DNA of 60,439 bases from Campylobacterota bacterium (GTDB taxonomy: Bacteria; Campylobacterota; Campylobacteria; Campylobacterales; QNZT01): the NCBI GenBank assembly GCA_022600175.1, contig JAHZKW010000159.1, forward strand, positions 1-60,439, given 5' to 3'. A model generated the notes under the pieces. That model was not told the DNA's origin, searched no databases, and saw only the letters and a program-made list of their open reading frames with translations. This document shows, piece by piece, positions 1 to 60,439 of this stretch; position 1 is the stretch's first letter, and the number at the start of each line of letters is the position of its first letter. Made by a program: the position numbers and the translations under genes.

Positions 1-170
1 ATCGTCAAATTGACAACTTCTATCTCAATAAATATAATAATGGATTAACGAGTCTTTTAAAAGAGACTAAGGTGGAACATGAAGAGATCAAGATGTTTGC
101 CATAGAGCTTAAAAAAGCTGTACGAGGAAAATATGCAGAATTTAGTGAAAAGATATTTGAAAAAAGTTAA
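1..170 (+). CDS. 3' end of an unidentified CDS entering from upstream of the window
   Basis: Frame open from position 3 to TAA at 168-170 (...AIELKKAVRGKYAEFSEKIFEKS). No family recognised. Confidence 0.3.
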   Translation, partial: RQIDNFYLNKYNNGLTSLLKETKVEHEEIKMFAIELKKAVRGKYAEFSEKIFEKS

Positions 171-445
171 TCATGTGTACTTTTTTCACTATTTTTCACC
201 TTTTTTGAAAAGCCACCTTTTTTGGTTTTGGCTTTTAACTCTAGCGCTTCAACAACTGCTCTATAGTCCATACCACAATGATGCATCTTTGCAAAACATT
301 GTGCAATGACCGCAATGGTATTAGGGACTTCTCCCTTTTTTTTATAGGATTGAATATTTTTTTCACTCACTTTAATCAGATTACTAAATTTTGGCAGACT
401 GATCTCTGCATCTAATAAAAGCTTTTTAAACTCTATAAAGGTCAT
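167..445 (-). CDS. small helix-turn-helix (XRE-like) DNA-binding protein
   Basis: 92-aa ORF. The N-terminal segment ISLPKFSNLIKVSEKNIQSYKKKGEVPNTIAVIAQ looks like an HTH, and the tail is basic. Confidence 0.45.
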   Translation of the reverse strand: MTFIEFKKLLLDAEISLPKFSNLIKVSEKNIQSYKKKGEVPNTIAVIAQCFAKMHHCGMDYRAVVEALELKAKTKKGGFSKKVKNSEKSTHD

Positions 446-512
446 ATTACTCCTTAAATAATCAAGTTTAGAGCGAGATTATAGCATAAAATATATCTAA
501 ATGGATTTTTTA

Positions 513-541
513 TTGACTTTTGACTATAAAAAGAATATAAT
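513..541 (+). promoter_or_regulatory. consensus sigma70-type promoter for the lysine-rich gene
   Basis: TTGACT at 513-518, a 17-nt spacer, then TATAAT at 536-541. It lies about 58 nt upstream of the ATG at 599. Confidence 0.45.
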
Positions 542-598
542 CACTATAATTTATTACTAATAGTATTAAATAAATCAAATAATTTAAAGGGATTCCTT

Positions 599-937
599 AT
601 GGCAAAAGTTTTAAAAAAGAAATCAGTCAAAAAAGTTGCAACTAAAGCAACAAAAAAAGCAGTAGCAAAAAAAGTAGTTGCTAAGAAAAATGCAAAGTCA
701 TTAACCAAAAAAGTGACAAAAACAGTTTTAAAGAAAAAACCAAAAACTAAAAAAGTGGCTAAGAAATTAGCGAAAAAAGTGGTTGCAAAAAGTAGTAGCA
801 CACCAAAAGTAAAAAAGACAGTGAAAAAAGTTACTAAAAAAGCAGCAAAGCCAGTTGCTAAAAAAACTGTTGCAAAGAAAGTGGCAAAACCTTCAGTTAA
901 AAAAACAGTAAAGAAAGCAACAAAAAAAGTAGCGTAA
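599..937 (+). CDS. histone H1-like, lysine-rich nucleoid-type protein
   Basis: 112 aa made almost entirely of K/A/V/T repeats (KKVAKK, AKKVV, KKTVKK). RBS AAAGGGA lies upstream. The opposite-strand 149-aa F/L-rich ORF is its mirror artefact. Confidence 0.75.
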   Translation: MAKVLKKKSVKKVATKATKKAVAKKVVAKKNAKSLTKKVTKTVLKKKPKTKKVAKKLAKKVVAKSSSTPKVKKTVKKVTKKAAKPVAKKTVAKKVAKPSVKKTVKKATKKVA

Positions 938-1006
938 ATTGTATCATCTATAAGAGCTATAATGCTCTTGTAGATTTTTAATTGTAAAAACAATTTTGAC
1001 TTAGAT

Positions 1007-1024
1007 TGTAATACTCCTGTAACC
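1007..1024 (+). promoter_or_regulatory. candidate Pho box (2 phased repeats) upstream of phoD
   Basis: TGTAATA-ctcc-TGTAACC, with 7-mers starting at 1007 and 1018 (11-bp phase). TACAAT at 1034-1039 follows about 10 nt downstream. Confidence 0.5.
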
Positions 1025-1061
1025 TCAATATCTTACAATCCTTTTTACTAAAGGAGATTGT

Positions 1062-2849
1062 ATGCAATATTTTTCAAGAAGATCATTTATAAAAGTTTCA
1101 GCATTAAGTGCATGTTCGCTCTTTATTTCAACAACATTTTCAGGTTGTGGTGATGATAATGATGACGATAAAAACTATATCAGTGTACGTTTTGATCATG
1201 GTGTAGCTAGTGGAGATCCACTCAGTGACCGTGTGATTATTTGGACACGTGCAACACCACAAGAAGAGGTTGGTGCGCAAGAGCAAATCAGTATAGATTT
1301 TGAAGTTGCAAAAGATAGTGCTTTCAGTGACATTGTGAGAAGTGAGAGTGTAACCACGTCTAAAATAACAGATTTCACGATTAAAATTGATGTGCAAGAA
1401 CTAGAGTCTGGTACAGAGTATTATTATCGTTTTAAATCTAAAGAGAGTGTTTCTACTATTGGTAAAACTAAAACTTTACCTGTTGGTGAAATAGCAACGG
1501 TTAAAATGGCACTCTTTACCTGTGCAAATTACACCAATGGCTATTTCAACGCATATAGTGAAGCGGCAAAGATTGAAGATTTGGATGTTAGTGTACATGT
1601 AGGTGATTATATTTATGAGTATGGTATGTTTGAGAGTGATGGTCAGACACCTGCTTATGCAACTGAAAATGCAGTAGCAATCAATAGGGTTTTACCAGAG
1701 GATAATGATCAAGAGCTTTTAACACTTGAAGACTATCGTAAACGATATGCACTTTATCATACAGATAGTGGAACTCAGGCTATCCACCAAGCTGCTGCAA
1801 TGATCGTCGTATGGGATGATCATGAGGTGGCAAATGATACTTATAAAGGGGGTGCAGAAAATCATAATGAAAACGAAGGTGATTTTGAAGCACGAACAGA
1901 ATCTGCATTACAAGCTTATTTTGAGTGGTTACCTATTCGTCCAATAGAGGATAAAAAGAAAATTTACAGAACATTTGATTTTGGAAATCTTGTAAGTCTT
2001 CATATGCTAGAGACTAGATTGTTTGGAAGAGATAAGCAGTTAAATTATGCAGACTACTATACGCCAGAGTTTGATGTAGGGGCTTTTCAAACTGATGTTC
2101 TTGATACTGAGAGAACAATGTTAGGAAGTGAACAAGTGACATGGCTGCAGCAGCAACTTCAAACTTCAACAGCAACATGGCAGGTACTTGGTCAACAGGT
2201 TTTAATGGGGAAAATGAACCTTCCTGCAGAAATCTTAACACCAGTAGCACAGCTTGAATCCGCAACTGCTGAAGAGAAAGCAGTACTATTAACACAAATC
2301 AATACCTCTTTAGCCCAATTGGTAGAGATTAAGATGAAAGCTGCACAAAATGTGGCTTTAACAGAAATTGAACAAGCACGTTTAGCAATGGTCCTCCCAT
2401 ATAACTTAGATGCTTGGGATGGTTATTTTGCTGAGAGAGAAGTTATTTTAGGTGTGGCAAAGGCATTAGATAAAAACCTTGTGGTATTAGCAGGTGACAC
2501 CCATAATGCTTGGGCAAGTGATCTTAAAGATGTGAATGGTGATGTTGTAGGGGTTGAGTTTGCAACCAGTTCAGTTACTTCTCCAGGTCTTGAACAATAC
2601 TTAGGACTTCCAGATCAAGCCTCAGCAATGGGCTTTGAAGGTGCATTGCAGATTTTAGTAGATGACTTACACTATGTCAATAGTTACGATAGAGGTTTTA
2701 TGACGGTTACTTTTACACCTACACAAGCAATTTCTGAATGGCATTTTGTAGATAATTATCAATCTTCAACTTATGGTCTACTTTCAAGTAGAAGTAAACA
2801 GCTTAAGGTTGTTGCTGGCAATGAGGGACGTAAAGTAGAGTCAGTATAG
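1062..2849 (+). CDS. phoD: alkaline phosphatase D (PhoD family), Tat-exported
   Basis: Twin-arginine signal SRRSFIK. PhoD N-terminal signature FDHGVASGDPLSDRVIIWTR and the metallophosphatase motif VWDDHEVAND are present. Confidence 0.9.
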   Translation: MQYFSRRSFIKVSALSACSLFISTTFSGCGDDNDDDKNYISVRFDHGVASGDPLSDRVIIWTRATPQEEVGAQEQISIDFEVAKDSAFSDIVRSESVTTSKITDFTIKIDVQELESGTEYYYRFKSKESVSTIGKTKTLPVGEIATVKMALFTCANYTNGYFNAYSEAAKIEDLDVSVHVGDYIYEYGMFESDGQTPAYATENAVAINRVLPEDNDQELLTLEDYRKRYALYHTDSGTQAIHQAAAMIVVWDDHEVANDTYKGGAENHNENEGDFEARTESALQAYFEWLPIRPIEDKKKIYRTFDFGNLVSLHMLETRLFGRDKQLNYADYYTPEFDVGAFQTDVLDTERTMLGSEQVTWLQQQLQTSTATWQVLGQQVLMGKMNLPAEILTPVAQLESATAEEKAVLLTQINTSLAQLVEIKMKAAQNVALTEIEQARLAMVLPYNLDAWDGYFAEREVILGVAKALDKNLVVLAGDTHNAWASDLKDVNGDVVGVEFATSSVTSPGLEQYLGLPDQASAMGFEGALQILVDDLHYVNSYDRGFMTVTFTPTQAISEWHFVDNYQSSTYGLLSSRSKQLKVVAGNEGRKVESV

Positions 2850-2861
2850 ACTTTTTTGATT

Positions 2862-2889
2862 GAGCATTGAAGTGACCTCCTCAATGCTC
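2862..2889. terminator. hairpin between convergent phoD and the helicase gene
   Basis: GAGCATTGA (2862-2870), 10-nt loop, TCAATGCTC (2881-2889). Flanking T-runs are imperfect. Confidence 0.3.
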
Positions 2890-2913
2890 TTAATGTGTTG
2901 ATAAATTGAGTTT

Positions 2914-4464
2914 TTATCTTTGACGGTTTTTATAATGATTTCTTCGTCTTGATCTAGGAGATGGTTTATCTTTGGCCTCTTTTTTAGGGCTACTGTGTAG
3001 CTTTTTAGCTTTTAAGGCTTTTTGGCAGAGTTGATTGATATGCAGTCGTGTATTCCCAGCAAGTTCAACATCCACAAAGAGTTCAGGTAGTTTATATGCG
3101 ATCCATAAATAGAGGCTTATTTTTTTCACTTCATCTTCTGCTCTTAACAACTCTTGTTCATTACGTGCTTTTTGTCCAACTCTGATTGAAGGCTTATAAT
3201 GGACTATTTTATTTTCAATAATGGCATTAACATAAAAGAAGTATGCCTTTTTTATCAATGGTGATTTAGTACTTACAGGGGCTTGTACCAGCATATATTT
3301 ATCTTCTAAACTGAGACCCTTTTTGTTATCGATGATTTTTGCCAACTCTATCATCGCACTAATATTTGCAGCGATAAAAGGACCTGTAAAGTTCATGTGT
3401 TTGGAAAAATAGAGCAATATTTTGTGTAGACTTTTGGTATTTAAATGTTTTGAGAGTGCTTCAATTTGTGTATTGGTGGCTTTTACTTGAAAAGGGCCTT
3501 TGATTGTGTGTAGTGGAGCATAAAACTCTGAGGCAATATGTTTAAGTACACTTCTACTAGTTGCACCGATATATCCAACTTCATGATGTCCATATCGTCC
3601 AGCGCGTCCAGCGATTTGTATCACTTCATTGGGGATAAGTTTACGTTTACTGATACCGTCAAATTTAGTATCTGTACTAAAAAGTAGTGTTTGTATAGGT
3701 AAGTTTAATCCCATAGCGATAGCATCTGTTGCAACAAGGACACTACTTTCTCCTTCTCGAAAACGTCTTGCTTCTTCACGTCTGACTTCTGGAGAGAGAT
3801 TGCCATAGATGACAGAGACTTTATGTTGTTTTGAGAGTTTGTTTTTAAGGTTTAAGACATCTGCACGACTAAAAGCGACCAGGGCACTCTTAGGGGGAAT
3901 CTCTTTAAGAGGAATGGCTTTAGAGAGTACTTCTAATGGATTTTTACGTTGAAATTTCACCACTTCAAGTTCTTCATCTAGATATTTGGCTATCTGCTTA
4001 ACAGCATCTAACGCATTGACACTACCTGTCATGATCACTTTATCTGCAGGTACACCTACAATAGCATTCACCCATGCCCAACCGCGATCAGGATCTTCTA
4101 TCATTTGAATTTCATCAATAACTGCTAAGTCTACATCATAGTTGAAGTTGACCATCTCAATAGTTGAACAGATATGTCCAGCATCTTCATCGATGATCTC
4201 CTCTTCTCCTGTGATGAGTGATGTTGCTATCTCATGTGCGTTCAAATATTCATAGTTTTCAAGTGCTAATAATCGAAGTGGAGCTAAATACACACCACAA
4301 TCTGCTTCTATTAACTCTTGCATCGCACGGTGTGTTTTGCCACTATTGGTAGGTCCTACAAAGAAGTAGAGCTTACGTTTTTTTTCACGTGCTACTGGAT
4401 AGAGTGATTTAAGGTCACAGTTTAAAAGTTTGTGTAGTTGTTCTTGCCAATTTTCTCTTTGCAT
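2914..4464 (-). CDS. SUV3-like superfamily-2 ATP-dependent RNA/DNA helicase
   Basis: Walker A GPTNSGKTH, DEIQ box, SAT-like TGS and motif VI QIAGRAGR. The C-terminal tail is strongly basic (SPRSRRRNHYKNRQR). Confidence 0.75.
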   Translation of the reverse strand: MQRENWQEQLHKLLNCDLKSLYPVAREKKRKLYFFVGPTNSGKTHRAMQELIEADCGVYLAPLRLLALENYEYLNAHEIATSLITGEEEIIDEDAGHICSTIEMVNFNYDVDLAVIDEIQMIEDPDRGWAWVNAIVGVPADKVIMTGSVNALDAVKQIAKYLDEELEVVKFQRKNPLEVLSKAIPLKEIPPKSALVAFSRADVLNLKNKLSKQHKVSVIYGNLSPEVRREEARRFREGESSVLVATDAIAMGLNLPIQTLLFSTDTKFDGISKRKLIPNEVIQIAGRAGRYGHHEVGYIGATSRSVLKHIASEFYAPLHTIKGPFQVKATNTQIEALSKHLNTKSLHKILLYFSKHMNFTGPFIAANISAMIELAKIIDNKKGLSLEDKYMLVQAPVSTKSPLIKKAYFFYVNAIIENKIVHYKPSIRVGQKARNEQELLRAEDEVKKISLYLWIAYKLPELFVDVELAGNTRLHINQLCQKALKAKKLHSSPKKEAKDKPSPRSRRRNHYKNRQR

Positions 4465-4590
4465 GTGTTATGATAGCTAAAGATCATAAAGTTCTTGGCC
4501 TTTGTTTCATAACATAAAGCGTTTTTTATAAACTCTACACAAAGCTTTGTTATACTAATGTGATTAAATTTAAAAAAAGCGAGTAAAGAT

Positions 4591-4779
4591 ATGGATGTAA
4601 ATAAGTTTAGACGTACATGTAGACCCATTAGAATAGTAGTAGGTTTGGGATTGATAGGATATGGTGTGTATTCTGGGAACCCTTGGTTTTATTTAGGTGT
4701 GATACCTCTTATTGCAGGGTTAGTAAACTTTTGTCCAGCATGCATCATTACCAAAAAGTGTGATGTCGCTGAAGCCTAA
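4591..4779 (+). CDS. DUF2892 (YgaP-like) small membrane protein
   Basis: 62 aa with two hydrophobic helices and the C-terminal FCPAC motif typical of this family. Confidence 0.65.
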   Translation: MDVNKFRRTCRPIRIVVGLGLIGYGVYSGNPWFYLGVIPLIAGLVNFCPACIITKKCDVAEA

Positions 4780-4806
4780 TTAAAAATATAAAAGAGAGAA
4801 AATTTT

Positions 4807-5253
4807 ATGAGAAAATTATTTGTTGTTATCGGTCTATTATTGCCTTTATTTTTGAGTGCACAGCCAGTTAAAACGCAAAATGTTGTTTTTGACTGTGCCA
4901 GTGATGATCTTGCTTATGTGAGTTCTCGTCTATGGTTGATTGAAGAGAGTGCAAAAGAGTATAAAGAGAAGAAGATACCCTATAAAATAGTCTTGACAAT
5001 ACACTCTGGTTGTACGGAAGTAGTTTCAAAAGAGAGTGCAGAGGGTGATAAACTGATGCAAAATATTCAAAAGAAATTACAAAATCTTTCTACAAAACAT
5101 CAGGTATCTGTAGAGGCGTGTCAAATTGCCACAGATCGTTATGGTATTGAAAAAGATGATTTAGTCTCAGAGGTAAAATTAGTGCGAAACTCTATTACAA
5201 GAGTTATTGAACTACAAAATGAGGGGTATGCTTATGTCCCTTACCATAAGTAA
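4807..5253 (+). CDS. exported DsrE/DsrF-like (COG1416-type) protein
   Basis: Signal peptide present. The VVFDC...EACQIA...ELQNEGYAYVPY pattern resembles the DsrE-like family, recognised from memory only. Confidence 0.5.
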   Translation: MRKLFVVIGLLLPLFLSAQPVKTQNVVFDCASDDLAYVSSRLWLIEESAKEYKEKKIPYKIVLTIHSGCTEVVSKESAEGDKLMQNIQKKLQNLSTKHQVSVEACQIATDRYGIEKDDLVSEVKLVRNSITRVIELQNEGYAYVPYHK

Positions 5254-5595
5254 TTACTGTTTATCAATATATACTGCTAGCCAGATCGTTCCTGCTTCAA
5301 CGTGGAGGATCTGGTGAGGCTGTTTGGCTTTAAGAAAGTAATAATCTCCTCGTTTTAGAGAGATGTATTGCTCTTCTATTTTTAGTGTAGCACTCCCCTC
5401 TACAAGTATAAACCACTCTTCCTCATCTTGAGTGATAATCTCACTTCTTTCTATATGTGAACTCACGATACGTTTAATAATGATATTTGACTTTTGTAGG
5501 AGTGTTTCAAAAAGCTCACCTTTATGGGGAATGTCTATTTTGTCAAATATATTATGATTATTGTTTTGATGGTTCATCTTTAGTCCCATTAGCAC
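5254..5595 (-). CDS. cupin-domain protein
   Basis: 113 aa with the pattern WFILVEGSATL...LKRGDYYFLKAKQPHQI typical of cupin_2 barrels. Confidence 0.6.
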   Translation of the reverse strand: MLMGLKMNHQNNNHNIFDKIDIPHKGELFETLLQKSNIIIKRIVSSHIERSEIITQDEEEWFILVEGSATLKIEEQYISLKRGDYYFLKAKQPHQILHVEAGTIWLAVYIDKQ

Positions 5596-5680
5596 GATAT
5601 AGATTTATCGATAATTATAAAATTTTTTAATAAAAAAGTAACTATAAAAGCTATATAATTTTACAATAAAAGGAGAAACA

Positions 5681-6025
5681 GTGACATTAATAGAAATTTT
5701 TACAGATCATATACGCAATAGGAAAAGTCTTAAAACCTATGTGGAGATACGAAAAACGATTCCTACTCGTGGTGAATTTAATGATGAGACTTTGATTCAA
5801 GCTGAAGAAGATTTACAACGATTAAAACAAGAAGATGAAGAGATTTATGAGTTAATGTATGAAACGTTAGAAGCTTATTATGCACAAGATGCAGGTCACT
5901 ATGTAGAGTATCCTATAAACTTTGTGAGAGAAATATTGAAAATTTACCAGTGTAACGTACCTGCAAAAAAAGTATATGAACAATATAAGAGAGGATTGGA
6001 TCACCATATTCATGACTCCTGTTAA
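5681..6025 (+). CDS. hypothetical protein
   Basis: 114-aa ORF with GTG start preceded by AAGGAG. No family recognised. Confidence 0.45.
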   Translation: MTLIEIFTDHIRNRKSLKTYVEIRKTIPTRGEFNDETLIQAEEDLQRLKQEDEEIYELMYETLEAYYAQDAGHYVEYPINFVREILKIYQCNVPAKKVYEQYKRGLDHHIHDSC

Positions 6026-6079
6026 GATTTTATTTTATTTATGTTAATTATTAAATAAAATTAAATTATAATCATCTTT

Positions 6080-7915
6080 ATGGAAAATTCAAATTATCAA
6101 AAAGCTTTTGAAGAGAGTGCTCAAGGTATTTTAGTTGTTGAGGATACAGAGCGTATTATTTATAGTAATTCTGTAGTATCTAATATGCTTGGATACCAAT
6201 CTTTCGAGCTTTTAACACTTACATTTAACCAGCTTTTTGAAACAAAAAATGCCTATGATACATTTATCACAACACTCAAAGAACAGTTAGTCACACAAGA
6301 GAGTATCGATTTTAAGTATGAGTTTAAAACTAAATATTCTGAAGTGATTTGGGTGGAGGTTTCAAGTGATTATCAACCTATCTCTTCCATTTTTGTGATT
6401 ACCATTGTAGATATTTTTAAACGTCTTGAGTCTAAACAGAAGTTACAATTTTTGATTGAGGGATCTAATGATGGTATTTGGGAGTGGGATCTTATCAGTA
6501 ATGAAGTCTATTTCTCTGCACGATGGAAAGAGATGCTTGGATTTGAGGAGAGTGAACTTAAAAATGAGTTTTATACATGGGAGAGACGTCTTAATTTAGA
6601 AGATAAAGAGACTATTTTACAAGAGATTCAAAATTGTATTGATGGACAGGCTGATCACTTTGTCAATGTTCATAGATTGCGGCATAAAGAGGGGCATTGG
6701 GTCTGGATTTATGTACGGGCAAAGACTTTTTTTGATGCCAATGGTAAAGCGGTCTATATGTCAGGGTTTCATACTGATATTAGTGATCTTAAAAATGCAC
6801 AAAAAGATACCGAACAGCAATACTTGGTGCTTCGTTCATTGTTTGATGCAACACCTGATTTGATCAGTTATAAAGATTATGAAGTAGAAGGTGGTATATA
6901 CATCAGCTGTAATAGTGCTTTTGAAAAGTTTATTGGACTTAAAGAATCAGAGCTTATTGGTAAAAATGATATTGACCTTTTTGGTAAAGAGCGTGGAGAG
7001 TATAATCGAGAACAAGATAGAGAAGTGCTACGCCAAAGAACAAGCCGTATTATTGAAGAGTGGGTTACTTATCCTAATGAGAAAAGGGTACTACTACATA
7101 CAATGAAGACACCTGTTTATGATGATCAAGGAAAATTGTTAGGACTTTTTGGTATCTCAAGAGATATGACAGAGCAACATATGGGACAGGTTAAGGAGAA
7201 AGAGCATCATAAACAGCTTCTTTTTCAATCAAGATTAGCACAGATGGGAGAGATGATCTCTATGATTGTACATCAATGGAGACAACCACTCAATGCTTTA
7301 AGTATTGTAGTCAATAATCTCTATCTCGATCATGTAATGCAAGAGCTTAGTGATGAAAAGTTACAAAAATCGATTGATCAGAGTCAGAAAATTATTAAGA
7401 GTATGACACATACTATCGATGATTTTAGAAACTTTTATCAACAACACCAACCTACAAAAATGCTCAATATCAACGATGTTATTGAGAAAGCTTTAGATAT
7501 TACAGAAAATACTCTGATATCAAGTAATATTCGCTTGAAACGTACTTATGGTTGTAGAGATGAGATAGAGGTACATGAGAGTGAAATGATGCAAGTCTTT
7601 CTCAACATTTTGAAAAATGCACAAGATAATTTTAAAGAGAAAAAGGTGAGACAAGCACTGCTTATCATCAATACTACGGAGACTAAAGAGGGGATAGAGA
7701 TTGAGATATGTGATAATGGCGGAGGGATTAAAGAGGAGCATTTAGAGAAAGTTTTTGAACCCTATTTTACAACAAAATCTGATGCAAATGGGACAGGATT
7801 AGGACTCTATATGTCAAAAATGATTATTGAGGACCACCACCATGGTAAGATTTATGCCAAGAACAGTGATGTAGGTGTTTGTTTTGTGATTACACTTCCC
7901 AAAGTGTTAACATAG
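6080..7915 (+). CDS. cytoplasmic multi-PAS sensor histidine kinase (orphan)
   Basis: PAS repeats (GIWEWDL..., HRLRHKEGHWVW), H-box HQWRQPLNAL and an ATPase G-box GTGLGLYMSK. There is no adjacent response regulator. Confidence 0.85.
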   Translation: MENSNYQKAFEESAQGILVVEDTERIIYSNSVVSNMLGYQSFELLTLTFNQLFETKNAYDTFITTLKEQLVTQESIDFKYEFKTKYSEVIWVEVSSDYQPISSIFVITIVDIFKRLESKQKLQFLIEGSNDGIWEWDLISNEVYFSARWKEMLGFEESELKNEFYTWERRLNLEDKETILQEIQNCIDGQADHFVNVHRLRHKEGHWVWIYVRAKTFFDANGKAVYMSGFHTDISDLKNAQKDTEQQYLVLRSLFDATPDLISYKDYEVEGGIYISCNSAFEKFIGLKESELIGKNDIDLFGKERGEYNREQDREVLRQRTSRIIEEWVTYPNEKRVLLHTMKTPVYDDQGKLLGLFGISRDMTEQHMGQVKEKEHHKQLLFQSRLAQMGEMISMIVHQWRQPLNALSIVVNNLYLDHVMQELSDEKLQKSIDQSQKIIKSMTHTIDDFRNFYQQHQPTKMLNINDVIEKALDITENTLISSNIRLKRTYGCRDEIEVHESEMMQVFLNILKNAQDNFKEKKVRQALLIINTTETKEGIEIEICDNGGGIKEEHLEKVFEPYFTTKSDANGTGLGLYMSKMIIEDHHHGKIYAKNSDVGVCFVITLPKVLT

Positions 7916-7933
7916 ATAAAAATAGATGGACAA

Positions 7934-8671
7934 TTAACGTTCAAGCCAGTCGATAATTTTCCACTCTCCATCCATAGTCTCCACCAAGGCGGTACAGGAC
8001 TCTACCCAGTCACCGCAGTTTTTATACTCTACATCATCAATCATACGTATTTCAGCTTTGTGGATATGTCCGCAGATAATACCATGATAGTTTTTGTGCT
8101 TTGCATGGTCTGCTAATATACTCTCAAAGTCTGTAATAAAACTGACAGATTGTTTGACATTCTCTTTGACATATTTAGAGAGTGACCAGTAACGGTTAAT
8201 GCCAAACTTTCTTCGAATAAAGTTAAAGGTTTGATTGAGATGCAAAAGCATCTCATAACCAATATCACCAATCACTGCCAACCAACGTTTGGTCATAGTG
8301 ACAGAGTCAAAAAAGTCTCCATGTGTGATGTAGTAACGTTTGCCTTCAAGACTAATATAATCTGCTTCATTGATGACAGTAAGGCGATCACCTAATATAA
8401 GAGGTAAAAAAGAGCGTAAAAACTCATCATGATTTCCTGTGATGTAGTAGACATTAGTACCTTTTCTTGCTTTTCTCAGTACCTTTTGTATAACATCTGA
8501 GTGTGATTGTGTCCATCGAAATTTGCGTCTTATAGCCCATCCATCTATAATATCACCTACAAGATAAAAATTTTCAGATTCAGTCTCTTTCATAAAATCT
8601 AAAAACTTATCTGCTTGTGAAAACTTAGTCCCTAAATGGATATCGGATACAAAAATTGATCTATATTTCAT
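7934..8671 (-). CDS. LpxH-family calcineurin-like metallophosphoesterase (UDP-2,3-diacylglucosamine diphosphatase or PlcP-type phospholipase C)
   Basis: Motifs VSDIHLG, GDIIDGW, GNHDEF and GHIH. It is divergent from a Pho-box-bearing intergenic region. Confidence 0.8.
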   Translation of the reverse strand: MKYRSIFVSDIHLGTKFSQADKFLDFMKETESENFYLVGDIIDGWAIRRKFRWTQSHSDVIQKVLRKARKGTNVYYITGNHDEFLRSFLPLILGDRLTVINEADYISLEGKRYYITHGDFFDSVTMTKRWLAVIGDIGYEMLLHLNQTFNFIRRKFGINRYWSLSKYVKENVKQSVSFITDFESILADHAKHKNYHGIICGHIHKAEIRMIDDVEYKNCGDWVESCTALVETMDGEWKIIDWLER

Positions 8672-8799
8672 ATGGCATTAACTTCTTTGTCCTTATAAAG
8701 TTATTGCTAAAGTCTATAATATTTTGGTAACAAAGTAGTTACAATAGAAAAAGTCAAAGTTATTAAAATAATTTAATTACTCAGCATTATATTTCATTA

Positions 8800-8839
8800 A
8801 GTAACCATTTTGCAACCATCCTGCAATCATTTTGTTACT
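8800..8839 (+). promoter_or_regulatory. candidate Pho box array (4 phased repeats) upstream of the PhoX-like gene
   Basis: AGTAACC-attt-TGCAACC-atcc-TGCAATC-attt-TGTTACT, with 7-mers starting at 8800, 8811, 8822 and 8833 (exact 11-bp phase). A weaker pair TGGTAAC/TAGTTAC sits at 8725 and 8736. Confidence 0.6.
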
Positions 8840-8888
8840 TATGATTGATAAAGTTCTGTCAAAATTTTATAACAAAAAGGTGATGATT

Positions 8889-10760
8889 ATGCGTAAAACT
8901 TGGATTTCTTTAGCGACCGTGGCTATTTTAGGTATTGGCTTTACAGCCTGTAATGATTCTGATTCAAACTCTGATAAAGCAATCAAAGCAACAAAAGTTG
9001 AGTTTATTGGTATGGATGCTCCATCTACAACAGAGGAGATGACAAAAGCGTATTCAGCTGCAAAGGTACGTGTTTATACAGATGACACAGCTTACACTGA
9101 GCATAACCTCTCTTACAATACACTTTTCAATATCCAAGATAAAGTAGGTACAAATGCGTATCAAGCTGGACAGCTTTATAATGTAGATATGGAACCAATT
9201 ATGGATCCAAACAATGCACCAGTTTTAGCAGAGACACCAGATGCAAATTCACTCTTAAATGTAGGTGGAAAACTATTTCTTGTATCACATTTAGAGTATG
9301 ATTGGATTTTGGCAAATGGTGCTAAAGCTTATACCGTTGAAAACTGGTATACTAGAATGCCGATGAGTATGCTCCTCACTTCAATTGAGCAAGATGAGAG
9401 TGGACAACTTAAAGCAGTTGAGCAAAAAGCATTAGATTTTTCTGCTGTTGGTGGTATTTGGATTCCATGTTTTGGCTCACAAACACCTTGGAATACACAC
9501 TTAGGGAGTGAAGAAGATTATGATCTTTACTATAATGCTGGTGTAAGCGAGAGTAAAAGAGAAAATGGTGTCAAAGCGTTAACTGAAGTCTATTTTAAAA
9601 ATCAACAAACTGCGAATCCTTACCACTATGGTTTCATCACAGAGGTTAAAGTTAATAAAGATGCTTCCACTGAGATCACAAAACACTACTCGATGGGTAA
9701 AGGTACTTGGGAAATGTCAATGGTTTTAAGTGATGGGAAAACTGCTTACTTTGGTGATGATGGTAAAAATGTTGGTATGTTCATGTATGTCGCAGACAAT
9801 GCAAATGACTTGACAGCAGGTACTTTATATGCAGCGAAATGGACACAAACAAGTGCAGCAGGTTCTGATGGTGGAAGTGCAGATCTTTCATGGATCAAAC
9901 TAGGGCATGCGACAGATGCAGAAGTAAAAGGTTATGCTGATAGCCATACATTTACAGATATCTTTGATTTTGTGTCTGAAGTGGATGCCAATGGTACAAC
10001 ACCTGCTGGATATACACAAATTAGAGCTGGTCATAATGGGTTAGAGTATTTAAAACTTAAAGAGGGTAAAGAGACTGTAGCAGCATTTTTAGAACCACGT
10101 CGTTATGCAGCACTTAAAGGTGCAACAACAGAGTGGAATAAGATGGAAGGTGTTGCATTTGACAGTCAAGATAAAAAACTTTATATGGCTATGAGTTACA
10201 TTAAAGATGGTATGATGACTGATTCTGAAGCACCAAAAGATGATATCCAAGTGGCTAAAAATAACTGTGGAGCTACTTATGAAATCACTTTAGCAGGTAG
10301 TCAAACAGATAGTGATGGAAATGCGATTGATTCTGAGCTTGTCGCAACAGGGATGAGTGTACCAGCAGCACTTTTAGGTAAACCTATAGCTACAGATGCA
10401 AATGGAAATACATGTGCAGTTGACAGTATTGCAAATACAGATAATGTGTTCTTCTCAGATAAGATGAGAACACTCTTTATCGGTGAAGATAGTGGTACAC
10501 ATACAAACAACTTCGTTTGGGCGTATAATGTTGAAACGAAAAAACTCTCTCGTCTTCTTTCACTTCCTGCAGGTGCGGAAGCAACAGGACTTCAAGTGGT
10601 AGAGAATGAGAATGGTCATGCCTATATTATGAGTAATGCACAACATCTTGGTGACTTTACAAGCACAACACCAGATGAGTTAAAAACAACACTTTCTCCA
10701 AGTATCGATAAGTTCAATGCACCTATTGGATACATCGGTGGTATGCCAGGTATTAAGTAG
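8889..10760 (+). CDS. PhoX/DUF839-like phosphatase lipoprotein
   Basis: Hallmark PCFGSQTPWNTHLGSEED resembles the PhoX NCAGGxTPWGTxLxxEEN motif. Lipobox GFTAC is present. I prefer the ATG at 8889 (RBS AAGGTG), because the tracked TTG at 8832 lies inside the repeat array. Confidence 0.72.
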   Translation: MRKTWISLATVAILGIGFTACNDSDSNSDKAIKATKVEFIGMDAPSTTEEMTKAYSAAKVRVYTDDTAYTEHNLSYNTLFNIQDKVGTNAYQAGQLYNVDMEPIMDPNNAPVLAETPDANSLLNVGGKLFLVSHLEYDWILANGAKAYTVENWYTRMPMSMLLTSIEQDESGQLKAVEQKALDFSAVGGIWIPCFGSQTPWNTHLGSEEDYDLYYNAGVSESKRENGVKALTEVYFKNQQTANPYHYGFITEVKVNKDASTEITKHYSMGKGTWEMSMVLSDGKTAYFGDDGKNVGMFMYVADNANDLTAGTLYAAKWTQTSAAGSDGGSADLSWIKLGHATDAEVKGYADSHTFTDIFDFVSEVDANGTTPAGYTQIRAGHNGLEYLKLKEGKETVAAFLEPRRYAALKGATTEWNKMEGVAFDSQDKKLYMAMSYIKDGMMTDSEAPKDDIQVAKNNCGATYEITLAGSQTDSDGNAIDSELVATGMSVPAALLGKPIATDANGNTCAVDSIANTDNVFFSDKMRTLFIGEDSGTHTNNFVWAYNVETKKLSRLLSLPAGAEATGLQVVENENGHAYIMSNAQHLGDFTSTTPDELKTTLSPSIDKFNAPIGYIGGMPGIK

Positions 10761-10842
10761 TTAGAAGTATAAAATAGTTGAGGCTTTTTTGCCTTGACTA
10801 TATAAAAATCCCTTTAGAAAAATTAAATTTTAAAGGGCAAAG

Positions 10843-12822
10843 ATGTATAAGCGATTTATTTTATCTTTTTTAAGCGGATTTTTATTGATTGGGTGTAGCA
10901 ACACAAAGACTAATCAACCTACTACTGAAAATATACAAAAATTACCGATGTTAGGTGAACTTCGAAGTCGTACACTTTTTGAAAACCCTTATGCTAATAT
11001 TCCAGCACAATGTTATATTGAAACTTCTTATGGGACGCAGAACGCTTGTCTTTTTTGTCACTCCAATGCTGCTGCGCGTCAGCAACTTGGTAATACCTTA
11101 CCCCAAGCAGGTGCGAGTGCGATTGTTGGTAATTTACAGCTTGAGTATGCTTTTGGTCCAGCAAATGAATTTACTAAATCACCAAATATCAACCCATGGG
11201 AAAATACAATCTTTCCAGAAAAGCTTGATCTTGCTTTAGCAGAATCACAAATTGATCCCTCTTCTTGGGATATGCAAAGTTATATCAAACAAGATAATTG
11301 GAAAGCAGCTTATGCAAAAAAGAGGGGTTTGAAAACAGTGAGTAACAGTCATATTAAAGATGACGAATTTAGATTATTTCCTGCATTAAATCCTGAGGCG
11401 TTACCTGCAGATAGCGATGGTTTTGTAAGGATTGATAACATAACAGAAGCACTTTTTGAAGATGATAAAGGATTTAATAGTGGATGGAGAAGTATCAACT
11501 TTATGCCTTATGGTATCTTCACACCACATACAGGCAGTGTTAGTGGTGTCTATATTCGTATGGCTCCCAAATTTATGAAAGATGAGCGTGGCGAGTACAA
11601 TCTTACTATCTATAAGACTAATTTAGCGCTCTTGGAGAGAGCAATTCAAGATAGATTAGAGAGTGGAGATGACTTTTATGTAGGTGCAGCAAAGTCTGAG
11701 GATACGGATAAGGGACTCTTCCCTTTAGGAACAGAGTTTGCCCATCCTTTACACTATGTAGATATGGATGCAGATGGTCGTGATGTATCAAAAAATAGTT
11801 ATCCTGGTACAAGGGCAAATCGTGTCAAAGAGATTCGTTATATGTACAAGTATAAGATGTACTATCCTGGTGAAGTGGTTGCAAAGGAGGAGAATGCACC
11901 GCTTTATTATAACAAGCATGAGTCATGGATAGACAATGGAGCAGGGTGGTACCTCTCTGGTTTTATAGAAGATAAGCAAGGGGAGCTTCGAGGTCAAAGT
12001 CCTGAAGAGTTACTTCAATGTGTGGGATGTCATAGTTCAACTTATGGATTTGAGCCAGAACAGTTTAGTTCAGGTACAGGTAATACGATTGATACCGTAT
12101 GGTCATTTTCACGTAAGTTTGCAGGTGATTTAGGATGGAAGGAGATGGATTACCTTGGATATGAGCGTAACATAACCAGTAGTGCGCAGATGACATCTGG
12201 CCGTGCACATCGTGGTGACCCTATCAATCGTGATACAAAGATGGGTGAATTTCGCTATTTTCTAAATCATGTCGTAGGCGCTTCACTCTATGGTGATATG
12301 CCAAACTCAATGGAGGGGTATCTCAAAGATGTGATTCAAAGAGAGAGAGGATACAGTGATGATTTTCCTGCACTTGAGTTTGATTCTGTTACACAAGTAA
12401 GAACAATTCAAACACTTCGACTTAAACTCATACGTGAATTTACAGCAAAAAAAGAGTATCTTGATGCACAAGGATATATTCAAGCACCACTACTCTATCC
12501 TACGTTAAATGAGTCTCTAGTAGGTGCGACAGGATATAGAAAAGTGGTTGCAACCCAACGCTATACAAAAGGCAAAGACTATTTTGGACAGATACCATTT
12601 ACATTTAGATATTTTCGTGATGAAGAGAATGGATTTACACATATTGACGATATGACACCTTATACATTTGGTGAAATCATTACAGATAGACCTTATGACC
12701 ATAGTGAAAGTATTACAAAAGGGGTAGGGGATACGCTAACGTTGATTGATGAAAATGGGGATAATTATGATGCAGAGTATCTTCCTATTTTTGCCTATCC
12801 TCAAGCTTTTGAAACTAAATAA
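10843..12822 (+). CDS. di-haem (2x CxxCH) lipoprotein of unknown function
   Basis: Lipobox LLIGC. Haem-c motifs CLFCH and CVGCH are about 320 aa apart. It lies directly downstream of the PhoX-like gene. Confidence 0.7.
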   Translation: MYKRFILSFLSGFLLIGCSNTKTNQPTTENIQKLPMLGELRSRTLFENPYANIPAQCYIETSYGTQNACLFCHSNAAARQQLGNTLPQAGASAIVGNLQLEYAFGPANEFTKSPNINPWENTIFPEKLDLALAESQIDPSSWDMQSYIKQDNWKAAYAKKRGLKTVSNSHIKDDEFRLFPALNPEALPADSDGFVRIDNITEALFEDDKGFNSGWRSINFMPYGIFTPHTGSVSGVYIRMAPKFMKDERGEYNLTIYKTNLALLERAIQDRLESGDDFYVGAAKSEDTDKGLFPLGTEFAHPLHYVDMDADGRDVSKNSYPGTRANRVKEIRYMYKYKMYYPGEVVAKEENAPLYYNKHESWIDNGAGWYLSGFIEDKQGELRGQSPEELLQCVGCHSSTYGFEPEQFSSGTGNTIDTVWSFSRKFAGDLGWKEMDYLGYERNITSSAQMTSGRAHRGDPINRDTKMGEFRYFLNHVVGASLYGDMPNSMEGYLKDVIQRERGYSDDFPALEFDSVTQVRTIQTLRLKLIREFTAKKEYLDAQGYIQAPLLYPTLNESLVGATGYRKVVATQRYTKGKDYFGQIPFTFRYFRDEENGFTHIDDMTPYTFGEIITDRPYDHSESITKGVGDTLTLIDENGDNYDAEYLPIFAYPQAFETK

Positions 12823-12863
12823 GAGATCTTCCATTACAAAAGGGTTACATAAAAATAGCATCT

Positions 12864-12892
12864 TGTAACCTTTTTGCAATAATTTAGTATTA
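12864..12892 (+). promoter_or_regulatory. candidate Pho box (3 phased repeats) upstream of the small ORF and glycosyltransferase
   Basis: TGTAACC-tttt-TGCAATA-attt-AGTATTA, starting at 12864, 12875 and 12886. TACAAT lies at 12891-12896. Confidence 0.5.
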
Positions 12893-12926
12893 CAATAATT
12901 GACCCAAATTTTGTAAGGAAAATTTC

Positions 12927-13163
12927 TTGAAAAAGCTTTTAAAAAAAGTGAGAAAAGCATTTAAAGATGAGATTAAATTTGCACAAAAAGCAGGTTTTGA
13001 AGGCGTATTAGTGAGTCTTGAAGGATATATTTATCTTGAAGTTATCTATGATATAGAGACCCTTGAAGAGATTGTGATACAAAATGGATGGCAAGGTGAT
13101 AGTGTTTTGTTAAATTTTGTAGATAATAGTCAGAAAATGTTACGTATTACCCAAGCTGCTTGA
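12927..13163 (+). CDS. hypothetical small protein
   Basis: 78-aa ORF with TTG start and AAGGA upstream. It ends 4 nt before the glycosyltransferase ATG. Confidence 0.4.
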   Translation: MKKLLKKVRKAFKDEIKFAQKAGFEGVLVSLEGYIYLEVIYDIETLEEIVIQNGWQGDSVLLNFVDNSQKMLRITQAA

Positions 13164-13167
13164 TACT

Positions 13168-14337
13168 ATGTCTACAGAAGATCTTAAACTCTGTTTAGTG
13201 ACAGATACTCTTTGTGATGCCAATGGTGTTTCGCGGTTTATTCAAGATATCGCAAAAATCTCAAGGCAGAAGGAGAAGGCATTTACAGTCATTACTTCAA
13301 CGAAGAAAAACTATTGTCAAAGTGCTTGGAATTTACAAAATATAAAACCTATTTTAGCTTTTAAAATGCCTTTTTATCCTGAACTTGATTTAGTGATTCC
13401 TCCATTTTTAAAATTACATAAAGAGATAAAAAAGAGAAAACCTGATCTTTTGCATATTTCAACTCCTGGGATGCTTGGTCTGAGTGCACTCATAAGTGCA
13501 AGGATATTAAAGATTCCAGTGATGGGTACGTATCATACAGATTTTCCTTCTTATCTCTTTGTAAATACTAAAAGTAGATGGATTGAAAGATTTACCCAGA
13601 AATTTGAAAAAATTTTTTATAAGCGATTTGAAGGTCTCTTTATTCGTTCAGAGATGTATCGAACACAGCTTCAAAATCGTTTAGAATTTCAAAAACATCA
13701 AGTACATACTATCCCTGCAGGAATTGATACCTCAAGGTTTGATCCAGCATTAAGAGATCAAGGTGTTTGGGAAAAATATGGTATTCCTGCTAGTGCTAAA
13801 AAGGCACTTTTTGTAGGTCGTGTGACAAAAGAGAAAAATATAGGATTTTTGCTAGATCTATGGATAGAGCGTTATCAGGAAGGTTCACGTGAGTGGTTAG
13901 TTTTGATTGGGAGTGGAGCATACTATAATCAAAAAGAGAAATATGTACAATACAACATCAGGTTTTTAGGGCATCAAGAGGGGAAAACACTCTCCACACT
14001 CTATGCAAGTGCAGATCTTTTTATCTTCCCTTCTAATACGGATACTTTAGGGCAGGTGGTTATTGAAGCGATGGCAAGTGCTTTGCCAGTATTGGTAAGT
14101 GACATTGGCGGGCCACAAAGTATTGTTAATAAAAGTTTTTTTAATGGATATGTTTTGGCCGCTAATCAACAAAGAGTATGGAAAGAGGCACTCAATACAC
14201 TATTTAGTGATGATCGAAAGTTAAAGGCGATGGCTAAAAGTGCACTATTGGCCTCTAATGAGTTAACGATAGAGAAGAGTTTTGAGCTCTTTTGGCAAGC
14301 ACAACATGCGCTTGCTATGGAACAAAGGGGGTGTTGA
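13168..14337 (+). CDS. GT4-family (group 1) glycosyltransferase
   Basis: GT-B pattern with FVGRVTKEKN and the EX7E region FPSNTDTLGQVVIEAMASALPVLVSDIGG. Confidence 0.85.
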   Translation: MSTEDLKLCLVTDTLCDANGVSRFIQDIAKISRQKEKAFTVITSTKKNYCQSAWNLQNIKPILAFKMPFYPELDLVIPPFLKLHKEIKKRKPDLLHISTPGMLGLSALISARILKIPVMGTYHTDFPSYLFVNTKSRWIERFTQKFEKIFYKRFEGLFIRSEMYRTQLQNRLEFQKHQVHTIPAGIDTSRFDPALRDQGVWEKYGIPASAKKALFVGRVTKEKNIGFLLDLWIERYQEGSREWLVLIGSGAYYNQKEKYVQYNIRFLGHQEGKTLSTLYASADLFIFPSNTDTLGQVVIEAMASALPVLVSDIGGPQSIVNKSFFNGYVLAANQQRVWKEALNTLFSDDRKLKAMAKSALLASNELTIEKSFELFWQAQHALAMEQRGC

Positions 14338-15981
14338 TTAGATCAACATCCCTTTGATCATAAAGAAAATCATTGCTGAGAGTAGTGCTGCTGCCGGGAC
14401 AGTAATAACCCATGCTGCAATGATTTTTTTAACAGCATCTCTTTTGACATATTTAATCTTTTCCGTGGATTTAAGAATTTTTTTCGCTTCTTTAATCTTC
14501 TCCTCTTCATCATCAATAAGTTTATAGAGTGTAACAATACGTTTGTAATCACTTTTATCTTTGCGCTCTTTAGCTTCTAGTGTCTCAAGCTCAGCTTGAA
14601 ATGCTTTAAGATTTTTTTGTTCATCTTCAATAACCTCTTTTTCATCAGCGATTACTTGCTTCTCATCATAAGATTCCATCCACTCACGTAGAAAGCCAAC
14701 ACCAAAAACACCTCCTACCGCAATATGTGTAGAGCTGACAGGGAGACCAAGTTGACTGGCTATAATAACAGTGATCGCGGCAGCCATTGCGATTGAAAAT
14801 GCACGCATTTGATCAAGTTCAGTGATTTCTGACCCTACTGTTTTAATCAGTTTTGGACCATAGAGTGCTAATCCCACAGAGATACCGATAGCTCCTACAG
14901 CCATCACCCAAAGTGGAATACCTGCTTTTGATGAGATACCACCACTCATGACAGCATCACTGATTGCAGCCAGTGGCCCAATAGCATTAGCAACATCATT
15001 TGCTCCATGTGCAAAACTAAGGAGTGCTGCTGCAAAGATAAGTGGAATAGTAAAAAGTTTATTGACACTTGCACGATTGTTTTCTAAATTACCTGATTTT
15101 ACCATACGCTTTTTAACAAAGAAAAAGACAATAATAGCGATTAGTAGCCCTAAAAGAGCTGCTGTTAAAAAAGTTGGTTTTTTAGTGACTGGAAGTGTAA
15201 AGAAAAGTGTATCATTGACAAAAGAGACAATAGATGGCCAAACTTTCTTTAATCCTTTGAGTGTCAGGTAAGTTACAAAAGCCCAAGACATTACTGCAAC
15301 ATAAAATGGTACCCATTTTTTTGCTGCAATAACCCGGTCGTCTCTAAAGACAATAGTTTTTTTAATAGCAAATAAAAAACCCGCAGCAATAATACCCCCT
15401 AGTAGTGGAGAGATGATCCATGACGCTGCAATTTTTCCCATGGTTCCCCATGCCACAATAGAAAAACCTGCGGCTGCAATTCCTGCACCCATGACACCAC
15501 CGACAATAGAGTGTGTTGTGGAGACTGGTGCTTTAAAGGCTGTTGCAAAGTTGAGCCAAAGTGCTGCTGCAAGGAGTGCTGCCATCATAGCCCAGATAAA
15601 TTGATCTGTATTGCCCCCAAATGCACTAATATCAATAATCCCTTTTTTAATGGTCTTAACAACATCTCCCCCAGCAATAATCGCACCTGCTGCTTCAAAT
15701 ATTGCAGCGATAGCGATTGCACCACCTAAGGTTAGTGCTTTAGAACCAACCGCGGGTCCTACATTGTTGGCGACATCATTTGCACCTATATTCATTGCCA
15801 TATAAGCACCAAAGAGTGCTGCGATTGCTAAAAATGTATTATTGGGTATGTCTCCTGTTGAAGAGAAACTGTAGATAAGTACTGCTGCCATAAACAGTAT
15901 TGCTAGTCCCATTTTAATAAAATCAACACCACTTGATTTAATAGCTTTTTTCTGCATCTTCTTGATGGTCTGAATCTCCAT
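14338..15981 (-). CDS. pitA: PiT-family inorganic phosphate transporter
   Basis: Duplicated GANDVANNVGP and GANDVANAIGP signatures in a polytopic membrane protein. Confidence 0.9.
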   Translation of the reverse strand: MEIQTIKKMQKKAIKSSGVDFIKMGLAILFMAAVLIYSFSSTGDIPNNTFLAIAALFGAYMAMNIGANDVANNVGPAVGSKALTLGGAIAIAAIFEAAGAIIAGGDVVKTIKKGIIDISAFGGNTDQFIWAMMAALLAAALWLNFATAFKAPVSTTHSIVGGVMGAGIAAAGFSIVAWGTMGKIAASWIISPLLGGIIAAGFLFAIKKTIVFRDDRVIAAKKWVPFYVAVMSWAFVTYLTLKGLKKVWPSIVSFVNDTLFFTLPVTKKPTFLTAALLGLLIAIIVFFFVKKRMVKSGNLENNRASVNKLFTIPLIFAAALLSFAHGANDVANAIGPLAAISDAVMSGGISSKAGIPLWVMAVGAIGISVGLALYGPKLIKTVGSEITELDQMRAFSIAMAAAITVIIASQLGLPVSSTHIAVGGVFGVGFLREWMESYDEKQVIADEKEVIEDEQKNLKAFQAELETLEAKERKDKSDYKRIVTLYKLIDDEEEKIKEAKKILKSTEKIKYVKRDAVKKIIAAWVITVPAAALLSAMIFFMIKGMLI

Positions 15982-16046
15982 TTGATTGCCTCACTTTTTG
16001 AAGTTATAGTAAAATAATATCTCGATTTTTCTTTAATTATTGCACT

Positions 16047-16086
16047 TGTAACCATACTGTAATTATTTTGTAATCAAAATGTAATA
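16047..16086 (+). promoter_or_regulatory. candidate Pho box array (4 phased repeats) upstream of the porin
   Basis: TGTAACC-atac-TGTAATT-attt-TGTAATC-aaaa-TGTAATA, starting at 16047, 16058, 16069 and 16080. TATTAT lies about 10 nt downstream. Confidence 0.65.
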
Positions 16087-16139
16087 AAACTAGGTTATTA
16101 TTCCAACGCAAAAAAAAATTTTACCAAAAAGAGGGCAAA

Positions 16140-17168
16140 ATGAGAAGAATTCTATTATCTCTAACGGCATTGGCAGCACTTACAACTTCGGTAGTAGCAG
16201 AAGGGGTTACTGTAAAATCAAAAGCAGCAGTTTTGAAGTTTAGTGGTAAACACTATTTAGGGTTTGTACATACTGATGATTCAAATCAATTTGAAACAAG
16301 AAGAAATTACCTACAGGTTAAGGCTTACTTTGCAGAAGATCCAAAAAGTTTTTTTCGAATTACATTAGATACACATCAAGTTGATGATGATAAAGAGGTA
16401 GTAGGTGGTGATATCTACGGAACATGGAATACCAGATTAAAGTATGCATATCTCTATTTAGATAATGTATTACCATTTACAGGTGTTGAAATTGGTCAAG
16501 CACATCGTCCTTGGATTGATTATGAAGAGCATGGTGGATGGAACTATAGATCAATCTCAAAAGTATTTGTAGAAGCAGGTAATGGTGCACATTTGACAAA
16601 CTCTGCAGATATTGGTGTTAATTTTAAAACTAAAACCGAAAATTTCTCTAGTGAATTAGGTATTTTTAATGGTGAAGGGTACCATGGAGAAGAGGATGGT
16701 GAAGGACTCTCAACAGAGTGGCGATTAACCTATCATGCGCTTGGTGGTGGAACGCAAAAATCTAAAGCAAAACATACTTATGCAAATATCTCTTTTTTAG
16801 GACAATTAAACGCTGAAAGTAACAAACATAAAAATGAAGATTTGAACTGGATGGGGCTGCATGCTGTCTATAACCAACCAGCATTTTTACTTTCTGCTCA
16901 ATATATCACAACTAATGATGCACATGATAAATATGCAGGAGAAGGATATTCTGCAAATGGTGAATATCGTTTTATGCCAAAATGGAATTTGATAGGCAGA
17001 TATGACTATTTTGAGATGGATAGTGATGGAACGGAAAAAACAAGAATGATTGCAGGTGTTACACATAAATATAATAAAAATATTGAATTTATTGCAAATG
17101 TACTCACTGAAGAGGTGGGTAATGAAGATGAGACAGCACTCATGTTAACTGCTGAAATTAACTGGTAA
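16140..17168 (+). CDS. outer-membrane porin, probably phosphate-starvation induced
   Basis: Signal peptide, alternating beta-strand pattern and an aromatic C-terminus (EINW). It sits between the Pho box and pstS. Confidence 0.6.
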   Translation: MRRILLSLTALAALTTSVVAEGVTVKSKAAVLKFSGKHYLGFVHTDDSNQFETRRNYLQVKAYFAEDPKSFFRITLDTHQVDDDKEVVGGDIYGTWNTRLKYAYLYLDNVLPFTGVEIGQAHRPWIDYEEHGGWNYRSISKVFVEAGNGAHLTNSADIGVNFKTKTENFSSELGIFNGEGYHGEEDGEGLSTEWRLTYHALGGGTQKSKAKHTYANISFLGQLNAESNKHKNEDLNWMGLHAVYNQPAFLLSAQYITTNDAHDKYAGEGYSANGEYRFMPKWNLIGRYDYFEMDSDGTEKTRMIAGVTHKYNKNIEFIANVLTEEVGNEDETALMLTAEINW

Positions 17169-17185
17169 TGACCTGATGATATTGT

Positions 17186-17215
17186 GAACTGTAGATTATG
17201 AAAACCCTACAGTTC
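17186..17215 (+). terminator. hairpin after the porin gene
   Basis: GAACTGTAG (17186-17194), 12-nt loop, CTACAGTTC (17207-17215), then TGGGCTTTTG. Confidence 0.4.
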
Positions 17216-17243
17216 TGGGCTTTTGTCACTTTGGTTACAAAAA

Positions 17244-17276
17244 TGTAATCGTTTTGTAACCAAGTTAATCTATAAT
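17244..17276 (+). promoter_or_regulatory. candidate Pho box plus -10 for the pst operon
   Basis: TGTAATC-gttt-TGTAACC (starts 17244 and 17255), then a degenerate GTTAATC, then TATAAT at 17271-17276. An E. coli-like TGTCAC lies at 17224. Confidence 0.6.
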
Positions 17277-17307
17277 CGTTTTCTATATAATCTAGGAGAA
17301 AAATTTT

Positions 17308-18336
17308 ATGAAATTAAAAAAATCTTTAGTAGCTTTAGCAGCCGCTGCAGCACTTTTTACTGTAGCTGAAGCAAGAGAGCAAGTCAAAATTGTCGGATCA
17401 TCAACTGTATATCCATTTTCAAGTGCTGTAGCCGAGGAGCTAGGTGCAACAACCGACTATAAAACACCAGTAGTAGAATCAACAGGTTCTGGTGGAGGTA
17501 TGAAACTTTTTTGTAAAGGTAATGGATTAGATACTCCAGATATCACAAATGCTTCAAGAAGAATGAAAATCAATGAGTTTAAAATGTGCCAAGAGAATGG
17601 CGTTATAGATATCACTGAGGCTGTTGTTGGGTATGATGGTATTGCATTTGCAGATAGCAAGAAGAACAAGCCTTTTAGTGTAACAAAAAAACAGATTTTA
17701 TTAGCAGTTGCAGCAGATGTTCCAAGTAAAGATGGAAAATCATTGATCAAAAACCCTTATAAAAAATGGAGTGACATTGATGCTGCACTTCCATCACGTG
17801 ATATTGTAGTTTATGGTCCTCCAACAAGTTCAGGAACGAGAGATGCGTTTGAAGATATGATTATGAAATCACAAACGAAGAAGATGGACGTGTATACTAA
17901 TGCTGGGCATAAAAAATATCATAAAATTAGAACAGATGGTGTTTATGTACCTTCTGGTGAAAATGATAACTTGATTGTGCAAAAACTAGATAAAAACCCA
18001 AAAGCTTTTGGGATTTTTGGATATAGCTTCTTAGAAGAGAATAGTGATAAAGTACAAGGTACATTGATTGATGGTAAAGAACCTACAGCAGAAAATATCG
18101 GAACAGGTGCTTATCCACTCTCAAGAAGTCTCTACTTCTATATCAAAAATACACATGCTAAAGATGTTAAATCATTAGATGCTTTTGTCAATCTTTTTAT
18201 GGCTGATAAGATGATTGGTGAAGAGGGGATTTTAAGTGAAATAGGTCTTATCTCTTTACCAAAAGCACAACTTGAAGCGATTCAAAAAGCGGTAACTGAT
18301 CGTAAAAAACTTACAGAAGCTGATTTAGCAAAATAA
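17308..18336 (+). CDS. pstS: phosphate ABC transporter substrate-binding protein
   Basis: Signal peptide present. Segments VGSSTVYPF and TGSGGG are typical of the PstS family. Confidence 0.9.
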   Translation: MKLKKSLVALAAAAALFTVAEAREQVKIVGSSTVYPFSSAVAEELGATTDYKTPVVESTGSGGGMKLFCKGNGLDTPDITNASRRMKINEFKMCQENGVIDITEAVVGYDGIAFADSKKNKPFSVTKKQILLAVAADVPSKDGKSLIKNPYKKWSDIDAALPSRDIVVYGPPTSSGTRDAFEDMIMKSQTKKMDVYTNAGHKKYHKIRTDGVYVPSGENDNLIVQKLDKNPKAFGIFGYSFLEENSDKVQGTLIDGKEPTAENIGTGAYPLSRSLYFYIKNTHAKDVKSLDAFVNLFMADKMIGEEGILSEIGLISLPKAQLEAIQKAVTDRKKLTEADLAK

Positions 18337-18349
18337 TTTCATAATTCTT

Positions 18350-18379
18350 AGCAGTGTTAGCGTTAATGCTAACACTGCT
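18350..18379 (+). promoter_or_regulatory. perfect 12-bp stem-loop between pstS and pstC
   Basis: AGCAGTGTTAGC, loop gttaat, GCTAACACTGCT. No clear T-run follows. Confidence 0.6.
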
Positions 18380-18411
18380 TACTATATCTTTTAACTTTTA
18401 AGGATCCATTT

Positions 18412-19674
18412 ATGACTGCAGGTTCTCTTGCACTTCTATTTTTTGGTGTGATCACTCCTTTATCAATTGTTGGATATTTCTTAGGCAAAAGAAAAGCAGC
18501 ATTGATCACTACCAGCGGTATCCATATGCACTCACAAAGTGACCAATATGGGTGGCTCTCATTTTTATCAGTAATTATCCCCGCAATTACTGTTGCTGTG
18601 GTAGGGATACTTTTTTCACTTTTTGGCTTTGATGCAATACCTAAAACTTTTTTAGTTGCAGCAGCATTAGCAATGGGTGCTTTAAGTTTAATCATCGGTT
18701 TGAAGATGATTAAACCTGAGATTGAAGCACGAAATATTGTAGAGAGTGTTATTCGTAAAATACTTTTTTTAGCTTCAATGATTTCAGTTTTAACAACTTT
18801 TGGAATCTTGATATCCATTATTTTTGAATCTATACGCTTTTTTAATATGCAGAGTTTTTGGTATTTTATCACTGGAACACAGTGGTCAACTGAGGCTGCG
18901 TTCTTAGAGGGAGCAGGGCGTGCAGAAGATGCTGCAGGTGCTGCTAAGGCAATGTTTGGTTCTGTGCCATTGTTTGCTGGTACATTTATGATCACCTTTA
19001 TTGCGATGCTTATTGCTGTGCCTTTTGGACTCTTTTCTGCGATCTATCTTTCCCAATACGCTACGCCACAATTTCGTAATAGTTTTAAACCAATTATGGA
19101 GATGTTAGCAGGTATTCCAACAGTTGTATATGGCTTTTTTGCTGCAATTACTGTTGCACCGCTTGTGGTCAATGTCGCTGATTTTTTTGGTTTGGAAGCT
19201 TCTTTTAATAATGCATTGGCACCGGGCATTGTGATGGGGATTATGATTATCCCGATTATTTCATCTCTCTCTGATGATGTTATTAGTTCAGTACCTCGTT
19301 CGATGAAAGAGGGGTCATATGCTTTAGGTATGACGACTTCAGAAACGATTAAAGATATTATCTTGCCTTCAGCAATGCCTGGAATCATTGCGGCAGTATT
19401 GCTTGGTGTTTCTCGTGCATTAGGGGAGACTATGATTGTGGTAATGGCTGCAGGGCTTAGACCAAATCTTACTTGGAACCCGCTTGAAGATTTGACAACG
19501 GTAACAGTGATTATTGTGGATGCCCTAACAGGTGATCAAGAGTTTGATTCGGCATTAACGCTTTCTGCTTTTGCTTTAGGTTTAGTGCTCTTTTTTGTTA
19601 CTTTGGTGATCAATACAATTTCTGTCTATATGATCAAACGATTCAAAGAGAAATATAAAGTCTCAAATTTATAG
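18412..19674 (+). CDS. pstC: phosphate ABC transporter permease PstC (long form)
   Basis: Polytopic permease with an EAA-like loop (SYALGMTTSETIKDIILP). Its position follows pstS. Confidence 0.9.
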   Translation: MTAGSLALLFFGVITPLSIVGYFLGKRKAALITTSGIHMHSQSDQYGWLSFLSVIIPAITVAVVGILFSLFGFDAIPKTFLVAAALAMGALSLIIGLKMIKPEIEARNIVESVIRKILFLASMISVLTTFGILISIIFESIRFFNMQSFWYFITGTQWSTEAAFLEGAGRAEDAAGAAKAMFGSVPLFAGTFMITFIAMLIAVPFGLFSAIYLSQYATPQFRNSFKPIMEMLAGIPTVVYGFFAAITVAPLVVNVADFFGLEASFNNALAPGIVMGIMIIPIISSLSDDVISSVPRSMKEGSYALGMTTSETIKDIILPSAMPGIIAAVLLGVSRALGETMIVVMAAGLRPNLTWNPLEDLTTVTVIIVDALTGDQEFDSALTLSAFALGLVLFFVTLVINTISVYMIKRFKEKYKVSNL

Positions 19675-19682
19675 GTGTCAAG

Positions 19683-20846
19683 ATGAAAAATAATATTTTT
19701 ACAAATCCACAATTAAAAAAAAGACATAAAAAGTCTACAATTTTCAAGTATGGAGCACTTTTTAGCGTTATTATTACCTCTATCTTTTTAATTTGGTTTT
19801 TAGCTGATATGTTTACCAAGGGTGTTCCAGCATTTAAACAGGCATGGATAAAAACTGAAGTGACTTATAATGAAAAAACAGTCGATAACCCAAGGTTAGC
19901 AATTGATAAGCGTCTTCGAAAATTAGTCAGTCGTGCAGATCTTAGAACACTTCCTAGAAAAGTGAAGGAGGATCCTTCACTGATGGGGAAAACAGTTTCA
20001 GTATGGGTTTTAGCTGATGATCAAGTTGATCAGTATCTCAAAGGGCACTATACAAAACTAAAGAGTAAGCAACAGAAATATGTTGATGAACTTAAAAAAA
20101 GTGGTCAGGTGGAACTTCGTTTTAATAACATCTTTTTTACCTATGGCGATTCTAAAAACCCTGAGTATTCTGGGCTTTTTTCTGCCGCAGTAGGAACAGT
20201 CTTAACACTGATTGTCACTATGTTATTTGCTTTTCCAATAGGGGTTATGACCTCAATTTATCTAGAAGAGTTTGCACCACGAAATAGACTAACAGAGATT
20301 ATTGAGATTAATATCAATAATCTTGCGGCTATTCCATCAATTCTTTTTGGTTTATTAGGGTTAGCAATTTTTATAAACTTTTTTGGAGTACCTAGGAGTT
20401 CACCATTGGTAGGTGGTTTGACTCTTGGATTAATGACACTTCCTGTAGTCATTGTAAGTTCTCGTGCAGCACTTCGTTCAGTTCCCTCTTCGATTAGAGA
20501 AGCAGGATTTGGATTAGGGTTGACGCGTTGGCAGATTGTAAAAGATCATGTTTTACCATTGGCAATGCCTGGTATTTTAACAGGGTCAATTATCGGTTTA
20601 GCACAAGCGATGGGTGAAACTGCTCCACTTATTATTGTGGGAATGATTGCTTTTGTACCTGATGCACCAACGTCGGTGACAGATGCGGCAACTGTACTTC
20701 CTGCACAAATTTTTACATGGGCTTCAATGCCTGAAACTGCTTATATCGAGCGGACAGCAGCAGCGATATTAGTGCTTTTAGCAATATTAATGGCACTCAA
20801 TGCTATTGCAATTTATTTAAGAAAAAAATATGAGGTTAAGTGGTAA
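19683..20846 (+). CDS. pstA: phosphate ABC transporter permease PstA
   Basis: Permease with loop [20 protein letters not shown]. It sits in the pst context. Confidence 0.9.
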
Positions 20847-21625
20847 TGGGAAAAGATAAAAAAGCAAAGAATATTAAGGTAGAAGCTAAAAACTTAAACC
20901 TTTGGTATGGTGAAAAACAGGCACTGTTTGATGTTAATTTAGAAGTACTTGAAAATAGTATCACAGCATTTATTGGACCTTCAGGATGTGGTAAATCGAC
21001 ATTTTTAAGATGTTTGAATCGTATGAATGACCTTATTCCTATTGCCAGTATTGAAGGTGATGTAATTATTGATGGGCAAAATATCTATAATAAAGATGTC
21101 GATGTTGTTGCTGTTCGTAAAAGTGTAGGGATGGTGTTTCAAAGACCTAATCCTTTTCCAAAGAGTATTTATGAAAACATTGCCTATGCTGCACGTATGC
21201 ATGATATTGTTAAAAAAGGTCCTGAAGAGGAGGCGTTAGTACAAAAGTCATTGGAAGCTGCAAATCTTTGGAATGAAGTCAAAGATAAACTTAAAGATCC
21301 TGGAACTTCTCTCTCTGGCGGACAGCAGCAACGTTTATGTATTGCAAGAGCAATTGCGGTTAAGCCTAATATTATTTTGATGGATGAGCCGACATCTGCA
21401 CTGGATCCAATCAGTACTGAGAAGATAGAAGAGTTGATGTTAGAGTTAAAAAAAGAGTATACTATCATTACAGTAACACATAATATGCAACAAGCATCAC
21501 GTGTGAGCGACTATACGGCATTTTTTCACTTAGGTAATTTAATTGAATATAATCGTACAGATAAGATCTTTTTGAATCCAAAAGAGCAGAAAACTGAAGA
21601 CTATATTACAGGAAGGTATGGATAA
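20846..21625 (+). CDS. pstB: phosphate ABC transporter ATP-binding protein
   Basis: Walker [10 protein letters not shown], signature LSGGQQQR and Walker [12 protein letters not shown]. The ATG at 20846 overlaps the pstA TAA by 1 nt and has better spacing to GAGG than the tracked GTG at 20840. Confidence 0.92.
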
Positions 21626-22290
21626 TGTTACAAAACTATAAAGAGATTATGGATAGATCAAAATCACAAGTCACTGTATTGGCTGAAGATGTTTATACTG
21701 CTTTTGAACGTTCATGTGAGGCATTTGCCAATGATGATATTGAAAAAGCCACTGAAGCCAAAAAGATGATGAAAGATGCACATAATCAAAGTAATAAAAT
21801 TGATAATGAGATTATTAAAACTTTAGCACTCTTTTCACCTGAGGCAAAAGATTTAAGAGTGTTAATTGCTTATCTCAAAATTACCAATGAGTTAACCAGA
21901 ATTAGTGATTATATCAGAGGGCATGCAAAACATATTAAAATGCAAATTAGTGGTGAAGTTGATTTAACGTTGCTTAAAAACAATGCTATCTCTTTTCATG
22001 AAAGTACTAAAAAGTCTCTTAGGGCTGCTGTTGATAGTATTCATAGTACTGATATTGAACGACTTGAACATATCCATAGAGTAGTTAATGTAGAAGAGAG
22101 TAAGTGTGATGATATCTTCTCAATTTTAGAGAAGTCACTCTTAGAACAGATCTGTGTGCTTCCAGAACAAGCAAGTGATTTTATCCGTTTTTTAGACTCT
22201 ATGCGAAAGCTTGAGCGAATCTCAGATAGATCAGTTGATATTGTGAAGCTCTCATTTTATGCACAAAAAGGTGGAAAGATTAAGATATGA
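21625..22290 (+). CDS. phoU: phosphate signalling complex protein PhoU
   Basis: 221 aa with two PhoU repeats (ELTRISDYIRGHAK and KLERISDRSVDI). Confidence 0.9.
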   Translation: MLQNYKEIMDRSKSQVTVLAEDVYTAFERSCEAFANDDIEKATEAKKMMKDAHNQSNKIDNEIIKTLALFSPEAKDLRVLIAYLKITNELTRISDYIRGHAKHIKMQISGEVDLTLLKNNAISFHESTKKSLRAAVDSIHSTDIERLEHIHRVVNVEESKCDDIFSILEKSLLEQICVLPEQASDFIRFLDSMRKLERISDRSVDIVKLSFYAQKGGKIKI

Positions 22291-22961
22291 ATGCCCTGAT
22301 CGTTTTGATCGAAGATGAAGAAGATCTTTTAGAGTTGATGGAGTATCGTCTACAAAAAGAGGGATTTGAAACTGAGGGATTCCTCTCGACGAAAAATGTG
22401 GAACCTTTTTTAGCTGAAGAGGAGGTTGATCTGATGATTGTAGATCGTAACCTCCCTGGTATTGAGGGGTCTGATTTTGTCAAGATGCTTAGAGACAAAG
22501 GTTTTATCACTCCGGTAATTTTTGTGACAGCTAAAGCCAATGAAAATGATATTGAAGAGGGATTTGAACGTGGAGGGGATGACTATATCACTAAACCGTT
22601 TAACATGAATGAACTCTCTCTTCGTGTCAAAGCAATCTTAAAACGTACTAAAAGTATTACTGAAGGAAAGATCTCTTATCGTGATATTGTCCTAGATTTA
22701 AGTACACGTACTGCATATGTGGCTAAAAATGAAGTTAACCTTACTAAATTAGAGTTTAATCTATTGGCTTGTTTTATCAAACATAAAAATAGTGTACTTG
22801 ACAGAGATTTTTTGTTAGAATATGTCTGGGCAGATGAATTTGAAGTCAAACAAGAGAAAACTGTCAATGTAACGATCAATCGATTAAAAAAGAAGATAGA
22901 TCCAGATAAAGAGAAAAATTATATTAAATCCATCAGAGGTGTCGGGTATCAAATTTGTTAA
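22287..22961 (+). CDS. phoB: OmpR-family phosphate response regulator
   Basis: Receiver domain (DLMIVDRNLPG, ITKPF) plus a winged helix (IKSIRGVGYQI). ATGA overlap with phoU. Confidence 0.85.
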   Translation: MNALIVLIEDEEDLLELMEYRLQKEGFETEGFLSTKNVEPFLAEEEVDLMIVDRNLPGIEGSDFVKMLRDKGFITPVIFVTAKANENDIEEGFERGGDDYITKPFNMNELSLRVKAILKRTKSITEGKISYRDIVLDLSTRTAYVAKNEVNLTKLEFNLLACFIKHKNSVLDRDFLLEYVWADEFEVKQEKTVNVTINRLKKKIDPDKEKNYIKSIRGVGYQIC

Positions 22962-24343
22962 GATTAAATCAACTCTATTTTAGAAATTACTTTATTCTTT
23001 TCTTCTCTACTCTCTTAGTTGTAGCCTTCATAGGCTATATTATTCTCAAAGATCTTGAGATTAATAACCACAAAACAATGCTTAGTAACATGATTGATCT
23101 TGTACATATCAAACCTACAGATGATTTAGATGATATTGCAAAAGATGTTAAAGATAGAACCGGTGTACGTGTGACAATAATCTCAGATGATGGTATTGTG
23201 CTTGCAGAGAGTGATAAAAATAAGACTTTGATGGAAAATCATAGTGATCGTGCTGAAATTATAGAAGCCCATCAATTGATGAGTGGATCATCTGTGCGGT
23301 ATAGTCAGAGTGTTAAAACCGATTTTCTCTATGTTGCTAAACCGATGCTTTTAGGAGAGCAAAATCTCTATTTTCGTTTAGCATATTCATTAGAGAGTAT
23401 TAACAAAAAGTTTTATAATTTTTGGGCAAAAGCAACACTTTTTTTCGCACTCTCTATGTTTTTAGCCTTTTTTGTTGCGATGCGTATCAATAGAAATATT
23501 ACCCAAGATGTGAATAATACTAAAGAGCGCTTGACAGACCTTTTGAATAAAAATTTTGAGGTAGAAGCTTATACAACGAATACCCGAGAGTTTCATACTA
23601 TCTTAAATCAACTACAACAAATTTCAAAAAAGCTAAAAAAAAGAGAAGAGCAAAAGAATAAATATACAAAAAATCTCAAAATGCTAAATAAAAAACAGGG
23701 TGATATTATCTCAGCAATTAGTCATGAGTTTAAAAATCCAGTGGCTGCAATTATGGGATATGCGCAAACACTTAAAGAGGATAAAGATATTAGTCCAGTG
23801 ATGGAAGAGCGTTTTTTAGAGAAGATTAGTAAAAATGCAGATAAGATCTCAGATATGATAGATCGGCTCTCTATGGCAGTAAAGCTTGATAACGATGACT
23901 TTAAGCCTAAGTTTTCAAAGTTTAAACTCAAATCTTTGCTTGAAGATGTCAAAGAGACTTTGATGCAAAAATATAAAGATAAAGAGATTAATATCGATGT
24001 CAAAGATGTGACTCTTTATGCAGATAATGCAATGATCGAAAACCTCTTTATCAATTTGATTGAGAATGCACTGAAATATTCAGAGGATGAAGTCAATATC
24101 TTTATGAAAGAGGAGAAGATTTACATTGAAGATAAGGGCATTGGAATTGAATCACGTGATCTCTCTAATATTACCAAACGCTTTTTTAGAGTAGGTGATC
24201 TCTCTTGGGATAACTCTATTGGGGTTGGGTTATATATTGTGAAGTTTATTTTAAAACTACATAGTACAGATCTTCAAATCAAGAGTGAACCTGGTGTAGG
24301 TTCACTCTTTTATTTTGATCTTAAAAAGATGCTTATGAAATGA
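22955..24343 (+). CDS. phoR: phosphate sensor histidine kinase
   Basis: Two TM segments, H-box SHEFKNPVAAI and an HATPase region. TTG start overlaps the phoB stop. Confidence 0.8.
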   Translation: MLRLNQLYFRNYFILFFSTLLVVAFIGYIILKDLEINNHKTMLSNMIDLVHIKPTDDLDDIAKDVKDRTGVRVTIISDDGIVLAESDKNKTLMENHSDRAEIIEAHQLMSGSSVRYSQSVKTDFLYVAKPMLLGEQNLYFRLAYSLESINKKFYNFWAKATLFFALSMFLAFFVAMRINRNITQDVNNTKERLTDLLNKNFEVEAYTTNTREFHTILNQLQQISKKLKKREEQKNKYTKNLKMLNKKQGDIISAISHEFKNPVAAIMGYAQTLKEDKDISPVMEERFLEKISKNADKISDMIDRLSMAVKLDNDDFKPKFSKFKLKSLLEDVKETLMQKYKDKEINIDVKDVTLYADNAMIENLFINLIENALKYSEDEVNIFMKEEKIYIEDKGIGIESRDLSNITKRFFRVGDLSWDNSIGVGLYIVKFILKLHSTDLQIKSEPGVGSLFYFDLKKMLMK

Positions 24344-25549
24344 TCAGGCTTTAATCTTAGAGAAGTCAAGTTGAAACGTACTCCCTTGATTGAGTTGTGA
24401 TTGGATGGTGAGTGTTAAGTCATACTCTTTACAGATTTCGTTAACAATATCAAGTCCAATTCCAAATCCACCTACTGCGTCTGTACCTCTTTTATAGCGT
24501 TTTAAGATCTCTTCTTGATCCTTTTTACTAATACCGATACCTCGATCCTCTATGGTAAGTTTATGATCTTTGAGGGTAACAGTGACGATTTTGCCATGAT
24601 GGCTATATTTGACAGCATTAGAGAGTAGGTTATTGACAAGTTTAGAGGCACTTTCTCTATCCATCTCTATATAACAAGGGTTAAGTTCATTTTGAATTGT
24701 AATCTGTTTGGCTTGTGCAATCTCTGCATAAAATGTGATGCTTTTTTGTACTTCAGTTTTAAGATCAAACTTTACAATTTCATTTCGCTGTTGAATATCA
24801 CTAAAAGCGATATGCGAGAGTGAGTTATAGATATCTGAGATCTGCTTAGAACTGATCGTAATATGGCGCAGTAGTTTTTCTTCACTTAACCCTTTTTTCT
24901 TGAGGGCTGAAACACTCATCAAGAGGGCTGTAACAGGGGTATTGATCTCATGTGCACTATCTTTGATGAAATGATCAATATGGGCTATTTTTTCTTTTAC
25001 AGGCTTTAGGAGGAGTTTACTGAGTAAATAGCCGATAAATGCGATAAATATTGAGGAGATAAAGATCGTTGCAAAGATAAGATATTTTAAGTTATCGATA
25101 CTTGTTTGCATACTTGCATCTTCTGCAGAGATATAGTATATATTTTGGATTGGTTCTTTGAGTTTTTTCACAAGATGTACATAGGCTTTTTCCATATGTA
25201 AACCTTCCTCATAATTATGCAAAGGAAATTTTTGGTTTGATGCGATAACTGTTTTATTCGCATCAAAAAGTGCCACAGGCAAAATATAGTCTAAAGGGCA
25301 AAAAATATACTTCTTACCGTTCATTTTTGCTTGCATCAGTCCCATTTCAACTGCCATGACACTCTCTTGGAGATCTTTTTGGCAAGTTTTTTTCTGACCT
25401 TCTAACTCTTTGTTGTAGTATAAAATAGCGATAATACTCATTAAGAGCAGGGAAGATATCGTATAGAGTGTGATAAAACTAATAAGAGAGCGTTTTTCAT
25501 CCTTATTCAAAGCTATATCCCAATCCGCGGATTGTCTGGATTTTATCAT
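24344..25549 (-). CDS. sensor histidine kinase (unknown signal)
   Basis: Two TM segments, H-box AHEINTPVTAL and G-box GGFGIGLDIV. Its stop codon abuts the phoR stop codon with no spacer. Confidence 0.8.
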   Translation of the reverse strand: MIKSRQSADWDIALNKDEKRSLISFITLYTISSLLLMSIIAILYYNKELEGQKKTCQKDLQESVMAVEMGLMQAKMNGKKYIFCPLDYILPVALFDANKTVIASNQKFPLHNYEEGLHMEKAYVHLVKKLKEPIQNIYYISAEDASMQTSIDNLKYLIFATIFISSIFIAFIGYLLSKLLLKPVKEKIAHIDHFIKDSAHEINTPVTALLMSVSALKKKGLSEEKLLRHITISSKQISDIYNSLSHIAFSDIQQRNEIVKFDLKTEVQKSITFYAEIAQAKQITIQNELNPCYIEMDRESASKLVNNLLSNAVKYSHHGKIVTVTLKDHKLTIEDRGIGISKKDQEEILKRYKRGTDAVGGFGIGLDIVNEICKEYDLTLTIQSQLNQGSTFQLDFSKIKA

Positions 25550-26159
25550 GTCCTAAAATAACACGTAGATTTTTGATATAGACACGCAGTGTGGCGTTAC
25601 TTGGCATTTCATCAAATTCCCATATATTTTGGATCAGTTCATCATTAGAGATAACCCGTTTTTGATTATTGAGAAAGTAGTTTAGTATTTGACACTCTTT
25701 TTGAGAGAGTTTATGTAAGTGTCCCTCTTTCTTGAGAGTATGTTTTTCAAAGTCAAATGAGATATTTTGTCCAATTTTAATACTCTGGTCTACTTCAATA
25801 TTAAATTTTCTCTTGATATTTTCAATACGGTGGTCAAGCTCTTCGAGTTCAAAAGGTTTTTTGATGTAATCATCACATCCTGCGACAAATCCATTTTTAA
25901 GGTGTTCAATATCTTGGTAGGCAGTGATAAGAATGGTAGGTGTGTTTTTTTGATAATCACGTGCTGTTTGTAAGACCTCTATACCATTTTTCATAGGTAC
26001 ATTGATATCAAAGATAAAGAGATCAAAGTTTGTTTCGTCAATACACTCTAGTGCCTCTTCTCCATTACTACAGAGTATTACATTATACGCTTTATCATCA
26101 AGATGATCATACATGATATCTGAAAGAATGGGGTCATCTTCAAGCAGAAGTACTTTCAT
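25503..26159 (-). CDS. OmpR-family response regulator
   Basis: Receiver (MKVLLLEDDP, DLFIFDINVP, IKKPF) plus winged helix (IQTIRGLGYSF). Confidence 0.85.
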   Translation of the reverse strand: MKVLLLEDDPILSDIMYDHLDDKAYNVILCSNGEEALECIDETNFDLFIFDINVPMKNGIEVLQTARDYQKNTPTILITAYQDIEHLKNGFVAGCDDYIKKPFELEELDHRIENIKRKFNIEVDQSIKIGQNISFDFEKHTLKKEGHLHKLSQKECQILNYFLNNQKRVISNDELIQNIWEFDEMPSNATLRVYIKNLRVILGHDKIQTIRGLGYSFE

Positions 26160-26211
26160 AAAAAATCCTTTGCGAAATTGTAATCATACTTCGTGTAGCA
26201 TGCGTGTAATG

Positions 26212-26673
26212 TTAAAGAAGATGAAAATAGCCTAAGACTTGGTAGGTACCTGCGGAGAGAATACCTGCAAAGACACCTGCTAGTAGATCATCACCCATAA
26301 CACCCATGCCTCCTTTGACATGTTTATCTACCCGCCCAATGACAGAGGGCTTCCAAATATCTAAGATACGAAAGTAGATGATGCTGAGTACAATCTGTGT
26401 TAATGTTGCTCCACTCATTGCCATCGCAAGCCAGATACCTGCAACTTCATCGATAACAATTTCGCTGGCATCATGTATGCCTGATTCTGCTTCCTCTTTA
26501 TCAATCTCTCTTACAGCTATAATCGTAATAAGTACCATAGATAAAAAGAGTGTTTCAAGTGAAAGGTAGTAAAGGATAAGTGCACCCACAGCTGCACCTG
26601 CAAGTGTGCCCCAAGTCCCAGGGGCTTTGGGGAGTAATCCCGTATAAAAAAATGTTAAAAAAGCTCTACGCAC
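26212..26673 (-). CDS. pgpA: phosphatidylglycerophosphatase A
   Basis: PgpA pattern GLLPKAPGTWGTL...VIDEVAG...RILDIWKP. Confidence 0.85.
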   Translation of the reverse strand: MRRAFLTFFYTGLLPKAPGTWGTLAGAAVGALILYYLSLETLFLSMVLITIIAVREIDKEEAESGIHDASEIVIDEVAGIWLAMAMSGATLTQIVLSIIYFRILDIWKPSVIGRVDKHVKGGMGVMGDDLLAGVFAGILSAGTYQVLGYFHLL

Positions 26674-26688
26674 GACGCTTCTCCTTAC

Positions 26689-27885
26689 TTAAGTGAGTGA
26701 TACAGTTTGGTGAAGACTCATAATTTGCATATAAAATTGCTCTTCATTCATCTCTTCTATAAGCCCGGTCCCTGGAAAAAAGTTTGTAAATTTTCCTGTG
26801 AGATCTTCAAATCTATTAGGAAAGAGATGGCTTAAAATAATGGCGGATAACTCTTTACGCACCAACACAGCTGGCGGTAAAACCCCTACTTTTAAGAGCT
26901 CATAAATAAGCTCTGAGTTATATGAGATATGATGGTGCCTACCATGTGGACATGATCTGGTACTGACGAGTGTTTTACACTCATTACAGTAGACAAACTC
27001 ATTGACAACATTCATTGTAATACCAATATCGAGCTCTTTAAAATAGTCAATAATGGACTTCGTACCATTTTTATCATAATACATGCCAATACCTTGATGG
27101 CTTTGCCCAATAGAGATACTGTTACAGCCATAGTTCTTTGCAGCAATGGAGTCTAAGATAATATTATCAAGTCCTGCAAAGAGGTAGGTGTTCTCAAAAG
27201 GGATGATAATCACACGATTTTTGGGTAAAAAGTTATCGATAAAGTACTTGAGGGTTTTGTAACGAATATCATAAGTGAATGAGTCATGTTTATAAGGTTT
27301 TAGTAAAAAGAGTACTAAAAGATCACTCTTATCAAGTGCAATACGTATCATACGCTCATGTGCTCTATGAAAAGGTTTTGCTGAGAGCATTACAGCGGAG
27401 ATTTTTTTAGCACCTAAAAGCTCTTTTTGTTCTTGAATCTCTCTTTTATACTTTTTGACTTCATCAGAGTTGATTCTTGTTTCACCAGATATTGCATAGT
27501 TACCAAGACGTCGTAAAGTATCTGCCACACCTGGATTGGAAGGGTCAGTGGTAGAGAAGATTTTCTCTACACGTTTTTCTCTATCGATTAGAAAAACTTC
27601 ATCAACAACTAATTCACCACACTTTTCATCATTGACAATAATGTCAAGTATATCATTTTTCTTAGCCGACTTTAACACTTCTTCATTACGTCTGCCACTT
27701 GGTGCTAAAATAAAAGAGAAAGGAAAGTATTTGCCTTGATAAGCAGAAGTGGCATCTACCTGTTCTGCTTCTTGCTTATTCATTAGTCGTGTCACAGGAG
27801 AGAGGATTCCCTCCTTACACATACGCAGTGTTGCTAAAGCTTCACTGTCTAAATAAAGCTCTCTATTTCTTTTTTGAGATCCCAT
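26689..27885 (-). CDS. ATP sulfurylase (sulfate adenylyltransferase)-like protein
   Basis: PUA-like N-terminus (GILSPVTRLM), HxxH nucleotidyltransferase motif KPFHRAHE and later IGQSHQG. Confidence 0.68.
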   Translation of the reverse strand: MGSQKRNRELYLDSEALATLRMCKEGILSPVTRLMNKQEAEQVDATSAYQGKYFPFSFILAPSGRRNEEVLKSAKKNDILDIIVNDEKCGELVVDEVFLIDREKRVEKIFSTTDPSNPGVADTLRRLGNYAISGETRINSDEVKKYKREIQEQKELLGAKKISAVMLSAKPFHRAHERMIRIALDKSDLLVLFLLKPYKHDSFTYDIRYKTLKYFIDNFLPKNRVIIIPFENTYLFAGLDNIILDSIAAKNYGCNSISIGQSHQGIGMYYDKNGTKSIIDYFKELDIGITMNVVNEFVYCNECKTLVSTRSCPHGRHHHISYNSELIYELLKVGVLPPAVLVRKELSAIILSHLFPNRFEDLTGKFTNFFPGTGLIEEMNEEQFYMQIMSLHQTVSLT

Positions 27886-28765
27886 ATTTTTTTCTTTTTT
27901 CCCATAAACTTTTTCTCGAAATGCCGAGCTTTTTACTTAGTTCAGTATCTGGGAATTTTGTTTGATATTTTAGAATGATATATTTTACATAGTTCTCGAT
28001 AGAGAGAATATCACCCTTTTCAAAAACACCATCGTCATTTTTTATCTCAAAAATTTCCAGATCATCAACTTGCTCATTTAAATCTGTGGTAGAGAGTATA
28101 ACACGGCGATTTTGAATAAGTGATAAAATTTTAGATTTATCACTCTTTTTTATATTTTGATAGTCAATAAGATACACTAATTCTTTCTCATGAATCTTTT
28201 TTAATTGTGATAAAGCGTCCGCATCATCTAGTGAGATAAAGGTAAAAGATTCATTATACTCTTTGGCAAAATTAAAGACAACAGCATCGGCTACTTTTTG
28301 ATATGTTGTTTTGATAAGTAATGGTAGGGGTGTTTTTGCTGTAATCTGATGAGGCGTATTTTGCTTAAGTACATGATCAATATAACTCTTATACGTTGCA
28401 TTCTCTTTTTTGAAAATAATATAATCTTGGAGATGATCAAGTTTTCGTACTAACTCTTCAATCATAAATGGTTTGAGTATATAATCATTTGCACCAGCTT
28501 TTAATGGTCCTGAAACTGTATCGTTACTAACATAGGATACCATTAAAATGACAATAGAGTTTTTATAATGTTCAATGACAGGATAAAAGTTTTGTCCTGA
28601 AATATTTGTTGAGAGTAAAACTGCATCAAACTCTTCATCTTTGATGGCATCTTTAATTGAGGAGGCACTCTCACATACATGTCCTAATTCAGTCAGCTTG
28701 GCTGAAATGCTTTGTGCCAAATAAATCTCATTCTCTACTATTAGTATCTTCATCTTTTCTTCCAA
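27863..28765 (-). CDS. atypical orphan response regulator (HP1021/Cj1608-like): receiver plus Fis-type HTH
   Basis: Receiver fold with ENE in place of the acidic DD pair and LLSTN where the phospho-Asp is expected, but KPF is retained. C-terminal HTH_8 (LSKKLGISRKSLWEKRKKYGI). The ATG at 28753 forms an ATGA overlap with the ispDF stop and may be the true start. Confidence 0.75.
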   Translation of the reverse strand: MEEKMKILIVENEIYLAQSISAKLTELGHVCESASSIKDAIKDEEFDAVLLSTNISGQNFYPVIEHYKNSIVILMVSYVSNDTVSGPLKAGANDYILKPFMIEELVRKLDHLQDYIIFKKENATYKSYIDHVLKQNTPHQITAKTPLPLLIKTTYQKVADAVVFNFAKEYNESFTFISLDDADALSQLKKIHEKELVYLIDYQNIKKSDKSKILSLIQNRRVILSTTDLNEQVDDLEIFEIKNDDGVFEKGDILSIENYVKYIILKYQTKFPDTELSKKLGISRKSLWEKRKKYGISKKK

Positions 28766-29871
28766 TTATAATATTTTAATGATGCAACTGCTTCAACAGC
28801 TACACCCTCTTTACGGCCTATAAAACCCAATTTTTCTGTTGTCGTTGCTTTGACATTCACAAAAATTGGCTCACACTCTAAAATAGAGCCTATCGTTTTT
28901 CTCATTTTCTCTTTATAAGAAGAGAGTCGAGGTGTTTCAGCCATGATAGTGATGTCAACGTTATTGATCTCAAAACCAACCTCTTTGACAAACTTTATAA
29001 CCTCTTTTAACATCAATTTAGAATCGATATCTTTAAATGCTGCATCGCTATCAGGATATAACTCGCCAATATCTCCAGCGCCAATAGCACCTAAAAGTGC
29101 ATCTATCAGTGCATGAAGTGCAACATCGCCGTCCGAATGTGCTTTAAACCCAAACTTACTCTCTATCTCAATACCACCAAGATACATCTTTTTGTTCTCA
29201 CAAAACTGATGTACATCAAAGCCAGTACCAATGAAAGTACGCTCATTTGGTGCGTTCAAACACTCTAACGCTTTTAAATCGTCATATGTTGTAATTTTTT
29301 TAGCATTAATTGAACCATTTGTATAAAAAACACTCCCACCTATCGATTTGATAGCACTCGAGTCATCTGTAAAAAGTTGATCTTGTACAAGTGCTTTTTG
29401 CAAAACTTTACTTTTAGAGAGTTGTGGTGTTTGTATTAATTTGACTAAATCACGGTCAATAGTCTCATCCTGATAGACAACGGTATCGCTGACACTTAAG
29501 TAGGGAACGATGATATCTGCCTTATCATAGGCATTTATGATATCTTCTACCATCTTTATAGGAATACACGCACGTGCGACATCTGTGACTAAAACATGTG
29601 ATGTTTTGACAAAAAAGAGAGCATTTTTTAAAGAGCTTTGTCTGCTATCCCCACCTAAGACAAATCGATGATCACTTTGTTTCTGCATATACGAGAGTTC
29701 TGAAGCACCTGCTGTGATAATTACCTCTTTAAATGTAAAATGTGTTGTAAATCTTTTAGCAACAAATTTCCAAAGAGGAGTATCTTCGATACGTAACCAC
29801 TGTTTTTTCGTTTGTGATCCAAAACGTGTAGAGTTTCCTGCTGATAAAATGATCAGTGTTAAATCAGGCAA
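28750..29871 (-). CDS. ispDF: bifunctional IspD/IspF (MEP cytidylyltransferase and MEcPP synthase)
   Basis: IspD N-terminus (ILSAGNSTRFG) and IspF C-terminus (GFDVHQF...HSDGDVALHAL). Confidence 0.92.
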   Translation of the reverse strand: MPDLTLIILSAGNSTRFGSQTKKQWLRIEDTPLWKFVAKRFTTHFTFKEVIITAGASELSYMQKQSDHRFVLGGDSRQSSLKNALFFVKTSHVLVTDVARACIPIKMVEDIINAYDKADIIVPYLSVSDTVVYQDETIDRDLVKLIQTPQLSKSKVLQKALVQDQLFTDDSSAIKSIGGSVFYTNGSINAKKITTYDDLKALECLNAPNERTFIGTGFDVHQFCENKKMYLGGIEIESKFGFKAHSDGDVALHALIDALLGAIGAGDIGELYPDSDAAFKDIDSKLMLKEVIKFVKEVGFEINNVDITIMAETPRLSSYKEKMRKTIGSILECEPIFVNVKATTTEKLGFIGRKEGVAVEAVASLKYYNWKKR

Positions 29872-29992
29872 TTTTTGTCCTTTTTTTAAAAAGTGTTACG
29901 AAATTATACACATAGAAAGCTTTTTTTTATCTAATTTCTGTAAAATTACACTCTATTTGTGTACAATAAAAGGGTACATATAAGGGGAAACA

Positions 29993-31333
29993 ATGAGAGA
30001 ACAATGGTTAAAAAAACGTGAATCTGACGACGTTAAAACGCAGATGTATTACGCAAGACAAGGCATTATTACCGAAGAGATGGAATATGTTGCCAAAGTT
30101 GAGAAGATCTCAGCTGAGTTAGTACGTAGTGAGGTTGCCAGAGGACGTATGATTATCCCTGCAAATGTAAATCATCAGCACTTAAAACCAATGGCAATTG
30201 GTATTGCAGCAGGGTGCAAAATCAATTCTAATATCGGGTCATCAGCACTCGCTTCAGATGCAGCTGGAGAAGTTGAAAAAGTAAAAGTGAGTGAAAAACA
30301 TGGTGCAGACACGATTATGGACCTCTCTACTGGTGGAGATTTAGACATGATCCGTGAAGAGGTTATTAAAAATGCTTCAGTGCCAATTGGTACAGTACCT
30401 ATGTATCAAATTCTTCATGATATCAATAATAAAATCGAAGATCTAACAATAGAAAAGATGCTTGAAGTGATTGAACGACAGGCCAAGCAAGGTGTGAGTT
30501 ATTTTACAATTCATGCAGGATTTTTATTAGAGTTTATGCCACACGTTGCCAATAGAAAAATGGGAATCGTAAGTCGAGGTGGATCACTTATGGCTGCATG
30601 GATGATGCACTATCATAAAGAGAATCCATTTTATACAGCATTTGATGAGATTTTAGATATTTGTCGTAAATATGATGTTTCACTCTCTTTAGGAGATAGT
30701 CTTAGACCAGGTTGTCTGTATGATGCAAGTGATGCAGCACAACTTGGAGAGTTGAAGGTACTTGGAGAGTTGACGTTAAAAGCATGGGAAAAAGATGTAC
30801 AGGTGATGATTGAAGGACCTGGACATGTGCCTTTAAATCAAATTGAAAGAAATATGAAGTTAGAGCAAGAGTATTGCCACGAAGCACCTTTTTATATCTT
30901 AGGACCACTCGTGACAGATATCGCAGCAGGGTATGATCATATTAGTTCAGCGATTGGTGCAGCTGTTGGTGGTTGGCATGGTGCGAGTATGCTCTGTTAT
31001 GTGACACCAAAAGAGCATCTTGGCCTACCAAATGCCAAAGATGTACGTGAAGGGATTATCGCTTATAAAATCGCGGCACATGCCGCTGATATCGCTAGAG
31101 GTCGTAAAGATGCGATGAAAGTGGATGATGAGATGAGTGATGCACGTTACTCATTTGATTGGAATCGACAGTTTGAACTCTGTTTAGACCCTGAACGTGC
31201 TAAAGAGTATCATGATGAGACACTACCTCAAGATGTATTTAAAGAAGCAGAGTTTTGTTCTATGTGTGGACCAAAGTTTTGTTCTTATAAGATCACGCAA
31301 GATATCGTTGCAGAACACTCCATATCACAATAA
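29993..31333 (+). CDS. thiC: phosphomethylpyrimidine synthase
   Basis: Highly conserved ThiC blocks ([27 protein letters not shown]). Confidence 0.95.
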
Positions 31334-31388
31334 TAAATGTTAGTTAAGAGGATTATCCCTCTTAATTGATAATTACAGAAGGAAATTT

Positions 31389-32561
31389 ATGATTACAAAA
31401 GAACAAATAGAAGAGAGTTTAAAAGAGGTCATCTATCCTGGATTTACAAAAAGTATTGTAGATTTTGGATTTGTAAAAGCGATTGAAAGTAATGACGATG
31501 GTGTTTACGTTGAGATTGATATCTCCTCATCTGCTCCTGAAGTCGAGCAAGAGCTTAAAGAGGATATTACTAAGAGAGTACAACTTTTAGGGGCTAGTAG
31601 AATTGATGTTGTCGTGACAAAACCTAAAATGCCAAAGCAGTCAAGTTCACAAGGTAAAAATATTGCACCACATGTGAAGAACTTTGTCATGGTAAGTTCA
31701 GGAAAAGGTGGTGTAGGTAAATCAACAACTACTGTAAACTTAGCGATTGCGTTAGCGATGCAAGGGAAGAAAGTTGGACTTTTAGATGCAGATATCTATG
31801 GACCAAATATTCCACGTATGATGGGTGTAGATGGCGAGCAACCTGAAATTATCGGTAATAAAGTGAAGCCACTTTTAAGTCATGGTGTTGAAGTGATGTC
31901 TATGGGAAGTTTAATGGAAGAGGGCCAATCACTTATCTGGAGAGGTGCAATGATTATGAAAGCGATTCAGCAACTCTTGCAAGATATCTTATGGTCTGAG
32001 TTAGATGTGCTTGTCATCGATATGCCACCAGGGACTGGTGACGCACAGTTGAGTTTAGCGCAAAGTGTTCCTGTAACTGCAGGTATTTGTGTTACAACAC
32101 CACAAAAAGTTGCACTTGATGATACTGAGAGAAGTTTGGATATGTTTAAAAAATTAAATATTCCAATTGCAGGTGTAGTTGAGAATATGAGTGGTTTTAT
32201 CTGTCCTGAGACAGGTAAAGAGTATGATATTTTTGGTAAAGGAACTACTGCACCATTGGCTGAAAAATTTGAGTCAATAGTCATGGGTGAGATACCAATT
32301 GAACCTGCTGTAAGAGAGGGTGGAGATAGTGGTAAGCCAGTAGTTTTCCATGATCCAAGCAGTGAAACAGCGAAACGTTATCAAGAAGCAGCAGAGAAGC
32401 TTTGGAATACGATTGAGCAGATTAACGAAGAGGGTGGTGTGGATAATGAAGCTATTCAACCAACAACACCTCCAGGTGTAAGTGCATGTTCAACAGGTGC
32501 AGGTGAAGCACCAGAAGGAAATAGTAACAATAATAGTGGAGGAGGTTGCGGCTGTAATTAA
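31389..32561 (+). CDS. apbC: Mrp/ApbC/NBP35-type Fe-S cluster carrier ATPase
   Basis: DUF59-like N-terminus, deviant Walker A SGKGGVGKST and the CPETGK motif. It has an unusual Gly/Cys C-terminal tail (NNNSGGGCGCN). Confidence 0.9.
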   Translation: MITKEQIEESLKEVIYPGFTKSIVDFGFVKAIESNDDGVYVEIDISSSAPEVEQELKEDITKRVQLLGASRIDVVVTKPKMPKQSSSQGKNIAPHVKNFVMVSSGKGGVGKSTTTVNLAIALAMQGKKVGLLDADIYGPNIPRMMGVDGEQPEIIGNKVKPLLSHGVEVMSMGSLMEEGQSLIWRGAMIMKAIQQLLQDILWSELDVLVIDMPPGTGDAQLSLAQSVPVTAGICVTTPQKVALDDTERSLDMFKKLNIPIAGVVENMSGFICPETGKEYDIFGKGTTAPLAEKFESIVMGEIPIEPAVREGGDSGKPVVFHDPSSETAKRYQEAAEKLWNTIEQINEEGGVDNEAIQPTTPPGVSACSTGAGEAPEGNSNNNSGGGCGCN

Positions 32562-32585
32562 GCACCGTAACTAACTTTTAGGCAT

Positions 32586-32626
32586 AAAAAAAGGGGAAGC
32601 TTTCATTTGAAAGCTTCCCCTTTTTT
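32586..32626. terminator. bidirectional rho-independent terminator
   Basis: A-run, GGGGAAGCTTTC (32593-32604), loop attt, GAAAGCTTCCCC (32609-32620), then a T6 run. It lies between convergent apbC and rpmA. Confidence 0.8.
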
Positions 32627-32641
32627 AGTAGCGTTAGTAAA

Positions 32642-32902
32642 TTATACTGCAGCTGGAACAACAGAAACTTTGTTTCTTTGTTTATCTTTTTTTTGAAATT
32701 GTACGTAACCGTCAACAAGTGCAAAGATTGTATGATCTTTACCAATACCTACATTTTCACCAACATGTACTTTTGTACCTCTTTGTCTGATGATGATATT
32801 TCCAGCTCTTACGAATTCTCCACCAAACTTTTTTACGCCCAGTCGTTGACCTTGAGAGTCTCTATTATTCTGGGTACTACCTTGACCTTTCTTATGTGCC
32901 AT
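32642..32902 (-). CDS. rpmA: 50S ribosomal protein L27
   Basis: [28 protein letters not shown]... is the canonical L27 N-terminus. Confidence 0.95.
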
Positions 32903-33006
32903 GACTAAAATCCTTGTTATATTATAAAAATTTAATGCGAGATTATAGCAGATTTGACTTAAGTTTTCAATAGTTTTGATATAATTTTGATAACCAAGGA
33001 GTTTTT

Positions 33007-34242
33007 ATGGACCAATTTTTAAAAAAAGCAAAAGAAGCTAGTGCTGTTTTTGCCACGATAGATACGAAATTAAAAAATAGTATATTATTACAAATGGCGG
33101 ATGCACTTGAATCTCATGTTGAAGTGATTATCGATGCCAATAAAATAGATTTAGGATATGCTTATGATCAGTCATTATCTGAGGCGATGATTGATAGGTT
33201 GATATTAGATCAAAAGCGTGTGGTTGCTATGGCAGAATCACTTCGTCAGATTGCTGCACTTAAAGAACCTGTAGGCAGAATTCTTGAGGGGTGGACGGTT
33301 GAGAGTGGTTTACAAATCCAAAAAGTAACTATCCCAATTGGTGTGATTGGTATTATTTATGAGAGTCGTCCTAATGTGACTAGTGATACAGCAGCGCTGT
33401 GTTTTAAAAGCTCAAATGTATGTGTCTTAAAAGGCGGAAAAGAGGCCCAACACTCTAATAGTGCAATTGCTAAAGTGCTACAAGAGGTGTTAATACACAA
33501 TGATCTCCCTATTGAAATCATCTCGCTCCTTCCTGATGCTTCTAGAGAGGGTGTCTCTAAATTGATTAAACAAGATCAATATGTTGATCTTATTATTCCA
33601 AGAGGGGGTGAGGGGTTGATTCGTTATGTGAGTGAAAATGCTACGGTTCCTGTTGTCAAACATGATAAAGGGTTGTGTCATACTTATATCGATAAAGATG
33701 CGGATTTAGAGAAAGCTTTAAACGTCTGTATCAATGCAAAATGTAGACGTACGGGTATTTGTGGAGCAATGGAGACACTGTTGGTCCATGAAGATATTGC
33801 ACAAACTATATTACCAACATTAAAAGAGGCATTTGGTGCGTATCAAACTGAGTTAAGAGGGTGTGTAAAAACGCAAGAACTTATAGAGACAAGCGTTGCA
33901 AATGAGAAAGACTTTGATACGGAGTATTTGGATAATATCCTCTCTATTAAAGTAGTCGTAGATGAAACAGAAGCTATCAATCATGTAAAACGTTTTGGTT
34001 CTGGGCATTCGGATGCTATTATTACAGAAAATTATGGTGTGGCTGAACGTTTTTTAAATAGTGTGGACTCAGCCTGTGTTTATTTAAATGCAAGTACGCA
34101 GTTTACTGACGGGGGTGAGTTTGGTTTTGGTGCAGAAGTCGGAATTAGTACCAATAAATTACACGCTAGAGGACCAATGGGTATCAATGAGTTGACGACC
34201 TATAAGTATAAAGTCTATGGAAATGGACACACAAGAGCTTGA
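33007..34242 (+). CDS. proA: gamma-glutamyl phosphate reductase
   Basis: ProA blocks (IGIIYESRPNVT, GSGHSDAIITEN, NASTQFTDGGEFG). Confidence 0.93.
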   Translation: MDQFLKKAKEASAVFATIDTKLKNSILLQMADALESHVEVIIDANKIDLGYAYDQSLSEAMIDRLILDQKRVVAMAESLRQIAALKEPVGRILEGWTVESGLQIQKVTIPIGVIGIIYESRPNVTSDTAALCFKSSNVCVLKGGKEAQHSNSAIAKVLQEVLIHNDLPIEIISLLPDASREGVSKLIKQDQYVDLIIPRGGEGLIRYVSENATVPVVKHDKGLCHTYIDKDADLEKALNVCINAKCRRTGICGAMETLLVHEDIAQTILPTLKEAFGAYQTELRGCVKTQELIETSVANEKDFDTEYLDNILSIKVVVDETEAINHVKRFGSGHSDAIITENYGVAERFLNSVDSACVYLNASTQFTDGGEFGFGAEVGISTNKLHARGPMGINELTTYKYKVYGNGHTRA

Positions 34243-34805
34243 GTATCTTAAAGATTGAAAATCTTACTTTTGGGTATAAAGAGGGTGCTTTACTCTATAA
34301 AGATTTTTCGCTCTCTTTAGAAAAGGGTGAGGTAGTCTCTATAGTTGGTGCGAGTGGGAGTGGAAAGAGTACACTTTTTGATCTCATTACAGGTGTCTTA
34401 AACCCCCATTTTGGGAGTATAGAAAAGTCTAAAATAGCACAAATCTATCAAGACCCTTATAGCTCTTTCCACCCCTCTTATGCACTTATTTCACAAATTC
34501 AAGAGGTCGCATCTCTTGAGGGGATTGAAGGATATTTAAAGAAACTAAATCTAGAGAGTGCACTATTAGAGAAAAAGCCACATCAACTTAGTGGTGGTCA
34601 GTTACAACGTTGTTCAATTTTACGTGCACTATTAATGAAAGCAGATCTTATTTTGGCTGATGAACCAACTTCTGCACTTGATAATGTTGTACAGCTTGAT
34701 GTAATGAAGCTTTTAATGCAGTTTTTAGATCGTGTGGGTATTGTATTGATTACGCATGATGACGATCTTGCCACTTGGGCAAGTGATCGTATTGTTAGGC
34801 TTTAG
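34239..34805 (+). CDS. short stand-alone ABC transporter ATP-binding protein
   Basis: Walker A GASGSGKST, signature LSGGQLQR, Walker [12 protein letters not shown] and H-loop ITHD. No permease gene is adjacent. Confidence 0.75.
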   Translation: MSILKIENLTFGYKEGALLYKDFSLSLEKGEVVSIVGASGSGKSTLFDLITGVLNPHFGSIEKSKIAQIYQDPYSSFHPSYALISQIQEVASLEGIEGYLKKLNLESALLEKKPHQLSGGQLQRCSILRALLMKADLILADEPTSALDNVVQLDVMKLLMQFLDRVGIVLITHDDDLATWASDRIVRL

Positions 34806-34809
34806 ATCT

Positions 34810-36072
34810 TTACTCTTTGAGTCTTTTGACTTTTGCACCTAGTTGTTGGAGCTTTTTCTCAAGACCGACGTAGCCTCTATCTAAATGGTAGATACGGTGT
34901 ACCTTTGTTGTTCCTTTGGCAACTAGTGCTGCAAGCACAAGTGCACTACTCGCACGAAGGTCAGTTGCCATGACATCAGCACCATTGAGTTCATTATTAC
35001 CCTCTACAGTTGCTGTGTGGTTACTCAGAATGATATTGGCACCCATACGAATGAGTTCACTGACATGCATAAAACGATTTTCAAATAATTTCTCGTCGAT
35101 AGAACTTGCCCCTTCAGCAACAAGCGCGAGGGCCATAAATTGCGCTTGCATATCTGTTGGAAATCCAGGGTATTCGCTGGTAATGATTTTTGTGCCTTTG
35201 GTTTTAACAGCAGGTTTGATTGTGATTGAATCTTGTCCTAGATCAAAATCAAATCCCATCTCTTGAAGTTTAAGAATGATTGCAAAAAGATGTGTATGGT
35301 TTACTTTCTTGAGTGTAATTTCACTATTTGTAATAGCGCCTGCACAGAGGTAAGTTCCCGCTTCAATACGGTCTGGAATAACGCTGATAGTATCAATAGT
35401 GAGTAGCTTTTGCTCTGTCCCGTGGATGATAAGTTCATCACTACCAATACCTTCAATTTTGACACCAGATGCGTTGAGTACTTCACAGAGTTGCACAACT
35501 TCTGGCTCTTTTGCAGCATTGATAATTTTTGTTTCTCCTTTTGCTAGTGCTGCGGCCATGACGATATTTTCAGTTCCTGTAACAGTGATTTTGTCAAAAA
35601 CGATGGTTGTACCTTTGAGTCCTTCAGGGGCTGTTGCTCTGACATATCCTTGTTCAATGACAATTTCTGCACCCATCATCTCTAACGCTTTAAGATGTAG
35701 ATCAATAGGCCTTTGCCCTATTGCACAACCACCTGGAAGAGAGACTTCACACTTTCCAAATCTTGCAAGTAGTGGACCTAAAGTGAGAATTGAAGCACGC
35801 ATTTTACGTACGATATCATAGATTGCTGTGGTATTGTGGATAGAGGAAGCATCTATCTTTGCACAATTTCCTTCAAAGCTATAAGATGCACCTAGATTTT
35901 CAAGTAGTTTTAACATTGTGAAAACATCATTGACGCGTGGGAGATTCTCTATTTTGACTTCACTTTGACTCAGTATTGTCATTGCCAGAAGGGGGAGAGC
36001 CGCATTTTTTGCACCATCAATGGTGATTGTACCGCTTAATTTATTATTACCTTCTATCTCCAAATAGTCCAT
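34810..36072 (-). CDS. murA: UDP-N-acetylglucosamine 1-carboxyvinyltransferase
   Basis: MurA blocks ([32 protein letters not shown]). Confidence 0.95.
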
Positions 36073-36151
36073 TCTTATCCTTACACTTTTTTAAAGAGAT
36101 TATACCCACTAATTGTTAATTAAATAAAAGTATTGATAAGACGATCTGATA

Positions 36152-38308
36152 GTGACATATTCTTATATGTCAGAGGGGAATGAGCATGGGGTTGATATGG
36201 AAACTATTATAGATTTTCTCATACGTGAAAACCGTATAGAAAATGAGCATTTGATTAAATACCGTACAAAATTTATCAATATTACAGTGCAATTAGTTGC
36301 TTTAATCGCTCTTGTGATGGGGTTTGTACGCTATTTTCATGCTGAATATGTGATGAGTATTATTGATTTTATACTTTTTAGCTTTGGCATCTATATCATC
36401 TTTTATAATCAAGTAAATCCTAAAAATATTAATCGTGTTATTCAGGTTTTTCTCTTTGTCTTTTTCTTTTTTAGTTTCTTTTTAATGTATGCAGGTGACT
36501 ACGCAGTGAAGGTCACGATGTTTTTTATGTTTCTATCGGCTGCTATGTTTTTACAAGGTAAAAAAGCAGGTTTTTACTGGTATCTTGCAATCTTGATTGC
36601 CTCGATCTTACTCTATCTTTTTACTGAGTATTGGACAGGACATAATCTTACCTCTTTTTTAATGCTTCTGTTTTTTTTAACAGGGCACTATTCTGTGATT
36701 TTACTTTATGAAAATCAACAAGTAGATAGTCAAAAAGCACTTGAATCAATCAATCATAGATTAGATCAAACAGTTAAATCACGTACGCAAGAGCTTGAAG
36801 TGCAAAAAGAGGCATTTGAAACACTTTATAATAAATCCTCTGATGGTATTTTACTTTTGGAAAACCAAAAGTTTATCGATTGTAATGAATCTGTTGTAAA
36901 GATGTTAGCGTTTGATTCAAAAAAAGAGGTGATTGATAAAACGCCACTTGATCTCTCTCCAAAGTTTCAAGCTGATGGTATGCTCTCTTATGAAAAAGCA
37001 GACCTTATGATCAAGAAGTGTGAAAAATATGGCACTTGTAATTTTGAATGGTTGCATCTTAAGTCAGATGGTAAAGAGTTTTGGTGTGAGGTGGTATTGA
37101 CTCGAATTATGTTACATCAAAAACCTATTATACATGTGGTGTGGAGAGATATTAGTCTGCGTAAAGTGTTAGAACATGATGTCCAAAAACAGGCACAAAA
37201 ACTTGAAGAGTTTAATACACAGTTAGAAGAAAAAGTTCAGATACAAGTGGCAAAAGTACAAGAGACATTAGATAATTTTAAAATTTTAATTGATTCGATT
37301 ATTGAGGCAGTGGTGCTTTTTGATGCTGCAGATGGTATTGTTGAGTGTAATAAAGTGGCATTAGATATGTTTGGGTATAACAGGTCTGAGATCATGGGTA
37401 AAGATATTTATGACTTTGTGCATAAAGATGATCGCGATATTATTGATAATAATCTTTTATCCAATACCTCAGAACCTTATGAAGTGCGTGCAGTGACGAG
37501 TGATGGAAGAGTAATCCCTATTCTTGTGAGTGGCGCAGATATGATCTATAATGATAGCGCTGTACGTATTGTAACGATTGTTGATTTGAGTGAGTTAAAG
37601 CAGAAAGATCAAATACTTCAACTCCAATCTCGCCATGCTGTAATGGGTGAGATGATTGGTATGATAGCCCATCAGTGGAGACAACCTTTGGCGGCTGTTT
37701 CGGGTACAGTTGCTACTTTAAATTTAGATATTATGATGGATCATTATGACAATAAGCTTTTTAAAGACCACCTAGAGAGGATTAATCAGCATATACAATT
37801 TCTCTCAACAACTATTGATGATTTTAGAAACTTCTTTAAAGAGAATAAACAGTTAGCTCCGACCTCGTTAGAGACTATTATTGATGATAGTTTAAAAATT
37901 ATTGGTCCTACTGTTGAAGAGAATAGTATTGAAATTATTAAAGAGTATAAGTCAGATTATACTTTTTACTCATATCCCAATGAGTTAAAACAAGTGGTAT
38001 TAAATTTGATTAAAAATGCCCAAGATGCCTTATTGGAGAATAGAGTAAAATCACCAAGGATTAGCCTTAGTACCAGTCGCATCCATAATGATCTGACATT
38101 AGAAGTGTGGGATAATGCTGGTGGGATATCAGAAGTATTGATTGATTCAATTTTTGAACCTTACTTTACAACTAAAGAGAAAAAGGATGGTACAGGACTT
38201 GGTCTTTATATGTCTAAAATGATTATTGAAGAGCACTGTGATGGTGAAATATCTGTAAAAAATTGTGAAGAAGGAGCAAAATTTACAATTTTATTAAAAT
38301 GTGTTTAG
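36152..38308 (+). CDS. membrane-anchored PAS sensor histidine kinase (orphan; paralogue of 6080-7915)
   Basis: About 5 N-terminal TM helices, two PAS domains, H-box HQWRQPLAAV and G-box GTGLGLYMSK. The exact start is uncertain (an ATG at 36197 is possible). Confidence 0.8.
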   Translation: MTYSYMSEGNEHGVDMETIIDFLIRENRIENEHLIKYRTKFINITVQLVALIALVMGFVRYFHAEYVMSIIDFILFSFGIYIIFYNQVNPKNINRVIQVFLFVFFFFSFFLMYAGDYAVKVTMFFMFLSAAMFLQGKKAGFYWYLAILIASILLYLFTEYWTGHNLTSFLMLLFFLTGHYSVILLYENQQVDSQKALESINHRLDQTVKSRTQELEVQKEAFETLYNKSSDGILLLENQKFIDCNESVVKMLAFDSKKEVIDKTPLDLSPKFQADGMLSYEKADLMIKKCEKYGTCNFEWLHLKSDGKEFWCEVVLTRIMLHQKPIIHVVWRDISLRKVLEHDVQKQAQKLEEFNTQLEEKVQIQVAKVQETLDNFKILIDSIIEAVVLFDAADGIVECNKVALDMFGYNRSEIMGKDIYDFVHKDDRDIIDNNLLSNTSEPYEVRAVTSDGRVIPILVSGADMIYNDSAVRIVTIVDLSELKQKDQILQLQSRHAVMGEMIGMIAHQWRQPLAAVSGTVATLNLDIMMDHYDNKLFKDHLERINQHIQFLSTTIDDFRNFFKENKQLAPTSLETIIDDSLKIIGPTVEENSIEIIKEYKSDYTFYSYPNELKQVVLNLIKNAQDALLENRVKSPRISLSTSRIHNDLTLEVWDNAGGISEVLIDSIFEPYFTTKEKKDGTGLGLYMSKMIIEEHCDGEISVKNCEEGAKFTILLKCV

Positions 38309-38346
38309 CGTATAAAAGAGAAGGGTTGCTACATTTATAGTAGATC

Positions 38347-38385
38347 TGCATCTTAAAATGATAACGACTTTCATTTTAAGATGCA
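38347..38385. promoter_or_regulatory. palindromic operator candidate upstream of the Fur-fold regulator
   Basis: Perfect 15-bp arms TGCATCTTAAAATGA and TCATTTTAAGATGCA with a 9-nt spacer. The core CTTAAAATGA-N9-TCATTTTAAG (38352-38380) is identical to the site at 48946-48974. No T-run follows. Confidence 0.55.
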
Positions 38386-38442
38386 TTAAAGGAACTTTAT
38401 CGCACTATTATTTTTGAAAAAGATTTTCATTACTAAAGAGGT

Positions 38443-38853
38443 GTGATTTTGTTTGAAAAAGCGTTAGAAAAATTAGAGCAATGTATTAAAAGGAATGATT
38501 TAAACTATTCTGCTGTAAGAGAGGTCGCTCTCAAAGAGATTGCTTATGCGGAGCGAGGATTATGTGCAGATGAAATCCATCAAAGGGTAAATGAAAAGGT
38601 ACAGAAGAAAGTATCGTATAATACAGTCTATAGAGTGCTTCGTCTGTTTGAAGAGTGTGGTATTGTCATTACCATTCAAAGTAACGCTAAAAAAACACAC
38701 TATTTTCTTGCTGATGTGAAAACAAAGCTTTATCTTTTTGATGTTAAAAATCATCAAGTGAGTGCGATAAAAGCGCCTGATGTGGCAGATTCATTGCTAA
38801 AAGAGTTGGATCTAAATAGTACACACAATTTTATTGTTATCCATAAAAACTAA
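38443..38853 (+). CDS. Fur-family-fold transcriptional regulator lacking canonical metal-site motifs
   Basis: The N-terminal winged helix resembles Fur/PerR (AVREVALKEI...LCADEIHQRV...VSYNTVYRVLRLFEECGIV). There is no HHxH or CxxC cluster in the C-terminal half. The TTG at 38449 has better spacing to AAAGAGG than the tracked GTG. Confidence 0.6.
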   Translation: MILFEKALEKLEQCIKRNDLNYSAVREVALKEIAYAERGLCADEIHQRVNEKVQKKVSYNTVYRVLRLFEECGIVITIQSNAKKTHYFLADVKTKLYLFDVKNHQVSAIKAPDVADSLLKELDLNSTHNFIVIHKN

Positions 38854-38864
38854 AGGAGCAGATC

Positions 38865-39173
38865 ATGTCTGTTTTAGTGATTGGCGGAGATGATATTTTC
38901 GCTATCAAAGGTGTCTTGTATGGTTTAGGTGCCAAAGAAGTAAACCATTGGGATGGAGAGAAAAATGATGCTTTATCAGCCAAAGCAATTCCATCACATA
39001 CTGACTATATCCTTATGATGACTGATTTTATTAATCAAAAAATGGTGGATCAATATAAAAAAATGGCTCACAAAGAGGGGATTCCTTTAGTTTGCACAAG
39101 ACGTAGTGTGAGTTGTGTCTATGGGGAGTTTTGTAAAGTATTGGGTAAAGATTTTGGTTGCCCTTTTAACTAA
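38865..39173 (+). CDS. DUF2325-like small protein
   Basis: The pattern VLVIGGDD...HWDG...TDYILMMTDFINQKMV matches my memory of DUF2325. RBS AAAGGAG is present. Confidence 0.55.
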   Translation: MSVLVIGGDDIFAIKGVLYGLGAKEVNHWDGEKNDALSAKAIPSHTDYILMMTDFINQKMVDQYKKMAHKEGIPLVCTRRSVSCVYGEFCKVLGKDFGCPFN

Positions 39174-39190
39174 TTAGATAAGGAGATAAA

Positions 39191-39253
39191 ATGAAACATG
39201 ATGAGTGTTTTGGGATGGATGATCTTATCGATCCTAATGGATGTACATGCTAA
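39191..39253 (+). CDS. unannotated 20-aa acidic Cys-containing peptide (MKHDECFGMDDLIDPNGCTC)
   Basis: AAGGAG at 39180-39185, 5-nt spacer, ATG at 39191, TAA at 39251-39253. It overlaps the apbE start codons and is below the ORF-track size cut-off. Confidence 0.35.
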   Translation: MKHDECFGMDDLIDPNGCTC

Positions 39254-40194
39254 ATAGAGGCTTGAAAGTAGTCGTGGTATGTTTGATACTACCACTGCTT
39301 TTATCTTCAGATATGGTAACCCGTAATCAAGTGATCATGGGTACAACTGCAACAATCTCTTTAGAAGAGCGTTATCAAAAAGAGATACAACAAGGGTTTC
39401 AACATCTGCATAAAATTGAACGCTCACTCTCTAGTTATGATCCTCATGCTTTAGTCTATCAACTTAACAGCAAAAAAAGTATTGAGCCAGATCGTTATCT
39501 TTTAGATGTTTTAGCGAAAAGTAGACATTTTTATCAGTTAACTGATGGTTATTTTGATATTACAGTGGGTGCCCTTACCAAGGGTTTATACCATTTTGGA
39601 GAGAAAGAGCGTCTACCTAGCTTACAAGCAATGGCGCAGGCAAAAGTAAATTTTTATGGCATTGTAGTTGATAAAAGAGAGATCACGTTGAAAGAGGGGA
39701 TCACGATTGATTTAGGTGGTATTGGTAAAGGATATGGTATCGATCAGGTGGCTGAGGTCTATGATGAAGTAAATATTACAGAAGGTAAGATCTCACTTAG
39801 TGGAGATATACGATGCATCGATCCTTGTCAATTTTTTATACAAGATCCATTTAATGTGCAAGAGAGATATTTTAATATGCAAGCAAAAATCCCTCATCTT
39901 GCAATTTCAACGAGTGGCACGTATGAACGTTATATAAAATCACAAAAAAATCATCACTTAATCAATCCCAAACGTAAAAAACAGGGGCAAGATTTTGTTT
40001 CAGTAACGATCTTTACAGATGGGGATAATACAAAAGCAGATGCTTTAGCCACAGCTGTTTCGGTGATGCCTAAAAAAGAAGCTATAGCATTTTTACAACA
40101 ACAAGGGATTGGCTATATTTTAATTGCACCCAATGCACAAGTAATCTCTGGAAATTTAGAGCGTTTTATAGAGTTTGATGATGAGATAGAGTGA
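39241..40194 (+). CDS. apbE: ApbE-family FAD:protein FMN transferase, exported
   Basis: Signal peptide, then VIMGTTATI and the DLGGIGKGYGIDQ motif typical of ApbE/Ftp. Confidence 0.85.
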   Translation: MYMLNRGLKVVVVCLILPLLLSSDMVTRNQVIMGTTATISLEERYQKEIQQGFQHLHKIERSLSSYDPHALVYQLNSKKSIEPDRYLLDVLAKSRHFYQLTDGYFDITVGALTKGLYHFGEKERLPSLQAMAQAKVNFYGIVVDKREITLKEGITIDLGGIGKGYGIDQVAEVYDEVNITEGKISLSGDIRCIDPCQFFIQDPFNVQERYFNMQAKIPHLAISTSGTYERYIKSQKNHHLINPKRKKQGQDFVSVTIFTDGDNTKADALATAVSVMPKKEAIAFLQQQGIGYILIAPNAQVISGNLERFIEFDDEIE

Positions 40195-40341
40195 AAGTAT
40201 ACAAAGTGTCAATGTTGAGAGTAGTTTTAAAAGGCTAAAGAATACAGTGCTACTGATAAAAAATGAGACAACATTGGAGGTGAGCATCACGATAAAAAGC
40301 AGAAGAGTGTATTTTGATATTTTATATTTGTGTTTGATCAC
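40156..40341 (-). CDS. small two-helix membrane protein
   Basis: 61 aa. GTG start forms a GTGA overlap with the upstream stop. The 3' end overlaps the apbE 3' end by 39 nt on the other strand. Confidence 0.35.
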   Translation of the reverse strand: MIKHKYKISKYTLLLFIVMLTSNVVSFFISSTVFFSLLKLLSTLTLCILSLYLIIKLYKTL

Positions 40342-40565
40342 AGCAAAAAGTGTGTTAATATAAAAAAGATGATACTCATACCAAATAGATGCGGACTTAC
40401 AGTCTCTAAAAGTCCAAAAAAACTTTTTTGCGTATAGTAGGCGGTGGTGCCATCAACTGACCAGTGGGTATGAAGTGTGAACATCCATGCACCGGTAATT
40501 AATAACAAGACAGTTAGCAGTAAAAAGTAGCGAATAACTATGGCAAAGTGTTGTTCTTGAGTCAT
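40338..40565 (-). CDS. small His-containing two-helix membrane protein
   Basis: Start re-set to the ATG at 40565 (MTQEQHF...), which forms an ATGA overlap with the upstream stop. It carries the motif LLETVSPHLF. Confidence 0.5.
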   Translation of the reverse strand: MTQEQHFAIVIRYFLLLTVLLLITGAWMFTLHTHWSVDGTTAYYTQKSFFGLLETVSPHLFGMSIIFFILTHFLL

Positions 40566-41032
40566 CGTGTTAATCCTATAAGTATCATGAGTGCCATGAG
40601 CATTGCTAGTAGATGCCACAGTATACATAGAACAATCCAGAATACAATAAAAGTAACACCCCAGTAATAGCCCATAAGTAGAGTGATATGAGAGAGTATG
40701 GCTGTACTAAAAGAGAAGTGTAGTAATTTATTGAGCACACTTGTCTGTTTTGCTACCGCAACAAAGATTGATGATATGACTAAGAGGGTGAGTAGTGAGA
40801 TGAAAATATCTATATGTACCCGCTCTAATAAAGTATCAAATAAAATTGGATCTATAAAGTTCTCTTCATCACCCATAATTGTTGAGGTGGCTGCTTCCAG
40901 GGTTAATCCAATTTGATAGTGATGTAGTATAAGATCCAAGATCAAAAAGAGAAGTAAAATGGCAGTAACCACCCATACAAGTTTTTTTAATAGTGGATTA
41001 TGATCTAACGTTTTAGTGACTAAAAACTTCAA
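40562..41032 (-). CDS. four-helix His-containing membrane protein
   Basis: 156 aa with about 4 TM helices and several intramembrane His residues. It carries the motif LLERVHIDIF. 4-nt overlap with the FMN-binding gene. Confidence 0.6.
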   Translation of the reverse strand: MKFLVTKTLDHNPLLKKLVWVVTAILLLFLILDLILHHYQIGLTLEAATSTIMGDEENFIDPILFDTLLERVHIDIFISLLTLLVISSIFVAVAKQTSVLNKLLHFSFSTAILSHITLLMGYYWGVTFIVFWIVLCILWHLLAMLMALMILIGLTR

Positions 41033-41544
41033 GGTGCTTTTACCTCAATCACTGCTAACGCAATTCTTGCAGCATCACTTAGTGCTCTTGCTGACATGGT
41101 AGCACCACTGATGGTCGGAATATCTTTCCCACTGATGATCATATCTTTGCCACTTTTCCCCGTAAATACAGCTTGCCATTTTTTGTTAGGTTTGTACTCT
41201 CTTGGTTCTGAGAAAGAGAGGATTTCAATTGATTTTAGTTTTTTACTGTTATCTATCATATATAAAACAGCAGCGTTTTTTGTGCGTATACGTCTTTTTA
41301 GAAGTACGCCATAGCCTACAAGGGTGTTCTCTTTTTTTAGATTATAAAGACGTACAATTTTAGAGTTTAACTTTGCTCTCGCTTTTTGTTGAATAGCTTG
41401 CGCCTCTTTTTTTGTTAAAATGATACTCTTTTTTTCTATAACAAGATCACTAGAAAAGTTTGTTTTTAAGATCTCTTCTACAGAAATATTACCTTTGGCA
41501 AAAAGTGTAGTTGCAAATGCAACTACAAGTAGTAAACCTCTCAT
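41029..41544 (-). CDS. exported FMN-binding-domain protein (flavinylation target)
   Basis: Signal peptide present. The C-terminal DIPTISGATMSARA matches the FMN_bind/ApbE substrate motif (SGAT). Confidence 0.75.
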   Translation of the reverse strand: MRGLLLVVAFATTLFAKGNISVEEILKTNFSSDLVIEKKSIILTKKEAQAIQQKARAKLNSKIVRLYNLKKENTLVGYGVLLKRRIRTKNAAVLYMIDNSKKLKSIEILSFSEPREYKPNKKWQAVFTGKSGKDMIISGKDIPTISGATMSARALSDAARIALAVIEVKAP

Positions 41545-42750
41545 TTATGGCTCCAAAAGATGTTCATAACGTTTATCTGTCAACGTTTTTAAAAATGCTT
41601 CCAGTGCATCTAACTTATCATCTGTAAGCTCAGGCATTGCAAGATCCTCATGATTGATAGTTGTATTAACATCAGTCTGTCTCCATGGTGCATTTGTTTC
41701 TGGATTGAGTGGTCGATCTCCATCACCCATATGATCATAAAACTCTAGTACAGTACGAAGTTCTTTGAAAACACCGTTATGCATATATGGCCCTGTAATA
41801 GCGATATTTCTCAGGGTCGGTACTTTGATTGCACCATCAAGTGCACTATCATTAATCGTACTTTGACTTAGTATACCATGTTCGGTTGTATTCTCATCTA
41901 ATCCTTTGATCGCTAAGATATCAAAGTTTTTAGGTGTTCCGATATTATGGTACTCATAGTTTGAAAAAGTTTCATTTTTAAGACCCTCTAATGACTGTAA
42001 CATATGACAGTTAATACAGTTTGTATTTGCTTCAGAAAAGAATAGGCTCATACCCAGCTCTTCAGGGATTGTCCAATTACCCTCGCTTAAACATACACTG
42101 GTGCGTTTTGTCTCCTTACAGGTTAAAAACCTATCATATTTAGAATCAAACGGTGCAAACTCTTCTGTTTTTTCAAACTTACCAATGGCCTCTCCCATTG
42201 CCTCATAAGAAGCATTGATATCATCAAAAATTCCTACGCCATAGTGTGTTTCAAATGCTATCACATAATCAGGGTTTTCTTTAATTCTATCAATCACAGC
42301 GTCACGACTTGGCATCATCATCTCTGCTTGATCTAGTGGAGGACCCATGGCTTGGTCTTTAAGGGTCGCAGCACGTCCATCATGAAATTGTCCCCCAATA
42401 TATTGTGAGTTATTTACATCAAAATGAAACGAAGGACTAAACATTGCATAAGCTGCTGTAGGAGCATTTCTTCCACCTAGTGCTGCGCCATCATCTCCGA
42501 CTGAGAGAGCCCCATTGACAAAGATACTTTGATCTGCATCTTCTGCTAAAAATCTGGCATCAATAAAGCCATGATCGGGATCATGACAGGTGGCACAGGC
42601 TGTTTGTCTATTGAGTGAAAGATTTGTATCAAAATAGAGACTTTTACCTAACTTCTCTTTTGTATCAAATGTGATACTTTCACTACTACCGCTCCCACAT
42701 GCACTAAAAAGTAGTGCAGTGGTGGTGAGATACATCAATGACTTTTTCAT
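41545..42750 (-). CDS. di-haem cytochrome c peroxidase (CCP/MauG family) lipoprotein
   Basis: Lipobox LFSAC. Haem motifs CATCH and CINCH are present, along with GGQFHDGRAATL and PTLRN blocks. Confidence 0.88.
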   Translation of the reverse strand: MKKSLMYLTTTALLFSACGSGSSESITFDTKEKLGKSLYFDTNLSLNRQTACATCHDPDHGFIDARFLAEDADQSIFVNGALSVGDDGAALGGRNAPTAAYAMFSPSFHFDVNNSQYIGGQFHDGRAATLKDQAMGPPLDQAEMMMPSRDAVIDRIKENPDYVIAFETHYGVGIFDDINASYEAMGEAIGKFEKTEEFAPFDSKYDRFLTCKETKRTSVCLSEGNWTIPEELGMSLFFSEANTNCINCHMLQSLEGLKNETFSNYEYHNIGTPKNFDILAIKGLDENTTEHGILSQSTINDSALDGAIKVPTLRNIAITGPYMHNGVFKELRTVLEFYDHMGDGDRPLNPETNAPWRQTDVNTTINHEDLAMPELTDDKLDALEAFLKTLTDKRYEHLLEP

Positions 42751-42759
42751 GCTATCCTC

Positions 42760-44100
42760 CTAAAAGATAAATCCAGCAGTTGCTGTAAAAACACTCTCAT
42801 CTGCTAATTTTGCATTTGAGGCATAATCTTTGGTGGCAAATTCTGCTTTGATTACCACTTTAGGATCAGGGAAATAGGCAATTCCAGCCGAGTATTCTAC
42901 AAATTTGTAGTTATCACTATATTGGGTTTCATCATCAGCATCAAGGTCAAGTCTCTCTAGATCTAAAACAGCAAAAAGTTTATGAGAAGTTTTATATTGG
43001 TGTAAGATATCGTAGCCTATTGTAAGATATTGACCATTGACACTTCCTGATATTGTTGAATCTTCAGTATTTAACTTTTTATATTCGTCTCCTAATGAAC
43101 CGACCACTGCAAGTGCTTGAATATCAAAACCGTTGTTTTTGTAACTGGCATGGGCTTCAGCCATTGTAATTGAGACATCAGCTTCTAAGGTATTGACAGT
43201 TGCACCTGGTTTATCTTGTGCTAAAACGGAGCTTTGTCCATAGTAGAGTGATCCACCAATATCAAGTCCAGGTTGTATCGTATATGCACCACGCGCCACA
43301 AAAGAGAGGTCATCTGTAAATTGGCGTGCCCCAAGTCTTCCTTGTTGGATAAAACGTCCTTCTGTAAATTTTCCAGCATCAGGCGATGTGACAATACCAA
43401 CGTAGTAGTCTACCTCTTTGATGTTACCATAGAGTAGAGCTCCATTTGTATGCCAAGTAGATGGGATGATATATGTTTCAACCAATGGACGCTCTGCTGT
43501 AAGATAAGAGGTAGGTTCATGGTTTAAGTTGATATTTCCAAATGGGGTGAGGATATGTCCAATACGTAAGTTATAAGCTTCATCAAACAAAAAATCAAGA
43601 TAAGAGAACTCTACGATCACATATTTATAGTTTTTTTCACCGTCACTTCTTGCCCCTCCGTCTTCAAATTCAACTTCTGTGTTCATCACAATCCAGTCAT
43701 TGAATTTGAATCCAAAGTAGGGTACAAAACGGACAACATTAGTCTCTGATGTCTCTCTTGTATCATTATTGACACTATCACTGTAGTTTTTAAAATCAGT
43801 ATACTTTTTATATTTGTAAGAGCCATAACCGCCTAAAGAGACAACAGAGTTTGAGTGGTAGACTTTTGAGGCCGCTTTTCCTAATGCACTGACACTTTCA
43901 TATGGGTCACCGCTAAAAGAGGGGTCTTTTGCATTTTCAATCTCCTCAATCAGTGTTTCGTTATTGGCTTGTTGCTCTTTTTTATAACTTTGAAATTCGC
44001 TTTTAAGGGCTTTGAGTTCTGCTTCAAGTTCTGCATTGCTTGCAGCATAAAGTACCATCTGTGAAGAGAGTACCAAGGATAGCGTGGTTTTTTTGATCAT
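42760..44100 (-). CDS. outer-membrane porin with N-terminal coiled coil (paralogue of 48999-50147)
   Basis: Signal peptide, coiled coil (ELEAELKALKSEFQ), beta-barrel pattern and C-terminal Phe (GFIF). Confidence 0.65.
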   Translation of the reverse strand: MIKKTTLSLVLSSQMVLYAASNAELEAELKALKSEFQSYKKEQQANNETLIEEIENAKDPSFSGDPYESVSALGKAASKVYHSNSVVSLGGYGSYKYKKYTDFKNYSDSVNNDTRETSETNVVRFVPYFGFKFNDWIVMNTEVEFEDGGARSDGEKNYKYVIVEFSYLDFLFDEAYNLRIGHILTPFGNINLNHEPTSYLTAERPLVETYIIPSTWHTNGALLYGNIKEVDYYVGIVTSPDAGKFTEGRFIQQGRLGARQFTDDLSFVARGAYTIQPGLDIGGSLYYGQSSVLAQDKPGATVNTLEADVSITMAEAHASYKNNGFDIQALAVVGSLGDEYKKLNTEDSTISGSVNGQYLTIGYDILHQYKTSHKLFAVLDLERLDLDADDETQYSDNYKFVEYSAGIAYFPDPKVVIKAEFATKDYASNAKLADESVFTATAGFIF

Positions 44101-44984
44101 AATTTTATTCCTTTGATAAATGGGTTTAAAAATAGTCCTAAAAGAGAGTGTGTAATCTGCTCATCTTTGAGTCCAAATGTTAAATTTTCTTTTTTTGTTG
44201 ATGTATGGGTTTTAAATAAAAAATCCCAGATTGCTAAATAGCTTCCATAATTTTTATGGCTATAGGCTTTGGTATGATGAAGTTGATGCTGGTAGGGTGA
44301 AATGATCCATTTTTCTACTTTTGTACCAAAACTCAGTGGTATATGTGAGTGTCTTAAGTTTGCACCTAAGAGTGAAAAGACAAAGACAAAAATATTAACA
44401 CCTAAAATTTCATATAGTGCAATACCTGCTCCAAAAAAGTAGATAAAAATAGCAGTGACCATACCTACACTCACTGCATATCGAAGACCAAAAAGAAGAT
44501 GTTCTATAGGGTGAATACGGTAATAGGTCAAAGGGTTAAGTACTTCAGCACTATGGTGAACTCTATGAAAACGCCATAAAATAGGTACTGTATGCATGAG
44601 TCTATGTAACCAATAACGGGTAAAGTCATTGACAATAAAAAGGGCACATGAATATCCTAGTACTAACCATAGTTTATCAACTCTAATCCGCTCCATATAA
44701 CCAAAGTAGTGTTGAAGTTGCATTACCGTCCAATAAGCAACATCACTAACACCAATGAGTAGTGGAATGAGTAATGTCATTTTAATTACTGTAGAGATCA
44801 TGAAATAGAGATAGTCTAATTGTGCTGATTTATGCCATAGGATTTTTTTTGAAAATTGTCTCTTTAAAATAGCAGGTGTGTGCCAAAAGAAGAGAAGTGC
44901 TAACACCAATGCACTCAACATATAGCCTATATAGATACGCTGATCTGCATCGATAAAGTAGTTAAACCCTAGTAATTCAGCCAT
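44097..44984 (-). CDS. membrane fatty-acid hydroxylase / sterol-desaturase superfamily di-iron enzyme
   Basis: His boxes HRLMH, HRVHH and HQLHH in a polytopic protein. Confidence 0.8.
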   Translation of the reverse strand: MAELLGFNYFIDADQRIYIGYMLSALVLALLFFWHTPAILKRQFSKKILWHKSAQLDYLYFMISTVIKMTLLIPLLIGVSDVAYWTVMQLQHYFGYMERIRVDKLWLVLGYSCALFIVNDFTRYWLHRLMHTVPILWRFHRVHHSAEVLNPLTYYRIHPIEHLLFGLRYAVSVGMVTAIFIYFFGAGIALYEILGVNIFVFVFSLLGANLRHSHIPLSFGTKVEKWIISPYQHQLHHTKAYSHKNYGSYLAIWDFLFKTHTSTKKENLTFGLKDEQITHSLLGLFLNPFIKGIKL

Positions 44985-46084
44985 TAGTCACCATCTGCCT
45001 CAATGATTTTAGAGGTAATGTTTAAAGCATTGATCAATGATAGATAGTAGCCATTGTGTAAATTGACTAAAGCCAAATAGAGCTCATGGATCTTTTCATC
45101 ACTCACACTCTCTTCAAGCGTTTTGTCAAAACTATCTACAAGGGTTTGTGCAGCATTGATGTAGCCGATCACCTCTTGTAACTCTTTACTTGCACTGTTT
45201 GCGTTGGCAAAATCAGAGAAATTACTAAAGCTTTGTGGTTTCATAAGCTTTGCATGTGTCTCTAAAATTGCTTTGATACCTTCTAATGAGGCACGACTTC
45301 TATAGTACTCTAGACGTTTTTGATTGGATTGATTTTTATACTTGACTGTTAAACCAGCAGCATCTCCAACACGCCACTCCTTGAGTTTATAAGAGCTATC
45401 TATGAGTATATTCATTAAGGAGTCTGATGCTTCTTGTACATCTGCTTTGAATGTTGTATCATTTTGATAGAAAGTTAGAATGGGTGTTGTTCTTTTGATA
45501 AGGTTATCTATCACTAATCCAATGGCTTGGATGCGTCGCTTATTACTCTTTTGCATCTCAACAAGCAGTGCTTCATTGGTCTCTGCTTCACCAAAAAGAA
45601 GATACTCTAATGCAGTAAAACCTTTAGTTGAGTTTTTATAGAGTAGTCCTGCTAAATCAGCTTCTTTAGCCAAGATATTATCTAAGAGTGTTGCAACACT
45701 CTCATTTCCGATATGAAAATGATCAATCAATATCACCAAATCTATAAGCTCTTTATCAAAATCAGCCGCAATAAATGCAGTTTGTACATTTTTCCAGCTA
45801 AAAGCAGACGTTTTAAAATTCTCTTGAATAAGAGCTAGTTGGTTGAGTGTGGTATTGGTTTCAAATGTGCTAACACTTGTTTTTAATGTTTGTAGTGATT
45901 GTTGTAATTTTTCTGCATCAGGAATGAGGATATTCTCTTGGATAGAGGTAAAGGCATCTGTCGTGGTTTGTGCTTTTGCACTGATAAGACCCTCTTCACC
46001 ATCATAGGCATTCTCTCCTCCACAAGCTGCAAAAAATAGAATTAGTATACCTCCAATGAGAGGCATCAATAGTTTTTTGAACAC
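44984..46084 (-). CDS. imelysin-like (Peptidase_M75 fold) lipoprotein, second copy
   Basis: Lipobox FFAAC. The motif GFTALEYLLFGE is typical of the imelysin family. Confidence 0.75.
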   Translation of the reverse strand: MFKKLLMPLIGGILILFFAACGGENAYDGEEGLISAKAQTTTDAFTSIQENILIPDAEKLQQSLQTLKTSVSTFETNTTLNQLALIQENFKTSAFSWKNVQTAFIAADFDKELIDLVILIDHFHIGNESVATLLDNILAKEADLAGLLYKNSTKGFTALEYLLFGEAETNEALLVEMQKSNKRRIQAIGLVIDNLIKRTTPILTFYQNDTTFKADVQEASDSLMNILIDSSYKLKEWRVGDAAGLTVKYKNQSNQKRLEYYRSRASLEGIKAILETHAKLMKPQSFSNFSDFANANSASKELQEVIGYINAAQTLVDSFDKTLEESVSDEKIHELYLALVNLHNGYYLSLINALNITSKIIEADGD

Positions 46085-46093
46085 ATGTTTCCT

Positions 46094-47449
46094 TTATAGT
46101 GAGTGCAAGAATTGTAAAACTTGCGCTCTTGATTTTTTATCTAATGCCATAAAAGCATTTTTTGATTTTTGGGCTTCGCCTCCATGCCAAAGAATTGCTT
46201 CTTCAATAGTTCGTGCACGTCCATCATGCAGATAGTTTGCTTCACCACTAACTGTTTTATAAAGACCGATTCCCCATAATGGTGCAGTTCTCCACTCTCT
46301 GCCATCTGCTAAAAACTCACTACGTCCATCTGCTAAACCTTCTCCCATATCATGAACCAATAGATCCGTAAATGGATGAATAGTTTCGCCATTTACTGTT
46401 TTATGTGTAGTGACATGACAAGCTGTACAGTTGAGCGTTTTGAAGAGTTTTGCACCTTTGGTATGTTGCTTAGGGTTTCGTTGGTTTGGTACACTAAGGT
46501 TTGATACATAATAAGTTATAGCGTCAAGTCTATTACCTGGTAAGTCAAAAGTATGTTTCCCTTTGGGTGCTTTTAAACAGGCCTCTTGTTTTTCACTGCA
46601 GTTGTCTGAAGGAAAGAGAGGGTTACTTAACCCCATATCGTTATGGGCAGCAGCTGCAGATTGCACTTTAACCGTGGATGCAGATGCTTTCCATGTAAAA
46701 CGTCCTAAAGTTGTTTTGTTTGTCTCTGGTGAATAGACAAGATTTGCTTTGCCTGAGATACCATCATGGTTACTATCATTGATATCTTCTAAGTTAAGAA
46801 TATCCTTTTGAGGGATATCCTCTAAAAGCCCTAATCCAATGAGTGGCGTACCGATACGTGGCGCAAAGATAGTCTCTTTGTCAAATGCTCCATAAACCTT
46901 TTTGGTAATAGTGTAGTGTGGTTTACGTAAACTATAAGTGGTGCCATCAGGATAAGTACCATCAATAGTATTATAAGTGAGGGATACTTTTCCTTCATAA
47001 GGGACACTATGGTTACCATTGAGACTAAGTTGTGCCCCATACATTGAGTCAGGTTCAAAACCTATTGTTTTTACCTTTTGCATATCTTTTGGGTTTTTAT
47101 GTGAAAGTCTTAGTAGATGTGATCTTGTCATGGTGCCGTTTTTTGTTACTGCCACGCCCGCACCATTGTTGGGATGACAGGTGATACATGTGTTGGCATT
47201 AAAGAGAGGTCCTAATCCATCTCGTGCTGTGGTTGCAGAGGGGGCCTCTACCCATGGTACACGAAAAAAACTTTTGCCTAAAATAAACATATCTTCTTCA
47301 TCATGTGTCATAGATTTGGGAGGGACGGAGAAGGATTTTTTGCAAGATTTATTTGTACTTAGAGTGCCGCCGAGTTTGCCATATTGATAATTTGAGGTAC
47401 TATTTCCAGTAACCGTAAAGGCTACCAGAAATATCAGTATATTTTTCAT
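46094..47449 (-). CDS. DUF1111 di-haem oxidoreductase (peroxidase-like)
   Basis: Haem motifs CITCH and CTACH. Its position between two imelysin genes matches the described imelysin/DUF1111 cluster. Confidence 0.8.
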   Translation of the reverse strand: MKNILIFLVAFTVTGNSTSNYQYGKLGGTLSTNKSCKKSFSVPPKSMTHDEEDMFILGKSFFRVPWVEAPSATTARDGLGPLFNANTCITCHPNNGAGVAVTKNGTMTRSHLLRLSHKNPKDMQKVKTIGFEPDSMYGAQLSLNGNHSVPYEGKVSLTYNTIDGTYPDGTTYSLRKPHYTITKKVYGAFDKETIFAPRIGTPLIGLGLLEDIPQKDILNLEDINDSNHDGISGKANLVYSPETNKTTLGRFTWKASASTVKVQSAAAAHNDMGLSNPLFPSDNCSEKQEACLKAPKGKHTFDLPGNRLDAITYYVSNLSVPNQRNPKQHTKGAKLFKTLNCTACHVTTHKTVNGETIHPFTDLLVHDMGEGLADGRSEFLADGREWRTAPLWGIGLYKTVSGEANYLHDGRARTIEEAILWHGGEAQKSKNAFMALDKKSRAQVLQFLHSL

Positions 47450-47451
47450 CT

Positions 47452-48882
47452 TTATTCAAGGTTACTGACATCAGTTTCATCTTCATCTGTGACATCTGCT
47501 GTTGTCATAGAGATACCAAACTCAGATGCAATTTTTACGATTTCATCACCTAAATCACGCATATCGTTTTTTGCATCTCTTACATTACTTCTGTTCACAC
47601 TATCAGCTTTAATTTGATAGTCAAAGTGTTCACCACCTGTTGCTTTTGCTGCTGCATCGATTTTTGCAACTTTTGTATCAATTGAGGTGATAAGTTCATC
47701 AATTTTAGCTTTTTCATCACTACTTAAAAGTGCATAAACACTGTTCCCATAGTCTGTACCATTATAGGTTCCCTTAAGTACGTTTGTAAAACCTTTATAG
47801 TTTAAGTCAATATCTCTATGTGTATTATCACTAAAGCATGAGTGTTCATCCTCTTCACTTGGTGTCAATACTGCGATTGCAATTCTCTCATTTGCTAATT
47901 CAGATTTGATAAACATACCCATTCCTGCAAAAATATCTTTGAGTGCTGTTGTTTGTGCAATATTCTTATCTGCATCTGTACCTGTTAATTCACCTAAAAG
48001 TGCTTTTCTATATTTACCTTTATCTCCATCAAGATCTTTGTTCCAAGCATCTCTTACAACGATAAGATCATCAACAAGTTTGGTTGCTGCTGCATTTAAG
48101 TACGCCTTTCTTCTTTCACTTTCAGTATTATCATCTGTATAATCTGATAAAGATCTTTCACCTGCCTTTTGCGCACCATGAGTAATGTTATCTGCACCTG
48201 GTGTTTCATAATCTTGATCTTGTCCCCAAAGTAAAAACTCGATCGCATGGTATCCTGTTGCAACATTGGCTTCACCACCATTTTCGTTGAGTGCTGTCAG
48301 TGTTGCAACATTGATCGTTGCAATATTGATCTCAGTTGCATTTTCATCACTATCAGTAGATGTATCCGGTGTGAATAATCCTGTTGAGTCGATGATGTTT
48401 CCAGTTGTTCTCTCTCCTTGATCATCAATTGTATAATCGATCATGTTTTCATCTAGTGGCCATGCATTGATCTGTCCCTCAAGTGCACCATAAGCCTCTT
48501 CAACCCAATTTCCCTCTGCATCAACTGGTCCATTTGAGAGTCTAAAGATTTCAGTTTGACCATAAGATTCACGAGAAGTAAGCCATGCATCTTTTGCTGC
48601 TTGTAGTGTTGTTTCTGTTGGTGTTGTTGTAAATGCTTCAAGTGCGGTTTTGAGTGCTTGTGCATCTGTGATTGAGTCTGTGTAAGCATCAAGTGCAATG
48701 TTTGAGTAGCTCTCTAAAACACTTTTAATTGTTTTTGTTTGTGCGGTTGCGTTCATATCTTTTACCATGGTAAAAGTTTCTGTAGCTGTTGTAGTGTCAT
48801 TGTTACTACTGCCACATCCGACCATTGATAGTGAAAGTGCTGCCGCTAATGACAAAGCACCTAATTGATTTCTGATTTTCAT
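47452..48882 (-). CDS. imelysin-like iron-regulated protein A type lipoprotein
   Basis: Lipobox MVGC. It carries the motif GYHAIEFLLWGQD. Confidence 0.8.
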   Translation of the reverse strand: MKIRNQLGALSLAAALSLSMVGCGSSNNDTTTATETFTMVKDMNATAQTKTIKSVLESYSNIALDAYTDSITDAQALKTALEAFTTTPTETTLQAAKDAWLTSRESYGQTEIFRLSNGPVDAEGNWVEEAYGALEGQINAWPLDENMIDYTIDDQGERTTGNIIDSTGLFTPDTSTDSDENATEINIATINVATLTALNENGGEANVATGYHAIEFLLWGQDQDYETPGADNITHGAQKAGERSLSDYTDDNTESERRKAYLNAAATKLVDDLIVVRDAWNKDLDGDKGKYRKALLGELTGTDADKNIAQTTALKDIFAGMGMFIKSELANERIAIAVLTPSEEDEHSCFSDNTHRDIDLNYKGFTNVLKGTYNGTDYGNSVYALLSSDEKAKIDELITSIDTKVAKIDAAAKATGGEHFDYQIKADSVNRSNVRDAKNDMRDLGDEIVKIASEFGISMTTADVTDEDETDVSNLE

Positions 48883-48942
48883 CTCTTCTCCTATTTAATA
48901 TTGATATTAGATTTCAAAATTATATTAACCAAACCTTATTCG

Positions 48943-48977
48943 AGACTTAAAATGATAATTGTTATCATTTTAAGTCT
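48943..48977. promoter_or_regulatory. palindromic operator candidate (Fur-box-like) upstream of the imelysin operon
   Basis: 16-bp arms AGACTTAAAATGATAA and TTATCATTTTAAGTCT with a 3-nt centre. It contains TGATAAT-t-GTTATCA (7-1-7 Fur-box-like). TATAAT on the minus strand lies at 48924-48919. Confidence 0.55.
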
Positions 48978-48998
48978 TATGGCTGATAGGGTGTAATA

Positions 48999-50147
48999 TT
49001 AAAAGACGTAAGCCGTACCTAGCTCTATACGGTTGTCATCTTCTCCTTTATTATCTCGGATCATATAATCCACTTTTAAAATGACATTTTTAGTGGGTTG
49101 GTAGTTAAGTCCGATGACTGTGTTTGTGACATCGTCATCAGCTGGAACTTCTGTTCCTTCTTGATTATATTTTTCATCGAAACGGTTATATGTTTCATAC
49201 CGTATGAAAGGGGTGAAGTGCTCATTGATATCATATGAGGCATTAAGATAGTAACCTACACCTTTACCCGATGCATTCTTTTCTAATTTTTGTGCTACTT
49301 TTGCTGCATCATCAACTTGACTCATCGCATAAAGACCTCTTATTGCAAAACCTTGGATTTTATAACCAGCATGTACCTCTGCAATAGTGGTACTTACACC
49401 ATCAAGAGTATTATCCCCTTGACTTGCATCACCCGTAAAAACTGAAGCACCTAGCATCAGACCTGGCACACCTTGATAATCAACCCGTGCCACAATGCCA
49501 AAATCATCTGCTTTTGATTTTTGTCCACTTTGACGCATAGCCCGTACTTCGCTACCTTGTCCCGCATTAAGTCCTGCAACAATACCTATTTGATAAGCGA
49601 TGTCTGAGATACTTCCATGTAAGATTGCACCATTTTCATGCCATGTAGAAGGGATGATATACTTTTCAACTTCTGGACGATTCACAGCGTTAAAAGCAGT
49701 AGCTTCATGATAGAGGTTGATATAGCCTACTGGAACGATGACATGACCTAGTTTTACACTTGCCATTTCATTGAGTGTGAAGTCTAAGTAGGCTTGTTCA
49801 ACAATGCCATATCCACCAGTTTTTTCTCGTCCACCATGTTCCCACTCTAGTTCAGAAACAAATTTGATATTATCTGTAAATTGGTATCCAACATAGAGAA
49901 TAGCACGATAGATATCTAGTTTATCTGTTGCGTCGTCATCATCTAGGTATTTGATATAATCCATCTTCCCATAACCACCGATTGAGACACGATCCATTAC
50001 TGAAGATGCACTCTCCTTTTCTTGCATTGTTGCAATTTCGTTGATCAATTGATCATATTTTGTATTGAGCTCTTCTAGATTAGCTGCATTTATTTGTGTC
50101 ACTGCACAAAGACTCATTACTGTCATAAGACTATGTAATTTTTTCAT
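48999..50147 (-). CDS. outer-membrane porin with N-terminal coiled coil
   Basis: It shares RPEVEKYIIPSTWHENGAILHG with 42760-44100 (RPLVETYIIPSTWHTNGALLYG). C-terminal Phe (AYVF). Confidence 0.65.
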   Translation of the reverse strand: MKKLHSLMTVMSLCAVTQINAANLEELNTKYDQLINEIATMQEKESASSVMDRVSIGGYGKMDYIKYLDDDDATDKLDIYRAILYVGYQFTDNIKFVSELEWEHGGREKTGGYGIVEQAYLDFTLNEMASVKLGHVIVPVGYINLYHEATAFNAVNRPEVEKYIIPSTWHENGAILHGSISDIAYQIGIVAGLNAGQGSEVRAMRQSGQKSKADDFGIVARVDYQGVPGLMLGASVFTGDASQGDNTLDGVSTTIAEVHAGYKIQGFAIRGLYAMSQVDDAAKVAQKLEKNASGKGVGYYLNASYDINEHFTPFIRYETYNRFDEKYNQEGTEVPADDDVTNTVIGLNYQPTKNVILKVDYMIRDNKGEDDNRIELGTAYVF

Positions 50148-50224
50148 TTAATACTCCCCTTGTTCCCTTTTTTTTTGATGTTTCCATCTCTTAAAAATAG
50201 CTTAGGAAGATATTCTTAAAAGAT

Positions 50225-50262
50225 GATATTGTAGTTTAAGGGGGGGTATAAACTACAATATC
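50225..50262 (-). terminator. hairpin downstream of fldA
   Basis: GATATTGTAGTTTA (50225-50238), a 10-nt loop with a G7 run, TAAACTACAATATC (50249-50262). A T-rich stretch follows on the minus strand. Confidence 0.45.
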
Positions 50263-50340
50263 AAGGGCAATCTAATTCTGTAACATTTACTTAAAACGTG
50301 TTCAAGTGTTGATATATTGAAGTTTTTCTCTCTCCACCTC

Positions 50341-50844
50341 CTAATTTAAATATGATTTAATTGAATCAATCCACTGATCGATTCTCTTTTCTGTTAATTC
50401 ATCTTGATTATCTTCATCTAATGCAAGACCTACAAAGGCGTTATCAACAATGGCTGTTGATTCATCAAAATCATAACCTTCAGTTGACCATCCGTTACCA
50501 ACTACATTGGCACCTTTATCTACAGCATATTTGTAAAGTGTTCCCATCGCATCTAAATAGTTATCAGGGTATCCATCTTGATCTCCAAGACCAAAAAATG
50601 CTACTGTTTTACCAGCAAAATCCACCTCTTTAAAGTCATCTTCAAAATCTTCCCAATCATCTTGTAAGTCGCCTTCTCCCCATGTGGAAGTTCCAATGAT
50701 AAGTTCAGTATAGGTTTGAAAATCTTCTGCTTTGGCATTTGCGATATCATGCATCTCAACTTCTACATCTAGTTTTGATTTGATTATTTCTGCGACACGC
50801 TCAGTTGCACCGCCATTACTGCCATAAAAAATGCCTATTGCCAT
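50341..50844 (-). CDS. fldA: long-chain flavodoxin
   Basis: MAIGIFYGSNGGATE FMN-phosphate loop. 167 aa, acidic. Confidence 0.92.
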   Translation of the reverse strand: MAIGIFYGSNGGATERVAEIIKSKLDVEVEMHDIANAKAEDFQTYTELIIGTSTWGEGDLQDDWEDFEDDFKEVDFAGKTVAFFGLGDQDGYPDNYLDAMGTLYKYAVDKGANVVGNGWSTEGYDFDESTAIVDNAFVGLALDEDNQDELTEKRIDQWIDSIKSYLN

Positions 50845-51626
50845 TTTTTTGTTCTCCTTTTTTGATTTTTAATACAGAATGAAAATGAATAGGGAATCAT
50901 TTTCACTCTATATTCGTCCTCTGAAAGCTTGATATCGTTTTGAAATTTAAGATCCACATGTTTTGCAAAACTATTGTTTTTAGGAAAGATGAGAAAAACT
51001 TGACGAATTTTGTCAGAACGTAGGTGATCCATCGCCATATCAATGTTGTGATTGACGGTTTGATCTTGACGCATTGTTTTTTTCTCTATATTCTTATAAG
51101 AGGGGATGACTACTGTAGGAGAAGCTAGTGGATCAGGATCATAGATGATGATTTCATTGATGCCTAACTCTACTTTACATTTTTTATTGACTTTCTTGAT
51201 ACGTTCATAGACTAGATTTAAAAACATATCATCTAAATCCATCATCAACTCATAAGTTCCATTTTTATAGATCATTTGAATAAGCTTGGCAACATTTGAT
51301 GTTGGAGATTGTAATACTAATGTTGATTTTTTCTCAAGATATGCATGGATAATTTTAGTCCCTGCTAAATCTAAGGTAAATGAATCCTTAGGACGGTTTT
51401 GGTGCGCTTGTTTTAAGATATGGTCAATCTTTGTGGTAAAAACAGCTTTGAGATCTTGATATCCAATATATTCAGACTTTTTAAATCGTAGTGTCTTATC
51501 TACATAAAAATTAAAGAGATTAAAGAAAAGTAGTCTATTTTGTTTTGTACTACGCATCTGTTCACTTTGTGGTAAATACTCTATTACACCACCATTATTA
51601 TCTTGTACAAATCCTACATATTGCAT
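50835..51626 (-). CDS. hypothetical protein co-transcribed with fldA
   Basis: 263-aa ORF whose stop overlaps the fldA start by 10 nt. No family recognised. Confidence 0.5.
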   Translation of the reverse strand: MQYVGFVQDNNGGVIEYLPQSEQMRSTKQNRLLFFNLFNFYVDKTLRFKKSEYIGYQDLKAVFTTKIDHILKQAHQNRPKDSFTLDLAGTKIIHAYLEKKSTLVLQSPTSNVAKLIQMIYKNGTYELMMDLDDMFLNLVYERIKKVNKKCKVELGINEIIIYDPDPLASPTVVIPSYKNIEKKTMRQDQTVNHNIDMAMDHLRSDKIRQVFLIFPKNNSFAKHVDLKFQNDIKLSEDEYRVKMIPYSFSFCIKNQKRRTKKWQ

Positions 51627-51772
51627 CTTAAATCCTTTTTGAATTTGAAAATAGTTATCGAAATGATATTGTTTTATTCTTAAAATAAATTGAAATCGAA
51701 AATGGTTATCAAATTAAGTTGTAAGTAAGTTTGCCTCTTTTATGATTGCATCATCAATTGAGGAGTTGTGTC

Positions 51773-51910
51773 ATGCATGAACGTAAAGAGTTAATATATG
51801 AGTTAGGTATATTTGTACTACTTATTGTGGTAATAGGACTTTTTACCTATAGTATCGTGCATCTTCTCTCTGATAAAAACTTGATAGCGTTTATCACTTA
51901 TATATCGTAA
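51773..51910 (+). CDS. unannotated 45-aa single-helix membrane peptide
   Basis: GAGGAG at 51760-51765, 7-nt spacer, ATG at 51773 (MHERKELIYELGIFVLLIVVIGLFTYSIVHLL...), TAA at 51908-51910. Confidence 0.3.
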   Translation: MHERKELIYELGIFVLLIVVIGLFTYSIVHLLSDKNLIAFITYIS

Positions 51911-51934
51911 AAGATATTTTTTATTGAGAATAAA

Positions 51935-52042
51935 ATGAGCTTACTTCAACTAATACTCTTTTTTTATGTGGCATTAAATACTAGTGTGTTGATACTCTTT
52001 TTATTCTCTATAAAGTATATAAATAAAGAGGATTATGAATGA
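51935..52042 (+). CDS. unannotated 35-aa hydrophobic peptide
   Basis: ATG at 51935 (MSLLQLILFFYVALNTSVLILFLFSIKYINKEDYE). Its TGA forms an ATGA overlap with the ATG at 52039. The RBS is weak. Confidence 0.2.
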   Translation: MSLLQLILFFYVALNTSVLILFLFSIKYINKEDYE

Positions 52043-52263
52043 AGAACTTAATTTTTATACTAATTTTTTCAGCTTTTACATTTCAGGCATGTAGTGTAAA
52101 AAAGACAGGAGTAGAGTGTGAAAAGAGTAGTCATATCAATAGTGACAGCAACGGTAGTAGTGAGTGCATCAACAAATGTCAAACTAGATACAATCATGGT
52201 AACCACAGCTACAAAGACAAGCAAAAATATCGAAGGTGTGAGCGCGAGTGTCATCGTCGTTGA
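52039..52263 (+). CDS. possible small Cys/His-rich lipoprotein overlapping the receptor gene out of frame
   Basis: RBS AAAGAGGA lies 6-7 nt upstream. Lipobox TFQAC is present. The last 146 nt overlap the TonB-dependent receptor in another frame, so it may be spurious beyond the signal peptide. Confidence 0.25.
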   Translation: MKNLIFILIFSAFTFQACSVKKTGVECEKSSHINSDSNGSSECINKCQTRYNHGNHSYKDKQKYRRCERECHRR

Positions 52264-54220
52264 TGCGCAGAAAATAGAGTCAATGGGTGCTTCAACTTTA
52301 GGTGATGTAATTAAAAAAACACCAGGCTTAACAGTGCAGTATGGAACTTTCCCTAGTGCATCGAGTAAGTCAAAATCTTCTATATCGCTAAGAGGTATGG
52401 GTGCAAATGGGACACTCTTTTTGATTAATGGTAAAAGACTTTCTGGGGAGGTAAAAAACCCTTATGATTTAGATAGGATCCCTGCATCAGCGATTGAAAG
52501 AGTTGAAGTAGTCAAAGGCCCTATGAGCTCGCTCTATGGTGCAGATGCTGTAGGTGGTGTGATTAATATTATTATGAAAAAACCAACTAAAGTTTTTGAG
52601 GGGTCGGTGGGTGCAAAATATGGTTCTAATATAGATGGAGATGGGTCAAACTCAGGTTTGAACTTCAATGTGAGAGGTAAAAAAGAGAAACTTTCTTATA
52701 GTTTTAATGCAGATGCACTATACTCAGAGCCTTATACACAAAGCGAGAATGCAAATGTTTTAGTAAAAACTGCTACTGGAAAAGTGAAGCCTTCTGTCCA
52801 CCCTTACCCAGGTGTTCAGCAATTGGCAGATGAATATGTCACAGATGTAACTTATAGAGAAAAGGCAACAGTTTATAATTTTGGTGGTCGTTTGTCTTAT
52901 GATTTTAACGATGTATTTACTATGGGAGTAGATGCAAATTATATGGATGAAGAGAGAGAGGGTGCATATAATGGGTATTATCACCCTTCAAATCACATTA
53001 GTAATGGAAACAAAATACCTATTTTTAATATACCTGTAAACTCTATAGATGAAAATAGTCGACGTAATATTGGCGTAGATACACAATGGACAGTATCTAA
53101 TGATCTATTATTGAAGCTTAATATTTATAATAGTTTTTATAAAAAGAGAAATACAACAACAGCAGTGAATTATCAGGCAATGGGGTATGAAAATGAAGTC
53201 GCATCTAGTGCAAATGGTATGAGTGCAGATGTAGATATTACTTCCTATGAACTTAGTGGAAATCATGTTTTAAGTGATACACATTTATTAACTTTTGGAG
53301 GAGAGCATAGAGATGAAACAAGAGAAGCAACCGTCTTTGACAATACACCAGGTTTTAGCGAAAAATCTGTTGATTACCAAGCATTATATTTACAAGATGA
53401 ATGGGAATTAAGTGATACTTTAAATGTAGTATTTGGCGGAAGATACGATGCCATTAGCAATGCAGATAATAAAGCAACATTTAGAGTGGGAGCCGTTAAG
53501 AATCTTTCAAAAGCACTCAATTTTAGATTTAATTTTGCACAAGGTTATCGTACGCCAGATATTAGGGAGATGTATATTTTTAAGCAGACTCCTGCAGGTA
53601 TGCAAAGAGGAGCCGAGACAATTGGGTATAACTTACAGCCTGAGTTTACTAACGCATATGAGGTAGGCTTGAGTGGTACAAGAGAAGGATTTGATTATGC
53701 CATAGCCCTTTTTTACAATCAAATTGATGATCAGATAGAGCAAGTGCAAAGAGGGGATACCGATACTGGTCAATATTGGACATTTGAAAATGTGAGTGAA
53801 GCAGAGACTTTTGGTGTGGAGACAACCTTAGGATATAGTTTTGATAATGGTGCTTATCTCTCATTTGCTTGGAATGAACTTCAAACAGAAAACAAAGATA
53901 CAGGTAAAGATTTGGAATTTAACCCTGAACGTACACTCTCAATGGGTCTTGATACAACATTAATGGCCGATTGGAGTGTTGGGATATTAGCAACATATAT
54001 TGGAGAACAATACTATAGTAAAGCAACTACAAATGGAAATATTGATGCTAGTACAGAGGCTTATACACTTGTAGACTTAACCAGTAGTTATAAGTTTGGT
54101 GACAATAAAAAATATGAGATCTATGGTGGTGTGAATAACATTTTTGATGAGAGTGTAGAAAATATTCTTGGTTCAAATGTTGGGACTTATGTTTTTGCGG
54201 GTATAAGAGCAGATTTTTAG
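52118..54220 (+). CDS. TonB-dependent outer-membrane receptor
   Basis: GTG start with AGGAG upstream, signal peptide, plug region (LDTIMVTATK, ERVEVVKGPMSSLYGADAVGGVINI) and C-terminal aromatic residue (RADF). Confidence 0.9.
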   Translation: MKRVVISIVTATVVVSASTNVKLDTIMVTTATKTSKNIEGVSASVIVVDAQKIESMGASTLGDVIKKTPGLTVQYGTFPSASSKSKSSISLRGMGANGTLFLINGKRLSGEVKNPYDLDRIPASAIERVEVVKGPMSSLYGADAVGGVINIIMKKPTKVFEGSVGAKYGSNIDGDGSNSGLNFNVRGKKEKLSYSFNADALYSEPYTQSENANVLVKTATGKVKPSVHPYPGVQQLADEYVTDVTYREKATVYNFGGRLSYDFNDVFTMGVDANYMDEEREGAYNGYYHPSNHISNGNKIPIFNIPVNSIDENSRRNIGVDTQWTVSNDLLLKLNIYNSFYKKRNTTTAVNYQAMGYENEVASSANGMSADVDITSYELSGNHVLSDTHLLTFGGEHRDETREATVFDNTPGFSEKSVDYQALYLQDEWELSDTLNVVFGGRYDAISNADNKATFRVGAVKNLSKALNFRFNFAQGYRTPDIREMYIFKQTPAGMQRGAETIGYNLQPEFTNAYEVGLSGTREGFDYAIALFYNQIDDQIEQVQRGDTDTGQYWTFENVSEAETFGVETTLGYSFDNGAYLSFAWNELQTENKDTGKDLEFNPERTLSMGLDTTLMADWSVGILATYIGEQYYSKATTNGNIDASTEAYTLVDLTSSYKFGDNKKYEIYGGVNNIFDESVENILGSNVGTYVFAGIRADF

Positions 54221-54245
54221 AAAGTAAAAGAGAAAAGGAAAAAGT

Positions 54246-55196
54246 ATGAAAAAAGTGATAGTTATGAGTGTAGCATTAGGATTGGTGACATGGTTAGTTG
54301 CAAAAACACCAACACATACAGAGGATAATCTAAAACAAAAGATTGCCAAAATGGCAGGTGAAAAAGGGAGATTTGCTACACATGAAATGTTTCCAAAAGA
54401 TTATTTTTTAATTTCAAAAAATTTACCTTTTGTGATGGGGTTAGTTCTTAACCATCCACAAAGTAGTACATTAGAATTGAGTGATGATCAGAAAAAAACA
54501 CTTAAAGCGATTAAAGAGAAAACTGTACCTATAGTACTCAAAGAAGCTAAAGCAATTAAAACATTGGAGTTAGCACTTGCAGATAAGATAGTCAAAGGTG
54601 CAAAAGCGGCTGACTTGAGTGCAGAGGTAGAGAAGATAGGTGCATTAAAAATAGCATTGACAAAGAAGCATCTTGTATGCATTGAAAAGTCACTGGCAAT
54701 CTTAACACCTAAACAACTAGATAAGATGATGCAGTATGCAGGGAAGAAAGGTAAAAATAAACATAAGCAAGAGTCAGCACACCCTATTGAAGAGTTGGTT
54801 GATTTACCACACCCTATTAAAATGATTATGCCAAACAGAGAGAAACTCAAAATTACTGTTGATCAGGAAAAAGCACTAGAAGAGAAGATGATGGCAGTTT
54901 TCCCAGAAAAAATCCATGGCAATATGGATAAAGCTGAAGTGATTGAGACAAAGATCAAAAAAGCCGTTTTAAGTGAGTCAAAAACGAAAGAGGATCTTAA
55001 AGTTGATATCCAAACGTTAGCTGATATCAAAGTTAGTATTACCAATGATCATATTGATGCACTTAATACACTAGAGACAATTTTAACAAAAGCACAGTTT
55101 TCTCAGTTGTTAATAATGATGGGGCATAAAAAAGAGCATAGCCATGATCATGGGTCTAAAGATCATCACCATGACCATAAAGGTCATAAACACTAA
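54246..55196 (+). CDS. periplasmic tandem LTXXQ (Spy/CpxP/ZraP-like) protein with His-rich tail
   Basis: Signal peptide. Two repeats of about 120 aa each carry two LxxxQ motifs (LSDDQKKTL and LTPKQLDKM; ITVDQEKAL and LTKAQFSQL). The tail is HKKEHSHDHGSKDHHHDHKGHKH. Confidence 0.7.
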   Translation: MKKVIVMSVALGLVTWLVAKTPTHTEDNLKQKIAKMAGEKGRFATHEMFPKDYFLISKNLPFVMGLVLNHPQSSTLELSDDQKKTLKAIKEKTVPIVLKEAKAIKTLELALADKIVKGAKAADLSAEVEKIGALKIALTKKHLVCIEKSLAILTPKQLDKMMQYAGKKGKNKHKQESAHPIEELVDLPHPIKMIMPNREKLKITVDQEKALEEKMMAVFPEKIHGNMDKAEVIETKIKKAVLSESKTKEDLKVDIQTLADIKVSITNDHIDALNTLETILTKAQFSQLLIMMGHKKEHSHDHGSKDHHHDHKGHKH

Positions 55197-55221
55197 TTAG
55201 TGAATAAGTAGGAGTAAAGCA

Positions 55222-55356
55222 GTGGCATATGATGTGAGACGAATCATTGATTCCAAAGAGCTTTTTAAAAAAGAGAAAACGGTGATGATTTCTCATGAGG
55301 GGACACAGTATATATTGCGTATTACCAAAGAGAATAAATTGATATTGACAAAATAA
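55222..55356 (+). CDS. hemP: unannotated HemP-type hemin-uptake small protein
   Basis: GTG at 55222 with AGGAG upstream. The 44-aa product ends in the HemP signature ISHEGTQYILRITKENKLILTK. The tracked minus-strand ORF 55156-55386 is its shadow. Confidence 0.7.
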   Translation: MAYDVRRIIDSKELFKKEKTVMISHEGTQYILRITKENKLILTK

Positions 55357-55420
55357 GAAGAGTTTAGCCAGCCACTGCTTGTGCATCAGCCAGCCAATAA
55401 CTTTATTGAAAAGATAAAGG

Positions 55421-55954
55421 ATGGTTTGTATGATTGCGATGTTAGAGAGTTTTATGTATGAGGTGTCAAATATATTTTTGACACCTGTTTTGATTTTAAT
55501 TGTATTACTATTTGTATATGCATTTTTTCAAATCGGGGTATTTTCCGCTGAAGTATTTACCCGCAAAAAGTATGCCGCTTTATATAAAAGGTATGTTAAA
55601 GAGTCCACTGATAAGGGTGTTAAAGGGTACCCTGTTTATAACTATTATGTACAAAATGGCATTTTAGATACTGATAGTCTAGAGCTTTTTGCTTTTAAAA
55701 AACTTCAAAATGCCTCCATTGTTACACGTGTTGCACCTATGCTTGGACTTGTGGCTACAATGATCCCTATGGGACCAGCACTTAAAGCACTCTCTAATGG
55801 TAATGTACAAGGGATTAGTGAAAATCTTATTATCGCTTTTGCAGCCGTTATATTTGCCCTGATTACCGCTTCTATCACTTATTGGATTACGACTAAACGT
55901 AAAGCCTGGTACGCTGAAGAGATTACTACTATTGTCAGAGAGCAGAGTGTATGA
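55421..55954 (+). CDS. MotA/TolQ/ExbB-family proton channel protein
   Basis: 177 aa with three TM helices and the VAPMLGLVATMIPMGPAL motif. Confidence 0.8.
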   Translation: MVCMIAMLESFMYEVSNIFLTPVLILIVLLFVYAFFQIGVFSAEVFTRKKYAALYKRYVKESTDKGVKGYPVYNYYVQNGILDTDSLELFAFKKLQNASIVTRVAPMLGLVATMIPMGPALKALSNGNVQGISENLIIAFAAVIFALITASITYWITTKRKAWYAEEITTIVREQSV

Positions 55955-56268
55955 AATTGCTTAATGAAGATGAATCTTTGAATCCTATTCTTTCTGCTGT
56001 GAATTTGATTGATGTTTTTCTAGTGATTATTGCTGCTCTTTTAATCTCTATAGCCAAAAATCCGCTTAACCCTTTTAGTGCTGATGATGTGACGGTGATA
56101 AAAAATCAGGGTAAGAAAAATATGGAGATTATTACTAAAAAAGGTAAAAAGATCACCAAATATAAGTCAAGTGGTAAGATTGGAGAGGGTGAAGGTGAAA
56201 AGGCAGGTGTTGCCTATAAGATGAAGGATGGCTCGATTATCTATGTACCTGAAGGAGTACAGAAGTGA
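55951..56268 (+). CDS. DUF2149-like single-pass protein in the ExbD position
   Basis: 105 aa with one N-terminal TM helix and a Gly/Lys-rich beta-like tail. ATGA overlap upstream and GTGA overlap downstream. Family recalled from memory. Confidence 0.6.
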   Translation: MKLLNEDESLNPILSAVNLIDVFLVIIAALLISIAKNPLNPFSADDVTVIKNQGKKNMEIITKKGKKITKYKSSGKIGEGEGEKAGVAYKMKDGSIIYVPEGVQK

Positions 56269-59200
56269 GATTTTTTATTGTTATCGCATTTTTTGTCTCT
56301 TTACTCTATGCTTCACCCAAAAAAGTCTTGATTATTTCAACACCTATGGGTGCAACATCACAATCAAGCAAGATGCAATATCTTAAAAATGCTGCACAAC
56401 AGATTGATGATCTTAGTGTTGATTATACCTTCTCTAATGCCCTTGGATGGAGTGATATCAATGGTTCTGTACATTTTACCACCACAAGTGTTAATGATGA
56501 GATTATGCAAAAAAAGTTATTTTTTGCATATGATTTGATTTTGTTTGACTCTCTTGCTGGAGCGATGAGTTTAAAGTCGACATTGAATAGTTTTGCAGAT
56601 ACGATAGAAGAGAGTGAGCAAAAGATAATTGTGCCCTTACCTATGGTAGAGGAAGAGGCATATCGTAAAAATATCAGTGAGAAAGATCATAAAGCACTCT
56701 ATGCTTATTGGAGCAATGGTGGTGCTAAAAATCTTGATAACATGATTGACTATATTCATAATCGAATTTTTCTAGAAAATAGTAAGAATATTGAACCTGC
56801 AGTTGAAATTCCTAAGGAGGGGATATACCATCCTCAATATGAGAATATTGTCTTTAAGACAACAAAAGCATATTTTGAATATTTTGGGATTAAAAAAGGT
56901 GAAAAGCCGATTATTGCTTTAGCTTTTCATCGTGGATCATTCTCTTCAAATACAATGGCGCCTATAGATGATGCGATCAAACATTTAGAGGCTAAGGGGG
57001 TAGCGGTATTACCTTATTTTACCAAAGTGGGTGGAGATGACTTTGTTGGAATGCAGTTTTTGCAAGAGAATAATGAAACTATAGTTGATGTGGTGATTAA
57101 TTTTCAGATTATGATTATTGACCATGAGAGCCTTAAGCCTATTTATCAACAGTTAAATGTTCCAATACTTCATGCACTCTATTATCGACATGGTGATGAG
57201 AAGAAGTGGAAAGAGGATACTTCTGGTGTACATTTTTCGATGATTCCTATGACTTATATTATACCTGAAACGTTAGGATATACAGAAGGCTTAGTCGTTG
57301 CTACACAAAATCAAAAAACAAAAGAGATTGAAACAATCCCTTATCAACTTAATGCTTTAGTGCAAAAAGCTTTCAATATGGCAAAGTTAAAACATCTTGA
57401 AAATAGACAAAAAAAAGTTGCTTTGATGTTTTATAACTACCCTCCAGGTATTAACAATTTGGGTGCCTCATTTCTCAATATTCCTGAAAGTTTAACAACG
57501 TTTTTTAAGCATCTTTCAGAGGAGGGGTATAGCACAGAGTCAAAAGACCAAGTATGGTTTGAGGCGATGGCAACAAAGATCTTAAAAGCTTATTATGAGA
57601 GTGGTAAAGAGGAAGAGATGTTAACAGAAGGTGTGGCTGCACTTTTTGCTTATGAAGATTATATAGACTTTTTTGAAACGTTACCACAAGAGATTCAAGA
57701 CGCAATGAATAGAAAGTGGGGTAAACCAGATCAAAGTAAGATGGTTATTGAGAAAAAAGGAGATAAGTTTTTTCTCATTCCTCGTGTGAGGTTGGGAAAT
57801 GTGATTTTGATGCCTCAGCCAAGAAGAGCAGATCGTAAAGATAATAATATAAGTCAAGATGAGAGTGATTCCAATCTTTGGCACAATACTAATATTGCAG
57901 TTAATCACGCCTATCTTGCTGCTTATCTTTATGTGCGAAAACAGTTTGAAGCAGATGCACTTATTCATTTTGGTACACATGGAACACAAGAGTGGATGCC
58001 AGGTAAAGAGAGAGGATTAAGTATCTATGATAATCCTTTTTTAGTGTTGGGTGATTTACCGATATTTTACCCTTATATCACCAATAATGTTGCAGAGTCT
58101 ATTCAAGCAAAACGAAGAGGACGTGCAACACTGATCTCCCATCAAACGCCACCATTTGGTCTTACTGGTACTTATAATGAGTTAGGTGAGATCATGGAAA
58201 ATATTACACAGTATAAGAGTGTAGATGAGGGGATGCTGAAAGCTAATCTTAAAAAGATGATTACCCAGACTGCTATTGCGATCAATGTACATAGAGATTT
58301 AGAGTATACCGAAGCGATGATTGCAGATGATTTTGAGATGTTTATTAGTAAGTTAGAAGATTTTATCTTAGCGACTTCTGCTACAGCACAACCTTTAGGG
58401 ATGCATACCTATGGAACATATCCTAAAGATGAACATCTTATTACTACTGTAATGCAAATGGTTGGAAAAGAGTTTATGCAAAAAGCTGATGGTGAAAGGT
58501 ATTTTTCTAAAGATTATACGGAGTTCAATCAATCCAAAGCATATAGCGTGTTAAGGTCTGCACTTTTTGAAAATAATAGCAGTGTTGTGATTGATCCAGA
58601 GCTTGCTGTTTATGTTGATAAGGCAAAAGCTTATGCTAACTCTTTTAAAAATCAAAAAGAGATTAAAAATTTAGTACGTGCGTTAAATGGTGAATATATT
58701 GAAAGTGGTATTGGTGGAGATCCGATACGAAATCCAAGTTCAGTTCCTACTGGAAATAACATGTATGGATTTGATCCCTCAAAAGTGCCAACGCCTGCGG
58801 CATATAAGACAGGCTCAAAATTGATGAAAGATTTTATCGAAAATTTTTATCAAGAAAACGGTAAATATCCTACAAAACTTACCTTTAATCTCTGGTCTTT
58901 AGAGACAATGCGTCACTATGGTGTGTTAGAGAGTGAGATACTTTATGCGATGGGGGTGAAGCCTATTTGGAATGAGCAGGGGTTACAAGATAGTTATATT
59001 CAGAGTATGGCGTTGCCGATGCTTAAAAACTATCTTCCTGATTTTTTAGCAAAGTGGATTGCGTCTATGGTCACACTGCCTCGTATTGAGATGGTATTAT
59101 CATGGCTTCCTGAGAAGATGGCTGAAAAACCTCAAAAAATGATCAAACATGCAAAAGCGGTCAATAAAGGGGATATTATTGATGTTGAGATTATCCCTTA

Positions 59201-60311
59201 TAGTGAACTCAAACGTCCTTGTGCAGATGTCGTTGTCTCTGCAACGGGTTTGTATCGTGATACCTTTCCTCAAACGATGCAGTTGATTGCTAAAGCAGTT
59301 GATAAAGTAGCATCATTAAAAGAAGATAAAAATCATCTCTATATTAATGCGAACAAAATAAAGCAAAATCTCTTAGATAAAAATATAAGTATCGAAGAGG
59401 CAACAAGACTCTCTACTATACGGGTTTTTTCTAATAAAAGCGGAAAATATGGTAGTGGAGTAAGTAAACTTACCAATACTGAAAAATTTACTGCTGAGAC
59501 TGATAGTGCAATCGCTGAGGATTATCTTGAAGAGAGAGGGTATTACTTTGGTGCTGATGAAAAAAGTTGGAATCAAAAATTACCTCATGTAGATTTGTAT
59601 GCTCAAAACCTTAGTGGTACTGATAGTGTTTTATTTTCAAGGACTTCTAATCTCTATGCGCTTTTAACAAGTGATGATCCTTATGGGTATTTTGGTGCAC
59701 TCTCTTTAGCGATAAGAGATATAGACGGTAAAGCACCGAAAACCTATATCTCTAATCTTCGTGATCCCAATGGTGCAAAAATGCAAAGTACTGCTGAGTT
59801 TATGGCACAGGAACTGAGAAGCCGTTATTTTCATCCCAAATGGATAGAAGAGATGAAATCAGAAGGGTATAGTGGTACCCAAGGTGTACTTGATGTAGTG
59901 AATAATTTCTGGGGTTGGCAAGTGGTTGACCCTAATGTAGTGAGAGATGATCAATGGAAAGAGTTTTTTGAAGTTTATATTCAAGATAAACACAATTTAG
60001 GGTTAAAAGAGTGGTTTGAAAAAGCCAATGCAGATAATTTGGCACAGATGATGGAGCGTATGCTTGAAGCTGTACGTTTGGGATATTGGCAAGCAGATGA
60101 AAAAACAGTCAAAACTTTAAAAGAGCGTTATAAAAAACTTGAAATAACACATAATGTCAAAAGTTATAATGAAAAGTTTAAAGCATTGTTAGAGAGTGAT
60201 CAAGTATCTGGATTTGGGTTAGCAAAACCGATTTCTGCGAAACTAGAGATGGCAAATAGTGCACCCAAACAAAATAAAAAAATAAGCAAGGAGTCTGGTC
60301 GTTGGTTATGA
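56265..60311 (+). CDS. CobN/Mg-chelatase large-subunit family protein with N-terminal signal/anchor (HmuS-like)
   Basis: 1348 aa. CobN hallmark HFGTHGTQEWMPGKE is present. The N-terminus MRFFIVIAFFVSLLYASP looks like a signal peptide. No ChlI/ChlD-type AAA+ partner lies in the window. Confidence 0.9.
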   Translation: MRFFIVIAFFVSLLYASPKKVLIISTPMGATSQSSKMQYLKNAAQQIDDLSVDYTFSNALGWSDINGSVHFTTTSVNDEIMQKKLFFAYDLILFDSLAGAMSLKSTLNSFADTIEESEQKIIVPLPMVEEEAYRKNISEKDHKALYAYWSNGGAKNLDNMIDYIHNRIFLENSKNIEPAVEIPKEGIYHPQYENIVFKTTKAYFEYFGIKKGEKPIIALAFHRGSFSSNTMAPIDDAIKHLEAKGVAVLPYFTKVGGDDFVGMQFLQENNETIVDVVINFQIMIIDHESLKPIYQQLNVPILHALYYRHGDEKKWKEDTSGVHFSMIPMTYIIPETLGYTEGLVVATQNQKTKEIETIPYQLNALVQKAFNMAKLKHLENRQKKVALMFYNYPPGINNLGASFLNIPESLTTFFKHLSEEGYSTESKDQVWFEAMATKILKAYYESGKEEEMLTEGVAALFAYEDYIDFFETLPQEIQDAMNRKWGKPDQSKMVIEKKGDKFFLIPRVRLGNVILMPQPRRADRKDNNISQDESDSNLWHNTNIAVNHAYLAAYLYVRKQFEADALIHFGTHGTQEWMPGKERGLSIYDNPFLVLGDLPIFYPYITNNVAESIQAKRRGRATLISHQTPPFGLTGTYNELGEIMENITQYKSVDEGMLKANLKKMITQTAIAINVHRDLEYTEAMIADDFEMFISKLEDFILATSATAQPLGMHTYGTYPKDEHLITTVMQMVGKEFMQKADGERYFSKDYTEFNQSKAYSVLRSALFENNSSVVIDPELAVYVDKAKAYANSFKNQKEIKNLVRALNGEYIESGIGGDPIRNPSSVPTGNNMYGFDPSKVPTPAAYKTGSKLMKDFIENFYQENGKYPTKLTFNLWSLETMRHYGVLESEILYAMGVKPIWNEQGLQDSYIQSMALPMLKNYLPDFLAKWIASMVTLPRIEMVLSWLPEKMAEKPQKMIKHAKAVNKGDIIDVEIIPYSELKRPCADVVVSATGLYRDTFPQTMQLIAKAVDKVASLKEDKNHLYINANKIKQNLLDKNISIEEATRLSTIRVFSNKSGKYGSGVSKLTNTEKFTAETDSAIAEDYLEERGYYFGADEKSWNQKLPHVDLYAQNLSGTDSVLFSRTSNLYALLTSDDPYGYFGALSLAIRDIDGKAPKTYISNLRDPNGAKMQSTAEFMAQELRSRYFHPKWIEEMKSEGYSGTQGVLDVVNNFWGWQVVDPNVVRDDQWKEFFEVYIQDKHNLGLKEWFEKANADNLAQMMERMLEAVRLGYWQADEKTVKTLKERYKKLEITHNVKSYNEKFKALLESDQVSGFGLAKPISAKLEMANSAPKQNKKISKESGRWL

Positions 60312-60439
60312 TGACCAAGAGGTAGCCGATAACGTTGACTTTTCACTTAAAGCAGGTGAGTTATGTGCCGTGGTCGGTATCAATGGTATTGGTAAATCAA
60401 CCTTATTGCGAACCCTCGCGAAGCTGCAGCCCAAATTAA
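60286..60439 (+). CDS. 5' part of an FepC/HmuV-type ABC transporter ATP-binding protein running off the window; start unresolved
   Basis: The frame reads ...SLVVGYDDQEVADNVDFSLKAGELCAVVGINGIGKSTLLRTLAKLQPKL (Walker A). An in-frame TAA at 60283-60285 leaves no ATG/GTG/TTG start; only a CTG at 60295 is available. Confidence 0.55.

What the first reader, a model, noticed from the sequence alone, without database searches (positions are those of the whole stretch)
52118..60311. TonB-dependent receptor, HemP, ExbB-like, DUF2149 and secreted CobN-like chelatase: an hmu-type tetrapyrrole-metal system outside Bacteroidota
The 1348-aa CobN-family protein carries an apparent signal peptide and lacks ChlI/ChlD-type ATPase partners. 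It is chained by ATGA and GTGA overlaps to a MotA/ExbB-type proton channel and a DUF2149-like single-pass protein. An outer-membrane receptor, a His-tailed periplasmic protein and HemP precede it, and an FepC/HmuV-like ATPase follows. As I recall, this mirrors the Porphyromonas/Bacteroides hmuR-hmuS-hmuT-hmuU arrangement. There the CobN-like HmuS has been proposed to remove iron from haem anaerobically. A proton-motive-force-coupled, extracytoplasmic (de)chelatase is a plausible and little-explored mechanism here. The substrate (haem, corrinoid, or Ni/Co) is open.
Basis: partly seen in the sequence, partly recalled or inferred. Interest (0 to 1): 0.75.

Follow-up and report, generated by a model that had tools for sequence, protein, structure and literature searches.

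The report
Hmu-like haem-iron module in Campylobacterota
This stretch encodes an apparently iron-regulated outer-membrane receptor, a small proton-channel pair and a membrane-anchored periplasmic CobN-like enzyme that together look like a proteobacterial cousin of the Bacteroides Hmu system, which strips iron from haem; the ABC ATPase at the end is an assembly artefact.

Summary
The genes are real and at the stated coordinates: a TonB-dependent receptor, a helical periplasmic protein with a His tail, HemP, a MotA/ExbB-like protein, DUF2149 and a CobN-family protein. The last three are chained by ATGA and GTGA overlaps. One correction is needed. The window is a whole contig, and its last 143 bases (the "ATPase") are foreign. 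In an identical metagenome scaffold the CobN-like protein runs to 1394 aa and ends in a transmembrane helix, as Bacteroides HmuS does.

The enzyme sits in a well-supported clade of Campylobacterota and Pseudomonadota with relatives in at least 588 species. This clade is sister to the proven haem dechelatase HmuS and lies outside biosynthetic CobN and ChlH. Across 84 related loci the receptor, MotA-like, DUF2149 and CobN-like genes form the conserved core. HmuY homologues occur in 14 loci, HemP in 11, and Fur-box-like sites are enriched upstream.

The protein nevertheless fails the HmuS signature. Asp replaces His-1209, Ile aligns with His-254, and there is no Met-rich insertion.

Best reading: a Fur-controlled Hmu-like module that takes iron from haem or another metalloporphyrin. 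Substrate and proton-motive-force coupling are unproven. It is a new variant of a known kind. Pseudomonas PA1922-1925 has the same gene content and order but is Zur-regulated.

The parts
51647..51713 (.). Two direct copies of GAAAAT-R-GTTATC-R-AA (51647-51662 and 51698-51713) in the divergent promoter region between the flavodoxin operon and the receptor operon. They are a candidate Fur operator.
   Evidence: These are the only two exact matches in the window. Each fits the 6-1-6 Fur core GATAAT-N-ATTATC with 2 mismatches. A near-identical site, GATAATAGTTATCAAA, lies upstream of the fur gene in Sulfurimonas locus L005. Promoter-like hexamers overlap the first copy. No binding has been shown.
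52118..54220 (+). TonB-dependent outer-membrane receptor with a signal peptide and a TonB box (LDTIMVTTA).
   Evidence: Pfam Plug and TonB_dep_Rec_b-barrel both match. The best solved relatives are CirA at 127 bits, FepA and BtuB, with haem receptors at about 65 bits. The TIGR01785 haem-receptor model scores 183 bits against a cut-off of 317.
54246..55196 (+). Periplasmic all-helical protein made of two LTXXQ/CnrX-like halves, with a C-terminal His-rich tail.
   Evidence: No Pfam hit passes the cut-off in this copy. Several of its 36 homologues carry precomputed PF07813 or PF13801 hits. The AlphaFold2 model has pLDDT 73 and is helical. Foldseek returns CnrXs repeatedly at probability 0.96-0.99, but no E-value is below 0.25. 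Homologues end in a short KKHKH instead of the long tail.
55222..55356 (+). HemP/HmuP-family small protein (44 aa).
   Evidence: PF10636 scores 63.4 bits with E 1.7e-17. Homologues lie in 10 further loci of the same module, in Campylobacterota, Beta- and Gammaproteobacteria.
55421..55954 (+). MotA/ExbB/TolQ-type membrane protein, the counterpart of HmuU.
   Evidence: PF01618 scores 26.3 bits against a cut-off of 22.9. The stretch PMLGLxATMxPMGPAL is conserved in 72 homologues. The stop codon overlaps the next start as ATGA.
55951..56268 (+). DUF2149 single-pass membrane protein, the counterpart of HmuV and an ExbD/TolR/MotB analogue.
   Evidence: PF09919 scores 104 bits. An Asp within the transmembrane helix (VNxxDxFLV) is conserved in at least 90% of 76 homologues. 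The stop codon overlaps the CobN-like start as GTGA.
56265..60296 (+). CobN/ChlH-superfamily, HmuS-like protein. It has an N-terminal signal or anchor helix and is cut short here by the contig-end junction. The authentic protein is 1394 aa with a C-terminal transmembrane helix (L001 10315-14499).
   Evidence: PF02514 scores 964 bits. The best solved relative is HmuS, 9d26, at 401 bits, ahead of ChlH at 324 and CobN at 296. The tree places it in a clade with 100% bootstrap that is sister to HmuS at 72%. The scaffold comparison shows the truncation.
60297..60439 (+). This is NOT part of the system. It is a foreign ABC-ATPase fragment joined to the contig end.
   Evidence: The sequence diverges from the identical scaffold at 60296/60297. 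It has 45% GC. There is no start codon in frame.

Best explanation
This is a Fur-controlled, Hmu-like module for taking iron from haem or a closely related metalloporphyrin.

Proposed steps:
1. Under iron limitation the operon is derepressed. The divergent flavodoxin operon and the nearby imelysin/di-haem-oxidoreductase operon are probably derepressed with it.
2. The TonB-dependent receptor brings the metalloporphyrin into the periplasm.
3. The large CobN-family protein faces the periplasm. It is held on the inner membrane by its terminal helices.
4. It removes the metal at the conserved central cleft, as its sister enzyme HmuS does for haem. His-572, in the invariant HxGTHG motif, faces Asp-1138 there; HmuS has a second His (His-1209) at that position.
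5. The MotA/ExbB-like protein and DUF2149 form a proton-conducting stator-type unit, with an Asp in the DUF2149 transmembrane helix conserved in at least 90% of homologues. The unit energises the process. It either acts on the CobN-like protein through its membrane helices or serves the receptor as a private ExbB/ExbD.
6. The released cation is handled in the periplasm by the CnrX/LTXXQ-like protein with its His tail. It is then imported by a ferrous transporter encoded elsewhere.
7. HemP is the small accessory or regulatory protein typical of proteobacterial haem-uptake loci.

Shown: gene content, domains, overlaps, phylogenetic placement, conserved residues and neighbourhood statistics.
Inferred: substrate, direction of the reaction, Fur control, topology and the roles of the channel pair and the helical protein.
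For: - The closest solved relative is the haem dechelatase HmuS (401 bits). For the C-terminal catalytic half the scores are 196 bits for HmuS against 108 for ChlH and 96-103 for CobN.
- In a neighbour-joining tree on 974 columns, the window clade has 100% bootstrap, HmuS is its sister at 72%, and biosynthetic CobN and ChlH lie outside.
- HmuS was shown to convert haem to protoporphyrin IX and Fe(II). It has transmembrane helices at both ends (PMC12583661). It is reported as periplasm-exposed (PMC13227078).
- The authentic window protein has hydrophobic helices at both ends. So do 79 of 82 (C-terminal) and 75 of 82 (N-terminal) full-length relatives.
- HmuU is a MotA/ExbB protein and HmuV is a DUF2149 protein in the Bacteroidota operon. 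Both are present here with overlapping reading frames.
- Among 48 related loci with full flanks, DUF2149 is present in 47, the MotA-like gene in 46 and a receptor in 43.
- HmuY-family genes (PF14064) are present in 14 of 84 loci. One is a Helicobacteraceae MAG with the order HemP-receptor-HmuY-CobN-like-MotA-like-DUF2149. HemP is present in 11 loci.
- Fur-box matches with 4 or fewer mismatches lie upstream of the module in 14 of 74 loci, against 0 of 255 intragenic controls. No Zur-type palindrome was found.
- The window has two Fur-core repeats in the promoter region and one upstream of the imelysin operon.
- Iron-stress genes lie next to the module here and in relatives: flavodoxin, ferritin, Fur, ChaN and FeoB.
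Against: - The HmuS-defining features are missing. At His-1209/Glu-1212 the family has Asp and Gly (S/T/N-D-D-P), which resembles biosynthetic CobN. Ile aligns with His-254. There is no Met-rich insertion.
- The receptor is closer to CirA, FepA and BtuB than to haem receptors, and it fails the haem-receptor subfamily cut-off.
- The window has neither HmuY nor HmuT.
- The only studied operon with the same gene content in Proteobacteria, PA1922-1925, is induced by zinc limitation, not iron limitation.
- The His tail, the CnrX-like fold and the DUF4198 genes in relatives would fit Zn, Co or Ni as well as Fe.
- The Fur sites are consensus matches only. Window-wide, such matches are not enriched: 10 found against 7.4 expected.
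- No experiment exists for any member of this clade.
Confidence: 0.55

Rival explanations
1. The module acquires a metal other than iron (Zn, Co or Ni). The receptor imports a metal chelate, either a metallophore or a non-iron metalloporphyrin or corrinoid. The periplasmic CobN-like protein strips or exchanges the metal. His-rich periplasmic proteins then capture it.
For: - PA1922-1925, which has the same four gene types, is among the most strongly Zur-induced operons. It has been linked to cobalt accumulation.
- The active-site position that is His in HmuS and ChlH is Asp here, as in cobalt-inserting CobN.
- The adjacent protein resembles the Ni/Co sensor CnrX and has a His tail.
- DUF4198, shown to be a periplasmic zinc-capture protein (PMC12663993), follows the CobN-like gene in Arcobacter, Sulfurovum and other relatives.
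- The receptor is CirA-like.
Against: - No Zur-type palindrome was found upstream in 74 loci, whereas Fur-box matches are enriched.
- HemP lies inside this operon.
- HmuY and HemP co-occur specifically with the Asp-Asp type of enzyme. There were 15 HmuY and 10 HemP co-occurrences among 78 such proteins, and none among the 7 Asp-His proteins.
- The neighbouring genes are iron-stress genes.
- Whether PA1923 is an orthologue of this clade was not tested.
Confidence: 0.22
2. The enzyme runs in the chelatase direction. It inserts a metal in the periplasm into an imported metal-free tetrapyrrole, salvaging a porphyrin or corrinoid. The MotA-like/DUF2149 proton motor replaces the AAA+ ChlI/ChlD or CobS/CobT motor that class I chelatases need.
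For: - The superfamily is otherwise made of ATP-driven chelatases whose large subunit needs a motor. No AAA+ partner is present here or as a recurrent gene in 84 loci.
- The cleft has a CobN-like Asp.
- The SEED-style name 'CobN-like chelatase BtuS for metalloporphyrine salvage' is attached to one homologue.
Against: - The nearest characterised relative works as a dechelatase and needs no motor in vitro (PMC12583661).
- Iron-starvation control argues for gaining a metal, not spending one.
- There is no riboswitch and no cobalamin gene nearby.
Confidence: 0.08
3. It is an ordinary biosynthetic cobaltochelatase subunit CobN, as databases annotate it.
For: Sources name the homologues 'cobaltochelatase subunit CobN'. 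The NCBIfam CobN model NF004644 scores 1171.6 bits.
Against: - That score is below the model's cut-off of 1248.
- The protein has membrane helices at both ends.
- There are no CobS/CobT genes, no cob genes and no riboswitch.
- Genuine CobN proteins from cob clusters lie outside its clade in the tree.
Confidence: 0.02

Closest known systems
Bacteroidota Hmu system (hmuYRSTUV), with HmuS as haem dechelatase (B. thetaiotaomicron, PDB 9d26; P. gingivalis, B. fragilis BtuS2)
   Same: - Both have a receptor, a CobN-superfamily protein with transmembrane helices at both ends, a MotA/ExbB protein (HmuU) and a DUF2149 protein (HmuV).
- Both appear to be under iron/Fur control.
- HmuS is the best solved match and the sister group in the tree.
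- The HxGTHG motif is conserved.
- Some relatives of the window module also carry HmuY.
   Different: - Identity to HmuS is only about 30%.
- Asp replaces His-1209 and Gly replaces Glu-1212.
- The site-1 haem ligand His-254 is not conserved.
- There is no Met-rich insertion.
- The gene order is receptor-X-HemP-U-V-S instead of Y-R-S-T-U-V.
- The window has no HmuT or HmuY. It adds HemP and a CnrX/LTXXQ-like periplasmic protein.
- The host is a low-GC member of Campylobacterota.
Pseudomonas aeruginosa PA1922-PA1925 (Zur-regulated operon of unknown function)
   Same: It has the same four gene types: a TonB-dependent receptor, a CobN-like protein, an ExbB/ExbD-type proton-channel protein and a DUF2149 protein. 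The order receptor-CobN-MotA-DUF2149 also occurs in 14 of 48 related loci, mainly Betaproteobacteria, and in an uncultured Pseudomonadaceae genome.
   Different: That operon is controlled by zinc through Zur, and it has been discussed in terms of cobalt or zinc. The window shows Fur-type sites, HemP and iron-stress neighbours. Orthology to PA1923 could not be tested because its sequence was not obtainable with these tools.
Class I ATP-dependent chelatases (CobNST, ChlHID/BchHID)
   Same: They share the six-domain CobN/ChlH fold family (PF02514), the invariant HxGTHG histidine and, with CobN, the Asp opposite it.
   Different: Those enzymes are cytoplasmic and soluble, and are driven by an AAA+/VWA motor encoded nearby in biosynthetic clusters. 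Here the enzyme faces the periplasm, is membrane-anchored, has no AAA+ partner and is paired with a proton-channel unit.
ExbB-ExbD-TonB, TolQ-TolR-TolA and MotA-MotB stator units
   Same: All combine a MotA/ExbB-family membrane protein with a single-pass partner that carries a conserved Asp in its membrane helix. The two genes are translationally coupled.
   Different: - The partner is DUF2149, not an ExbD/TolR-family domain.
- The MotA-like protein is short, at 177 aa.
- No TonB- or TolA-like third component lies in the operon.
- Canonical ExbB or ExbD genes lie beside the module in 11 and 14 of the 84 related loci respectively.

Membership tests
HmuS haem dechelatase family (as defined in PMC12583661) | CobN/ChlH-superfamily body with the HFG(T/A)HG motif (catalytic His-538) | tested here: met
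   IHFGTHGTQEW is present. The histidines are invariant in 17 aligned family members, and all 85 relatives carry an HxGTHG motif.
HmuS haem dechelatase family (as defined in PMC12583661) | LSLDHxxEFMGG motif with His-1209 and Glu-1212 | tested here: not met
   The window has LTSDDPYGYFGA, so His becomes Asp and Glu becomes Gly. Of 85 relatives, 78 have D-D and 7 have D-H.
HmuS haem dechelatase family (as defined in PMC12583661) | Site-1 haem ligands Met-79 and His-254 | tested here: not met
   His-254 aligns with Ile in two independent alignments. The head domain that holds Met-79 could not be aligned at all, and the N-terminal 400 aa score higher with ChlH than with HmuS.
HmuS haem dechelatase family (as defined in PMC12583661) | Methionine-rich insertion of about 120 aa in domain IV | tested here: not met
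   HmuS residues 697-931 correspond to window residues 732-796, about 64 aa that are not Met-rich. Some gammaproteobacterial relatives carry a His/Asp/Glu-rich insertion at this site instead.
HmuS haem dechelatase family (as defined in PMC12583661) | Transmembrane helices at the N and C termini, with the bulk of the protein periplasmic | tested here: met
   The N terminus is MRFFIVIAFFVSLLYAS. The C terminus is WFFYIFLLFSIFSGILY followed by QIRKEKL, seen in the full-length copy. A C-terminal hydrophobic helix is present in 79 of 82 full-length relatives and an N-terminal one in 75 of 82. This rests on hydropathy and the positive-inside rule only.
HmuS haem dechelatase family (as defined in PMC12583661) | Encoded together with hmuR, hmuU (MotA/ExbB) and hmuV (DUF2149) | tested here: met
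   All three are in the operon. In 48 related loci with full flanks, DUF2149 is present in 47, the MotA-like gene in 46 and a receptor in 43.
HmuS haem dechelatase family (as defined in PMC12583661) | Complete six-gene operon including hmuY and hmuT | tested here: not met
   No HmuY or HmuT domain was found in the window. HmuY-family genes are present in 14 related loci.
HmuS haem dechelatase family (as defined in PMC12583661) | Conversion of haem to protoporphyrin IX and Fe(II) | not testable with these tools
   This needs biochemistry or genetics.
Biosynthetic cobaltochelatase CobN | Reaches the curated equivalog score | tested here: not met
   The best model, NF004644, scores 1171.6 bits against a cut-off of 1248. 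TIGR02257 scores 503 against 822.
Biosynthetic cobaltochelatase CobN | Soluble cytoplasmic protein with CobS/CobT (AAA+/VWA) partners and cob genes or a B12 riboswitch nearby | tested here: not met
   The protein has terminal membrane helices. No such genes were found among the 32 window ORFs scanned or as recurrent neighbours in 84 loci. Rfam gives no hit. Control CobN loci do sit among cob genes.
Biosynthetic cobaltochelatase CobN | Groups with CobN in a phylogeny | tested here: not met
   CobN proteins from Paracoccus, Cupriavidus, Ralstonia and Haloferax fall outside the clade formed by the window family and HmuS.
PA1922-1925-type Zur-regulated module | Receptor, CobN-like protein, MotA/ExbB-type protein and DUF2149 | tested here: met
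   The PA1922-1925 annotation is taken from PMC9431628.
PA1922-1925-type Zur-regulated module | Zur box and zinc control | tested here: not met
   No Zur-type palindrome with 2 or fewer mismatches lies upstream in the window or in 74 loci, whereas Fur-type sites do. The consensus used comes from Gammaproteobacteria, so this is a weak test for Campylobacterota.
PA1922-1925-type Zur-regulated module | Orthology of the CobN-like protein to PA1923 | not tested
   The PA1923 sequence was not retrievable. Pseudomonadaceae and Thiopseudomonas relatives at 36-38% identity are in the family.
ExbB/ExbD-, TolQ/TolR-, MotA/MotB-type proton-driven stator | MotA_ExbB domain plus a single-pass partner with a conserved Asp in its membrane helix | tested here: met
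   PF01618 passes its cut-off. The Asp in VNxxDxFLV is conserved in at least 90% of 76 DUF2149 sequences. It is invariant as D21 in a separate alignment of 22 close relatives.
ExbB/ExbD-, TolQ/TolR-, MotA/MotB-type proton-driven stator | Partner belongs to the ExbD/TolR family, and a TonB- or TolA-like transducer is present | tested here: not met
   The partner is PF09919, not PF02472. No TonB-like gene was found among the window ORFs scanned. The structure model of DUF2149 was too poor to compare folds (pLDDT 54).
HemP/HmuP | PF10636 above the gathering score | tested here: met
   It scores 63.4 bits against a cut-off of 25.
TonB-dependent haem/haemoglobin receptors | Reaches the TIGR01785/TIGR01786 subfamily score | tested here: not met
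   The scores are 183 against 317 and 168 against 324. Solved haem receptors rank below CirA, FepA and BtuB.

The most novel reading that the evidence does not exclude
The MotA/ExbB-like protein and DUF2149 do not serve the outer-membrane receptor. Instead they form a proton-driven stator that acts directly on the periplasmic CobN-like enzyme through its terminal membrane helices. In this reading the proton-motive force takes over the role that the AAA+ ChlI/ChlD or CobS/CobT motor plays for cytoplasmic class I chelatases. That would be a new kind of client for the MotA/ExbB stator family, an enzyme that handles metals in tetrapyrroles. The clade-specific Asp opposite the catalytic His could also mean a substrate or metal range different from that of HmuS.
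Probability: 0.2. Interest if true: 0.85.

Novelty: new variant of a known kind. Interest (0 to 1): 0.58.

Why it matters
Removal of iron from haem without oxygen, leaving the porphyrin ring intact, was demonstrated biochemically only in 2025, for Bacteroides HmuS. Published surveys describe the hmu operon as confined to Bacteroidetes (PMC10100974). This locus belongs to a large, uncharacterised sister family. Relatives occur in at least 588 species of Campylobacterota and of Alpha-, Beta- and Gammaproteobacteria, and nearly all are annotated as 'cobaltochelatase CobN'.

If these proteins also dechelate haem, the mechanism is widespread in marine, sediment and sulfur-oxidising bacteria rather than a speciality of gut anaerobes. 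The family also gives a natural His-to-Asp variant of the proposed active site to test. It offers a candidate function for the orphan Zur-regulated operon PA1922-1925 of Pseudomonas aeruginosa, if that operon proves orthologous. Finally, it sharpens an open question: what do the conserved MotA/ExbB-like and DUF2149 partners actually energise?

Tried and rejected
- **Exact look-up of the 1348-aa ORF** found nothing. That was the first hint that the C terminus was unusual. The DUF2149 look-up then gave the identical scaffold.
- **The protein search with DUF2149** listed only close relatives (74% identity or more) among its best 120 of 1166 hits, so it gave no Bacteroides or Pseudomonas sequences. 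HmuS and ChlH blocks therefore had to be transcribed from PDB alignments. PA1923 could not be obtained at all.
What lies beyond the second CobN-like gene is unknown.
- **The AlphaFold2 model of DUF2149** had pLDDT 54, so no fold search was run on it.
- **The fold search for the 316-aa protein** gave no significant E-value. The CnrX resemblance is only a consistent hint, alongside LTXXQ and Metal_resist Pfam hits in homologues.
- **The E. coli 19-bp Fur consensus** has no match with 3 or fewer mismatches in the window. The 13-bp core is not enriched window-wide. Only the positions of the sites and the comparison with relatives support a Fur operator.
- **The first bootstrap script** timed out and was replaced by a faster one.
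- **Cobalamin riboswitch control** was rejected.
- **Biosynthetic CobN** was rejected.
- **The idea that the His tail is a family feature** was rejected.
- **The idea that the channel pair is linked to the enzyme much more tightly than to the receptor** is only weakly supported, at 47 and 46 against 43 of 48 loci.

Full report
**What is in the sequence**

The region carries six co-directional genes.
- 52118-54220 is a TonB-dependent receptor with Plug and barrel domains. A TonB box, LDTIMVTTA, follows its signal peptide.
- 54246-55196 is a 316-aa protein with a signal peptide and the tail HSHDHGSKDHHHDHKGHKH.
- 55222-55356 is a 44-aa HemP (PF10636, 63 bits).
- 55421-55954 is a short MotA/ExbB-family protein (PF01618, 26.3 bits).
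- 55951-56268 is DUF2149 (104 bits).
- From 56265 runs a CobN/Mg-chelatase-family protein (964 bits).

The last three genes are chained by ATGA and GTGA overlaps. Rfam finds no riboswitch anywhere in the window.

Upstream and divergent lie an unknown 263-aa gene and a flavodoxin gene. Beyond them are a porin and an imelysin / di-haem oxidoreductase / imelysin set. The sampled genes in the rest of the contig are a phosphate-starvation cluster and housekeeping genes. No cob, TonB, ExbD or AAA+ chelatase gene was found among the 32 ORFs scanned.

**Correction at the 3' end**

The window is a whole contig of 60439 nt. Positions 45951-60296 are 100% identical to an independent 51-kb metagenome scaffold, L001. 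After 60296 the two sequences diverge.

The final 143 nt have 45% GC against about 36% for the neighbouring sequence. They encode the Walker A region of an ABC ATPase. That frame has a stop 12 codons upstream of the conserved N-terminal strand and no start codon in between.

In L001 the CobN-like frame continues to 1394 aa. It ends ...EKIEWFFYIFLLFSIFSGILYQIRKEKL, a hydrophobic helix followed by basic residues. Of 82 full-length relatives, 79 have such a C-terminal helix and 75 have an N-terminal one. So the scaffold version is the biological one, and the 'ATPase that follows' is an assembly join.

What truly follows is an ankyrin-repeat protein, a 737-aa lipoprotein-like protein, a second receptor and a second CobN-like paralogue. 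The same layout occurs in a Sulfurovum MAG. The closest genome, a Campylobacterales MAG at 75% identity, has the lipoprotein and second receptor but no detectable ankyrin gene.

**Which CobN-like protein is it?**

Against all solved structures, the best match is the haem dechelatase HmuS of Bacteroides thetaiotaomicron (9d26) at 401 bits. ChlH scores 324 and CobN 296 or less. For the C-terminal catalytic half the gap is larger: 196 bits against 108 and 96-103. The N-terminal 400 residues are slightly more ChlH-like.

I built a neighbour-joining tree on 974 well-aligned columns. It used:
- HmuS and ChlH blocks taken from the PDB alignments;
- genuine CobN proteins from cob clusters of Paracoccus, Ralstonia and Haloferax, plus a presumed canonical CobN from Cupriavidus whose gene context was not annotated;
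- relatives from Campylobacterota and from Beta- and Gammaproteobacteria.

The window protein falls in a clade with 100% bootstrap support. HmuS is its sister at 72%. All biosynthetic chelatases lie outside. No NCBIfam CobN or BchH equivalog reaches its cut-off.

**It is not a member of HmuS proper**

The paper that established HmuS (PMC12583661) lists the family-defining features:
- Met-79 and His-254, which ligate a haem at the head/neck interface;
- a methionine-rich insertion of about 120 aa in domain IV;
- the motifs HFG(T/A)HG (His-538) and LSLDHxxEFMGG (His-1209, Glu-1212) facing each other in the central cleft;
- membrane helices at both ends.

The window protein keeps HFGTHG and the terminal helices. 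At the second motif, however, it reads LTSDDPYGYFGA, so His-1209 is Asp and Glu-1212 is Gly. Ile aligns with His-254. The domain IV segment is 64 aa against 234 in HmuS and is not Met-rich.

Across 85 relatives the motif is (S/T/N)-D-D-P in 78 and T-D-H-P in 7. Biosynthetic CobN also has Asp at this position, whereas ChlH and HmuS have His. The clade is thus HmuS-like in overall sequence, topology and partners, but CobN-like at one proposed catalytic or axial residue.

**How widespread is the module, and what travels with it?**

They include:
- Campylobacterota: Sulfurimonas, Sulfurovum, Sulfurospirillum, Arcobacteraceae and Helicobacteraceae;
- Gammaproteobacteria: Colwellia, Pseudoalteromonas, Microbulbifer, Shewanella, Thalassotalea, Methylococcales and Pseudomonadaceae;
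- Betaproteobacteria: Cupriavidus, Rhodocyclaceae and Nitrosomonas;
- some Alphaproteobacteria.

I clustered all ORFs from 84 loci. Only four families recur broadly: the CobN-like protein in 80 loci, DUF2149 in 76, the MotA-like protein in 72 and receptors in 64. In the 48 loci with at least 6 kb on both sides, DUF2149 is present in 47, the MotA-like gene in 46 and a receptor in 43. The order is MotA-DUF2149-CobN in 32 loci and CobN-MotA-DUF2149 in 14.

The next recurrent neighbours are informative.
- An HmuY-family protein (PF14064, E 8e-14) occurs in 14 loci.
- Canonical ExbD and ExbB occur in 14 and 11 loci.
- HemP occurs in 11 loci.
- One Helicobacteraceae MAG has HemP-receptor-HmuY-CobN-like-MotA-like-DUF2149, which is an hmu operon in all but HmuT.
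- Every HmuY- or HemP-linked enzyme is of the Asp-Asp type. The His-to-Asp change therefore does not separate the clade from haem-associated genes.
- No AAA+/VWA chelatase partner and no ABC transporter recurs.

**Regulation**

The divergent promoter region holds two exact copies of GAAAAT-R-GTTATC-R-AA, at 51647 and 51698. These are the only exact copies in the window. Each fits the 6-1-6 Fur core with two mismatches. A one-mismatch core lies upstream of the imelysin operon at 48954. Nearly the same 16-mer lies upstream of the fur gene next to the module in a Sulfurimonas MAG.

In relatives, the 19-bp Fur consensus matches with 4 or fewer mismatches upstream of the module in 14 of 74 loci. 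The figure for 255 intragenic control segments is 0. No Zur-type palindrome was found.

Neighbours here and in relatives are iron-stress genes: flavodoxin, ferritin, Fur, ChaN and FeoB. These are consensus matches and context, not proof. The core motif is not enriched window-wide.

**The accessory proteins**

DUF2149 has an Asp inside its membrane helix (VNxxDxFLV) that is conserved in at least 90% of 76 homologues. The MotA-like protein keeps the PMLGLxATMxPMGPAL stretch typical of the ExbB/TolQ/MotA family. Together they look like a proton-conducting stator unit. Its structure could not be modelled usefully.

The 316-aa protein belongs to a small family of 36 homologues, whose only taxonomic labels are Campylobacterota MAGs. 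Several homologues carry LTXXQ or Metal_resist Pfam hits. Its model is two helical hairpin bundles. These repeatedly match the periplasmic Ni/Co sensor CnrX at high Foldseek probability, but without a significant E-value.

The long His tail is unique to this copy. His-rich elements nevertheless recur around the module:
- DUF4198 follows the enzyme in several relatives. DUF4198 was shown to be a periplasmic zinc-capture protein (PMC12663993).
- HmuY-linked gammaproteobacterial enzymes carry His/Asp/Glu-rich insertions of about 40-60 aa exactly where HmuS has its Met-rich insertion.

**Most likely mechanism**

I read this as an iron-regulated Hmu-like module. The receptor imports haem or a related metalloporphyrin. 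The membrane-anchored periplasmic enzyme removes the metal in the conserved cleft. The cation is buffered by His-rich periplasmic elements and taken up by a ferrous transporter encoded elsewhere.

The stator-like pair supplies proton-motive energy. Published models assign HmuU/V to the receptor as an ExbB/ExbD pair (PMC10100974). Alternatively, the pair acts on the enzyme itself. Points in favour of this alternative:
- the overlapping reading frames;
- the absence of any TonB partner;
- the presence of canonical ExbB/ExbD next to some modules;
- the missing AAA+ motor.

Points against:
- purified HmuS turns haem over without HmuU/V (PMC12583661);
- the receptor is almost as tightly linked to the module as the channel pair is.

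I put the overall haem-iron reading at about 0.55 and direct coupling to the enzyme at about 0.2.

**Rivals**

The main rival is acquisition of another metal. Pseudomonas aeruginosa PA1922-1925 has the same four gene types. It is one of the most strongly Zur-induced operons, has no known function and has been discussed in relation to cobalt (PMC4542158, PMC9431628, PMC8531726, PMC13083405).

The CobN-like Asp, the CnrX-like protein, DUF4198 and the CirA-like receptor fit that reading. HemP, HmuY, the Fur sites and the iron-stress context argue against it for this locus.

A periplasmic chelatase (salvage) direction and an ordinary biosynthetic CobN are much less likely. The second is effectively excluded.

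**Novelty and verdict**

HmuS chemistry is established, so this is not a new kind of system. The Bacteroidota literature calls the operon confined to that phylum, at an identity threshold of 30% or more. It leaves 'most remaining bacterial sequences' of the superfamily unassigned.

This locus is a member of a large, uncharacterised sister clade with a distinct active-site signature and distinct accessories. I rate it a new variant of a known kind and of moderate to good interest (0.58). It needs correction on the ATPase, on 'secreted', on the His tail and on HmuS membership.

Noticed in passing
window 60297-60439: The last 143 nt of the contig are a foreign ABC-ATPase fragment. It has 45% GC and no start codon, and it diverges from an otherwise identical scaffold. 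The join truncates the CobN-like gene and creates a false stop at 60311.
   Followed up: yes
L001 14496-20318 (downstream of the true end of the window's gene): A second, partial module follows: an ankyrin-repeat protein (167 aa), a 737-aa lipoprotein-like protein with no Pfam domain, a second TonB-dependent receptor and a second CobN-like paralogue (1312 aa). It has no MotA-like/DUF2149 pair of its own. Sulfurovum L007 also has the lipoprotein, second receptor and second paralogue. Campylobacterales L011 shows the lipoprotein and second receptor; no ankyrin homologue was detected in either.
   Followed up: partly
L045, L054, L064, L065, L069, L073, L037 (domain IV of the CobN-like proteins): Gammaproteobacterial relatives, most of them linked to HmuY, carry His/Asp/Glu-rich insertions of about 40-60 aa exactly where Bacteroides HmuS has its Met-rich insertion.
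   Followed up: partly
window 58974-59171 (residues 904-969 of the CobN-like protein): A 63-aa amphipathic insertion lies between domains. HmuS, ChlH, CobN and 68 of 85 relatives lack it. It is present in only 17 of 85 relatives, 16 from Campylobacterota plus one Rhodocyclaceae MAG (L020).
   Followed up: partly
L075, L081, L082, L084, L085, L086, L089: Seven relatives (Burkholderiales, Chromatiales, Nitrosomonas) have T-D-H-P-F-E, with His and Glu as in HmuS, instead of D-D-P. None of them is linked to HmuY or HemP.
   Followed up: partly
window 44984-50147 (- strand), site at 48954-48966: A porin is followed by imelysin, a di-haem oxidoreductase (DHOR) and a second imelysin. A near-perfect Fur core, GATAATTGTTATC, lies upstream of the first imelysin gene. 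This is probably a second iron-uptake system in the same regulon.
   Followed up: partly
window 50341-51626 (- strand): A flavodoxin gene and a 263-aa gene with no Pfam domain are transcribed divergently from the same Fur-like promoter region. Flavodoxin also lies next to the module in several relatives.
   Followed up: partly
window 51746-51910 and 52039-52263: Two small ORFs lie between the Fur-like boxes and the receptor. One is a 45-54-aa hydrophobic peptide. The other is a lipoprotein-like signal sequence (LIFSAFTFQAC) whose frame overlaps the receptor start.
   Followed up: no
window 55461-55486: A 10-bp-stem hairpin followed by a T-rich tail, resembling a terminator, lies about 40 nt inside the MotA-like reading frame. 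It could be chance or a regulatory element between HemP and the MotA-like gene.
   Followed up: no
window 1062-24343: A phosphate-starvation cluster is present. It includes PhoD, PhoX-like, a PHO4 transporter, PstS-like binding proteins, PstC/PstA-like permeases and sensor kinases. Two sizeable ORFs, 10843-12822 and 16140-17168, have no Pfam domain.
   Followed up: no
L004 7383-11456 (Cupriavidus sp. EM10 chromid): A 1357-aa CobN-like protein with an N-D-D-T motif branches just outside the clade formed by HmuS and the window family. It lies next to a presumed canonical cobN gene and has no MotA-like or DUF2149 neighbour. It may represent another unassigned branch of the superfamily.
   Followed up: no
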